DNA of 63,998 nt, filler included, from Reclinomonas americana ATCC 50394 (GCA_048213135.1; 9 parts of 4 records of this genome joined end to end with filler, not necessarily neighbours in it); one strand, 5' to 3'. Shown: positions 1 through 63,998, counted from the first letter of the whole stretch. The notes: a model not told the origin generated them from the letters alone. Made by a program: numbers and translations.

Positions 1-3000
1 ATTGGTGGTGTGGGAGTTGGCGGAGGCACACTGCCGATGTTGTTGCCAATGTTGCCGGCGGCGTCCTTGTCGTTCATGGGCGGTGGCGGGACTGTGGGTG
101 CTGCGTCGGGCAGTGCTGGTGGTGGTGGTGGTGGTGCGGCGGCAATGATGATGATGGGCGGGGATAGCGATTTGCCGCTGCATATCACGCAGCATGTGGT
201 GGCGTCGAGTGCGCAGTTTTGCCCCGAACCGAACCTGTCGTGCTGGGATGGCGAGGCGCTGTGGCAGCGCGTGGAGCCGTTGCCGTTGTTGGACACGTTG
301 GTGTTTGATGCGCCGCAGCATCAGTGTCGATACCGTGCGTTGTTTTTTTTTTTTGGCCAACACAATCACTCACTTGCCCGCTCACTCACTTGCTTTTTCC
401 GGCAGTCATGCGATTCTCCACTCCCACCTTTGTGGCGCTCAAATCGCGCGAGGAGGAGGAGCCAGTGGGAGCGTACGCCTGGGTCAAGTTCTTGGTGCGT
501 AGGCCCGAGTGCGCAGCGCGCATAATATTGCACCTTGCGCTCACGTGTGCGCGTCACGTGCAGGGTCCTGCTCGTGCCGAGTCAACCACCAAGTTCACGT
601 TGGCCGTGATCCGAGAGCCATACGATGTCGTCGGGCAACCGTCGCAGACGCTAACTCCCAGTGACATCCTCATTTCCTTGGAGGGCGTTGCTTCCCCGTT
701 CTTCAATGTCCAGATTGCCAGTTTCGAGGCCGACGGCAATGTGGCGTTTGTGGTCAAGCAGACCAAGGGCAACCCGAAGCACTCTGAGCTCGAAAAGCTG
801 CGCGTGCAAGTGCAGGTACGCAGGCGGTCGCGTAGAGTGCGAGACTTTTTTCCTCAATTGATTGCCTAATGTGGTGTGCACAGATTGGTGGCCAGTTGCC
901 GGTCTCACTCGACGGCGCCCTCGACGTGCACCTCTCCAATCCGCACTCCGAGGCCAACCACAAGCCCATCATGCACAAGGTAGGCATCATCATTTCTGTG
1001 TTTCTCGACTCTGCATACCAAATAATATGGACTTGCGCACTCTCCGGTAGATGTGGTGGCTGTTTTCGCCCAACGAGAACCCGCGTGTGCCGGCCATCCA
1101 CCGTGCCGCCCTCGTCCGCCGAGGTAAGAGTCGTGTGCCAGCACACGTATCTTTCTTCTTCACCCTGTCTTACATGCCCCGTCGCGCAGCGGACTACTTT
1201 TTCAAGGTCCATCGCAAGGATTTGCCCGTCGGTGAGACCTCGTCGGTCACCTTCCGCCACCCGCCGCTCGTCTCCGCCATGTCGCCGGTGATTGCGCGCG
1301 GTTTGGCAAGCACCGACTCTTCGGCTCTTGTTCGCCTTGTTGCGTCGCTGCTGCAAGTCGTGGCCTGCCTTCTTTTTTCGCAACGCACTGCCTGTTGACC
1401 GACACTTGATCAGGATGAGCTGACGGTACGCCCTCTCGGTGCATCGACCGACGATGTGCAGACCAAGGTGCAGGTGCTGGCTCAGGTGCGTTTTGTGGGT
1501 GCCTTTCATGCTCCCCGGTGCGCTGTATCTCACGACAGGTGATGGGAGCGCAGAAAGAGGGACGAACGCACGTGTACTTTGCGACGCTGCACACGGATGG
1601 GCACGTGGAGGTGTCGGAGCAGTGGGTGACGTTGGTGGTGGAGCGACGCCTCCCTGCCCAGCAGCTATCTGGCAAGAGTTGCGTTTTTGTCTCTCTCTCT
1701 CTCTCTCTCTCTTGGTTTATTTTCGCTTCGCTGCTCCCCTCTTCCGTCTCCTTCCCCCTTCTCCTTCCCCCTTTCCTTTCCCCTACTCCTTCCCCTTCTC
1801 CTCCCGCCTACTCCTCCCGCCTTCTCCTCTCCTTCTCCCTTTCCCTTCCCCCTTTCCCTTCCCCCTTTTCCTTCCCCCTTTTCCTTCCCCCTTTCCCTTC
1901 CNNNNNNNNNNNNNNNNNNNNCCTTCCCCCTTTTCCTTCCCCCTTTTCCTTACCCCCCTTTGTTCCTTCCCCCTTTTCCTTCCGCCCTTTTTCCTTCCCC
2001 CCCTTTACCTTCCCCCCTTCTCTTTCCCCCTTCTCCTTCCCCTTCCCCCTTCTCCTCCCTCCTCCCCTTCTCCTTACCCTTCTTCTGATCCCGCAGTGGC
2101 CGTCCGGCGCCCGTCCAACCGCTCCATGCCCACCGACGGCTCACCTGGCGCCTCGTCCATGTCCTCCGGTCACTCGGCCAGTGGATCCGGTGGCTTCGTC
2201 TCGGCTGCTTCGCCGGCACCGCAGACACCGAACGGAACCGGCGGCGCACATGCAGCTCTGTGCATGCTTCTCTTCAAGGTGCGTTGCCTTTTTTTCGATT
2301 GCATCATTGTATCGGCAGTGCACTCATCGACCCCCTCGCCGACGGAACAGGCCATTCTCAACGACGACTTTGCTCAGCTGCGCCGCATTACCTCGACCGT
2401 CACTCCCGCCGAACTGTTGCGTGCATTTTCCCCGCTTCTTCTCACCGGCCGGTCGTTGTCCGTTTTTTTTGACTGTGTTCCAACAGCTGCGCGGCTTTGG
2501 TCGACGAAATCGCCGTTGGTGTGGGATTTTCACCGCTGGCACTCGCCGCTCTTGCCCATCCGCAAGTTTTCGTGGCCATTCTCCAGCTGACGGTCGTGCC
2601 TCCGGCACAGCTGGCCACCTTGATGACCAGCGAGCTGCTCAATCTTCCCATGCTGCTCGCCGTGGGCTCGCAGGGCAATCTCTCCTCTACGGTGCGTTGG
2701 TTTCTGTAGCATGTGAGTTCCACTCGAGTTGTAGTTGTTGTTCACGGTTTGCTTGTTGATTGTTAGGTCTCGTCGCCCGCCGACGACAGCGGGTCGGACG
2801 ATTCGCGCACAGACGCGAGCAGTGAGCGCAAGTCTGCAGCGATGGCCGGTCTTGGTGCGTCGTGCTCCTCTCTCTCTTTTCTTTTTCTTACTCGTCTCTT
2901 TTATCCTCCCTCACCTCGCACAACGCAGTGGCTCTTGTGGCCGCCGTTCCGCCGACTCTGGCCACAGAAATGCTTCTCGTGCAGCGCAATCGCGTCGGAC

Positions 3001-5933
3001 AGCATGCCCTGTTATTGGCTGCTGCCCGCTGCGACATTGCTGTGGTTGGCGCAGTGTTGCAATGCACACTGCCGCTGCTTAGTGACGAGGAGCAGGCTGC
3101 TGCAGTTGCGTTTCCTTGTGTCCTCATCTTCCCTTCTTGCTTTCTCACCCGCTCTCTTATTACTTTCCCCCCCGCAGTTGGTGGAGGAGCTCCTCTTCGA
3201 GGCGTACGTACATCTCAATTACGCAGTGGCGGCCTTGTTGTGCCACGTGCTGCACCGAATCCGGGAGCACTCGGCACCATTCGTTGATCCGACGGTGCGT
3301 AGTGCTGAGATGTACTTGCGATCAACCATCGATCTAACACGTTTCGTCTTTTTTTTTCTTTGTTGCAGTTTGTCGACCTGCAATCGGCCACGCCCACTCC
3401 CGACTTTGTTGCTCTTGAGCTTCGTCTTCGAGTGGACTCGCTGCGATTCGAGGAGCTGGCCTTTGAGGCGCGCATTCAGGCGTGCCGCGTGGTGTTGGAC
3501 GAGCAACTGCAACAGCGTTGAGTAGTTGCAGTCACACGCGTTACCAGCGGTGCTTCACTTTGATTCTCACCCACCTGCTCGCAGTGGACGAGCTTCTTGT
3601 GCGACCGCTGGACGCCGCCGCCGTCGCCGAGTCAGCAGCACTGACCGCCAGCTCCGAGCAGTCGGCACACATCCCGCTCTCCACCATTTTCGTTCTGCCC
3701 CTGGTCAGCGACGCCGTGGCAAGCCGTGCACTGCGTCTGTTGCCGACTCCAGTGTTGGTCAAGTCGGCCGCTTCGCGCAGTAGCTCGCCATCGTCTCTCG
3801 GCACTATGCTACCTGTGCGACACGTGAGTGCCGACTGTGAAAGTGTCGCCGGTGACGACGATGGTCGTGAACTGGACGTGTTTGATCGTCACTACGTTAC
3901 GATTCCTGTTGGCAATGTGCTGGATACGGATTCGTTCCTCGACGTCAGCGATGACGACGACGAGGCGGCGGCAGCGGCCTTGCTGTCCTCACCTGCAGCG
4001 GAAGTCGATGCCGACTCTCATCGGGTGTCTCTTGTGCGATCGGTCACCAGCACCACCTTTCTGCAGCCGGTGGCGCTGCCACGACGAAGCAGTGACCCGT
4101 GCCTCTCCGATCGTGACTACCACTTGCTGGCCATGCGGGAGCGTAATGGTGTGTGGCTTTTTCCCTCCTCCTTGTCCTTCCATTTGCGAGTGCAGACATG
4201 ACCGTGCTCCGCGCAGAGCGCTGGAACGAGTGCTTGCTGTACGACGACATGCACGCGAGCGGTGGCATGGCGCGCAGTTTCAACCAGCGCAGTGATTCAG
4301 TCACCTTGCCGTCGGCGGGTGTCTCAAGCTCCGACACTGACGCGTTCAGTGTGCTACCGCGTACGGTGTCGGATGTCAACCTCGGCTCTGGATGTGAGTT
4401 ATACCGAGAGAAAAATGCGGCGCTTTCCTTATCCGTCCTCATTAATCATCGCCGCAGTGCGTACCAAACTCGATATGTTTCTGGTGACACAAGAGACCCT
4501 GCTGGAGCAGCGCTTCAAGGCCACCGACATGTACATTGCTCCGAAAGCACCCGGTGCTGGTAACAAATTGCAGGACCTGTTTGGCCGTCTGGAGACCTTT
4601 CTGCAGTCGCCTCACAAGGTCTCCTTGCTTTCCTGTCCGCTGGTTACCACAACCATTCACTCACATTCAATCTGTGCAGAGCGTCATGGTGGTACTGGCT
4701 GATGTTGGTTCCGGAAAAACGTTGCGTCTCAACAGAGCGAGCGGGTGGCGAGGGCGTGGTCTTAAAAGCCGACTTTTGTGTTTCTCGTGCACACGCGCGC
4801 AGAACATTTTCCGTGCAGGCAACTCGTTCGCTGGCTGAGCGATGGGGTGCAGGCTCGCAGAATTTCTTTCCGGTGCACCAGACGCTTTCGTTTGCTAGGG
4901 TCGACGGCCGCATGATTGGACCGAGCGAGTGGCTGCGTCGTGCGCCAGAGTGCGTTAGCTTCACCGACAGCGAAATCAGCGAGCTGCGCAACTTGCCGAC
5001 CGTGTTCTTCCTGGACGGTTGGGAGAGTCTCATGGCGGAGAAGAGCGTGTTTACTCAGTTCCCTGAGGTTTGCGCCGAGTCCTTGTTTGCCACACACACA
5101 CAACCGCATTTTTTCACCCTCGTACGCCCGTGCTCGTCTGTCAGCTGGCCGATTGGAAGAATGCCAAGTTGGTCATCACGTGTCGCCAGCGCTTCGTGCT
5201 GAGTCCGGTGAAACCCGAGTTGCCGACTTTGTTCGCACCGCTATCCACGCGCACTGGACAGCCGGACGCCGGGCGACTGTGCGTGGTGGCACTTGCTCCT
5301 CTGTCCAACTCGCAGATTCGTGATTTTGTGCGAGCGTACGTGCCGCGCGAGGACATGTTCGATGTCATAAGCGAGGCGCTGAGTGCCGCCACTGAACTGA
5401 GCGACCTCATGCGCTTCCCGCTGTTTTTGCGCCTGGTCATTGACCAGCTGTGTGAGTCGACCATGAGTCATGCGGCGTTGTTGGGTGGGCGAATCCCGCT
5501 CCAGTGGCGCCTGCTGGACCAGTTTGTTCGCGAACGCATGCGCCGGGCACTGGATGCGCGCAGCCGGGTTGACGATCGAGTGCCTACTGAGGACGAGCTG
5601 CTCGACTACTGCCAGCGGTTGGCGCTAAAGATGTTTGTGTCGCGCGAGTTTGTCATGGTGCAGCCGCACAATCCAGCCAAGCGCCTCGGTCCGCTATACA
5701 AGGATGGCGCTGTCATGGACCCCGAGCTCCTGTTGGACTCGTGCCCGCTGGAGATGACTGTGCTGGAGTACCGGATCGGCTCCCAGTCAGAGGTGAGGAT
5801 CTCTCTCTCTCTCNNNNNNNNNNNNNNNNNNNNNNNNNNNNNNNNNNNNNNNNNNNNTTAATTAATTAANNNNNNNNNNNNNNNNNNNNNNNNNNNNNNN
5901 NNNNNNNNNNNNNCGTCGTACGTCGTCGTCGTA

Positions 5934-6002
<69 letters not shown>

Positions 6003-6021
6003 ACGTCGTCGTTCGTCTCTC

Positions 6022-6107
<86 letters not shown>

Positions 6108-9100
6108 GTAGTCGTTGTGGAGCTTGCACAACCGACGTGTATTATTCTGCCGCAGATTTGGAGCTTCAGCTACGACGTGATTCGGCAGTATTTTTACGTG
6201 CGCAGTACGCTGGTGCTGTTGGAGTTGCGTTGATTGGGATGGTCTCTGTGCGGTGCAGCAGCGTCTAACACGCGCTGGCGATGCAGTGCTCCCGATGATG
6301 ACGATGAAGAGTTTATCCGAATCGCCCAGGGTGTGACTGCCCTGAATACGCTCCCGCTGACCAAATTCTACGCTCTGCTGGTCTTTTATGCGGATCTGCT
6401 GAAGCACACACCGCGCCTGCAAGACCAGCTTGTCCGCTTGGTCCGCCTCTCCAAGAACAAGGAATACGCCGCCAAGATTAGCGTTGCTTCAGGCAATGGT
6501 GAGACGTGGTGCATGCACAACCTCTGCCTTCCTCATTTGCTAACACACACGCAATTTGCGTCGTTGTTGTTGTGTGCAAAGCCATTTCGCTTCTCAACTG
6601 GTGTGGCTTCGAATTCGCCACCGATCCGCGACTGGGTGGAGACATGCGCAACGTGGCGGCATGTGGAGCGAATCTTTCGTTTGCATCCCTCGAGGGCGTC
6701 GATTTGCGCGGTGCCGACATGCGCGGTGCCTACTTGGAGGGCTTGTGGGCGCCACATGCAAAGCTGGAGGGTGCGAATCTGGAGGGCTGCTCGTTCAATC
6801 AGCTGCCGGTCACGGAGGTGCCGTGTCAGCCGGGTCACGATGTCGGCATTAATTCGCTCGCCTGCTGCCCGACTTCACCATTCATGGTCACGGCGTGTCG
6901 GTGAGTATTCTTATGTGGCCGTGCATGGTAACTTGCAATGGCGTGATTAGATCTGTGTCACAGCGACGGCACGATTCGTCTGTATGCCGAGGACGGAGTC
7001 GATTGCGGTGTGGTGCACGAACACAAGGACTCGCCGCCAGTGGTGGAATTCTCGCTGGATGGACGATACGTGGCGTCGGGTGGCAAGGGCTGCGATGTGT
7101 GTCTGTTCAGACGCGGCGACGATGACCGGCTGGAATTGGTCGACCAGATCGATGATGGTTGCTGCTGCGACGCGGCCGCCGAGTCTGCAAGTCCCGGCAC
7201 CCGCGCCCGTCACCCAATGACTTCGTGTCGCATGTTGCGTGTTTGTGTGGCACGCTGAGTGGCTGTCGTCTTCTCGCTCATGCTCATTTTTTTCGCAGTG
7301 TGGTGCTCGGTCCGCCTGAATCCGGCAAAGCCGAGTTGGTTGGAGTACTCCGTCGCCACACGTCGTCCTCGGTCGATGAGAGCGGTGGCGTGAGTCGCAT
7401 CGATACGGAGGAGGCGAGCTTCGAGATTGTTGTCGTGGAGAACGAGTCCGACATGACGGCCGCATTTGGTGTGTGCATGCTGCGATCTTTGTGCATTTCT
7501 TCTGTATCCGTGTTACCAACAGTCATTTGGCGGGACACAGTGCCTTCCACAGGGCAGTCGGTGGCACTGGTGTGCCTCACCGTCGACCTCAGCTCCTGTT
7601 GCGTCTTGGTGTTGTTGTGCTGGCAGGCGGGCTGCAATGTTCTTGCTCAACATCTTCATCGTTGCCACAGCACGATCACTGCACGACCAGGTGCAGTGGT
7701 TGTCCATGCTGGTAACATGCGCACCGCACCTGGCATCGATCCGAGGACTGAGAGTTTCGTTAGCCTAGTGGTATCGTCTTGAGAATGGCGCACAGCACTC
7801 ATGCTGATGCATGCAGCCCGACTTGCTGGTGCTGTTCACTCACGCGGACTTGGTCGACGTAAACGACACCGAACTGCAACACGTGATGAATCGCCTATGT
7901 GCCGAATTTGACCGCTCCTTCTCGTTCGCCGATGAGAGCTGTTGCGTGGTCATTGACGGGGGTCGCGAGCCTGACTGGTGCATGGGATTCAATGCGCATT
8001 GTCACTGCAGATATTGCTGTCAACCTGTGCGACCTGCAAGTGGCTCCCATGTTGTGCGAGCGTGTGGTTGCGTCTTTAACTGGCAAGCGTGACCCTTGAC
8101 TTGCAACGGCCTGACATTAATTCGTGGCACAGCTGGCTCACACTGCCACGTCGCGCCCGTACTGCACCGAAAGCTTGGCATTTTCGACTACTCACCTCGG
8201 CTTGCTCGCTGTCGGCTTCTCCAATCACACGGTTGGTGGACGGCGGCATGACGAGAGTTGTCAGTCTTTCACTTTTTCTTGTACACGCCAGCGCTCATTC
8301 TTTCTTGGTTGATCGCGCAGATTCGGCTCTACAAGTGTACGGCGGGTCGGTTGCACTTGCTTCCACACGGCGTGCTTCACGGCCACTCGGGTCCCGTCCA
8401 AGATGTGACGTTTGCAGTTATTGACGGCGTCGAAGTGCTGGTGTCGGCGAGCTGGGACGGAATGGTGCGCCTGTGGGAGCAGCAGCTGCCTGCCGGTTCG
8501 ACCTCGCAGCAAGACGACGGACAAGTGTGGGTTCCGCGCTCCAAACCACTGAAGCACTCCGACAGTGTCAATGCCGTCGCCGTCCGTTCGCAGCTGCCTT
8601 CCGTGATCGCCACGGGCGGACGTGATCAGGCCGTCCGTGTGTGGCTGCAAAGTACCTCCGACGACAGCACGTGGGTGGTGGAGCACACGCTGCGAGAGCA
8701 CACCGGCTGGGTGCGTTCTTCTCGCTTCTCAGTCGTTGTGGCCTGCCGCTAACGTGCAACTGCAGGTGTGGGATCTGAACTTTTCTGCCGATGGCTCGTA
8801 TCTTGCGTCCTGCGGCAACGACTGCACTGTGTGTCTGTTCGACACGGAAAGCTGGCGCCTTCTGCGCAGTATCAATGCACACAGCGGATGGGTGCGCAGT
8901 GTTCGCTTTGCCCGCGAGCGAAATGGCCGTGAGCGCCTTGTCTCCGCGTCTGCTGATCAGACGGTGCGCTCGTGGATGCTCGGTGACGAGCGCATCGTGG
9001 CACCGCCGCGTCCGGACTCTCAGCGGGCGATCTACTGCTCTCCCGACCTGCGCTATGTGGTGGCGGTCGACTACATGAGCGGATCGCCACGTCCACGCGC

Positions 9101-10589
9101 GTGGACCACGGAGGCCGCCAGTGGCCAGTCGGTGTTGCCCACCGTGATTCTGGAGCGTCGCTCCACAATGGAGAACCGCTTCATCAGCAGCTGTTTCTCT
9201 GGCGCGGCATCCGACCGAGTTCTCTTCGCTGCCAGTTGCACCGGCGGCAAGACCTTTGTGTGGGCACTCAACGACGGGCGTCTGCTGTTCTACATTGATC
9301 GTGGAAGTATCTCGACTGTCAGCATGGCGCTGTCGAGTGACGGAAAGACAATGGTGAGCGCGTGCTGTGGCGTGTCCTGTTTCCTTTGACAACGTTGTTC
9401 ATGTTTGCTTGGCGGCCAGGCCACTGCTCGCCGCGACAATCGCATCGACATTTGGACTCTGCCACCGGCTGGCGAGGTGGGAAGCAAACTGTGCTCCAAC
9501 TCTGATTGCATTCGATCTCACTCTCGCGCGTTGCAGACTGCACACACCTTGGTGTCACCGGCGCAGACGCTGCTCGGCCACCGCGACGGTGTCACGGTGC
9601 GTTCATGTGTGCCTTGTGATGTCGACTCGCTCTCGTCTTCTCATCGCCTATCACGCAGTGCGTGCGATTCTGTGAGCCGCGTGCCGATGGAGTGCAGCTT
9701 CTTGCGTCTGGCGGAATGGATTCCAAGGTGACCATCTGGCAATGGGACGTCGAGAAACGGCTGTACCGGCGGAGCAAGACCCTGTGCAGCCCGAAACACG
9801 AGCGGTCATTCATCACCTGGTAATTTTTGTCGCCGCTGCAGTGACAAACGCCGTGGCGCACGACTCACTCACGCGACAACACGCAGTGTCGAGTTCGATC
9901 CATCCGGCAACACGCTCGCATCTCTGTCTCACGACGGCGGTGTTGTACTGTGGGATGTCGAATCGGGCGTTGAACGAGGCAGCTGGCACCGTTTCAGCTG
10001 TGCGCCTCGTATCGTGAATCTGTGCTTGTCGCCTGGCGCGCTCTACGTGGTGCGTTGTGGGTAGTGGCATTCTGTATTCGGGACATCTCGCTGACTGCAG
10101 GGGGGTGATGTAGGGCACGTGGTACGAGACGCGACGCGGAGGTCGCATTCGGGATGTACGCTCTCTTGACACCATCCGCCTTGTTGTCAGGCCGACGAGC
10201 GACAAGGAAAAGGCGCTGTATCGTTTCACACCAGACGGCGAACACGTCGATGTGCTACACTTCCAGGTAATGGGCGACAAGCTGACGTACCACTGGCTGC
10301 CAGCGATATCGCTGTCGGCGCAGGGTGACGGTGTTGCTGCTGCTGCGGTGCGTGGAGTGCGAGTCGTCTGTGTGTGTGTGTGTTGTGCCCTGCTTGCAAT
10401 CCTAACTTGTTTTGATGCCAACAGCCTCTGGTGGATTTGCGATCTCTTAGTCTTGTTGGAGTGAGTCTGGCGGGAGTCAAGGGCCTGCTGCCGAGACAGA
10501 CCCGTCTGTTGGTACAGCATGGTGCGGTCATGGGACCAACTGGAGCTAGTGCCGGTGCTGAAGGACGGCCATTCTCCGTCCTGCGGTGA
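1..10589 (+). CDS. Giant multi-exon NLR-like protein, 5' end outside the window: uncharacterised N-terminal region, ankyrin-like repeat, NACHT NTPase, pentapeptide repeats, WD40 repeats with an inserted P-loop-like segment
   Basis: Spliced translation gives an ankyrin-like segment (NRVGQHALLLAAARCDIAVV, ~2980-3060) and MYIAPKA...FLQSPHK/SVMVVLADVGSGKT (Walker A, ~4690-4722). Then come VFFLDGWE (Walker B), KLVITCR, LAPLSNSQIRDFV, LMRFPLFL and FSYDVIRQYF. These are followed by SK..SGNAISLL plus pentapeptides (ANLSFASLEGVDLRGADMRGAYL), many GH..WD repeats (6830-9980) and a terminal GVKGLLPRQTRLLVQHGA. Stop TGA at 10587-10589. The gene crosses the spacer at 5814-5913. Confidence 0.85.
1690..2085. 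repeat. Intronic polypyrimidine low-complexity tract ((CT)n and CCCCTT/TTCCC-like units) containing a 20-N gap
   Basis: Directly visible. It lies between donor GTTGCG at 1678 and an acceptor CAG at ~2096. Confidence 0.9.
5814..5913. other. Artificial contig-joining spacer (44N + TTAATTAATTAA + 44N). It recurs at 20092-20191, 33288-33387, 39196-39295, 52101-52200, 55363-55462, 58431-58530 and 60385-60484.
   Basis: Identical 100-nt structure each time. TTAATTAATTAA places stops in all six frames. Confidence 0.97.
5914..6105. repeat. Compound microsatellite (GTC)n then (CT)n in an intron of the NLR-like gene
   Basis: Directly visible. Confidence 0.95.
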
Positions 10590-10723
10590 GTTGCAGTCGC
10601 CATCGTCGTAACTATGAATATTATTGCGATCGGCATTAACTTGTGTGTCAATAATCGCGCGCAGGGTATGAGCGATAGGAAAAAATCGGAGCAATAACTT
10701 TTGCAGAGTTCGAATTATTATTA

Positions 10724-13700
10724 TCAATTATGTAGGGCTTGTCGTCTTTGCGAAAACTCTCGCCCAATCAGTAGCGCAAATGGGCTGAACTTGGACGCAG
10801 TGGCAGTGTCCCCCGTGGCGGTGCTGGTGGTGGTCGGCGAGAGCCAGCGGTCTGTGGGCGGCGGGGTTGGCGAGCCGCATGTCGATCGGAGGCAGCGCCA
10901 CCGAAAAACGTGTTGCCGGCCGCCGTGGCGGAAACGCTGCGCATCACATCGGCGACGCTCGGCTTCTTCGGCATGCCAACATCCACACGCATGAGTGACT
11001 GCGTTCGCTTTTCGCGCTCGGACGGTGAATTTGGATCCGGCGGGCGTGCTGGGCGACGACTGAACAGTTGAGGATTGGCAGTGTTCGTGGTCAACACTCC
11101 CACCTGTATGCACAAAGAATACGAATTGAGTGCTCACATTGTGTGAGAAACACACGATGCACTGCTGGTGTGCGCAACATCAAGACGACGCGCTGTCTCC
11201 AGGATCAACTCGGAAGGATGCATTGATCTGTGTTCACACAAGAGGAAAAACATGACGTGAGATGTGCGCCACACCAGACAACCGTGAGTGGCTTTCACGC
11301 ACTTGCGCAGCGTGTACGATATGGGCGAGACGGGTTCGAGGTCAGCTGAAGCCACCACTTCTTTCAGCGCCTTCCACACGGGCGGTGCGCCGCCGCTGCT
11401 GCTGCTCCCACTCGTCCGGCTGCTGGCGTCGTCGTCTTCCGTCTTTTCAAACGCACTCTGCATGCACATCGGTAAACAAGTGTCGCACACAAGGAGCTCA
11501 CACACAAAACGGACGACAGCGTACCACTCGCAAATGGTGATTGACGCGCGGAGCACGAGAACGCGGGGAGCGAGCCGAGGATGGCGCACCGGGCGGTCGG
11601 TGCGGAGACTCTGGCGATTGGATGGGCGGTGGTGGTGGCGGCGGCGGCGCACCGACGGGAGTCGCAGGCCGGCCAGTAGTAGAGATGGCGGTGGAGCGGG
11701 AGCGAAGACCACCAACACCACCACCACCACTGCCACTGCCGCTGGAATCGACAGAGCTGGTGACAAACGCCAGATGTGGCGGGCGCGGCCTTTCAGACTT
11801 TTGCTGCTGCGGCGACAGTGGCCGTGCCTTGCGGTAGGCCCTCTCCGCAATATCCACCGAATCCTCCGCTCCGTCACTCCCCTCCACGTCGTCCACGTCC
11901 ACCAGGTCGCCAGCCTCACTTGAACCGCCAATGACACTGGCAAGAGGGGTCGAGTTTGCCGACGAGGACGGATCGATAGAAGTGCTCGTGCGCTGCACAC
12001 TGGCGTTGGCACTGCGCGGCCGAGCAGCAAGCACGTCGCCCGCTCGATAGCCCGGTGACGACTGCGGTCGTGGGTGATAGGCGGAGCGACGGGAGGCGCT
12101 GGTTGGCCGACTCGGAGGACGACTTGGCATGCGACTCGACGACAGACGGCGCCCGCCCTGCTCCACTGCTTCCTCGTCCGATGACGAATCGTACTCGACA
12201 ATGGACGTGGAGCGCGAGTGCCCCCCGCCACCAGCAACAGCAGTGGAGGCCGTGCGTGCTGGTGATGGCCGGCGACCGGATTGTGAGAGTGACGTAGACG
12301 ACGGTGAATGTGATCGGTCGCGAGTCGTGGCCGATCGCGGTCTTGGCGTGCCGGGCTCTGCTGCTGCTGCTCCTGCGCGCGCCGCAGCACCTGCCGTCGG
12401 TGTCGGTGGGTGATGTCCACTTGCCGACGACGGGGAGCCACTGGCGGGCAGTCGTACAGACGGTACCGGCGACGATGATGGCGAGGGGGCTCGCGGCGAC
12501 GACGATGCTCTGCCGGCGGGAATCACTCTGCCATCATCGCCGGCCGCCTGTTGTTGACGACGGTCGTATGCCTCCGAAGCGTTGACCGGCCGCACCGGCG
12601 TCACCATGAACTTGAAGAACTCGTTCATGGTGAAACGACTGCAAAAGAGGCATGCATGTTAGAACTGGGGGAAGGAACACATGCGATCGAGACTCCTCGC
12701 ACACGTGCACGTACCGGCCCTCCGCAGCCGCAGCAATATGCAGTCGATCAAACATGTACTTCAAGATGGCGTGGGGCGGCGAAATCAGCTCCGGCGTTCG
12801 ATGAGCCGCCATGTCCACTTCGCCGTCACATGATTCCGCATCTCGCAAATCGTCAAAGTACTCTTCCGGAATGCCATGAGTGGACATGTCCGGACTGCGC
12901 ATCAACAGCAGCACTTTGTGTGTCAGCATGCAGCGAGTATCACATCGACACCTCATTGCTCACGCACCATGAATTCGATCGCTGGAGGTAAGTGTCAAAT
13001 AAAGATTGCAAGTCAGCGGAATCAAGAAACGCGCACACAAAGTGGCATGCGCTGACGCACTTGTAATCTGGCGGCGGGTGGCGGTTCTGCCTTCTTGCAT
13101 AATATTGAATGGGTGAGAGCCTTGGCACTCTTCTCCTCAAACACTTGCATCTTTTTCTGAAACAGCTGACGGAACAGCTGCACTTCGCTCGGCGCACGTT
13201 GCTGCAGCAAAACAACGAGAGTGAGTGCATGCGTGCAGTGGCAGACGACTGCCATGCGCGCGTCACGCAACAGCACCCATGGAGCGGCGCAGCAGCAATC
13301 CACCGGCCAAGCGCATTGCACCAAACGACACCTGTGCGGGAGTAAGCAGCAGGCGGCATGCCGGAAGGAGACGAGCCAGGTTACACGCAACTCCCTTGGC
13401 CTTCACCGCCGTTTCTTCAGCAGCCTTGACGGCTTCCTTCTCCTCCACGCGCTGCGACCGCTGCTGCTGAATCGATCGTCGTCTCCGTTTCAGCTGCTCC
13501 ATGTAGTAGTAGCGCACGGAGACCAGCGACGGTGGCGTCGGCACCTTGCCCTGGAGAGGCGTGAGGGCACGCACCACCTTGAAGGCCACGGGCGACCGGC
13601 GTGGCATCTCTACGCCCAGATGAAACGGATTGAAACCGAGTGCCACCGATTTTTGGTCGTCCGAATCGTCGATGCGTGCGCGTTCTCGTGTCACGTGCGC

Positions 13701-15323
13701 GGCGTTCTTGCGCCCCGCAATCACTCCACGCCACGTCTCTCGAATCATCTCGCGAATCTTCTCGTACGTGTGGTGCTCGGTGAAGCCGTTGCTGCTGGCC
13801 TCAGAGCCGTGAATGCCCACACCGCCCGTCAGCGTAAAGTGCTGACCCTTGGCGGACTCAGCATGCATGCGTAGCTCCTTCATCACGTAGCCCTCTCGAG
13901 CGGGCTTGCCACTGGTGTCGCGCTGTTTTCTGCGCGCCAACACTGCCCGATCGCCCTCGTTGTACTGCATCCCATGACAAGTGAGAAAACACGCGAAAAG
14001 TCGCCTCGCTGAGAAACACGAGCGGAGAGGCGTCTCACCTCCTTGGAGAGGCGCTTCAGAATCTGGTGCTGTCGCATGTTGAGTTCCTCGGCCTTGTTCA
14101 CCGCAAACACACCCGCGTGCTGTTCCCGGGGAGAGTAGCCAAACGCATCCATCGGCAACACTTGCTCACGCTTCTGGGCACTGCACGCGTAGCGTAAGGG
14201 AGAGGCTGCTGGGGAAGAGACAGGGAAAAACACAATGCACGCAACTGGCCCAGCAACTCCAACGCCTCAAACGCCTGCACCGTGCGCAGCGCCTTGGTGT
14301 GCTTGTGGCGCAACCAGTCCTGGATCTCCTCCAACGCCACCACATAATTCATCAACTCAAACACATGCAACAGCTTGCTCGGCATCTTCGGCAAGCCGTG
14401 CAGCGAAAAGTACACACGCCCATCGTCGTGCACCAACGAGCGAGCCTCGGGTGTGCTCGGCGGCTGAATGAACGACTCCACAAAGCGAAACGTCCGGCAG
14501 AACGTCTCCACCAGCCCGAGTGTCACATGCGGGTACGTGCGCATCACATCCACCGCGCCACGCAACAACGACGCGCATTCCTCGCCCTGTGTGGAAGAGA
14601 GAAGCGTGACAAACCAGCAACCGCACACTATAGCGACACTATGGTCACGCGGAAAAGGGGCAATCGAGTGCAGTAGTGCAAGGAGAGACCAGCGCAGGGG
14701 ACAGAGGAAATCGATCAGAGAGAGAGAGAGAGAAGCAGGGAGGGAAAAAAAGGATGAATTCGGAAAGCGGACACATTCCCCAATGGGCCTCGCTCATCAT
14801 CTCCCATTCCGAGATTCGCATCACCACACACGCACACGCACTCACAGCTCACACCACCAATAACCAACGACAATACCACACACGCATGGCCACGCTCACA
14901 TCGACAGGATCAAAGCAAAACGGCTCTCACATATTCCCCCTCTCTCCTCTCTCCTCTCTCTCACACATACAAAACGCAACAGTGTACTTGAGGTAACGCA
15001 TGTGCCAGAGCGCCTGCACCTCGCTATCCTTGAGCACGCGCTTCAGCTCCGAGTAGTGCAGACGGCGTGGATTGTCAAGCGCCACGCGATCACCCAACGC
15101 CCGCAGCACATCGTCCACCTCAAAGTCACCAACGCCCGTGGCAATCGCAATCAACCTGCACCATTACGGCGAGAGAAGGCACAGAGAGAGAGACAGTGAG
15201 TGATCAAAGTCACTCTTTTTTTCTTGTGCGCATTGTGTACCGAAGATCAATCCAGTCCACGTATTCCAGTCCGCCTCCTGCAGGCGCCGCACTGCTCTCG
15301 CCACTATCCGCGGCAGATGCCAT
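10724..15323 (-). CDS. Multi-exon hypothetical protein with a long Ser/Pro/Arg-rich disordered region; 3' end approximate
   Basis: ATG at 15323 (MASAADSGESSAAPAGGGLEYVDWIDLR), then a chain of GT-AG-bounded coding blocks (14927-15154, 14250-14590, 13263-13970, 11498-12628). No family recognised. Confidence 0.6.
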
Positions 15324-15433
15324 TGCGGATTACAATCAATGAGAAAGAGGGTTACGGTGAGATGATACGCAGATGGAATTCCGCGATGGTAACCCATGGC
15401 CACGCACTCTCTTTCTCTTTGCTGTGTGGCGGT

Positions 15434-16008
15434 ATGGTGTATGTTCAGCTTCCCGAGTTCGTGGCCGCTGCTGAGCGGATGATTGCCGAGGATCCGCAGC
15501 GGGTGCGTGTGTGACTCACAAGCGAGAAACGCAGTGACATGTCACCTTGTTCTCTCTCACACACGCGCACACACACGCGCGCACAGACACGCTACGTGAT
15601 GAAGTACCGCAACTGCGACGGTGCGCTGGTGCTCAAGGTCACCAACGACAAGCAAGTGAGTGACGGAAATGAGCACACACCGTGCGCCGAATCACACTCT
15701 CATGTCATTCCCTTCGCCTGTGCATGCAGTGTGTCAAGTACAAGACCGATCAGCACCAAGACGTCAAGTTCGTCAATGATCTACAGCTCAAGGTGCTGCG
15801 TGGAATGACCGCCAAGCCATCCGCAGCCAGCTCATCCTCCTCTTCAACAACAACGACAACCACAGCAGCAGCAGCAGGATCACAATCACCAGCAGCAGCA
15901 GCAGCACCATCAGCAGCAGCAGCAGCGAGTTCACCACCAGCAGCTGGGCGAGGTGGTGGTGGTGGCGGCAGTGGGAAGAAGGGTGGTCGTGGTGGATCTC
16001 GTCGCTGA
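15434..16008 (+). CDS. SRP9: Signal recognition particle 9 kDa protein, 3 exons, with a low-complexity C-terminal extension
   Basis: Spliced product MVYVQLPEFVAAAERMIAEDPQR/TRYVMKYRNCDGALVLKVTNDKQ/CVKYKTDQHQDVK matches the SRP9 signature RY.MKYR.CDG.LVLKVT....C.K.KTD. Confidence 0.93.
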
Positions 16009-16530
16009 TTGCACGTTTGTGCGTGCTGCTCGAGAATGAAACACACGCGCGCGCTCTCACTGGTTGACGGGTCTTCGAGACTCACTGTCTGCGCGTATAG
16101 CTTGCCAGGGTTTGCCTGGCATCTGACTGCTTGGAGTTCTCCGATCGTGAATCGTAGGAGTCACCAGTCGTGCAGCGTTTGCTGTACGCTGTCGCCTCTT
16201 GGATCGTGTCATATTGAGCTGCACCATGCAGTCGTCTTCTGTTGTTGCTCTGGGATCGTGTCGTGCATCATGTCGCGCATCCAGTTATCCCTGAGTGGTC
16301 CCCAGTCGTGTAATGTCTGGGCGTGCTGTCGATTCTCGAATCGCGTCATGGTGGTACCTCCTCTATTCCTTTTACCTGCATACTTGTCTATCGCTATATG
16401 ATTGATCTCTCGCCTCCTTCCTCCTCCTCCTCCTTCCCTCCTCTCTCTCTCTCTCTCTCTCTCTTGTCGTCCGAGCTCTCCCCCCTCTCCCTCCCTCCCC
16501 TTCACGTTTCTAATCATTGAGCATGCATTT

Positions 16531-17527
16531 TCATAACTCACCACACAGCGCCACCCATACACCGGGATCTGGCGCGTAGTTGACCAGATTCGAGTTCTCC
16601 ACAATGTCGTACACCACATCCATTCCGTAGACGACCTTGCCGACGACATCGTAGCGACCATCTGTGTGCATTTGTGCACATGAGAATCATGTGATGTTCT
16701 CCGTGCAAAGAATGAGTGCGAGAGCAGTACAGTACCGAGCTCCGGCGCCGGTGCGGTGGTGACGAAGAACGGCGTGTTGGTGATGCCCGACTTGTCCTTG
16801 CGCGCCATGCTCACAATGCCCGGACAGCAGTGCGAGAGGTGTGCGGCCTGCTCGGCGGCACTCTCCTGCACCTTGCGCTCCTTTTGCACACCGGTGCCGT
16901 TGCCAAAGATCAAGTCGCCGGCGTGCATGGTGCCGTCGGGCGATACTCTGTACACGCGCGACAGCTGATACCCGTGGCCGTACACACCAGAGCACAGGTC
17001 GCGAAAGTACGCCGCCTTGGCCGGCACCAGCGAGTCAAACAACTGTATCACCACACGACCCTGCCCAACGCACTCGTGTTACCACGCAGCGTCACAATAG
17101 AGAACAATCGTACAGGCGCACCAGGTTCTCATGCGCCCTCCAAAAGTCAAGAAACACAAGCGGATACGGCGTAGTCTCCCGCGACAACTGGAACGAGACG
17201 CGCGGGCGTCCTCGTCCACGCAGCAATCGCGGGTTCTCCACCAAGTTCTACACACATCGCGTGTCAGCCTGCATCATCATCTCCACTCGAGACACACATC
17301 TCCCTCCGCACCGGCAGCGTCGGGTACGGCAACAACACATCGCGGAAATCCGGTGCGTCATACTCGGTCTTGGCCTCACGCGCAGCCGGTCGTGTGGCAC
17401 GTCGCACACCGGCCACTGTCAACTCCTTTGGTCGCCCAGGCCGCCTGCGCGTGGTCGTCGGCGGAACCTCCACAGTCTCACTGCTGAAGAGGCGCCGAGT
17501 CACTCGTCGCACCAACAGCGACAGCAT
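16531..17527 (-). CDS. Cyclophilin-like protein with a predicted mitochondrial presequence and a degenerate active site
   Basis: Starts MLSLLVRRVTRRLFSS. Contains VFLDF..GRVVIQLFDSLVP...FRDLC, VYRVSPDGTMHAGD, HCCPGIVSMA, FFVTTAPAPELDGRYDVVGKVVYGMDVV, and ends CGEL*. Confidence 0.85.
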
Positions 17528-17889
17528 CACAGTCGCGCCAAGGCCAGCGATGTCCGGTGCACTGCGCGTCGACTCTGGCTCACACACGCACAATGAGCAA
17601 CGCAGAGCAGGAGAAGGAAAGAGAGGCAGAGACGCAACTCGGAGAATGTTCCCGAGGACCAGCACAGTGAGCAGAGGCAGGGTGAATCGCGTGTATGCGC
17701 GTGTTGCAGTGCGTGGGACGATGGCGCCAGAGAGACTCAGCAGCGACGGCGAGCCCGTCAGTCGTTCACTCAGTCGTCGAAGCCAGCGCACAATGCGCAT
17801 GCAGATCGAGAATGTAATTTCGCAGTCAGGCAGAGTCGACCGTTGCTGTTCGCATTTCGATTGATTGCACGAGAAAAGGCTAATCGCGC

Positions 17890-20091
17890 ATGGGCTGCTG
17901 CGGAAGTAACCTGTACACGCCGCCCGGGGCCAACGCTGGCACGGATAATGCGCTGACGGGATGCCTGACGGGTGGGCACATTCCGGAGCAAGCCATGAGC
18001 AAGATGGTCGAGGAGGAATTGCACACGTTGTCCCGGCGTCTGTTGCAAGAGCGAGGGTTCACGCGAGGTGAGTGGAGGGGTGGCGGAGGGAGTGTGTGTG
18101 TGCGTCTATGAGGTGCTGAACGGTGAGAGCGCAGATGAGGCCAGTGAGTATGCGGATCGCGTTGTGCGATTCCACAAGCGAACGGTCGCTTCTGCCGCTA
18201 TGCAGGAGCAGGCGAGTGCGTTTATCAAGACACTGCGCGCCATGGTGAGTGTGTGAGAGAGGAGGAGGAGGTGGTGGGCGAGGGAGAGAGGAGAGAGCGT
18301 GGCATTCGCCCGAGAGCGTGCCAGTGAGTTCACACATTCTCTCTCGGTGTGTGTGTGCAGGGGCGCGCCGTGTCGATTGTCGAGGTGCTGCAGTTTTTGT
18401 GGGGCCAGTACGAAGCTCTGCGACAGGTCGACCGAGACCTTGTGCTGCCACCGCCGAACCAGCGCATCGTCGACAAGGCAGCCGAATGTGCGTCGTTGCC
18501 GTGTAGTCGCTCGTGGCCAGTGAGCAATGCAATCATCGTACCAATCGTGTGTACTCGCAGCGGCGGGCATTGTCGGCGGCAGCGATGAGGATGGTGACTT
18601 GACGGTGAACGAGTTCCTGGCCATCGGCACTCGCAGTGTGGTGCTGTTGGTGTTTGCTGGATTGCCTCGCTGCCCCAGTCGCGACTACATCACATCCATG
18701 GATGACATTGCGCCCGGCCCGTCGTCGTCGTCGTCTTCGTCGTCGGGATCGCAGCAGTTCTTCAGTCCCGAGCTTGCAGGTCGACGCCTCAGTCGGAAAT
18801 CCATCACCCCGGACACACTGGCACGAGTTGCGTCTGCACCAACCGTCGCGATCAGTATGTTCGACTTCCACCGCGCTTCCTCACTCTGTGGCGTGTGTGT
18901 GTGTGCAGGACATGGAGCGCCTGCGTCAGCGTGGACCCACGCCGGTGGTGCCTGTGGCGCCCAGTACCGCCGCCGTGATCAAGGCAGAGGTGAAGCGAGC
19001 TGAGGCGCCCGTCGCGGCAGCGCCTGCAGCAGAAGCAGCAGCGCCAGTAGAAACTGTCTCCGCTCCGCCGTCGCCGCCCTCGTCGTCGCGCAACAAGAGA
19101 ACCATTTCTCCCCCAGCAGAACCGATTGCCGACAGTGCAGACAGCTCAGCCGATGCCAGCGATGAGCCGTTTCGTGATTGCCATGTGCCTCCCACCTCTT
19201 GCCCTCCCTGTCAACTCAATTGTCGTCCACAGGGTGCTGAGACCGCGTGCTGTGCCCGGCGCACACAACTCGCTGGTGACGTACCTGGTCAGCCTGCTAA
19301 TGGATAGTGAGAAGTGGTCGGACTGGACCGACGCTTGCGACCTCATTGTGCGCAACACGGAGAGGATGACGCAGCGCGACGTGCATCGCCTCGCTCCAGC
19401 GCTGTGCAAACGAGTTGCGTGGCGAAACAATGCCTTGCGCGGCTGGGAGTGAGAATTCTTATGCGATGCACGTCATCATCAGATGGATAGCCTGCGCTCG
19501 ATGGTGATCAAAAGCCTGTGCCATGCGATCGGCTCACTGGCACGCAGCTCGAGGACGTCGTTTGCGCCAGTGTGTGACCAGTTCATCTGGCCGCTGCTCT
19601 CGCTGACGTGCAAGACCACACAAGTTGAGAGCCACTCGCGCGCGCTGTGAAGTGCCTTCATCAATCTCACGTGGTGCATACACTCAGGTCATGGCTGTGG
19701 CCGGCAACGAGTGTCTGCGAGAAATCGTGCGCAGCATTGTGCCGCTGTCACCGGCCGCGGTGGCGGTGCTTGTCGAGGGCACGGGCTCGTTGCACAAGTT
19801 GCGTGACAGTGGCAATCAACATTTTCATAGATTGTTTCCTGATGGTTGTCGCGCAGTGTGATTCGGTATCGGTCGCTGGAAGCTCTGGCACTCTCGCTGG
19901 ATGTGGTCGGACCCGACGCCGCCGATCTTTCTCTCGCCGAGACCTACCTGCGTACGGTGCACCGATGCATGTCGGACGCCTCGGAAGATGTGCGCCGCAC
20001 CGCAAGAGCGGCCTATCTGCGGGCCGAAAAAGTGTACCCCACCGCCAGTGACAGGTGTGTGGCAGATGTGTTTGTCGCCACCGTACGCGTT
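17890..20091 (+). CDS. TOG/CLASP_N HEAT-repeat protein with an N-terminal MGCCGS acylation motif; 3' end interrupted by spacer
   Basis: In-frame splicing gives EKWSDW...DSLRSMVIKSLCHAIGSLA...FAPVCDQFIWPLL...VMAVAGNECL...DASEDVRRTARAAY, typical of CLASP_N. The N-terminal exons may alternatively be a separate small gene. Confidence 0.75.
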
Positions 20092-20265
20092 NNNNNNNNN
20101 NNNNNNNNNNNNNNNNNNNNNNNNNNNNNNNNNNNTTAATTAATTAANNNNNNNNNNNNNNNNNNNNNNNNNNNNNNNNNNNNNNNNNNNNCTGCGCGCT
20201 ACCCTGCACAGACAATTCGTACGGCGATGAAGCGCGCAACTCATCGAACCCGCAGGCACGACCAC

Positions 20266-21535
20266 TCATTCTGCGCGACGACCCGGCAATGTAAATGCTG
20301 TGTAGTAGTGCATGTGCGCGTCATGTATTTTCCCCTGTGTACTGACAGCAGCAATGCGCGCGGCTACAACATGGCCGACTTGGTGCGACGCAATGCGCTC
20401 CGTGGCCGCTGTAAAAGATGTTCGCCCACCGTTGCTCCCCACCTCCTGTATCCGTCGGATGAGGGGTGGATGCCTGCAAGGGGATGCGTGTGAGTGAGAG
20501 TGCTTCACCACCACTACCACCACCACCACCACGCGAGCGATGAAAGTGCACACCATCCGCACAGAAGAACTCGCCCTCCGGCACCGATGGTACAAAGAGC
20601 GACTCGGATCGTTGTGCCACTTGCTGGGCCGCCACGTCGAGTTGCCTTGATCGCCAACCCGCCAACCCTGCACACACACACCCACACATACACATCAGAA
20701 AACATCACGCTAGTGATGATGTCTGTGTCGTAAACGAAACAGCGCAGCGGCTGCGGCAGGCCGGGGAATCGACCAATGTCAGCGACACCAGCCACCACCA
20801 GCGCAACATCTACCTCTGCACGCACGCAAAGCGGAAAGAGTGAGCGGACTACGCGCCTTTGCCCTTAGTCCCCCTTCTCTCGCCATCCCGACCTTCCTCA
20901 CGACCCCGCGCCGCACAGTGCAATCGCAGAATCGTGTCCACCTCATCGACAAAGCGCTGCAGGTGGTACTGGAACGAGCGCTGACCAGTCAACTGGAACG
21001 TGTCGTTCACACCGAGACTGACCAGCACCACAAACGTCACACGCTCCCCATCGTTCTCCAGTCGCACATGCTCCTCGAGATGCTGTCGCAATCGCGGCAA
21101 CAACGCTGCGCGCTGTGCGGTGAGCGACGACGAGAATCATCATCCTGTGCGCCACACAAACAACGTACTTTGCCGCGCACGAGCAGCGGTGACACCCGAG
21201 CGACCAATGGCATGCCACGTGAACGACAGCTTCTCCTCTTCCGCGTCTTCAGCGCCCTCGCGATGATAGTGCTCGGCCAGAGCGCGCGCCACATTCGCCG
21301 GCAATCCCTGCTCATGCTGCTCCACTCCAACACCCGCCACTGGCGACTCTCCCAGCGCCAACACGTGCACCACGCGATGACCCGGAGATGATGATCGCAG
21401 AGGGTGCCACAATTGGCCAGTGATCGCACCTTGCGCCGCCGGCAAGCGAATCACACGGCGCCGCACGTACAGTGCTTGTGTAAACAGGAGAATCGGCAGT
21501 GCGATCAACGCCAGCACGAACGCGACCCACAACAT
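20266..21535 (-). CDS. SGNH/GDSL-type hydrolase with an N-terminal signal/anchor; 3' end approximate
   Basis: Hydrophobic N-terminus MLWVAFVLALIALPILLF, block I LGESPVAGVG, block II GRSG, block III SLGVND, block V CADGVHF. Confidence 0.88.
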
Positions 21536-21713
21536 CGCACAAACACACACACAAACGAATGACAGAGTGAGTGACTCGCTGCTGATTGTCTTCGTGCTGT
21601 GATGGAGGAGAACCCGCGTGTTGTTCGCCGACGACTGCGTGTGGCTGTGGAGGACGTGCTTCACTCACCAGTTGCTCTTCCCTCGCTCCTTGCTTCTCTG
21701 TGTCCTCGCTGAC

Positions 21714-22460
21714 ATGCGTGCGCTGCAGCAGAGTGTGGACAAGTCGCGCGTGGTGGCTCTGACGGGCACCGATCGCGCTGTGAGTGCTGCGCTGCAGCGG
21801 CGACTGTTGCGTCGGCAGGAGCAGCTGGTGGAGCGCGCAGAGGGTCGGTGGTCGCGGTTGATGCAGGCCAATCGTTGTGTTTCTCTCGTCGCTTCTCTGT
21901 GCTGTCGCAGTCTCGTTTCACTCACCACCGATGCGCAGGCGAGGCGGCGACGGAGGTGCAGAGGAGAAGGCGCGAGGAACCAACTGTGAGGCAGAGACAC
22001 CTGCTGGCGGCGCTGCTGAGTGGAGCACTGCAAATGTCGCGCGATCCGCTGTCGCTGGTGTTGGCCATCATTCGACACATTCTGCAGGGTACGCCACCAC
22101 CATCCGCACCCTTGCCAGCAGTGTAGCGATCGGAAGCATTGTCTATTTATGTGCTACTTATGCTGCTCTCGGCCATCTCCACATCGCCTTGCACCGGTTG
22201 CACGAGCAGTGGCACTTCCAATGCTGGCGGTGCCGGTGGGGGCGGGGGCGGCACAGGTGCCCGGGGAACAGCACCGCACTGTCGACGCGGTGAGTGAGAG
22301 GGTGGCACGATGCAGTGGATGCAGTGTGCGCCGCAACACAAACCTTTTGCAAGTACGAGTCTGGACTCATTCTTCTGGTCAGCGACGCCAGCGAGTGCGC
22401 CATTACAGGATCTGCAGAAAGAGCGAAATGTGAGAGATGGCACACGGGGTAGAACTACAG
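21714..22460 (+). CDS. Small spliced hypothetical protein; boundaries uncertain
   Basis: ATG at 21714 (MRALQQSVDKSRVVAL...RRQEQLVERAEGRWSRLMQ), with further coding-like blocks bounded by splice signals. Confidence 0.4.
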
Positions 22461-22476
22461 TACAAACGCAGAGGCA

Positions 22477-25400
22477 TCACCAACCAATGCCACGCAGACG
22501 CGTGCGAGGAGCGGCAATTGCTCGATCAATCAGGCTGCGATTCAGCGTAATGAGGGCGTCGACATGCATTGCGTCGTCGTCGTCGTCGCCTTCATGAGCA
22601 GCATCGGCGACAACCGCGCCATCCGCTTGCAGGTCCGACAACTGCGCACAACGCGGTGAGCATCCTTGCGCACACACACATCCGCTTCGACGGCACAAAC
22701 AAAAAAACAGACCAGTGCCCGAGCAAGTGCGCTGACTTCATGTTGCATTGTTCCATCTGCGTCTGCGGGTCGCACCGGGTGACGGTTCGCAAAGACCGCG
22801 AATGCGGCTGACAGTCGGTGGAGCTCGTCGGCATCGTCTATCGCACTCGTTGCGGCTCGCCTATTGTCAAATACAGTCGATGAGTCAGCGAGCCACACAC
22901 ACGCACACCAACAAGCCACCAGCAGCATACAACTCACCAGCCGCTTGCGCTTGCCACCGCCGACGACGACGAAGGTAGGTTCGCGTCGAGCGATGAAGCA
23001 CGTGGTGCGCATTCCCGGAACGGCACTCGCACCATGTCGGCGACTTTTCTCAGCCCGTGGTCCTCGAGGAACTTGCCAACCGTCGTGGTCATGAAGCGCT
23101 GAACGTCGGTGCGAGTAATGGTCGGCGGTGGTGGTGGCGCGGGAGCGGGAGCTGGCGGTTCGGGTGGGAAAATCACACGATAGTTCTGCTGGCCGTTCAC
23201 AGGTACTCCAATCTGTGCGCACGCGACAATAAGTTCAGCCAATGCCTGCACAGAACGATAGAGAACAAGAAGACGACAACACACCGGCTCAAAGTACACG
23301 GGAGGCGGGTACACGTGGGCAATGTGCTGCGGCACTCGAATGGAGACCTCGTGGCCACCAGGTCCGGGCACCCGACGCAGCAGCGGGTCCACATTCTGCG
23401 CCGCCGCCATGCCGCCAATCGGTCGACCAGCAATCGCTGCCGCAGCCGCTGCTGCCATGGCGGCGAAGGGATTCGTCTGCAGTGATGGTGGCACCATCAG
23501 CGCCGGATTGCCTCCGGCCACAGGTGCACCCGTGCGCGACACAGCAGCAGAACCGCGCTGCGCCGGCTGAGAGGATGACTGCGTGCGACCAAGCTCGCCC
23601 GGGCGCGTCACCGGACGCGACGGCATGGGTGGCCAGGTGGCACGTTCCGGCACGTGGAAGTCGGACTCGAAGGTGAAGAGGCCATTGGCGTCGACCTCCT
23701 TTTGCGCCACTTCCTCAATGTCCGACAGCCGCGCCATGGCGGTGTGGTACAGCGACTCGGCGGCGTTGAACATTTCCGTGTCCACCGGGAAGAACATGAC
23801 GGCGTTGTGACACATGAGCCAAATGTCGCGCTGTGTGTCGTCAGGGGAAGAAATGTCAGCGTCACCGTACAAGGATGGGGAGAATGCAAGAGACGTACCC
23901 GGACAGTACGGGTGGAACGGTACGAGGCTGACGTCAGTCGCTCGTTGATAAATGCCCAGTCCACTGGCGAAAACACCACCTGTCGGTACGTCTCCTCGCG
24001 CGGCAGTACCGCGAACTTGTTGCCAGGATCCAACCTGCGCCACGAGGTGAGACGCACGCAGAAAAATACGGACACGAAACACCAGGACGCAACTTGCGCA
24101 GCTGAGCCACCACATACTCGACAAACCCACGCCAGTGACGGCAGTCTGTAGCCAAGGGAGATGTGATGAGTCTATCGTGTGGTGTAGTGGCACACACGGT
24201 TGAGGGTCGCACCAGCGGCTGCAATGTACGTCGGTGGATTGCGGAATGCCGCGGGAATGATGCTGTATGCAGAGTTGTCTGCACGCAAACGGGTCGTGAG
24301 CAGAGAGAGATGTGCAGAGCAAAGTGGACGGCACGCAGGTCATGGAACTCACCGAATAGTGGTAATTGATTCTCGCCTCTCCTACGCAGTTCAAGATTGT
24401 CATCAGGAACACGCACGCTGCACTCCATCAGCATCTTCGCATGTGTAGCACGCAACTCTCGCTTCCTTGGCCAGCTGGAACTGCCGCCACTTGCAGCAGC
24501 GCCACCGCCACTGCTACCGCCAGTGGAACCAATAAACTGAGGCAACTTGGCATACTTGGCCGCCACCTTGTCCAGAATGCCTGCAGCACGGGTGCGCAGA
24601 ATTTGCGCCGCCTTGTGTCGCGGATCTGACGGACCAAAGTAGCCTGCATTGAAGGAGGCGGATGGGCAACAACACACGACGATGTGAATCTTCGCAGTGG
24701 ATGGCACGCACGTTCTGCGTTGGAAAAGATCAGCATCAAATCGTCGCGGAAGTCGACCCACTCGGGGTATCGGCCTTGATTGATGCGTCGCAATGTGGTG
24801 CCAAAGTCGTTGGGCTTGTCGATCTTGACGTAGTAGTCGCTGTACAACTTCTTGTCGACTGGGTGCGTAAAGTGGTGATCCGCATCGTGCCTGCGATTCG
24901 AGCAATGAGTCCCACGGGCAACGTCTCCTTGACCATCGTCTCTCTCTCTCTCTCTTGCACGAACCTCTTGATCTTCGACAGCGTCTGCTTGAGAATCTCC
25001 TCGTACTCCTCCTCGTCAATATCCTCGTCTCCAAAGCCCTCGTCAACATCATCCTCTGCACCGCCATCATGAGCGCCACACGCATCATACAACACACGGT
25101 CGGGTAGAGAATCTCACCCTTTTCACGCTTCTTGCTGGCACGTCGCGATTTGCGCTCTCCTTCTGTGGGAGAAATCCCATTCGCAATCTGCCACTTCTTC
25201 TCCTCCGCCTCCAGCACCGTCGTGTTGTGCGCGACGAGCTTGTCGCGCAGCTTGCCCAGCAACTCCACAGCCACCTCGCGCAGCGTGCGAGCCACTTGGT
25301 GGAACTCAGTCGTGGCGTCATTGTACGTCGTGCAATTGTCAAAGATTAGCAGCGCGTGTTTCTGTGCCAACACACACACACACACAGTGAGACACGAGCA

Positions 25401-27976
25401 CACCACATAAACACAAATATAGACCGTCACCCGCTCACCTCAAAGTCCTCAAAGTGCACGTACAGCCCGCTGCGAACATTGTTGCGCAGCGTGTAAAAGT
25501 CCATCGGCTTGCGAATGATCTTGCTGTAGCCCGGTGCAATGTCGTCGGTGACTGGCATTTCGAACCACTGGTGTGTGTCCTTGCGCGCCAGCTTGTCGAC
25601 CAGCGCCAGCATCTGCGACTGGAACGACTCTGGCACTTGCTGCACGTATCGTGCGCGCTTCGCTTCCGACATGGGGAAGGCGAGGGCGACGACCTCCTTC
25701 TTGCTTACGCTCACACGGCGCGGCGCGGGAGCTGCGAGCGGCGACTCGCTCGCCATTGCCGACGGTGTGGTAGTGGTGACACTCGTGCTGCCGCGGTTCG
25801 ATGGCACAGGCGTGCCGCCCACGGACTGCCGGCTGCCCGATTTCCGCGACGACGCGTCCTTGCCGACCGACGCAGGGGTTGCGACGGTTGTCGCCGACAA
25901 TGGTTCCCCGGCTGCAGAGCGATTTGTACAGGATGAATGAAGGGCAGGCATGGTTGTTAAAGGAGAGCGTGCACATAACACACCTCGAGCGGCCTTTAGC
26001 AACTTGAGAGCCTCGTTACGCAGACGCTGTGCCTCCTGTGCAAAGATGCTGGAGGGCGGGTTGAAGACGGAGGCGTTGTCAAAGATCAACATGAGTGGTT
26101 CCTACACATCCCCAGCGACACCATGTGAGTCGATTTTATGTCATAAGACTCTTCACACTCACAGACCACACACCTCAAACTCCTCCAGCGTGTTAAAGTG
26201 ACCGGCTTCAACATTGGAGCGCAGCGTGCTCAGATCCATTGGTCTCGTGATGACTTCGTAGTACGTCGGCACGGCGACCGGGTCCACCGGTGCGACAAAC
26301 ACTTGATATTCGTCCAATCTGCACCCAGCATGGTCAGCAACAACCATCGGAGAGACGAAAGGCGTCGCCCACGCAACTTGACAAGACGGTCCACAATGCT
26401 GGTCATGGTGGTCAGCACGGTGCGACTTGCCAGCGACAAGCGTGCAGCTGCAGTGACGTGAGCGCGTCAGTCGATCAATAGAACCGTACCAAAAAAACCC
26501 AACAACATCGGTACGAAACATCCGCGACCAGCATTGCGTGACGGCGGCTGTGGTGGCGTGATGAGCTGCGCCTCGCCACCGCCGGCTGATGGTGCCGGCG
26601 ATTGTGGATCAACATCCATTCCCTGCACCTCATCCGCAGCCGATGCCTTCTTCTTCTTCTTCTTGTCGCTGCGGCCGGCACTCCGCGGCATTGCACCGGC
26701 GTGCCCATTCCCGTCCTCCGACTCGGCCACCTTCAACGACACCGACAAGCGCGGTAACCGCAGCAGGGTCGGACTCGACGGCGACGCGCCGGCATCCTCA
26801 GCTGCGACGCCGCCTGCAGACCCCGCCGCCTTCGACTGCTTCTTCTTCTTGTTGTTGCTGCTCTTGGGCACGATGCCGTCGTCGTCCTCGTCCGCAAAGA
26901 GCCGTACCGCGGGAGTGGACGGCGTACTCGGTCCCTTCTTCTTCTTCTTCTTGGACGACGAGGCTGCCGGCCGTACGAAGGGAACGAACGGAATGGTGCC
27001 GCGGGGACCCGGGTCCACACTGCCCAGTCCGTGCGAGTCCACGAATGCCGAGATCGTGTCGTTGCATTCGCGCGCAATGTCGTGAAAGATGGATTTCGGC
27101 GCGTTGTACCTCATGGCGTTCACAAACACGAGACGCAGTTCGCCCTGCGCCAAGAGGAGAATGCGAGTGAGAATAAGGAGAGAGAGAGAAGGAGGAAAGG
27201 GAGAGGTTAAGACGCACCAGGAATTCCGACCAGGACGAATAACGCTGGCCGATACGACTCTCCACCTCCGACACCGAGATCGGCTGCTGCACGACATCCA
27301 AGTAGTTCGGCAGCATCTCCACCAGCACTGGCGGATAGTAGACCCCTTCTGGATCCAACGCCACCATCTGCTGAATCAACTCGTGCATCAGCTTCTGATC
27401 GCCGGCCGACAACGAGCCGTCATCTGCGGGAAGCACAGGCGTCGACGTCGGGTGGACGATAGGCCGCCGCGATGTGGGCGGTGGCGTCGACAACGACTGC
27501 ACCGCAGCCGGCGCACTCTTCGACGAGGACTTGCCAGCCGACGCGACACCCCCAATCGTCTTGGTCTTCTTGCGCCTGCCGAGTCGCCGATGCACAGTGA
27601 GCGCATAAACGATAGCAGTGAGCCATAACACACAGAAGAGAACACGCAACGGTCGCGCCGTCGAGCCCGGCGATCCCAATTGCATCATCGCCAAGGCCGC
27701 TGCATCGTCGATACTCGATCTGCGCACACGCCACGCCGTCAGTCAACTCTCTCTCTCAGTCTCCACTGCGCCACAGGCTCGAGAGACAGACCCTGGTCGC
27801 TTCTTGGCCGGAGGCTCATCGTTGTCACCGTTGCTCCACTGCTCGTGCGGCGGTGGCGACGACGACGATGAAAGCGAGTTGTCCTCAGAGGCAGCAGCGC
27901 GTTTGCCCAGCACAGGTGGCGGGACAACCAACGCACTCGCCGCAGCCTCTGCTGGCGGTCGCTTCCTGCTCGACAT
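22477..27976 (-). CDS. Multi-bromodomain chromatin protein (five bromodomains)
   Basis: Five units with the P..Y..+I..P.D....+ ... L+F.NA..YN pattern at ~27390-27050, 26420-25990, 25620-25250, 25000-24560 and 24120-23720. The N-terminus MSSRKRPP and poly-Lys tracts are NLS-like. Confidence 0.9.
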
Positions 27977-28400
27977 GCTCTGCGTGGACAAGTGAGAGAC
28001 AACTCGCTTGCTTGCGTTTGTGTGTGTGGGGCAAGTGTTGACATGGCCATTACGCACGCACACACAACGCGCGCACGCGCATTCTCCACTCACATCGACA
28101 CACGTCTACACATGCGACTCGACACTGCGACACACAACGAGCAATTGCATTTTTCTTTCTCTTGCGACACTGCGAATTTGTTTCCATCTTCCCGCCACTC
28201 TCTCTTCACACACAAGAAATCATCAATTGCTCATTCTGTCAGTGTGCCTGTGTGCACGCGCGTCTCTCTCTTCTCTCTGTGTGTACATGCACACAAGCAC
28301 GCGTGATCTCACCTCGTCTGAGCGCCCACCACCAAAGTGTGATTCGCTTGATTGGAGTGAACGATGAAAACGCCGATACTTTTTTCTTCTTTAGAGAGAC

Positions 28401-28791
28401 ATGGACGCGCAACGACAAGCGTCGGCGATGGAGAGCGTGCAGGCGCGCGGCTCTGAGGAAGTGTTGATGGACGAGCAAAGAGTGGCGGCGGTAAGTGTGC
28501 GCGTGAGATGACATGTCGCGCTCTCTGTCTCTTTGCTCACTCTGCTCAGGCCATGGCGGATCTCGGTGAACCGAGGGAGGATGCAGGGCGGTGAGTCAAG
28601 AAGGTGTTGCTGTGTGTGTCATACATACTCTCTGACACACACAGTCACACAGGGAACGAGTGCGAGTGTCGCGTGAGGATGTGACACTGGTGGCGACGGT
28701 GCTGGACTTGGAGCGCAGTGAGGCCAAGAAGGCACTGAAAAAGTGCGATGGAAACGTGGAAAGGGCACTGGCGATGCTGGTGTGCCAGTGA
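28401..28791 (+). CDS. HYPK: HYPK-like protein (NAC-alpha-type UBA domain), 3 exons; absent from the ORF track
   Basis: Spliced product MDAQRQASAMESVQARGSEEVLMDEQRVAA/AMADLGEPREDAGR/ERVRVSREDVTLVATVLDLERSEAKKALKKCDGNVERALAMLVCQ*. Both introns are GT-AG and in frame. Confidence 0.8.
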
Positions 28792-28818
28792 ACACAAATC
28801 GAATGCATTTTTTTTTGC

Positions 28819-30118
28819 TCACACCATGATCTCCTTGGCCGGCTCACGCATGTTGTAGTGGGAGCTCATGGAGCGACCGTAGGCACCGGCGTTGCCAATG
28901 ACGATAATGTCGTCGGGTTGCGTGGCGGGGAGACAGCGATCGAGGCCGAGAATGTCGCCGGTCTCGCAGATTGGCCCGACCACATCGCAGTGTTGCCACT
29001 CGCAGGGGGCGTCCACGCGCGTCAGGTTGACAATCGGGTGGTAGGCCTCGTACTGCGCACCCCTATCTGTGTGAGCAGCAGCATAATCTCGGCCACTGTG
29101 GAGGCGAGCTCACCAGTGCGGGTCGGATCAGCGAGTTCATGCCCGTGTCGACGCCGACGTAGTGGTGACCCTCGCCCTTGTGCTTGCACTGCGTGACGCG
29201 AGTGACGAGGATACCGGCCTGTGCGATGAGGAATCGCCCCGGCTCCATCCACAGCTGTATCGAGTCGATGCCGGCGGCGGCGACCGCCTCGGACACTGCG
29301 GCGGCTNNNNNNNNNNNNNNNNNNNNNNNNNNNNNNNNNNNNNNNNNNNNNNNNNNNNNNNNNNNNNNNNNNNNNNNNNNNNNNNNNNNNNNNNNNNNNN
29401 NNNNNNNNNNNNNNNNNNNNNNNNNNNNNNNNNNNNNNNNNNNNNNNNNNNNNNNNNNNNNNNNNNNNNNNNNNNNNNNNNNNNNNNNNNNNNNNNNNNN
29501 NNNNNNNNNNNNNNNNNNNNNNNNNNNNNNNNNNNNNNNNNNNNNNNNNNNNNNNNNNNNNNNNNNNNNNNNNNNNNNNNNNNNNNNNNNNNNNNNNNNN
29601 NNNNNNNNNNNNNNNNNNNNNAAACTGCTGCATGACGAACCGCACCTCCTCTGCACAAGCGTCATGCACCTGACAAGACGGTCTGACAACTTTCCCCCCG
29701 ACGTCGACGGACTCACCAATGCTGACACACTCAAATCCAATGCCCTCTCGCCGCACAATTTCCAGCACCTGCACGTTCTCATTGGCCTTGATGGCGTACC
29801 ACACACGCGCCAGTGGACCTCCATTCTCCGCGAGCAACGACTCGCGTAGCTCACGCGCTCTCTCGCGCACCGAGTCCCCATGATACACATACAGTGGCGA
29901 CCCGTGTGCCTCCACTGCAGATCGCACCACGTCCGCGTGCGGAATCCACCACCATGAAGGATCAAGCCTGACGAGACAGAGAGAGAGAGAGAGTAAATGA
30001 GTGCGTTTTTTTCTTCTTGCCTCTCTGTCTCGTTTTCTCGCTTTCTCACGTTTGCAGCTGGCCAAGACCGCTCTCTGCACTCATCGCGATCAAAGTGTGA
30101 GTTTTGCAAGTTGGACAT
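28819..30118 (-). CDS. lysA: Diaminopimelate decarboxylase (PLP fold III), with an internal N gap
   Basis: SPLYVY, YAIKAN (PLP lysine), FECVSIG, MEPGRFLIAQAG, DTGMNSLIRPALY, VVGPICETGD, GAYGRSMSSHYN. Confidence 0.93.
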
Positions 30119-30197
30119 TCGGCATGACGTCAGCTTCCCGCGCGCGGTGGATTGTCCGGGGTTGCTCTTCTTCTCACTTTTGTGTTTGCGACTTCAA

Positions 30198-33100
30198 ATG
30201 GGCGACCGCGAGGAGTGGTTGCGTGAGTTGGCGGCGAAGAAGCGCCTGAAGCAGGGAAAGGTTTGCGTGGCTCATGCGCGCGCTCTCTCTCTCTCTCTGT
30301 GTACGTGTGTTGCTCAGTCGTTGTGTGCAGGGGCGTGATGAGGAGGAGGATGAGGAGGTGGAGGATGAAGAGGAGGAGGGTGGAGATGAGGGCGACTATG
30401 ATGTGGGTGTGTTCCGGCAACGTAGTCGTCGCTCCAAGGGCAAGAAGAGCGCGCCTCGGCGGCGGCCGCAACCGGAAGAGGACGAGGATGAGGATGAGGA
30501 CATGGACGGGTTCATTGTCGACGAGGGTGCGTGTGTGTGAGTGTGTTGGCAAGTGAGTGCGTTGGAGTGATGCTGAGCGTGCGTATGCGATAGACGGCAA
30601 TCGGGTGGAGATGGAGGACGACTTTTACGACGAGTACAGTTCGGATGAAGGACCCGGTGCGGGCGAGGAGGATGGTGAGTGGCACAGAATGCTCCAGTGG
30701 AGACAGTGAGCCGAGGACTGACTTCGCTGTGTAGGCGAGCAAAAGGAGAAGAAGCCGCGCAAGCCGCGACGGAGGAGGGCTGAGCTGGACCCGCGCAGTT
30801 TCAGCTACTTTCTCGGTTCGTGATTGCGTCGCTCGCCCCCCGTGTTTCTCTCCTCTTTCTCATCATTCCTCGCAGGTGGCAACAAGGGCAGTGCCTCCGG
30901 TGTGGGCGGTCTGTCGGCACTGGTTCCGACGGCGACAGAGATCCCCAAGATGCCGTCGGCTGGTGCGGCGGCGGCGGCTGCAGCGGCCGCGTTGGCCAAT
31001 GGTGGGTCGACGGCCGGTGGCGACGATGCCGATGCGCTGCTCGAGTCGCTGCTGTCGGAGATTGACGATCGACCGGCGCCTCTCGTCTCCGCCATTCCCA
31101 TGAAGTCGATTCTGCCGACTGCTGTCGCACCCGCGCAGTTGGTGCCGACAGTGCCGGTGTTCAAGCGACCGGCCGCGCCGACTGCCGCCACAGCAGCCAC
31201 CACTGCGAGTTCGGCAGACGAGTTCCCGTGCGAGGACGACGATGGTGACGACGTGATGATGGATCCGAGTGTGTTGCAAAAGTTGCAAGAGGCCGCTCAG
31301 CAACGCAAATCCGCTCCTCCCACCCTGGCGTCCACGCTGGCCGAGGTAATTTTTCCTCCCTTGTGTTTTATTTTGCCACGATCGGTGTCTCACCCGTTGC
31401 TCGTCACAGGCTGCGGCCGAGGCGGCTGCCGCCGCCGCCGCCGCCGCTGGCTCTGCCGACAAGAAGCCGGTGGTGGACACGTCCAAGACCGGCGATTGGT
31501 TCGACATTGCACGCGGCGTGCTGCCGTCGGACGAGGATGGTGGCAGCTCGTCGAGCTCGCCGCCCGTGGTCGGTGAGTGCGCGCACGGTGTGCACCACCA
31601 TGTTTATCATGCACGCGCTCACAACAACGCACTCGCACAGCCACGATCATGAGTGACGACGGCGCACAGTTGCCAGTGGCCGACGACGGCTCCCTGTCAC
31701 TCTTCTTCTTTGATGCGTACGAGTACGAGCGCAATGCGTCGTGCGTGTACCTCTTTTGCAAGGCACAGGTGGCGCCCAACAAGTACGCCAGGTGGGCATG
31801 CAAAGCAGCTCTTCCCCGTCGCTGCCCCTTGCACTGATCACGTGTGTGTTGTTTGTGTGCGTGCCGCACGCAGTGTGTGTCTGGTCGTCGACAACATTCC
31901 GCGCGAGCTATTCTTCTTGCCACGCGAGTTTGCGCACGACATTCGCGGCAACGAGCTCGACTTCCATCCCTCTGCGGACGACGTCATGGAGGAGGTGGTG
32001 TCGGTCATGGTCGAGCAGGTGCGTGCGCGCAATGTGCGCATGAAGCCCGTCAAGCGCCGCTACGCGTTCGAGCTCGAAGATGTGCCGCGCCACAATCACG
32101 AGTACATCAAGGTGATCTACAGCAGCAATGGTGAGTGCAACCGTCGACGCCTATATTGCAGAACCCATCACCAACCTCCTCGATCGTGCCACACAGAGCC
32201 GGCCTTCCCGGAGGACCTGTGCTCCGGCCGCACGTACTCGCACGTGTTTGGTCGCACGTCGTCGTCGCTGGAGCGCCTGCTGTTGAAGCGCCGACTGCAC
32301 GGCCCGTGCTGGATCCGCGTGCGGAACTTTGCACCGGTCGACGGCGTGCCAGTGTCGCACTCGCGCTTCGAGTTGTCGATCAACGACCCCAAGTCGATCA
32401 GCCTCGATGCGAAACCGCCGCTGCCGAACGGCGAAGGACCGCCAATGTCGTTGATGTCGCTGTCGCTCAAGACCTACCTCAACGAGACCACCAACCAGCG
32501 CGAAATCATCGTGGCCAGTGCCATTTTCCACCCGGCGGTCAGCGCCGATGGACCCACGGTCAACTGGGAGCGCGGCATCACCTCGTTCACCGCCGTCCGC
32601 CGCCTCGGCAACGCCGTCTTCCCCTTCGGCTTCCCCCCACGGCAGCCGGGCAGCGGTGCCTCCAACAGCCGCTCCGTGATCGAACCGACGACCAATGAGC
32701 GCGACTTGCTGCTGATGCTCATGGGACGCATTCAGAACCTCGATCCCGACGTCATTGTGGGCCACAACTTCATCGGCTTCGATCTCGACGTGCTGCTGCA
32801 TCGGTGCAAGGCGCTAAAGGTGCCCGGGTGGCACAAGATTGGCCGACTGAAGCGCAAGGAGTTGCGTGCGTTACGTGCGCCTTGCTCTTGTCGTGCCGTC
32901 TCACTCTGCCTTGCGCAGGTTCCCCAAGCTGCAGACTGGCGCCGGTGGCACGCGTGAGTCGACGTGGGCCGAGAAGGCCGTGACCAGCGGTCGTCTCGTG
33001 CTCGACACATACCTGGCTGCGCGAGTGCGTGCTGATTTGCATGCACGCGCAACTCTGTTGATCCTCCCTCACTCGTGCGTGCCATTTTCTCTCGCAGGAA

Positions 33101-35144
33101 CATTTGCGCGAAAAGTCGTACAGCATGAACGAGCTGGCAGTGACGCAACTCGGCACCACGCGACAGGTTTGCGCTTCGTCGTCCGACCACTGTTGGTGGT
33201 TGTCGACACTCACCCTTTCTGGCAGATTATCGAGAGCGACCTGCCGACGTACGAGGCGTACTACGGCTCCGCCAAGGGCCTCACGTANNNNNNNNNNNNN
33301 NNNNNNNNNNNNNNNNNNNNNNNNNNNNNNNTTAATTAATTAANNNNNNNNNNNNNNNNNNNNNNNNNNNNNNNNNNNNNNNNNNNNAAGGCTGCACTTC
33401 GGCGAAAGGCGAAACAATTGGCTGATGCTGACTGTGTCGCCCAGGTGGTGTACGGCGATACCGACTCGGTCATGATCAACACGCACACCACGGATCTGGC
33501 AGAGGCGCGCAAGATCGGCAACGAAGTGAAGAAGGAGGTCAACCAGCGGTACACACATCTGGAGATTGAGATTGACGGCATCTTCTCCCGCATGCTGCTG
33601 CTGCGCAAGAAGAAGTACGCCGCAGTGACGATTACGGAGATGCCGGACGGCACGCTGGTGGAGAAGAAGGAGGTCAAGGGTCTGGACATGGTCCGTCGCG
33701 ACTGGTGCCCGCTGTCGCAAATCATCTCCAAGTTCCGTTGCTCTCTTCCCGCACATGCGTCGCGCATCGCGGCAGCGATGAACTGATTGTCATTGTTGTT
33801 TTTGTTTGCATCCCGCGCAGCAAAGTGCTGAGTGAGCTGCTGTCGAAGAAGCCACGAGAGGAGGTGGTGTCGAACATTCATCGCCTGCTGCGCGAGCTCG
33901 GTGAGCAGCTGCGGTCGCCCGTGGTGACGGTGCCGCTGGAACAATTTGTCATCTCCAAGAGTCTCACCAAGGTCAGCATGCTCACTTCATCCTTCGTTCG
34001 CACCCATGGGAGACGACATAACAATCTTGATTGCAGGCGGTCGACGACTACCCGGACGGCAAGAATCTGCCGCACGTGCAGGTGGCGAAGCGCATGCTGG
34101 CCAAGAACGTGCCGGTGCACGTCGGTCTGCGCATTCCGTACGTGGTGTGCATGGCGCCGACGCCGAACACACCGATTGCCGATCGCTCCTTCCACCCGGA
34201 GGAGGTGGTCGGACAGCACACAGTGGACTATGAATGGTGCGGCGTGCAGCACAGAGTCATTTCCTCTTGGGAGAATCACTCACGGGTGGTGCACGCAGGT
34301 ACCTGGCACAACAAGTGTATCCGCCCGTGGAGCGCCTGTGTGGCCCGATTGAGGGCACCGACAGCGCGCTGCTGGCCGAGTACCTCGGCTTGCCGTCTAC
34401 CGTGCACGCCTCGTCGACGACCGGTCGTGACGAGTATGCCTACGATCCACTGGCCGCACCGGCGGAGCGGTACCGGCGATGCAAGCCGCTGGAGGTGCGC
34501 TGGAATGGCTCGGTGCACCCGATCAAGGGTGTATTGCAGGAGCAAATGGACTCGGATCCGGTGCGTTTGGTGTTGTTGTTGCCAGGAATGGGAGATGTGC
34601 AGGACTTCTCACCTGCGGCACACCGCAGCTCGAATCGCCGTGCGTGCTGAAGGGCATTCCATTCGCGCCGATCGCCAACCAAATCACTCGCATGGTGCGC
34701 GACCTGCTGCAAGAGTACTACCGCTGCGTGGTGTATTCGGCCACGCCCGGCAACGAGGAGAAGACCGAGACGCGACAGCTGTCGCTGGCCGATTTCCGTC
34801 ACCGCAAGCCGGAGGTGAAGCGGTGCGTGACTGACACGGATGTGGCGCTGCAGCTGGAATACCTGCGGCATCTGTTCGACGCCACCGCTGCCGAGCGCCA
34901 CATGCAAGAGACGGCGGCAGGGCGGAGACCAGGCGCCAAGGGCACTTTCCGGCCGCCGACGGACGCCGACGAGCTCAAGAGGCTGCGCGAGTTTGTGACG
35001 GGCTACATTGAGAAGAGTGAGCGACAGCGTGTGCAAATGAGCTCGCTCTTCTCCATGTTTACCCCCAAGACCGCCTCAACAACGACGACCACCACAACGG
35101 CAACAGCAGTTGCCGCCACCGGAGGCGCGTCTTCGTCGCGATAG
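30198..35144 (+). CDS. POLA1: DNA polymerase alpha catalytic subunit; central part missing in the spacer
   Basis: N-terminal DGFIVDE motif, FFFDAYE, VKRRYAFE, LERLLLKRRLHGPCW, DPDVIVGHN..GFDLDVLLHR, GRLVLDTY, VVYGDTDSVMIN, LLLRKKKYAA, KGLDMVRRDWC, YLAQQVYPPVERLC, QLEYLRHLFD. Confidence 0.97.
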
Positions 35145-35230
35145 TACACGCGCACGAACACGCCACACGAGACATGGCAAATACACAATGATTCATTAAC
35201 AAACAATTGGTTATTGACGATTATTGCCTG

Positions 35231-37317
35231 TCACGCGATTGACAAGTGCTGACCGCGCAGATTCAAGCTGACGAGCTCAAGCACGGTCTCGAGGAGGGCG
35301 TACCTGCCGTGCAGGGTGCTGTCCACGGGCACCACCGTCTGCAGTCGTCGCACAATCGACAGCAGCAACTGCAATTGTGATCGGTCGCGATTCTCCAGCA
35401 GCTTGCGTTGAATGGCCGCCTGCAGTGCGTCCGGCACGTTGGTGTATGTGAGGTCTGAGTGGGGTAGGAGAGGCATACACGGAATGTCAGCGGAGGGCAG
35501 GATGAATGAGTGCGGTATCGGCAACCAACAGCACGCACCGACGGCACGCAGCAGCGAATTATTATTGAGGATCTCCACGAGCCGCTCCAGCGCCGTGCGA
35601 TGCACTCGAATGCCACGCAGTGACAGGATGCGCAACGACGGGTGGTGCTCCATCGCATCGAGTACCACCACCAGCTCGTCACCAACCTCGCACCCTGCGT
35701 AGAAATGGAATAAACTCGAGGGAGGGGGAAGAGAGAAACCATACAACAGTGCATGACTGACCTTCCAGCGACAGCGTCTGCACGGAGCGATTGTCGGCCA
35801 GGCCGGCAGCGAATCCGTGAATGCCGTCGCGAATGTTGAACATGTCTGCAGTGATGACAACGTTGAGCGGAACATCAACGTGCTGGCATGTGATCCTGTT
35901 GCACACCTTGCAAGTCCACTGTGGTGAGCGATCTGGTACACCGCAGCACGGGAGCAAGGATGCCCAGCTCCAGTCCGGTGAGTCGACGTACTGCCACGAG
36001 AACATCAGTCATTGTGTGTGCGAGTCGCGGAGACACGATACAAGTACCTCGCGAGAAGAGCGACGTCTCGGCGTTGCGAGCGATGCGTCCGAACGGGTAT
36101 CCGTTGAGTTGATCGAGAGTGGGGTGATGCGCACACACTTCACCGAGACGCTCATAGGCCTCGAACGAGAAGGTGTTGTCGCGCACTGACACGGAGATCA
36201 GCCGACGCGCATGCATGCACCGCACCAAGGACTCGATTGACGCGTCGGTCATGCCCGTGGCTTGCAACATCAGCACATCGACTGCACTGCGTGGATTCGT
36301 CGCCAGCGCGTCGCAGATGAACTGCACGCCCTGGTCACCAATTGGGTTCTCTGCTCGCCGATCGTGCAGTGAGCAACAGTGCGGGGAGAGAGTGAGAGAG
36401 ACAGCGTTGCTCACTGTTGACATTGAGGAGTCTGAGGGTCGTGTTGAAATGCAGGCCTGCGACAGTAGAAAGTGAGATGGGCGTCATAACACAAGCAGTA
36501 GCAGCATCGTGGCGCACCAGCGGCCAGCAGACGGGCCGCATCCGCCGTCAGACCACACGTATTGAGCACGATTCTCCGCAGGTGCCGACTGTCGACCAAC
36601 ATGCGTGCGACCTGCCACGCCACCGCCTCCGAGGCCAAGCTCGTCTCTGCCCACACGACGATCAACAGCGAAACAGAGAGAGAGAGAAAGAGAGACACGG
36701 AGAGCACGCAACGAGCCAACGACACTTCATACACCCGTCCGTGCGCCAACACCGCCTGACAGAACTGCTCCATGCGCTGCGGCTCACTGTCGAAGAAGTC
36801 GCCGTGATCTGCGACACCAAGTCAGTCACACTCGTTCTCTTCTTCCCTCCCTCTCCCTCTCTCTATCTATCTATCTACTCTCTCTCTCTCTCCCTTTCCT
36901 CTCTCGTCGTCTTCCTACTCTCTCTCTCCTCCCTCGTCTCCTCCTCTCTCTCTCTCTCTCTCTTCTCTCCCCTTCTCTCCCCTTCTCTCCTTCTCACCCA
37001 CCTCCCATATCCACCACTCGCACTTGCGGCGACTGCAACAACGCCATGCCCAGCTCCTCCCAATGCCTCCCTCGCCGCATCCACAGCCCCGACAACGCAT
37101 GCGGCACACGCAACAGATACTTGGTGGTCTCCGCCTCCACCTCGCCCTCGTCCACATTATCACTCGCCGCACCCGCGTTCAGTCGCACCAGCAACTCATC
37201 GCGAAGATCGTCCACTCCCAGCTCCTGATGCGCCGCATCATCACCTCCACTGTCATCACTGTGATGCAGATGATGACTGTGCGCGTCCACAGAGGCGCTG
37301 CTTGCCTTCGCGCCCAT
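35231..37317 (-). CDS. RNI-like leucine-rich repeat protein with a possible N-myristoylation start (MGAKAS)
   Basis: Repeats such as NTTLRLLNV, NPIGDQGVQFICDALATN, RSLTTVDL, GLADNRSVQTLSL, HPSLRILSLRG, NNSLLRAV across multiple exons. Confidence 0.85.
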
Positions 37318-37391
37318 CTTTTTTTTTTTGTTGTAGTGATTGATCCGATTGTCACCGACGTCCATCACGTCCATCATCGATCGCTCTTTGG

Positions 37392-39195
37392 ATGGCCTCG
37401 TTTAGCGTGTGCGATGCCTCTATCACTGCATGCGCCATTGAGCTGGTCGAGGCATTTGTGTCACTGATCCTCGCGTTACTGTCACTGGTGTATCACGTGG
37501 CGTTTCGACGAAGACTGCTGCGATCTTCTCGCAGGTTAACTTCTCGCGCCCTTCTGCTTGTGCCTTTCCGTGCTCACTTTTGCTGTTGTGATGCACACAC
37601 ATACACGCAGCACGGCGTTGTTGTTGTACTATGTGCTTAACCTGCTGCGCGTGATGATTATCGGTTCTGGCGCTGGTGAGTCTGCACACCAACGAATGCT
37701 TGTCTCACGCGCGCGCGCGCTCACTGTCTAGCAGTGGGCTTGGCCATCTTCTTTGGCCACTACGACAATGTCGGCACTGTGTATCTCCTCGGCAGCATCC
37801 TCTTCACGTTCCGCATGTTGGCGCCCTTCTTCCTGTGCTTGTACTGGTGTGCGAGGTCGTTTGCTCATTGCACGCTCTGCTCGCCGCTCACTGCGGCGCT
37901 CGCTCTGTGACAGGCTGTTCTTCTATCAGTTGGCCTCCATGTCCACCGTACGCGGTCTGAAGGTGACCATGCAGGTGTTCTTGTCGCTGGCCATGATCAT
38001 CTCTGTCAGCGTGGTGATCGCCACCGGAATCACGATTGGCGAGTGCCAGTCGGTGCAGTGGGTGCTTGCGGTGCCGTCGTGCTACAAGGCCGCCGTGACC
38101 ACCAACTCGGTCCGTTTGCGCATGCTCCTTTACCCAAACCACAGCTCTCGCGTCTTACTTCTGACTGCAGATGGCGTTTGTGCTGGCCACCATGCTGCTG
38201 GTTGTGCCGTCGATCATTGTCGTGTTCCTATGTCACAAGAGCATTCACAAGCCGTCGCCGCCACTGCGCGCTGCCATGGTCAAGGTGCTGCGTGGCGATG
38301 TCTCTTTCGTTGCGCTGTCGCCCTTTTGTCTCACCCGCGCATGAATGCACAGACCTCCATTCTCGGTGTCACCGTGGTGATTGGCTCCGTGCTGGTGGCC
38401 ATTCGCAATCTGGCCGACGTGGTGGCGGCCAACTGGTTCCTCAGTCCCATGTCGCGCATTCCCGCGACCATTTTCATCTTTCTGCTGGACATGGAGGTGC
38501 TGTTTTTGCTTCACTTCCGCAACCCCACCAGTCGTGCGCGTGCCGTCGGCCGTCGGTGGCGCGAGGAAGTCAAAAAGTCGCTGGCCAACGGCGATCTCTC
38601 TGTGCCGCTCACCAGCACCAACAGTCAGTCCAGCTCGCCCGGCAGAGCACTCGGCCGTGGCGGCGATGCAGTCGACGATTCTAACGATCGCTTGACGCCG
38701 TCGAGGGGCCACTACGATCCGCCAAGTCTGGCCACCGGCACCGACCTCACACACACCTACGAGTACGACGACGACGACGAGGACGACCTCGTTGGCGAGG
38801 ACGGCGACGATGATCCATTCTCCGACTTTTCCCCCATACCCGCCACACCCTCGCGAACCCTATCCATCCACTCGGGTTCCACAGGCGCCAACTCCCGATC
38901 CGTCGCCATGCGAAGAATACGACGCCGCGATGTCGGCTCCGCGGACGGCGGCGATCATGACACCGAGTCGCCGCCACACACGTGCCGTCCCAACTCGGGA
39001 GGAGGAGGAGGAGGAGGGGGAGGGACAGTCGCCGCGCCAACAGTGACGTTTGGTCGATCGGCCTCGTCCGCAGGCATTCTCACGCCGCGCAACAGCTCCG
39101 GCCACGCCTCCGACTCGTCTGTCTTTGGCGAACCCACTGACGGTGCCGAACTTGCCTCGCCCCGGCACGTAGAACCGCAAGCTATCGACACGGCA
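37392..39195 (+). CDS. Multi-pass (about 7 TM) membrane protein with a long disordered acidic/Ser-rich C-tail; GPCR-like topology; truncated by spacer
   Basis: Successive hydrophobic helices (AFVSLILALLSLVY; ALLLYYVLNLL; VFLSLAMIISVSVVIA; AFVLATMLLVVPSIIVVFLC; ILGVTVVIGSVLVAI; IPATIFIFLLDMEVLFLL). Confidence 0.65.
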
Positions 39196-39461
39196 NNNNN
39201 NNNNNNNNNNNNNNNNNNNNNNNNNNNNNNNNNNNNNNNTTAATTAATTAANNNNNNNNNNNNNNNNNNNNNNNNNNNNNNNNNNNNNNNNNNNNCCTGC
39301 ATCGCCACCGATGCTAGTCGGTTCCATGTCTGCCCGCGGCTTCTTTGATAATCAGAAACGCCGGTCAGTTGCGAGATAGCCTAATGCAAAGTCGTTGGAC
39401 ATTTAGTCGTTCCCGCGCTCGGCAATTGTCCACGGTTTGCCTTCATTCACCAATCACGCAA

Positions 39462-41562
39462 ATGCGCGCGGAAGCTCTGCTGGTGGCATGGCACATGCTG
39501 CAGTACCCGGAGCCTGTGCTCAGTGTCGATGTCAGTCCATTCTCCTCTCGACTGGCCACCTCCGGTGCCGACAACACAGTCAAAGTTGAGCGCATACACA
39601 CGCATACCTCTCTCTCTCTCCCTCCCTCTGTCGCTCACCGTTTGCATGGGGGAAATGACTAGGTGTGGCACTATGCTGTGGACGCGGAGGGGCGAGTGAG
39701 TGTCGAGTTCCTGGCCAACCTCGAGCGTCACATCAAGAGTGTCAACTGCGTGCGATTCAGTCCAGTCGGTGCGTGTGTATGCAGTCTCTCCCTCTCCCTC
39801 TCCCCTCTCTCTCTCCCTCTCTCGCCACTCACTCGCCGTGTGCACACAGACGATCGACTGGCCTCGTGCGGCGACGATCATGCTGTGTTTGTGTACCGGT
39901 TGACTGGGCGACCTCCGGAGGCCGGTTCCGACAACAAGGAGAGCTGGGACAACGGGAAGATGCTGAGTGAGCACTCGGCCGATGTGTACGACGTGGCGTG
40001 GTCACCCGACGGCACCAAGTTGGTCACCGGCTCCATCGACAACACGGTGATTGTGTGGGATGCGGAGAAAGGTGTGGTGTGTGTCAGCTGCGCGAATGGC
40101 AAACACTGTGTGACACTCTTTCTGCGCAGGCAAGTCGCTGCTGCGACTGACAGAGGCGTCGCACTATGTCCAGGGTGTGGCGTGGGATCCACTGGACACC
40201 ATGCTGCTCTCCCTGTCATCCGATCGCGGGTTCCGCGTTTACTCGCGCTCGGTGACCTCGGCGCAAAAGGTACGCTCCGTGGTTGGCTGGTGGTGCATTG
40301 TCTGCTATTTCGCCGTCTCACATGTTTACGTGTAGGGTCGTCTCGCGTACGCCTGCACTCACAATGTGCGGCGACGAGCGTACACACACAATGGCGGCGA
40401 GTTTGCACACAATTACTTCCGCGACGAAACGATCGCCACGTTCTTCCGTCGACCGTGTTTCTCGCCCGACGGCTCCATCATGCTGGCGCCCACGGCGCAG
40501 TATCGGGATGATCCGAATGGGCCACTCGTTCACACCACCTACGTCTTCTCGCGACACTCGTTCTCGCGCCCTGCGCTGCACCTGCCGCTGCCGGGACAGA
40601 AAGTGACTGTGGCCGCGCGCTTCTCTCCCGTACTGTACCACAAACTGCATGACGACGCTGACGACGTGGACGAAGTGCAACCGATGGCGGCGCTGCCGTA
40701 CCGTATGGTGTTTGCTGTCGCCAGTGTCAATGCCGTCTTTGTGTACGACACGCAGAACTGGTCGCCGATTGCGTTCGCCACCGACCTGCACTACGCCAGC
40801 ATCACCGACGTGGCGTGGAGTGCAGACGGTCGACTGCTGTGTGTGTCGAGCTCCGACGGCTACTGCTCGTTCTTGACGTTTGCGGAGGGCGAGCTCGGCA
40901 GTCCTATTGCCGCCGAAGGTTTGTGCTCTCCTCTTCTGTGTCACACTGTTGCACCGACCATCAACGCCCACGCAGAACGAGATGCTATTTTGAGTAAGAT
41001 GCGCGAGGAGGAAGCCGTGCGCTTCACCAAGGTGGGCGGCGCCACACGAAAGCGCGGTGGCGGTCGGAAGCGAGCCACGGTTGCGGCCACTGTCGCCGCA
41101 TCGGCCTCCGGTGTCGTTGCGAATGTGGTGCCAGACGTCGAGTTGCGTGTGGTCTCCTGTGTGTTGTGTGTGAATGCGTGCGTATGTGGGGGAGCAAGTG
41201 ATGATCTGAAGTGCACCGTGCGCAGGATGGCCGACGCGGCTGCAGACGGCTCCGCTGACCAGTCCGCAGTGCACTTGCAGGCTTCAAAATCAAGCGGGGA
41301 GGTTCCTGCACGCGTTGCCTTTGTGTGCGACGAGGATTCGTCAGCTGAGGAGGATGAGGACGACGAGGACGAGGAACGGGAGGATGAGGAGCGGAGAGTG
41401 GAAAAGTGCGCACTGGCAAGTGTCGAGGCTGAGTCCAGTGCGACACCACTGGCAAGCAGTGCAACTCCAGTCACCGTGCAGCCCATGTCGGTGGACGACG
41501 AGAGCGCGCCAAAGCGAGCTAGACCGCGTGTGGTGCCGCGCCTTGTACAGCCTCTCCCATGA
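39462..41562 (+). CDS. CHAF1B: Chromatin assembly factor 1 subunit B (Cac2/p60/FAS2), WD40
   Basis: AWH, RLATSGAD, VEFLANLERHIKSVNCVRFSP, HYVQGVAWDP, DETIATFFRRPCFSPDG, LPYRMVFAVAS, YDTQ, LHYASITDVAWS, and a C-terminal B-domain-like PRVVPRLV. Confidence 0.95.
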
Positions 41563-41630
41563 GAATGTCAAGAAAATATATTGTACTGCTCGTTTGTTGT
41601 GGTTTGTTGCTGTGTTTATCAGTCGTTGAC

Positions 41631-44600
41631 TCATGTGTAAATGAGCATGGGTTCGTGTGCAACCTTTTGCCGCGCAAACGCAGTGATGCCGCGCGCCAGG
41701 AGAGCCATTGCCGCCCAAGCAATCAGTTGTCCAACAATGAGCCACAGCGGCTCCAATACGCATGCATGCATCACGTCCGAGAGCACCGACGTCGTGGCCT
41801 GCGCATCCAACGGGAGAAGTGAGATCAGTACACATACCCGCACGACACAATAGAACGTCGGCCACTCACCACGCTCCAGTCTTCCTGGTTGTCGCGGAAT
41901 TTTCCAATAGTCACCAGCACCATGTACGACAGGAACAGGCCGAGAAGCACGCAAAAGATGCGGCCACCGATCTTCAAGGCGTATGGCAAATCGCGCAAGC
42001 GCGCTCGCCAACACAGTTCCTCCAGCGAACTCGTACCGCGATAGCCCATTTGCTGGCGGCTAGCAGTGACCGTCGGACGCAGCATCGTCGTCTCGCGTGT
42101 GCCGTGCCGTCGCTCCACCAACACTGAACGTGTATCGCGCACCGCAGGTGTGCACGATACTGGATCGGCGCAATTCACAAACAGAACGCCATCAAGCACC
42201 ACCAGTGACGGGTCCATCATCTCGGACAATCCTTGAGGCAAACTGTTGCGCATCTGCTCGCAAGAGAGACAGAGAGAGAGAGTTGATTAGCATGTGATGA
42301 TCACTATCGACAAGTGGAGAAGAGAACGCAACTGAAGACAAGAGCGCTGACGTAGATGGATCACACTCCACGCCGAGACCACAACCAAAGCCGACTGCAG
42401 TGTCGTGCGCCAAAACAACGTGACGAATGTGCAGTTCGGCCACTGGCCGATAGCGCCCATTCTAGATGATAGATGAACGAAATTCAGAAAAACCTCATCA
42501 GTAATGCGAGAACTGCAGTACTGTCTCTTCACCTGTGACTCCACGTCGTCATCGCATGTCGGTGTCGTCGACTCCCACGCACCACCCGCTGGCGGTGGTA
42601 TCAGTGCCGCTAAACTCATGCGTCGCTCGCCGTTCTGACTGTCAACTTGGCAGCGAACGTCTCTGACTTGCGCCACCGCACCGTCGTAGTGAGCGGCGCC
42701 GCCAAAGGCGCCGTGACGGACACCCGACGATGACGACTCTGACGATGCGCACTCGTCTCGCCACCCCTCAGCCAAGGCCGACTGCACACGCAGTACCACG
42801 CGATCTGTCGCCGATACAAGCTCAGACCCCTGCATCTGGAGCACTGCTTGCCACTCCTCACAGGCAACCAGCATCAGCACGCCAGTTTTTGTGCAGCACT
42901 TGGCCGGAATGCTGAGCGGCGGGTATACGCCAGGTCGCAGCAGAATCACACTCGGCAGTTGCTCGTGATGCTCGTCAAACAGTCGTTGCAGCGCATGCGG
43001 ATCCGCCGCACCGTCAATGTAAACGTAATCTTCCGAGTCACGAATGCGCTGCAACTCCGCTTCCGTCGCACGCTGCGGCGAGAAGAGACCCTGAATGCGA
43101 GCCGATATTTCTGTTGACAAGAGAAAGAGAGTCAGGAGCGGCCAGTCCTGTCTACTCTAGTGCACACAGCACGCGCGTCTGATCGCACCTGGTGATTTCT
43201 GAGCAGCCGTGTTCCACCACTCCTCTTGATCGGAGCGGAATAGCTGATGCTGCAGGAACGCAGCCACCAAATCAAAGTAGCACTCGCGCATGACACTGTA
43301 GGGAGCCAGGCGTTCCTCCAGCAAGCCCTGGCACTGGATCTGCGACATCACGCACGCATCATGTCAGCACGCACTATACAAAGATACTCACTGAGGTAGG
43401 GCACGGGACGGCAGTAACGCACAATCCAAGCTCGAGCAAACAGCGTGAATCCACCGAGCGGATTGTTCATCGACGTCTCACAGAGAGCAAGTTGCAAAAG
43501 TGTGTTCACATGCGGAGCGCAGATGCACGGGCGGCTTGCAGCAGCATCGGTAACCTGGACGGAACCAACGTCGTCAGCTGCGGTGTTTTCGGGCAGGCAG
43601 CAAGAGCTACACGTAACTGGACGACTGTCGGGAAGTGCGCGCCAGCTGAAACGCATGGTCGACAGGCAGTATTCGCCGGCGGTGTCAGGTTCACTGAGAA
43701 TAGTGAAGCCGAAAGGCTGACGGTCACGCAGCCAGCCGCGTCTGGCGAGCTGTAGCCCCCGCCCCCCAAAAAACAATGAGGACACTCGCTTCCACAAAGT
43801 CTGCATCAAGCAGCAAGGTCCACTCACATTGCTGGCGACTCGCTGGATTTGTGCCGACGCAAACGCCGATGGATTGCGGTCGACGGCGGATACGGTAAGT
43901 TCAATATTTTCTTGCTGCCGCCTCAAGGCCGCAGCCTTCAACTGACTCAGAAGCACACGTGCTGCCGGTGTCGGCAAAGGTAAGTAAAACGCGACATTTG
44001 CAAATACAGAACGAGAACAATCCACTCAACAGAGGTCGACCTCGTCAGGAGTCTTGGACGGCGGAGACGGGTGACGACGCGGTGTGACGTAAAACATCCA
44101 GCCAACCAACAGGACAACAGGAAGAGCCACTAGTCCGCCTGCTCAGCGACGCAACGAGATCGGTGAGAAAATCGACACAAGATGGTGAATGCAAGTCTCA
44201 GTCGTCGCACACTAACCAACAACCGCAGCGCCAAGAGCATGCACAATCGTCAGTGCCACACTTTGACTGCTGGTACTCATCGCCGCATTGACGTAGCAAC
44301 TGGCCACCAGGCCCACCCACAGCAACTGTGCAGCAGAGAGTGAGAATCACCCCCTGTTTCCGCGTCGCTCGACAACAACATCGAATAACAACAGCTGTAC
44401 AGCACTACTCACCAGCACTTTGTCCACTCGTCGTACGGTTGTGTCACGGCGTGGTTCAATCACTGCGGATACCCACAGATGCTGCCGCGCCAGAGTCCGA
44501 GCATGCTCCTTCAGTCGCTCGGCTGTGGACCGCTGGCGTCTCAGGGCAATCACCCGGCGCACAGCGGCCTGGAAGCGACGCAGTGGGCGACTGGGGCGGA

Positions 44601-47600
44601 CTAGATCCTCGCGCTCCGCCACCAGAACCACCGCACTGTTCGCTGGCAGGTCGGCACCGACCCGGGGCGATGCGCCTGCCGGCGAAAGTGCGTCCGAGGT
44701 GGCGTCGTCACTGACACGTCGGGCAATCAATTGTGCCTGACTGTCAGCAGAGCACGTCGATGCCGCATCCAGCTGATCGTGGTGCTCGGAGAATGGTGAG
44801 TCACTGGCTCGCTGCACCACCGAAGACATTTTCTGCGCCACCAGGTAATTAGCACATCGCCGCACATCACACCCAGAGAAAGTGCGTACAAACCCGCCGC
44901 GCAATGTCGACCTCCAATGACAAACTGCGGCGATGACGAGACGAGTGCGCCAACAACATCTGCGTACTGTCGCGTCGATTTCGCGAACGTCTTGCATCCC
45001 CAGAAAAGGTGAGAGTATCCATTCTGGCAAGGCGCGGCACCTGCCGACGTGGCTGACTTCGCTGCCAAGGAGGAGCAGTCTCAGAATCGTCCGCCGACAA
45101 CGACGGTGAGTCGACTCGCAGGGGTGACGTGGAGAGCAAAACGGGTGATCGAAGGCGTTCGACGACCTCATCGTCGCTGGGAGACTCACGACGTCCGTCC
45201 CACACCGAGTTAATGCGGGATACTGGACGGGCTTGATGCGACGGCAACTCCGCCTCAAAGATGAGCACAGCATTGCTGGCCACTGGATCGACACTGCCGG
45301 GCAGTTTGACGTCGCCGATCACAGTATCTGCCACGCTGATCGACGGCGAATGACGAGTAGAGGGGCCAGATAACGGCGAGTCAAACGCCGGTGACAACGA
45401 CGACATGGAGAACTGGAAGAGGGGAATCTCCGAAAGCGACACGGGAGGCATTTGCGACTGGGCAGAGAGCTTGAGCGTGAGAACAGCGGATAAGATCACA
45501 GAATTCGAAGAGTCGTGCCAACCTGGTGTCGGATCATGGATCCAATCGGCCGCAAGTCTCCTCGCCGACTCGCCGAGCGCACTGGCGACGGCCCTTGCTC
45601 GTCTATTGGCTCCTCGACGAACCGCGGCATGCGTCGTCGCGAAGAGCCCACGTGCTCCGAGCCCTCATCTGCTACTGCTGATGGTGGTGCATGTAGGACA
45701 AACGACGACTCCATGGGCACATGGAGCCATGACGCCACGCCCAGTAGATGGCCACGTCGACGAGACTGCACCCGCTCTCGCAGGTGATCGCCATCGTCAA
45801 CAGCAATAGCTGGAGCCGACTCAGGTATCGTCGCGTCCTTCCCCACTTTCGCCTCCACAGCCTGCATTTCGCGATCACGAACAGCCGCCAGCTCGGCGAG
45901 CCGCGCCAGATACTTGTGGCGCTGCTGTACCGCGCATTCATCCTGTTCATGGGGCGAATGATGATTGAGAACAAGCACGCAGGGAATGTCTGTGTGCGTG
46001 TGTGTGAATACAGGCCAGCGACATACCTCCACGTCCAGAGCGCGATCGCGACGCCACATGACCACAACAGTCACCACAAACAGCACAAAGTATGTGCACA
46101 GGAGGAAGAACGTTGGGCTGAGGAACACGTTGTGCTTCGCAATCAGATTGGCATCCGCCGGACTGGCAAACGTGAAGGAGATCTTTGGCAGGATCGACAA
46201 ATCCAGCGTCTGCATGGACGATGAAGATTATTCAACACAGCTGGATCACACCACGCAAACACCAACAGGAAACGCAACAAAGTCGGTCATGTGACTGGTG
46301 GCACAAAAGACGCCAGTGACCTGTTTCCACTCTTCGTCAGTGACACAGCAACAACGTGAGAGAGGCATGCACAAACACACAACATTCGGTAGCTGGCCCC
46401 TCAGGATCGGTTCCACCACAATGTATGTGCTTAGTCCGGTGGCACTCAACCGATTGCCGGTCTTGCATACGTCGCGAGAGACACACAGTGGAATCCACGT
46501 ATTCGGCAACTCAATCATCATCGGCGCCGCGGTAGTCACGTTGAATCGATACTCCGATTCCGCTGCGCACCGAAGGAGCGGCGATGTAAGTCACAAATAT
46601 GAGCGCTGTCTGCGGCAGTGACATTAGCGCAACTTGCATTGGTGCAGTTTTGCAACATGCACATGGCAATCCGTGAAAACGTTTGGTTGTACTGGCCAAT
46701 CACACTCTGCCACTCGGGAATCACAAGAACCAGTGGCTCCTGCTCGTCCTTTACCGATACAGTGTCTTCGGGACTCTGCGCAGCAAGGGTCAAGATACAC
46801 TCACACGCACGGCAGTAGATGTCTCAGTCGTCAAGCACACCTGCACCGAGTACGCGTACACCTTGGACGGTTGCGCCTTCTTGTTGTAGTCGTTGGTCGC
46901 ATTGACAATCGGCACGCCAGTAAAGCCCACCTGTGAGGGCACAGACAGTCAGCAAATCACTGTGCATGCATTGTACATAACCAAAGAAGGACGCACCTCG
47001 ACCAGCGCATTAAAGTGATCTGCATCACCGGCGAGTCGCTGGCCTATCGTGTGCGGCAAGACTACAAGTGGAGTCTGCAGCGCATCAGAACCGCGTGCAG
47101 ACGTCAGCGTCTCAAATGCCACTGAGAAAAAAACATATGGTGAGAACTCTACGAGGACACTTGTCGATTTGAAGGGCTTGTGGCTCACCCGAGTATGCTC
47201 CCTTGGATGCCGACGTCACAGTTGGGTCCACTTTTTGGGCGCGGAACGTAAAGTTTGGCGTTGAAACCGTTGTCGCGCCCTCTTTCCCGGTCTGCTCACA
47301 AGGTGAGCATGCACGGCAATGTCCAACACACAAAAAGAGACTCACCAGTCCAGCCACTGTGCGATGTGCGATCTGATTCAACACCGGTTCCAAGGCGCAC
47401 TGAGTGGCAATCGCATCCGCTTCGTCTGTCGTCGGCAGCGAAAGCATGGTCGACACGGCCTCGGCCAGTGACTGCAATGACAAGAGAGCAAAACATCGGT
47501 CAGCTGCTAACTACACCTCGCACGCAATGGGAGCGACGCGCGCTGACACGGACGCACACTCAGCGCAGCAGTCGACGGGTATGCCGACAAATTCTGCGCC

Positions 47601-50600
47601 ACTGCGCGTGCCGCGGACACCAAGTTCTGCCGCACCACCTGCATGTCGGCGGCTGGTAAGCTGCTAGTCACCTGTGTGGCGTGGTACGAACGTCAGTTCC
47701 TGACTGTAGCAGATAGTAAAATCGAGGCACCACCATGCACTCACATTCGCCACATTGTTCACCACAGAGGCGAACGACGCCAGTTCCAGTCCGTCACCCG
47801 TGGACACATGACTGCTGGCGGCAAGCACGACCTCCGACATGCGCGTCAAGGCGGAAGGGGAAACGACTGTCATGCGCACCGCAGTGTCAATGGCATGCAG
47901 TCAATGAGACGAGAATGCTGGCCAGCCAACTTAACTTGGAGAAGTGTCACTATTGCCAAACAGCATGCTGCTACCGCTCAGCAGAGACAAACTTGCTGTC
48001 ACAGTGCTCAACACAATTGAAGCGGCGCCAGGACTCTGTGCCAGCACCGATGAGAGTGAGTCACGGACGGCGACGCCAATCAACAATGAACATTCAGCGC
48101 GCACCGTGATATTTACGGCACTGGCCGACGACAGCACTGTATCAACTGCGGCTAGCACAGAAGTGGAGTCGGCATACATCTTGCGGTGCAAGGTAATGAC
48201 AGCGGTGACCGACGTTCTGCGAAGAGAGTCAACAAGTCGGCAAGAGATTGGTGCGAACAGCCGAGAGCGCAGGTGCGTGAACGACTCACCGGCCACCATC
48301 CACATCAGTCGCTGTAACACCAACGATGGCTTGATCCTGAGCGCGGCACAAGTGCTGCAGTTTGACCCCGCTGACCTTGCCCGATGGACCCGATCCCAGA
48401 GTCAACTGCGGCGCACAAAAAAATGAGACCAAAGTAAGACAGCGATAAACAGCGCGAAACTGGCAGACAGGGGATGACGGCACCTGCTGATTGGATTCGG
48501 GATCGAGCACAAAGAAAGTGTACGTCAGCGGCATTGGCGAATCAGGATCTTGGAAACCAGTGGCCACCAGGTCGAACTCCGTCTCCAGCTCCACTCCCTC
48601 ACTCGGCGAACAGACAAGCATGCCACGAGTCGGTGGCACATTGACCGTGATTAAACGACGAATGAGGACTGCAGAAACGAGTTACGACACGTCAGCTCCA
48701 TCGCAAATGGTTGCGGGCAGACGGAAAGTAATGCTACAGTCTACAACACACCTCGTCCAGTCAGCGGATGCGTTACCCAGGCTTCGGCTTCGTACGCGAC
48801 TCCAGGAACGAACGAATTGGCTGGAATAATCGCGAAACCATCGCTCGGTGTCCATCCGAACGAGGCGACTTTGACCGAGGGTGAGCCGGTCCTATTTTTT
48901 TTTCAAATTGCACGATCAGAAACGGCAGGATACCAACTCGTGCAACAGACACAACGCAACGCTTGCGAATAGATTCCCCACTCGAACGTCATCTTTGCGA
49001 CGTCAGCAGGCGCCACACCGTCCATGATCAAATCCAGCGTCAGCGGCAGCGAGGCATCAAAGCTGCGAGACAAGCTCCCCTGCGCAAAGCACGATAAGAA
49101 GGAGGAAGGAAGCACACCAGGATCTCGATCACAGCATTTCTCCACGCACTCGAATAAAGGCATTTCCCGAGCCGATGCGCGCTGTCTGGGTTCCAAATTC
49201 TGCGGCACATTCACACAAAGAGTTGGAACACAACATAAAACACTGCTCACAACAACGGGCACACACGCACCTTGGAAGACGTACACGTTCTGCGCGTACA
49301 CTCCACCGTTGCCGTCATTGGTCTGCACTTGCACTTCGTGGTTGCTGCCAGCCAGGTCGTCCGTGTCCACCACGAGGTTCGAGCCGGTGACGTTGAACTT
49401 CGACCCAGATCGCCCGCCGATAATCGTCAATGTCTGCGTCTGGCAACAATTGTTGTCGCTGACGTCTAGCGGTCCAATGATGGTTCCGCGCCGTGCAAAC
49501 GGCGTCATGCCCACCACCGCGGGTTCCACAGCAAATGTGTTGTGCACCAGCGCAATGGATGTCGGTGGCACATTCGCTGTTGTAACAACAATCCCCAAGA
49601 GAGTCAGTCGCCAACGGAACACCACAATGACGGACAAAGCGAAAAAACGGAACCTTCAGTGATAGTGAACGACTGCGACTGCGACAGCCCACGCGAGTCG
49701 GTCACTTGCAGTGTCACTTGCAAGTTCAGGCCCTGCTGCGTCGGCGACCGGACAACCAGATTTGTTCCCTGGACATCAAAGAGGCTGGCGGCCGGACCAC
49801 CAGCAACTGAGTATGTCAACACCTCGTTCGAGTTCAGGTCCGTGGCCGACAGCTGTCCCACTGCGGAATTGGCGGTCCCCGACATGGGAATGTACAGCCG
49901 ATTCGACAAGGCGAGACCCGTGGGCGCCACATTGACTAACGAATCGCAAGACGTGATCATCAGTCAACGCGTGTGCACAGACAGCTGCCGCTCGCTCTTG
50001 CCTCACCTTCATCAATGATGACGCCGACTTTGACGAAGAAGAGACCTGCTGCGTCGGTTACACGCAGATCCACACGGAGACCCATTCCACGAGTTCCGGC
50101 GGCACTGATTCGCAGCTGATTGGCAGCGATGTTGAAGAGTGCAGCATTCGCACCGCCAACAATCGAAAACGTGTGCGAATCACCGACATTGGCGTCCACT
50201 GCTGTCAGGTTGCACACAACCTGGTTGGCTGCCATTGTAGGGAAGACGTACACATTGGTGGAGAGCAGAATGTTGGTCGGCGCCACATTGACTGCACCCG
50301 AAAACACAGTCGCGTGAGCACAGAGGCAAGAAATCAATATATCCACAGAGCAGTGCACGACGTGTAACTCTGTGTAATCGTGAAACTGACGTCCAGGGTC
50401 AGGCCGGCAGAGTCGGTGGCGCGGACGATGACCACGAAATTCGTGCCCACTTGACCCGCATTCACAAATCGCAGTCGATTCGTACTGACGTTGAACAGCA
50501 TCGCATCGGCCCCGCCAACAATCGAAAATGTGTGCGAATCGCCCACATTCGGATCGGTGGCAGTCAGAGTGCCGACCACCGTGTTGGCCCCAGGTGTCGG

Positions 50601-52100
50601 CGGAGCATACGTGGTGGCGGACAAAGTAATGCTCGTGGGTGGCACCGGTGCTGCGAGCAATTGCACGGACGTAAGGACGATTCTTGACAGCAACGCAAAA
50701 ATTGCGCAGTTATCAACCTTGTGTGATGGTAAACATTTTGAAAAATGCCAGGCCACCAGCATCGACGGCGCGAAGGACCACTTGGAAGCCAGTGCCAATC
50801 TGACCGGCGGCAGTGATGCGAAGCGAGGCGCCAAGAATGTTGAACACGGCAGCATCGGTGCCGCCGCTCACCATAAACGTGTGAGTGTCACCAACATTTG
50901 GATCGATCGCAGAAAGTGTGCCGACCACAACATTGGCGACTGCCGTTGGCGGCGCATACGTGGAAGCTGACAGCACAATGTCAGTGGCTGGGACATTCAC
51001 TGCGCAGAACAAGTGGCGTGTCAGCACCAACACCACATCACCATCAACCATGAACGCCGACTCACCATCCACAATGGTAAACGTCTTGTCGAACCACAGT
51101 GCGCCAGAGTCGGTGACTCGAATGGTCACAGACAGATTCGTGCCGACCTGCCCCACATTGACCAGGCGCAAACTTGTTCCAGCAATCGAGAAGAGCGCAG
51201 CATGTGTTCCACCCTGAATCGTGTACACAGCCGTCTCCACAGTGTTCGGATCGGTTCGACTCAACGACCCGACAGCTGTTTGCGGGACCGTGGTCGGTGG
51301 AACGTAAGACGAGTTCGACAGTGCGATGTCCGTGGGCGGCATGTTGGCTGCGCGTGTGAACAGCGAGTGATACCACCATCAGCACCACACTTATCACACA
51401 AGCCCGCACACCAACAAACAAACACACACGCTGCTCGCTGTCCCTCTCTCTCACACACACAAATATACAAGCACGATTCGTACCTTCAGAGAGCGTCAAC
51501 GTCTTGTCAAACGTCCCACCCGCACCATCATTCGTCCGCACAATGACCACCAGATTGTTGCCCGTCAGTCCCGCAACATTCACCCGCAGCTGATTGCCAC
51601 TGATGTTGAACGACGCCGCATTCGCACCACCCACAATGCTGTACGTGAACGTCTGACAGCAGTTCGCGTCCACCGTCGACAGCGTGCCCACAACCGTGTT
51701 CAGTGGCGCAGGTACTGGCGTGTACAGTGTCGAGCTAATACTCACATCCGTTGGCGCAACATTGGCTGCGCCCACCACACCACATCAATCGTGTCAGCAG
51801 ACATCGCCCTCCCTTCTTTTTCCGTATTTCCCCTCCCACGCACCTTCGTCCACTGTAAACGTCTTCGAGAACGTGAGCGCCGCTGAGTCTGTCACACGAA
51901 TCGTTACCACAAGCCCGTTCCCAGTCTGTCCCACATTCGACAGCCGCAGTTGATTGCCCGCAATGTTGAACGCAGCCGCATTCGCCCCACCAGTAATGGC
52001 AAACGTGAACACATCACCAAGATTGCCATCGACGGCAACCAGCGTCCCCACTACCGCATTCGTTGACAGCGTCGGCGGCACATACGTCGATGACGACAAC
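41631..52100 (-). CDS. Polycystin-1-like receptor, 5' end lost in spacer: at least 8 cadherin-like repeats, REJ domain, GAIN/GPS, five TM helices
   Basis: Repeats N.PPT.I.LS...VGTL...D.N....F.I.GG...F.I.G..L....V.+R.TD..G..F...F.I (52100-49270). REJ motif NVPPTRGMLVCSPSEGVELETEF...FQDPDSPMPLTYTFF (~48640-48510). GPS CATSHMTDF (~46305-46280). TM1 at ~46110-46055, then QHLWVSAV...VRRVDK, TM2-3 (44325-44085) and TM4-5 with VLEPL (41975-41690). The exon junctions I checked join in frame. Confidence 0.85.
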
Positions 52101-52200
52101 NNNNNNNNNNNNNNNNNNNNNNNNNNNNNNNNNNNNNNNNNNNNTTAATTAATTAANNNNNNNNNNNNNNNNNNNNNNNNNNNNNNNNNNNNNNNNNNNN

Positions 52201-53183
52201 GCCCGGGCTGGCGATGCGCATGGGTGGTGCGGCGGCGGAAGGGCTCGTCGCCGTCGTGGTTGTGGTTGTAGTTGTGGTTGTGGTGGTGTCACCACCGATG
52301 GCTGTGTGGGAGGGGAAGGGAGAGGAAAGGAAGCGGGTTGAGTGGATCGGTGGTGGGGATCGAGGGGGGATGGTGGAATCAACGCACACGCGCAGGCGGC
52401 GAGTGTTGCGCAGAGAAGGGAGTACATGGGAGGGAGGGAGGGAAAGGGAGGACGGGGCGGGAGAAGTGCGCAATTGAGAGGGGGGAGTGTGAACTAGAGA
52501 GCGGGCGAGCGTGGGTAAGAAGGAGGGCGAGCGGGTGTACAAAAACGAGAGGGACAGCGAGCGCGAGAGAGAGAGGACGACAAGCGCAAGAAAGAGGACA
52601 AGCGTACGCACGAGAGAGGGAGAGGGTGTGAAAGAGAGACGGCGAGGGTGTGCACGAGAACGAGAGGGGGGAGGTAAATGTTTTAAGAGAGAGTGAACGT
52701 ATGTGCTGCAGACACGATCCCCCGGAGAACGGTAGTGTTATCCTGTGAATGAATGCAGAAGGAATGAAAGCGTGTGACAGCTTGCGTGAGAAATGAGAGC
52801 GACTGAATGAGTATCCCTGTGTGAAGATACACAGCTCCCCTCCTCTCCCACCCTGTCCCCAATTGTCTCCTTGTCTGCCTGTCCTCACTTGTCGCGGAAG
52901 ATTCCTCGAGGGAGACAAGAGAGTGCGCAAGTGAGCGAGGACAATGCAGCTTGTATGTCGAGCGTGCAAAGGATGTGTGCAAGAGAAGGGGGATCGTTTG
53001 CAGCTTGGGAGAAAACAAGAGAGGAGAGTGCTCAGAATCACTCTCGGAATGCTTTGTCTGCCACTGAGAAGAGAGAAAGAGAGAGAGTGAAGGAAAACGA
53101 GTGTCCTTGCATTGCTTCTCAGAAACGCAGAGGACAGAAGTGAGAGAACTTGAGCACGCTTCTACCTGTCCCTCTTCTCCTCC

Positions 53184-53215
<32 letters not shown>

Positions 53216-53627
53216 TGAATCAAAAGAGCGTCCTTGCATTGCTTCTCTTGAGCACAGAGTGCAGGAGAGAACTTGAGCACGCTTCTACCTGAGAGAGAGA
53301 GAGAGAGTAAAGCCGAGAGTCCATCAGACATCTCCTCTCGTGTGCGAGTACAGAATTGCGAGAGTTGAGAAGGAGAGAGCGCGTGAGGCAGTGTGTGTCT
53401 CTCTCTCCTTCTCCTCCACTTCTCCCTCGAGAGTGAGAATGAGAGAGCGCGTGAGGCAGTGTGTGTCTCTCTCCTTCACCTCCACTACTCCCTCGAGAGT
53501 GATAAAGAGAAAGCGCGTGAGGCAGTGTGTGTCTCTCTCCTTCACCTCCACTACCTCCCTTGAGAGCGAGAAAGAGAGAGCGCGTGAGGCAGTGTGTGTG
53601 TGTCTGTCTCTCTCCTTCTCCTCCACT

Positions 53628-53705
<78 letters not shown>

Positions 53706-53825
53706 TCCTGTTCACTCTCACTCACGATTCCTCATGGCCATTGCCGCCGCCTCCTGGAACGACTCGGTGCGTGGCAGATACTGTCCACCGCGAGCACCAT
53801 TCCCGCCACCGCCAAACGCCGCCAT
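52201..53825 (-). CDS. 5' part of a hypothetical gene (two exons, ~1.4 kb repeat-rich intron), truncated by spacer
   Basis: Exon 53825-53726 (MAAFGGGGNGARGGQYLPRTESFQEAAAMAMRN, donor GTGAGT) joins in phase 1 to exon 52301-52201 (PIGGDTTTTTTTTTTTATSPSAAAPPMRIASPG). Confidence 0.55.
53375..53700. repeat. Intronic minisatellite: four ~66-70 bp units (GCGCGTGAGGCAGTGTGTGTCTCTCTCCTTC.CCTCCACT...) followed by (CT)n
   Basis: Unit cores start near 53379, 53447, 53513 and 53580. A separate two-copy ~125 bp repeat (GTCCTTGCATTGCTTCTC...GAGAACTTGAGCACGCTTCTACCTG) lies at ~53103-53291. Confidence 0.9.
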
Positions 53826-54938
53826 GACGCAAAAAAAGTCGACTTGAAGTGAGAGAGAGCGGGAAGAGTCACTGTGAGAGATGAGAGAGAGGAGAAATTA
53901 GTGTGAGGAAAAATTTGGTGTCAGAGACAGTGAGTGGTGTGCGTGTGCGCGTGTGTGTGTTTGGCAGTGTGTGGGAGAGAGACAACGAGAGAGTGTGTGT
54001 GCGTGTGTGTGTTCGAGTGTGAGTGTGAGAAGTGGGCAATGCCTGCGCGCCAGTGAGAGAATTGAAATGCGCGTTGCGTCTTGTGTCGCACGCTATGAGT
54101 GTTTGCGCGTGTAACAGAGAGAGTTGTTCTTGCTAGTGTCTGACGGTGTGTGTGTGTGTGTGCTCACCAACCAGAAGTGTGTGGAACTTGAGTGGAATTC
54201 CGGTGGACGGATGCGACTTTTGTGTAAGGTTGGCTCAGAGCGGTGAGCTCTTTGCGGATGTGCGTCTCTCGGAGTCTGCTTGATGGCGATGGGCAGTAGG
54301 CGGAATAACGCGGTCTGTGCACTTTGCAATTCGAATTACCGAATTTGTAAAATTCAGAGAGGGAAGAGGACGGTTTGCAGCGGATCAGAAGCAGTTTCCG
54401 CAGTGTGTGCGTTGGAAGCTACTCCTATACGCGTTTGGATTGCTGCAGTGAGAGAAATTGAAGCGGAAATGCGAAAGCTGTGAAAAAATCGTCACAGTTC
54501 TGCAACTCAGCGCCGGAAAACAAAGCTCACTTGTCGTCTATGAAGAGAGTATACACAAGTTTCTAGATCAACCTTCACCAGACAGCCATCTTCCGTCCGG
54601 ATCCAAGTGAGTACAAGCGCCGAAGTTCGAATTCGTCTCGCCGAGCTGACACACAATTCGAAACCATCGTAGCTGGGTCTACAGTTACAGCGCAAGGTTC
54701 TAGCTTCCTGCGAGCTGCTGTGCGGCCGCTGCAGCTGGTCGGTTTCAGTTTCTATTGACGACTTCGCGTGTCCGGATCCGACTCAGAAAATCCTGCTTCG
54801 CTCCTCATACGCAGTGTAATATACCCGCTGCCTCTGCTTCCGCTGAGCTTGAGCTGCAGCCTCGCCTTGGCGGTGCTGCCTTGTCGACTTCGCAAGCAGG
54901 ACAAGTTGATTTTTCGCGCGCGATTGATTGCAAGAGAG

Positions 54939-55246
54939 ATGGCTTCACTCGCTGACCTCAAAGCAGGTTTGAGCGTGTCTCTCTCTCTCTCTCTCTTCGT
55001 CTCTCTCTTCATCTCTCTTTGTCTCTCTCTTTGTCTTTCTCTTTGTCTTTCCCTCTCTCCCTCTCTCCATCTCTCTCTCTCTCTCTCCGTCTCCCCATCT
55101 CTCTCTGTCTCTCTCACTCACTCACAAACACACTCTCTCGTTTCTTGTGTGTTTCAGTGCTCAAGGAGAACCTGGAGGCGACTGGAGTGATGCGACAACT
55201 CAAGTCGCAACTGCGCGCAGCGGTGTTCAGGAGCATGGCAGAGGAT
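54939..55246 (+). CDS. CEP20: Centrosomal/basal-body protein FOR20 (CEP20/FOPNL family), first two exons only
   Basis: Spliced MASLADLKA/VLKENLEATGVMRQLKSQLRAAVFRSMAED parallels the FOR20 N-terminus (ELKAVLKDTLEKKGVLGHLKARIRAEVF). The rest is lost at the spacer. Confidence 0.82.
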
Positions 55247-55529
55247 GTGAGTGAGAGAGGAGAGGGAACGAGGGGGGAAAAGGGAAGGAAGAGAGAGAGA
55301 GACTGTCAGCCATTCTCACTCTGTCTTTCACACGTGAATGGAGAGAGAGAGATAGAGAGAGANNNNNNNNNNNNNNNNNNNNNNNNNNNNNNNNNNNNNN
55401 NNNNNNTTAATTAATTAANNNNNNNNNNNNNNNNNNNNNNNNNNNNNNNNNNNNNNNNNNNNCTTTGTTGTCTTCCCCCCTCCTCTCTCTCTGTTTCTAT
55501 TCAGCTCACTCACCTTCCCTTTTTGCAAG

Positions 55530-56601
55530 AACCCTGCGCTCCTGCTGGCTTCGTCGCACTCGTCACGCCGCCACGCGCTCCACTGTCTTTTGCACGATTT
55601 CACTGCGACAGTCGGCGGTGGCTGGCGAGGGCGGTGTGCACGAATCGCCGCTGTTTGCCCGGCTGCAGCTGGTCGAGCTGGCGCCGGCGTTGCTGGCCAC
55701 CACGTCGGGCGACTGTCGCGCGGAGGCACTGGTGCTGTCGCGTGTGCTGCAGATGCTGTCGGCTCGCCCCGCGCCCTCCTCGTTGGCCACCGTGCCGTAC
55801 CGTGAGGCGACGCTGACGCGCCTGCTGTGTCAGGCTCTCGGCGGCAATTGCCGCACGGTGATGGTGGCGTGCGTGTCGCCGGCATGGAGCGACGCCGCCG
55901 AATCCATGTGCACGCTGCAGTTTGCGTCGCCGCTGGTCTCCCGCGTCTTCAATCGGCCGCATCCCAATCGGTGGAGGGACGAAGGGTCGATCACCAAGGC
56001 GCAGTGGCGAATCGCCGAGTTGGAGCGGGAGCTGGCGCAGACGGTGAACGATCAGGCCGAGTGGAGACGCGAGCAGGACTGGCTGCGCGCGCGTGTCGAC
56101 GCTCTGGAGAACGTGCAGCAGCAGCTCGACGCCGCGAATGTGCGCATGGCGGCGCTGGAGGCCGAACGTGCGCAGGCCTTGCTGCAGGCCGCCTCCGCCT
56201 TGGAGGAGATGGAACAGTTGCGCGTGTCGCAGGCGGAGGCCGTGGCGCGTGCGCAGGGCGTGGTGGAAAACGTGCGGGCCATGCACGAGCAGGAAAAGGC
56301 GGCGTTGGCGGCCGCGCACCAGCAAGAACAAAGCAGATTAGAGGCGGAGCACGAGAGTGGTAAGGAGGAGTTGCGCAAGGAGCTGGCGGCAGCGAGAAAG
56401 GAGATGAAGGCGCTGCAGGACGAGAACGAGGAGCTGCAGCGTGTGGTGGAGGACACGCGGTGTGAGCTGGCCGATCACAAGGATGCGCTGGCGGAGCTGA
56501 ATGTGGAGGTCGACGAGCGGGACGAGTCTATTGCCAATATGCAACACAAGTGCCGGTCGTTGCAGGCGGAGGTGGAGAGGTGGAGGAAGGAGGTGGCGGA
56601 G
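55530..56601 (+). CDS. Divergent kinesin: C-terminal half of the motor domain plus coiled coil (internal exon)
   Basis: VPYREATLTRLLCQALGGNCRTVMVACVSP...ESMCTLQFAS...NRPHPN, followed by a heptad-rich helix. Confidence 0.88.
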
Positions 56602-57600
56602 GTGAGGAAAGGGAGAAGGAAGAAAGGAGTGGAAAGGGGGGACAAGTGAGAAGGATGCGACAGAGCGCGATTAGGGAAGGAAGAGCGTGTTCTCTTCATT
56701 GATTATGAGTCTCTTTCTCTCGCTGCATCTGGACAATCTGTATATCTCTGGTTCTCATGTTCATGTTGTTACTGTCTCTTCGCTTATTNNNNNNNNNNNN
56801 NNNNNNNNNNNNNNNNNNNNNNNNNNNNNNNNNNNNNNNNNNNNNNNNNNNNNNNNNNNNNNNNNNNNNNNNNNNNNNNNNNNNNNNNNNNNNNNNNNNN
56901 NNNNNNNNNNNNNNNNNNNNNNNNNNNNNNNNNNNNNNNNNNNNNNNNNNNNNNNNNNNNNNNNNNNNNNNNNNNNNNNNNNNNNNNNNNNNNNNNNNNN
57001 NNNNNNNNNNNNNNNNNNNNNNNNNNNNNNNNNNNNNNNNNNNNNNNNNNNNNNNNNNNNNNNNNNNNNNNNNNNNNNNNNNNNNNNNNNNNNNNNNNNN
57101 NNNNNNNNNNNNNNNNNNNNNNNNNNNNNNNNNNNNNNNNNNNNNNNNNNNNNNNNNNNNNNNNNNNNNNNNNNNNNNNNNNNNNNNNNNNNNNNNNNNN
57201 NNNNNNNNNNNNNNNNNNNNNNNNNNNNNNNNNNNNNNNNNNNNNNNNNNNNNNNNNNNNNNNNNNNNNNNNNNNNNNNNNNNNNNNNNNNNNNNNNNNN
57301 NNNNNNNNNNNNNNNNNNNNNNNNNNNNNNNNNNNNNNNNNNNNNNNNNNNNNNNNNNNNNNNNNNNNNNNNNNNNNNNNNNNNNNNNNNNNNNNNNNNN
57401 NNNNNNNNNNNNNNNNNNNNNNNNNNNNNNNNNNNNNNNNNNNNNNNNNNNNNNNNNNNNNNNNNNNNNNNNNNNNNNNNNNNNNNNNNNNNNNNNNNNN
57501 NNNNNNNNNNNNNNNNNNNNNNNNNNNNNNNNNNNNNNNNNNNNNNNNNNNNNNNNNNNNNNNNNNNNNNNNNNNNNNNNNNNNNNNNNNNNTCGTCGTC

Positions 57601-57653
<53 letters not shown>

Positions 57654-57950
57654 CTTTCTCATGACTTCTACCATTGCTTCTTTGAAACAGCCTTTGTTGT
57701 TTACTAACTATCGTGTCGCTTTGCATGTACTCCTTCCTGATTCTTCTCTCTCTCCCACACTCTCTCCGCTTCTTGCAGTCCACTTTCATTCGTATTCATA
57801 GTGCGTCTGTACGCTTTGCGACTGATTCCTTCCTGATACTCGCCTTCCAGTCGATGTGCATCGTTCATGTTCTCATGCTCTGCTTTTCTCGTTGCCTTGT
57901 CCTGCTCACTGGCTGATCTGCTCCTTTCCTTGTTGGATTCTGTTTGTTGG

Positions 57951-57992
<42 letters not shown>

Positions 57993-58530
57993 TTCTCCTC
58001 CCTCACTGCATTCTTTCGTCCAGTCGGCATGTCTGCTTTGATCGCAGTCTCCTCGTTTTCTTGCGCTCCTCACTGGCTGGCCTGCTTCTTTCCTTGTTGG
58101 ATTTTGTTTGTGGCGCTTTCTCTCTCTCCGCTTCTTCATGCTTACCTGCATCGTTTGCGTTCTCAGTGCGTCATTGTCATGTATTTCCTCTCCTCTCTGC
58201 CTTCTCGATTCTTCGATTTCCTCTATTTCTCTCTTTTACTCCCTCCCTCTTTGCATCTCTTCTTCCGCTCGATATGCATTGTTCGTGCTCGTGTGCACTT
58301 CATTGTTTGCAGTCTCCTCGTTTCCTTGTCGTGCTCACTGGCTGACCACCGTGCTTGTCTTTCTTGAATTCCTTTCTGACTTTCGTTCTCCCTTGTTCCC
58401 TTCCTCCCATACTCCCTCTCTCTCTCTCTCNNNNNNNNNNNNNNNNNNNNNNNNNNNNNNNNNNNNNNNNNNNNTTAATTAATTAANNNNNNNNNNNNNN
58501 NNNNNNNNNNNNNNNNNNNNNNNNNNNNNN

Positions 58531-60134
58531 CACGCGCGGCGACGCATCTATCTCGGGCAATCTCAACGTGCAAGACGGCTTGTTATGTACCACTGCAAGT
58601 ACGTCCAGTAAGAGCGTCGGCGTCAACACGTGCTCACCCGATCGAGCCGTGGCCGTGGCCGGCGGTTTACGTGTCACCTCTGGTGTACCTTCCAGTACCA
58701 CCACCACCTCTAATGATGTCGGTATCACATTTGGTCCGACGGGGTCGGAAGGAACGGGAATCTACACACAGCCGGGTGAGTGGGCGATGTCGAAGAAGGA
58801 TGTGATTGCTCTTTTTTTCCTGCTGCTCGTGGCTGGCTTTTCGAGCTCGAATCCTCTCGCCCTGTTTTTTTACTTGCGCTTGTGTCTGCATGTCTTGTGC
58901 ATTTTTATCCATCTCTTTCTTCACTTGTCCATTCCACTGACCATTCCGCACTTTCCTCTCCTTCTTGCCCACTTGAGTGTTATTCACTATTTATGTCCCC
59001 TCTTCTTCCTCTGTTGTCACGTGACTGGCATTTCCTTTCCGTCTTGCCCGCCGTGTCTCTTTGCTGAGCTTCACTTTTTCACTCTTGTCAGTATCTCCAC
59101 TCTGTTTCTTACGCGCCCTTGCCGTGCTCTCTTCTTTGTTCCATCTTGCTCACCTTGTCTCGCTTCTGAACTTCTCTTTCATTCGCTCTTTCGTCCCTGC
59201 GTCTCTCTCAGTGTCTCCCACCTGTTTCGCTTGTTGCTCCTTGCTGTTGGCATCACGCTCGTTTATCGTCGCTTCTCGTCGCTTGTTTGCTCTTTACACC
59301 ATGTGATTGCTTGCCGCTGTCATGCGCATGCTCTCTTCCACTCTGTCTCTCTCACACTCCCTTCATTATTCCCCGTCCCTTTCCCCTCTTTTCCCCCTTC
59401 TCCTCACCCTTCCTCCGCGCAGTGGGCACCATCTCGTCTACCACCCGCCGCCTTTTGCGCCACGAGGCAACCGCCCTGGCATCTGCTACCGCCACTGGCC
59501 CTGCAGCAGCTAGCGGCAACACCAACAACAGCGGCAGCAGCATCCCCACAGTGGAAAATGAGGCACCGGGAAATCAAGTGCTCTCGCTGCTGGGCATGGA
59601 AGCCGATTTGGATGCCGCCTCGCTGCCGTCACTCGCCGCGCAACAGCGTCGTCTGTTGCAGACCAATTCTACCACGGCGAGCGGGCAGGCTCAGACCATG
59701 ATCTTCCAGACGAACGGGAACCAAATCATGCTGTTGCCGGCGTCGGTGTCGTCGCCGATTGTCATGTACACGCCACTCGATGTGCGCGGAACAATCAGCG
59801 TCGGTGCCACGCAGGCCTTCTCGTCCTCCAATGCCATGCTGCAGAGTTGCGTTGCTACAGCTGCAGAAGCACGTAGTCTTCTTGGCGAGACACTCATCTC
59901 TCGCGCGCTGCACAGTCAACGCCGCGTCGGCCTTCACCAACGGCGTCGCCATTGGCCCGAGTGCGGCACTGACTGTGAAGAACGATCGCTCTGTGACGGT
60001 CGGTGCTGATGGCGAACGGCTGCTGATGACTGTCAATGGATCTGTACGCGCCGGCAAGGGCGCGCCGTCGACCACCAAGCCGCAGGGCTTTGCCTTTGAG
60101 GCCGATCACGACACGGGCATGTTTGCCAGCGGTG
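58531..60134 (+). CDS. Partial spliced gene with phage-tail-fibre-like beta repeats and two RRLL motifs
   Basis: Three exons (58531-58775, 59423-59845, 59916-60134) join in frame. Two related units: VGVNTCSP..VAGGLRVTSGVP..GITF..GTGIY and TVNGSVRAGKGAP..GFAFEADHDTGMF. Confidence 0.6.
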
Positions 60135-60484
60135 GTGAGTCTTGATGAGATAGGACAGGAAGGAGGCGATCCTGTTTCTTGTTGACATTGCGGCACCTTT
60201 TCTACACTCGTGCGCTGAATTCTTGCACGTATTATGTTTTGTTCTTGTGCTGCTCGACAAATTCCTGCTTTGTATCTGTTTTTTTCTGTCTCATTCAGTG
60301 CGCTCCCTTCAGTTCCTCTCGGCCTTTTCCCCCATCACTCGCTTCATTCCCTCGGTCTTCTCTCTCTCTCTCTCTGTCTGTCTCNNNNNNNNNNNNNNNN
60401 NNNNNNNNNNNNNNNNNNNNNNNNNNNNTTAATTAATTAANNNNNNNNNNNNNNNNNNNNNNNNNNNNNNNNNNNNNNNNNNNN

Positions 60485-61100
60485 GCGGCAAAGTCGCCGA
60501 CCAGGCGCGGAGCGGCGTAGGGAGTGAACTTGGAGTGGCCAGAGGCCGGGCGAATGCGATACATCCAGCTGCAGAGAGCAGAGAGGGAGAGAAGGTTAAG
60601 GGAGAAGGGGGAAGGGGAGGGAGAAGGGGGAAGGGGAGGGAGAAGGGGGAAGGGAGAGGGAGGGGGAAGGGAGAGGGAGAAGGGGAGGGGGAGCGAGAGG
60701 AGGAGGAGAAGGAGGAGAACAAGAAGAAGAAGAAGGAGGAGGAGGAGAAGAAGAAGAAGAATGAGGAGGAGAAGAAGGAGAAGAAGAAGGACGAAGAGGA
60801 GGACATGGGGAAGAAGAAGGTCACACTGAGGATGAGGAAGACGGGAAAAGTAAGAACAAGAAGAAGAAGAAGAAGATGATGATGATGAAGGAAAGGAGGA
60901 TGAGGAAGACGGGAAAAGAAAGGCACAGCTTTCCTCATTCCCCCCCCTCTCTCTCTCTCTCTCTCTTCGCGCGCAACGTCCGCTGATTGGAGACTCGCGG
61001 CGAGGTGAAGCTCGTGCCCGACAACTGCTCCGCAATGAGACCATACGGGCACGTCTTTGGGGTGAGCTGCCCGCGCGGAGGCAACGCATTCGGCAGTGCC
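60485..61100 (-). CDS. HGD: Homogentisate 1,2-dioxygenase, N-terminal exons, in inverted orientation relative to the rest of the gene
   Basis: [54 protein letters not shown]. Confidence 0.92.
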
Positions 61101-61692
61101 TNNNNNNNNNNNNNNNNNNNNNNNNNNNNNNNNNNNNNNNNNNNNNNNNNNNNNNNNNNNNNNNNNNNNNNNNNNNNNNNNNNNNNNNNNNNNNNNNNNN
61201 NNNNNNNNNNNNNNNNNNNNNNNNNNNNNNNNNNNNNNNNNNNNNNNNNNNNNNNNNNNNNNNNNNNNNNNNNNNNNNNNNNNNNNNNNNNNNNNNNNNN
61301 NNNNNNNNNNNNNNNNNNNNNNNNNNNNNNNNNNNNNNNNNNNNNNNNNNNNNNNNNNNNNNNNNNNNNNNNNNNNNNNNNNNNNNNNNNNNNNNNNNNN
61401 NNNNNNNNNNNNNNNNNNNNNNNNNNNNNNNNNNNNNNNNNNNNNNNNNNNNNNNNNNNNNNNNNNNNNNNNNNNNNNNNNNNNNNNNNNNNNNNNNNNN
61501 NNNNNNNNNNNNNNNNNNNNNNNNNNNNNNNNNNNNNNNNNNNNNNNNNNNNNNNNNNNNNNNNNNNNNNNNNNNNNNNNNNNNNNNNNNNNNNNNNNNN
61601 NNNNNNNNNNNNNNNNNNNNNNNNNNNNNNNNNNNNNNNNNNNNNNNNNNNNNNNNNNNNNNNNNNNNNNNNNNNNNNNNNNNNNNNNNNNN

Positions 61693-63376
61693 ATGCACCG
61701 CTGACCCGAACCAGAAGCGGTGAGCTCGTGTTTTTCGACTCGATGTGTGATTCTTCTTGCAGCGGGGCTGACCCGCCCCCCCTTTCCCTTCTTTTCCCGG
61801 GTTGTGCAGGTGGATGCCGCTGCCGTTCCCCGACACGCCCGGTGTCAATTTTGTCGACGGCCTGGTGACGTACGGCGGCGCCGGCAGTGCGGAGAGCAAG
61901 ACCGGCTTTGCAGTGCATCTGTACTCGTGCAACAAGTCCATGGGCGACTCGTGCCTCAACAACTCGGACGGCGACATGATGATTGGTGAGTTAAAGGGGG
62001 CCAGTGTATGTACGTACGTGTGAGTGGTTGAGTGTGTTTGAATGTGAAGGTGTTCGTGCATGTGTGGCGGTGTGCACGATTGCGTGTGTGCATGTGTGCG
62101 TGGGGACGTGTCGTTGTTTTGTGCTACACTCTCTCAACTCGTGCTTCGCCTCCATGCAGTCCCGCAAGCCGGTGCGCTCGATGTCATCACCGAGTGCGGC
62201 CGGATGCGCGTGTCGCCGGACGAGATTTGCGTGGTGCAGCGTGGCATCCGCTTCGCCGTCAACCTGGTGGACGAGACGCAGCCGGCGCGCGGCTATGTGT
62301 GCGAGATTTTCGAGGGCCACTTCCGCATCCCCGACCTGGGACCCATTGGTGCGTGGGGCACGCTTCGGCTCTTCTTTCCCGTGTATAGCGTGTATTCTCA
62401 TTGCCCTCCTTCCCGCATGCACAGGTGCCAACGGCCTGGCGCAGCCGCGCGATTTCCGCACGCCGGTGGCGTGGTTCGAGGACCGTGACGAGGATGTGCA
62501 GTTCATTCTGTACCAGAAGTTTGGCGGTCTCATGTTCACCGCGACCTACGCCTGGTCGCCCTTCAACGTGGTGGCGTGGACGGGCAACTACGCACCCTAC
62601 AAGTACAACCTGCGCGACTTTGTCACCGTGAATACCGTGTCCGTCGATCACATGGTGTGTGTGTGGCCTCCACGGGTCATGCGTGGCACGCACTTCTCTG
62701 ACTCGCCTCTACACGCAGGATCCGTCCATCTTCACGGTGCTGACGGCGCCGACCCCGAATCCGGGCGTGGCGTGCATCGATTTTGTCATCTTCCCGCCGC
62801 GATGGAGCGTGGCCGAGCGCACCTTCCGACCGCCGTACTTCCACCGCAACTGCATGACCGAGTTCATGGGCCTCATCCAGGGCATCTACGAGGCCAAGGA
62901 GAAGGTGTGCTCTCTTGTGCCACAAGGCAAAATGGTTTATGCGAGTCTCACCTCCCTGCGACAGGGCTTCTTGCCGGGTGGCGGCACTCTGCACAGCTGC
63001 ATGACGGCGCACGGACCGGAGACCGAGGTGTTTGAAAAGTGGACGGTGATGCCCGACGGGCCGATGCGCGTGGCCGAAGGGTCGATGGCGTTCATGTTTG
63101 GTGAGTTTCCTCGCTGTTGTAATCCTACTGTTTCATCCTGCGTGTTGACCGTGCCTTTGATGCCAACAGAGAGCACGTACATTATGCGGGTGCGTACAAG
63201 TCGTCGCTGACTGCCTCCCCCTCTGTGATTCGTTTCACTAAAGTTACGCGTCGTGTGCGTGCCAACCACAGCTTACACCGTTTGCGATGGAGAGCGAGCT
63301 GGTCGACGACGAGTACTTCCGCTGCTGGCAGGGCATGAAGAAGCGCTTCGACCCGGAGCGGCCAGAAGCTCACTGA
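61693..63376 (+). CDS. HGD: Homogentisate 1,2-dioxygenase, remaining exons including a 20-nt micro-exon (63170-63189)
   Basis: [109 protein letters not shown]. Stop at 63374-63376. Confidence 0.97.
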
Positions 63377-63902
63377 GCGTTCTTCTGTCTTCTTTTTCTC
63401 CTCAGCATGTTTTTTTTGAGTGATTATTCATCTGCCGTGCGCCCGATTGTTGATGTCCTCGTGAGACGTGGAAGTGAAAGCACGGCGGATGTGGTAACAA
63501 TTTTTTGCTGATCTACATTTTCAGATGGAGAAGGAAAAAAGAGGCGGATATGGAGGAAGAAGAAGAGAGGGGGGCCTCGGAGGCCACCACTCAAGTCGCA
63601 ACGAAACGTTGACAACGAGGGCAACAAACGAGCAAAAGAAAAGCAACTAGGGCCAGCGACGACGCGAAACGCGCAAACACAACGACAAGTCCGCGGGTAG
63701 AGAACGTGAAAAGGCTGCGAGGCCGACAGCAGTAGGAAGCAGAACGCGAGTGCAGGCAATGATAACGCAAAACATGAGAGCAAAACGATGAGGGCACTGC
63801 ATGTGATTGCAGGGGAGAAATGCGAAAACAAAAGAAAGACAAGGAAAAAAAGGGGGGGGGGGCGTTGCGGGAGAGGTGAGGGTGGGCAAAATGAAGTAGA
63901 CG

Positions 63903-63905
<3 letters not shown>

Positions 63906-63998
<93 letters not shown>
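63906..63998. repeat. (CA)n microsatellite running to the window end
   Basis: Directly visible. Confidence 0.97.

Follow-up and report, generated by a model that had tools for sequence, protein, structure and literature searches.

The window, that is, the whole stretch of 63,998 nucleotides that was analysed, carries on its minus strand a multi-exon coding region that, on the ORF map, runs from a stop codon at 41631-41633 up to the contig edge at 52100, where a gap linker (52101-52200) cuts off the 5' end of the gene (Table 1). This is a real, intron-rich gene encoding a very large surface protein, for which ab initio models predict some 2,450 codons spread over about 31-32 exons in the part available, and it lies in surroundings that look like the intron-rich, GC-rich genome of a non-animal eukaryote. 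The splice-aware dynamic-programming (DP) models force one gene and were used as sketches only: all of them recovered the introns between the repeats described below once trained on them, they differ from one another around the GPS, TM2 and TM3, and their exon count varies from 31 to 63 depending on the intron penalty. Both the count of five membrane helices and the single-gene status rest on these models, and Pfam scanning was limited to stop-free ORFs. On the 3' side, the stop codon is only 68 nt away from a convergent gene of the CAF1B/HIR1 type, which bounds the gene at this end. On the other side, a candidate 5' exon beyond the gap is relevant only if the linker represents an in-scaffold gap. 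Rfam and tRNA scans of the window gave no matches.

Table 1. Features of the locus, in the direction of transcription of the minus-strand gene
Feature	Position	Strand	Basis and remarks
Speculative 5' exon: ATG, signal-peptide-like hydrophobic run, then Pro/Ser/Thr-rich stretch	52203..52427	-	beyond gap
Partial gene	41631..52100	-	ORF map and splice-aware DP models
8 cadherin-fold repeats, one exon each	49271..52100	-	repeat profile, AF2 and Foldseek
R1	51844-52100	-	shortened by gap
R2	51484-51765	-	one exon
R3	51066-51347	-	one exon
R4	50718-50999	-	one exon
R5	50369-50650	-	one exon
R6	50007-50291	-	one exon
R7	49654-49935	-	one exon
R8	49271-49576	-	one exon
Predicted R8-to-REJ joining exons (about 49150-49199, 48961-49079, 48752-48891)	48752..49199	-	ORF map and gene model
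REJ module core (Pfam PF02010 positions 308-357 of 452)	48496..48651	-	Pfam and ESM Atlas
Predicted helix-rich then strand-rich exons, expected GAIN-type site	46634..48216	-	gene model, residue pattern
GPS-like H-M-T-D-F motif, some 40 codons before TM1	46279..46293	-	motif letters; exon status differs between models
TM1, strongest hydrophobic segment (KD 2.57)	46057..46113	-	hydropathy
TM2, hydrophobic run split by predicted intron, letters HLWVS before it	44262..44427	-	hydropathy and gene model
TM3 (KD 2.08), exon of about 50 nt; one model keeps it, another skips it	44086..44142	-	hydropathy
Large predicted exon (about 190 codons), TM3-TM4 loop	42533..43110	-	gene model
TM4 (KD 2.47)	41903..41959	-	hydropathy
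TM5 (KD 1.88), then about 20 codons and stop	41694..41750	-	hydropathy
Convergent neighbour gene, CAF1B/HIR1-type WD40 protein	39318 to about 41559-41562	+	Pfam PF24105, E=2.6e-30 and 1.5e-55

A profile built from the repeats and searched with hmmsearch against the six-frame ORFs found exactly eight copies in the whole window, all on the contig of this gene. Repeat exons measure 282 nt (the exceptions being R6 with 285 and R8 with 306), and the introns between them, 66-136 nt long, are of the GT-AG type and in phase 1. The repeats are 29-59% identical to R4, share the invariant positions D32, N34 and D79, and read x-E/Q-x-N-V-A/P-P-T at their boundary. The best AF2 model of a repeat reached a pLDDT of 92.3 and contains seven strands, the remaining four of the five models having a pLDDT of 44-53. 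When Foldseek was run against the PDB, all 41 rows listed (ranks 1-50) were EC domains of cadherins, protocadherins or desmosomal cadherins, with E-values from 3.1e-3 to 2.6e-2 and TMq of 0.53-0.72, the best being E=3.1e-3 and none reaching E<=0.001. The PDB profile search points the same way, as its seven matches were all cadherins (E 0.1-0.62), with CELSR1 on top (E=0.1). At E<=1e-3, the repeat profile matches 15,287 proteins; among the 150 matches listed, Pfam Cadherin was present in 22 of the 24 proteins scanned, and in 17 of 18 cases the profile domain and the best-scoring stretch of Pfam Cadherin overlapped in register. As modelled, the repeats thus fold as cadherin domains. The initial annotation had counted at least eight cadherin-like repeats, and the number and the fold agree with it, but Pfam Cadherin (PF00028) itself stays below its gathering score: its best match, found in the R7 ORF only, scores 13.5 bits (E=0.099) where the cut-off is 28.8, and the other six of the seven repeat-bearing ORFs gave no match at E<=0.1. 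Cadherin calcium-binding linker motifs are of the DxNDN and LDRE types, and inspection by eye did not reveal them in the repeats.

Judged by score, the nearest relatives of the repeats among the matches listed are secreted euglenid proteins. The best single-domain scores among those 150 matches, 94.8 and 83.9 bits, belong to cluster P0063, whose members are named Eutreptiella by the sources, and to P0137 of Euglena longa. Their repeats are 37-38% identical to those of our gene over two repeats and fall in the same divergent cadherin-type subfamily, which Pfam Cadherin misses in both proteins at E<=1e-3 as it does here. The repeats of P0063 begin immediately after a signal peptide. Unlike our gene, neither protein has C-terminal membrane helices, a REJ module or an H[LMIV][TS].F motif; apart from this signal peptide, hydrophobic segments in the pair are limited to three weak ones inside P0137. 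The in-frame 66-nt intron between R3 and R4 coincides exactly with a gap of 22 residues in a euglenid relative whose sequence derives from cDNA. When 18 ORFs of the gene were compared by phmmer with the 150 matches, only the ORF bearing R8 matched, in 38 proteins; a weak match of ORF 43351-44025 to P0120 (E=3.4e-5, 16.5 bits) was taken as compositional.

Downstream of the repeats, Pfam REJ (PF02010) matched one of the 23 ORFs scanned (ORF 48289-48681, residues 11-62) with E=3.3e-10 and 39.6 bits against a cut-off of 25. The match spans only 50 of the 452 model positions, the remainder of which would fall in other, unjoined exons. All 30 matches of an ESM Atlas feature search were REJ clusters (top score 0.93), and both searches bear out the REJ motif read at first from the sequence. 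On these matches, the protein belongs to the REJ-module family. Around this core, neither the exons joining R8 to REJ nor those at 46634-48216 matched any Pfam family, a search with the REJ ORF for longer homologues found none among 427 candidates, and metagenome and viral scans with the REJ and GPS exons recovered no homologue.

The membrane part contains five hydrophobic 19-mers with a Kyte-Doolittle mean of at least 1.75, near 46113, 44427/44325, 44142, 41959 and 41750. Five helices had been claimed, and the five segments are indeed there, but TM3 and the total depend on the splice model. A sixth helix at about 41350-41406 was rejected, since it is read from the strand opposite the acidic CAF1B tail. 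The loops are covered by long same-strand ORFs of 243-323 codons. The large predicted exon at 42533-43110 contains no recognisable family; a search with this loop exon for longer homologues among proteins of 507-2000 aa found none. PLAT, PKD_channel and 7tm did not match any ORF scanned at E<=0.1. This holds for PLAT between TM1 and TM2 as well, where a domain split across short exons could escape. No 6-TM channel module fits on the contig, because the stop codon comes right after the last helix and the convergent CAF1B/HIR1 gene occupies 39318-41559. The membrane part is therefore devoid of a recognisable PLAT domain and of a channel half, as first proposed, and an adhesion GPCR identity was rejected for want of a 7TM part. 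Its homology to polycystin-1 is another matter. The letters HLWVS and EPL, described at first as PKD1-type loop motifs, are present, but phmmer against the PDB returned no matches for the five REJ-to-TM ORFs tried; for two of these, the pre-TM2 and TM5 ORFs, the search took in all PDB chains at E<=10, a weak test on single exons. The proposed homology thus found no support in these searches.

The exon status of the GPS-like motif is disputed. The pattern H[LMIV][TS].F is rare, with 8 occurrences in 127,992 six-frame residues, and this one stands at the exact position of the GPS in the family. Two models keep it as a micro-exon (46267-46294) whose translation, C-F-H-M-T-D-F, continues the frame of the exons on either side and which is flanked by canonical GT-AG sites; another splices it out within an intron at 46210-46383. 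At most one of the two usual GPS Cys residues is present. Pfam GPS (PF01825) did not match ORF 46249-46590 at E<=1, an ESM Atlas search with the GPS exon gave a top score of 0.79, which is chance level, AF2 of this exon alone in single-sequence mode reached a pLDDT of 40.8, and a search for near homologues found none. A coding-versus-intron measure gives -7.5 to -10.8 per 60 nt for the 133 nt surrounding the motif, as against about +2 to -20 for seven known introns (-8.5 to +1.8 in their best frames) and +3.9 to +9.3 for the repeat exons; the underlying composition model had few codons to train on and scores down those for Cys, Val and Phe. Of the GPS claimed at this place, then, the letters stand, while Pfam, the Atlas and the fold give no support and the surrounding DNA looks like intron.

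These data can also be read as the same gene with the same architecture but without a GPS or self-cleavage, i.e. as an uncleaved REJ-module adhesion protein in which H-M-T-D-F would be chance letters in a GT-rich intron of 174 nt. We consider this possible, though on balance doubtful. The DP model that splices out the motif chose this intron at all four penalties tried, the GC3 there is 0.46 as compared with 0.56-0.73 in the repeat exons, and the Cys-rich stretch just upstream is what translation of a GT-rich intron is expected to yield, all in line with the empty Pfam and Atlas searches. Against this, a length of 174 nt exceeds that of the seven verified introns (66-136 nt), the composition measure has the limits described, and the motif is both rare and placed where the family has its GPS, with a micro-exon version that is in frame and bounded by canonical splice sites. 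As a separate observation, viral contigs scanned with a DNA pattern of the textbook GPS consensus yielded six loci, none a real GPS protein: three contain one and the same chance ORF of 49 codons, and in the remaining three the motif is not encoded.

We therefore favour, at somewhat better than even odds (about 0.55), one large gene in which at least eight divergent cadherin-fold repeats form the outermost part and are followed by a REJ module, by a helix-then-strand region ending in the GPS-like H-M-T-D-F about 40 residues before the first helix, and by a membrane part of about five helices with two long loops and no PLAT or channel half. Of the architecture first outlined, the order of cadherin-fold repeats, REJ and a multi-pass part free of PLAT and channel is retained, and the GPS is left without support beyond its letters.

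That the coding region is a single minus-strand gene of more than 10 kb depends on the models, and two genes could have been wrongly joined, one for a secreted cadherin-repeat protein and one for a REJ/TM protein. The closest relatives of the repeats, P0063 and P0137, are indeed secreted and have neither REJ nor TM segments, and the DP models impose one gene. We nevertheless regard this as improbable, as R8 terminates not in a stop codon but in a phase-1 donor at the same place as the other repeats, and its frame remains open for about 120 further codons into the next predicted exon (R8 and exon 48961-49079 share ORF 48906-49655). In addition, the coding-like ORFs between 49271 and 48668 are less than 150 nt apart, too close together to accommodate a terminator, a promoter and another signal peptide. 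It is more improbable still that the locus is decaying or mis-assembled (a pseudogene or chimeric contig giving no functional protein), a view that can cite the fragmentary assembly with its many gap linkers and several predicted loop exons of near-zero coding potential (-0.7, -0.14) but that has against it eight repeat exons all open with length, phase and conserved positions maintained, an intact REJ exon and the long same-strand ORFs over the loops.

If the single-gene reading holds, the cadherin array would bind a ligand or a surface, as its fold suggests, and the REJ/GAIN-like stalk would, by analogy with the PKD1/REJ family, couple this binding to the membrane core, with putative self-cleavage at H-M/T. 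The part in capturing prey or substrate that was suggested at first found no support. The two long loops would be cytoplasmic if the repeats face outwards. The protein may work like the polycystin-1 subfamily, again by analogy, while its sequence places it in the REJ-module family.

The likeness to the PKD1, PKDREJ and sea-urchin REJ family consists of a REJ module above the Pfam threshold, a large ectodomain of beta-sandwich repeats, a multi-pass membrane part and, a short way upstream of TM1, an H-[LM]-T-x-F motif, present here as letters of disputed exon status. In contrast to this family, the repeats are cadherin-fold and not PKD-Ig, and compared with PKD1 itself the region after TM1 gave no PLAT match, the helices number about 5 instead of 11, both the channel-like half and the C-terminal tail are absent, and the TM part has no detectable similarity to solved PKD1 chains. 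In sea-urchin REJ proteins the number of TM segments is variable and the channel half can be absent.

The initial annotation had presented the locus as a candidate for an undescribed system, which is too strong, since comparable pieces are already in print. The brown alga Ectocarpus has a male-gamete protein of 1,427 aa, Esi0130_0068, with REJ, GPS and 6-7 TM (PMC4700764). As described there, it resembles our protein in being non-animal and in having REJ and several TM helices, with a GPS before the first of them, and it differs, again by that description, in having no cadherin repeats and in a reported polycystin cation-channel match (PMC4700764). Tetrahymena and Dictyostelium are reported to have GAIN domains (PMC3321182), and a choanoflagellate protein is reported to combine Cadherin, GPS and 7tm_2 (PMC6040629). 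The latter, as described, and CELSR/Flamingo share with our protein cadherin repeats upstream of a multi-pass part and of a GPS-type site, which is here a candidate one. Compared with CELSR/Flamingo, our protein has no 7tm_2 match, about five helices, two of whose connecting loops run to several hundred codons, a REJ module, which is absent from adhesion GPCRs, and repeats that Pfam Cadherin does not recognise. It is thus an unusual domain combination built from known parts, and no publication was found that describes the specific association of cadherin-type repeats with REJ and five helices as a core.

Tentatively, one could go further and propose an independent fusion in a non-animal and possibly euglenozoan lineage, which would have joined its own array of cadherin-type repeats to a REJ-GAIN stalk and a stand-alone five-helix core of the polycystin type, giving a self-cleaving adhesion or force sensor without channel partner, a protist counterpart of Flamingo/CELSR on a polycystin scaffold. 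We hold this bolder proposal to be doubtful. Should the GPS prove genuine and the five helices correspond to the first half of polycystin-1, one could see in the REJ-GAIN-five-helix unit an ancient signalling module that stands by itself and whose binding heads would differ by lineage (PKD-Ig repeats in animals, lectins in sea urchins, cadherin-type repeats here), and this would be relevant to the role that the non-channel half of polycystin-1 plays on its own. The gene is an example of a protist joining cadherin-fold repeats and a REJ module to a short membrane core of several passes. The repeats themselves mark a cadherin-type subfamily common to euglenids and missed by the Pfam Cadherin model, which matters for counts of non-animal cadherins.

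The gene lies on the minus strand within the piece 39296-52100, in DNA with a GC content of about 0.55-0.60, and its structure was inferred throughout from the DNA sequence. The minus-strand open reading frames are interrupted, as in an intron-rich eukaryotic gene. From 52100 to 49271 we found a unit of some 94 codons present in eight copies (R1 to R8), and when the ORFs in all six frames of the whole window were searched with an HMM profile of these copies, exactly these eight and no others matched. Each repeat occupies one exon of 282 nt (285 in R6, 306 in R8), and they are separated by seven GT-AG introns of 66-136 nt, all in phase 1, as exon duplication would lead one to expect. Identity of the copies to R4 is 29-59%, and R1, cut short by the end of the contig, begins at profile position 8.

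We asked whether these units were cadherin repeats, as the initial annotation had claimed. At the Pfam threshold they were not called cadherins, and weak matches came from the R7 ORF only (Big_9, 0.0031; He_PIG, 0.014; Cadherin_3, 0.091; Cadherin, 0.099). By fold and by profile, on the contrary, the claim stood. AlphaFold on the eight-copy alignment gave a best model of seven strands with a pLDDT of 92.3, the remaining four models being poor (44-53). Among the Foldseek matches listed against the PDB, cadherin-superfamily EC domains accounted for 41 of 41 rows, at modest E values (3.1e-3 to 2.6e-2, none at 0.001). The profile searched against PDB sequences found seven proteins, all cadherins, at non-significant E values of 0.1-0.62. 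In a search of 1.84 billion representatives, the same profile retrieved 15,287 proteins at E<=1e-3; 22 of the 24 proteins scanned from the best 150 of these carried Pfam Cadherin (E down to 1e-230), with the profile domain falling in register on the best Cadherin stretch in 17 of 18. Several matches also bear domains of bacterial secretion or wall anchoring (CHU_C, Por_Secre_tail, SLH and RTX). The fold, the PDB profile search and the search of the representatives support the repeats as cadherins. The classical calcium-binding linker motifs are, as we take it from inspection by eye, largely missing from them.

The two scanned proteins without Pfam Cadherin, P0063 and P0137, had the highest single-domain scores among the best 150 matches (94.8 and 83.9 bits), and members of their clusters are source-named Eutreptiella and Euglena longa. 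The repeats of P0063 begin immediately after a signal peptide, and in neither protein did we find a REJ match or a membrane helix at the C terminus. BLASTP of the R3-R4 ORF against P0063 gave 37-38% identity, and a gap of 22 residues in the alignment falls precisely where the in-frame R3/R4 intron of 66 nt lies, providing independent support for that intron. The repeats of our gene are thus a divergent cadherin-fold subfamily that it shares with euglenid proteins. We also noticed that the C-terminal halves of P0063 and P0137 hold more repeats, with boundaries like the classical cadherin V-N-D-x-P linker, and that Pfam finds one Big_5 domain in each and no more; these repeats look like an unrecognised euglenid cadherin-type family.

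Are the repeats and the downstream exons parts of the same gene? The donor site that closes R8 is placed as in the remaining repeats, the reading frame of R8 continues without a stop into the following predicted exon (ORF 48906-49655), and in the gene model less than 150 nt separate the coding-like pieces from R8 to the REJ core. On these grounds we consider the repeats and the REJ and membrane exons to be one predicted gene, with a probability of about 0.9.

The REJ motif reported in the initial annotation was confirmed. The ORF 48289-48681 matched Pfam REJ with E=3.3e-10 and 39.6 bits (cut-off 25) over model positions 308-357 of 452, and the remainder of the model would lie in neighbouring exons. 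In agreement with this, a feature search of the ESM Atlas with the REJ exon returned REJ-domain clusters in 30 of 30 matches, with a best score of 0.93. For the part from REJ to the membrane helices, no relatives were found in protein, metagenome or viral searches, a weak blank, since the protein searches covered sequences of up to 2000 residues. When the ORFs of the gene were compared by phmmer with the 150 repeat matches, the R8-bearing ORF alone matched, apart from one weak match taken as compositional.

Hydropathy revealed five hydrophobic segments (TM1 to TM5), near 46113, 44427/44325, 44142, 41959 and 41750. Five is our preferred number of helices, yet a provisional one, because TM2 is interrupted by a predicted intron and TM3 sits in a tiny exon dropped by one gene model. 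A hydrophobic minus-strand stretch near 41400 was rejected as a helix, being the antisense of the acidic tail of the neighbouring CAF1B/HIR1 gene. Long stretches with same-strand ORFs of 243-323 codons separate TM1 from TM2 and TM3 from TM4, and these gave no family match. PLAT, PKD_channel and 7tm also found no match on the ORFs of the gene. The absence of PLAT and of a channel half, both noted initially, was thus borne out, the former by Pfam and the latter by the stop codon, only 68 nt from that of the convergent CAF1B/HIR1 gene, which makes a channel half impossible on this contig. With the two stops so close, the 3' transcript ends probably overlap. As for the PKD1-type loop motifs, their letters are present, but the ORFs holding them had no match by phmmer against the PDB.

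A GPS motif had also been proposed, and the letters H-M-T-D-F are indeed there, some 40 codons ahead of the strongest membrane helix and at the position where REJ-family proteins carry a GPS. Motifs of this type are rare (8 in 127,992 six-frame residues). A canonical splice-site pair removes 78 GT-rich bases (46295-46373) before the motif and a second intron follows it, leaving a micro-exon, C-F-H-M-T-D-F, in frame with its neighbours on either side. Against this, Pfam GPS gave no match at E<=1, the ESM Atlas returned chance-level scores (0.79) for the GPS exon, and the single-sequence fold of that exon was unusable (pLDDT 40.8). The 133 bases around the motif had a coding-versus-intron score of -7.5 to -10.8 per 60 nt, compared with +3.9 to +9.3 for the repeat exons, and a gene model that includes a term for intron content spliced the motif out at all four penalties tried. 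Considering its rarity and position, we lean slightly towards the putative motif being real. A scan of viral contigs with the GPS consensus produced chance matches only. Self-cleavage at the predicted GPS and mechanosensing are hypotheses.

The initial annotation proved largely correct, and the gene is a genuine and unusual mosaic. Each of its parts is known already, and so is a REJ/GPS/TM design in non-animal organisms. A brown-alga protein is described with REJ, GPS and 6-7 TM helices (PMC4700764), Cryptosporidium gamete proteins with REJ-like domains (bioRxiv 10.64898/2026.10.13.757955), Tetrahymena and Dictyostelium with GAIN domains (PMC3321182), and a choanoflagellate protein with Cadherin, GPS and 7tm_2 (PMC6040629); the view that GAIN is older than Holozoa is restated in PMC12716839. 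Of the papers found that mention both the REJ domain and cadherin, none deals with a protein of this kind, as judged by title and abstract, and PMC4890752, one of them, handles cadherin and REJ proteins separately; no published cadherin-REJ protein was found in the literature, supplementary domain tables aside. Only the REJ module and the general outline warrant the description as polycystin-1-like; unlike polycystin-1, the predicted protein has no PLAT match, no eleven helices and no detectable similarity in its TM region. As all three failed, we file it as a REJ-module protein and not as a PKD1 member, one whose mode of action may resemble that of the first half of polycystin-1.

Positions of features in the window
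Feature	Position	Strand	Remark
Stop codon of the cadherin-REJ gene	41631-41633	-	
GPS-like motif H-M-T-D-F	46279-46293	-	
CAF1B/HIR1-type WD40 gene	39318-41562	+	convergent on the cadherin-REJ gene
Candidate first exon	52203-52427	-	ATG, signal-peptide-like hydrophobic run, Pro/Ser/Thr-rich stretch
DNA polymerase B exonuclease domain	31653-32954	+	E=8e-24
DNA polymerase alpha zinc finger	34431-35141	+	E=4e-13
Protein with three bromodomain matches	24431-26608	-	
WD40 protein	8252-10061	+	
Cyclophilin	16212-17078	-	
Homogentisate 1,2-dioxygenase	61995-63207	+	
Linkers	5814-5913, 20092-20191, 33288-33387, 39196-39295, 52101-52200, 55363-55462, 58431-58530, 60385-60484		
Lone N20	1902-1921		
Larger N runs	29307-29621, 56789-57592, 61102-61692		

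Elsewhere in the window, the region 52200-54400 holds long dinucleotide-type simple repeats, translating as E-R, H-T and S-L runs, and no recognisable gene was found in this tract. The pieces in 56000-62000 have a GC content of 0.34-0.37, compared with 0.52-0.61 in the remaining window, and their ORFs had no Pfam match at E<=1e-5; they might represent another genomic compartment or foreign sequence. The window is a chain of contigs rather than a continuous sequence, with a 100-base linker at each join, in which 44 N stand on either side of a 12-base spacer with stops in all frames. The two DNA polymerase domains flank the third linker in N-to-C order on one strand, which suggests that the linkers mark gaps within a scaffold whose pieces have kept their order and orientation. 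In that case, the cadherin-REJ gene may continue past 52200, and the candidate exon just beyond the gap upstream of it could be its true first exon.
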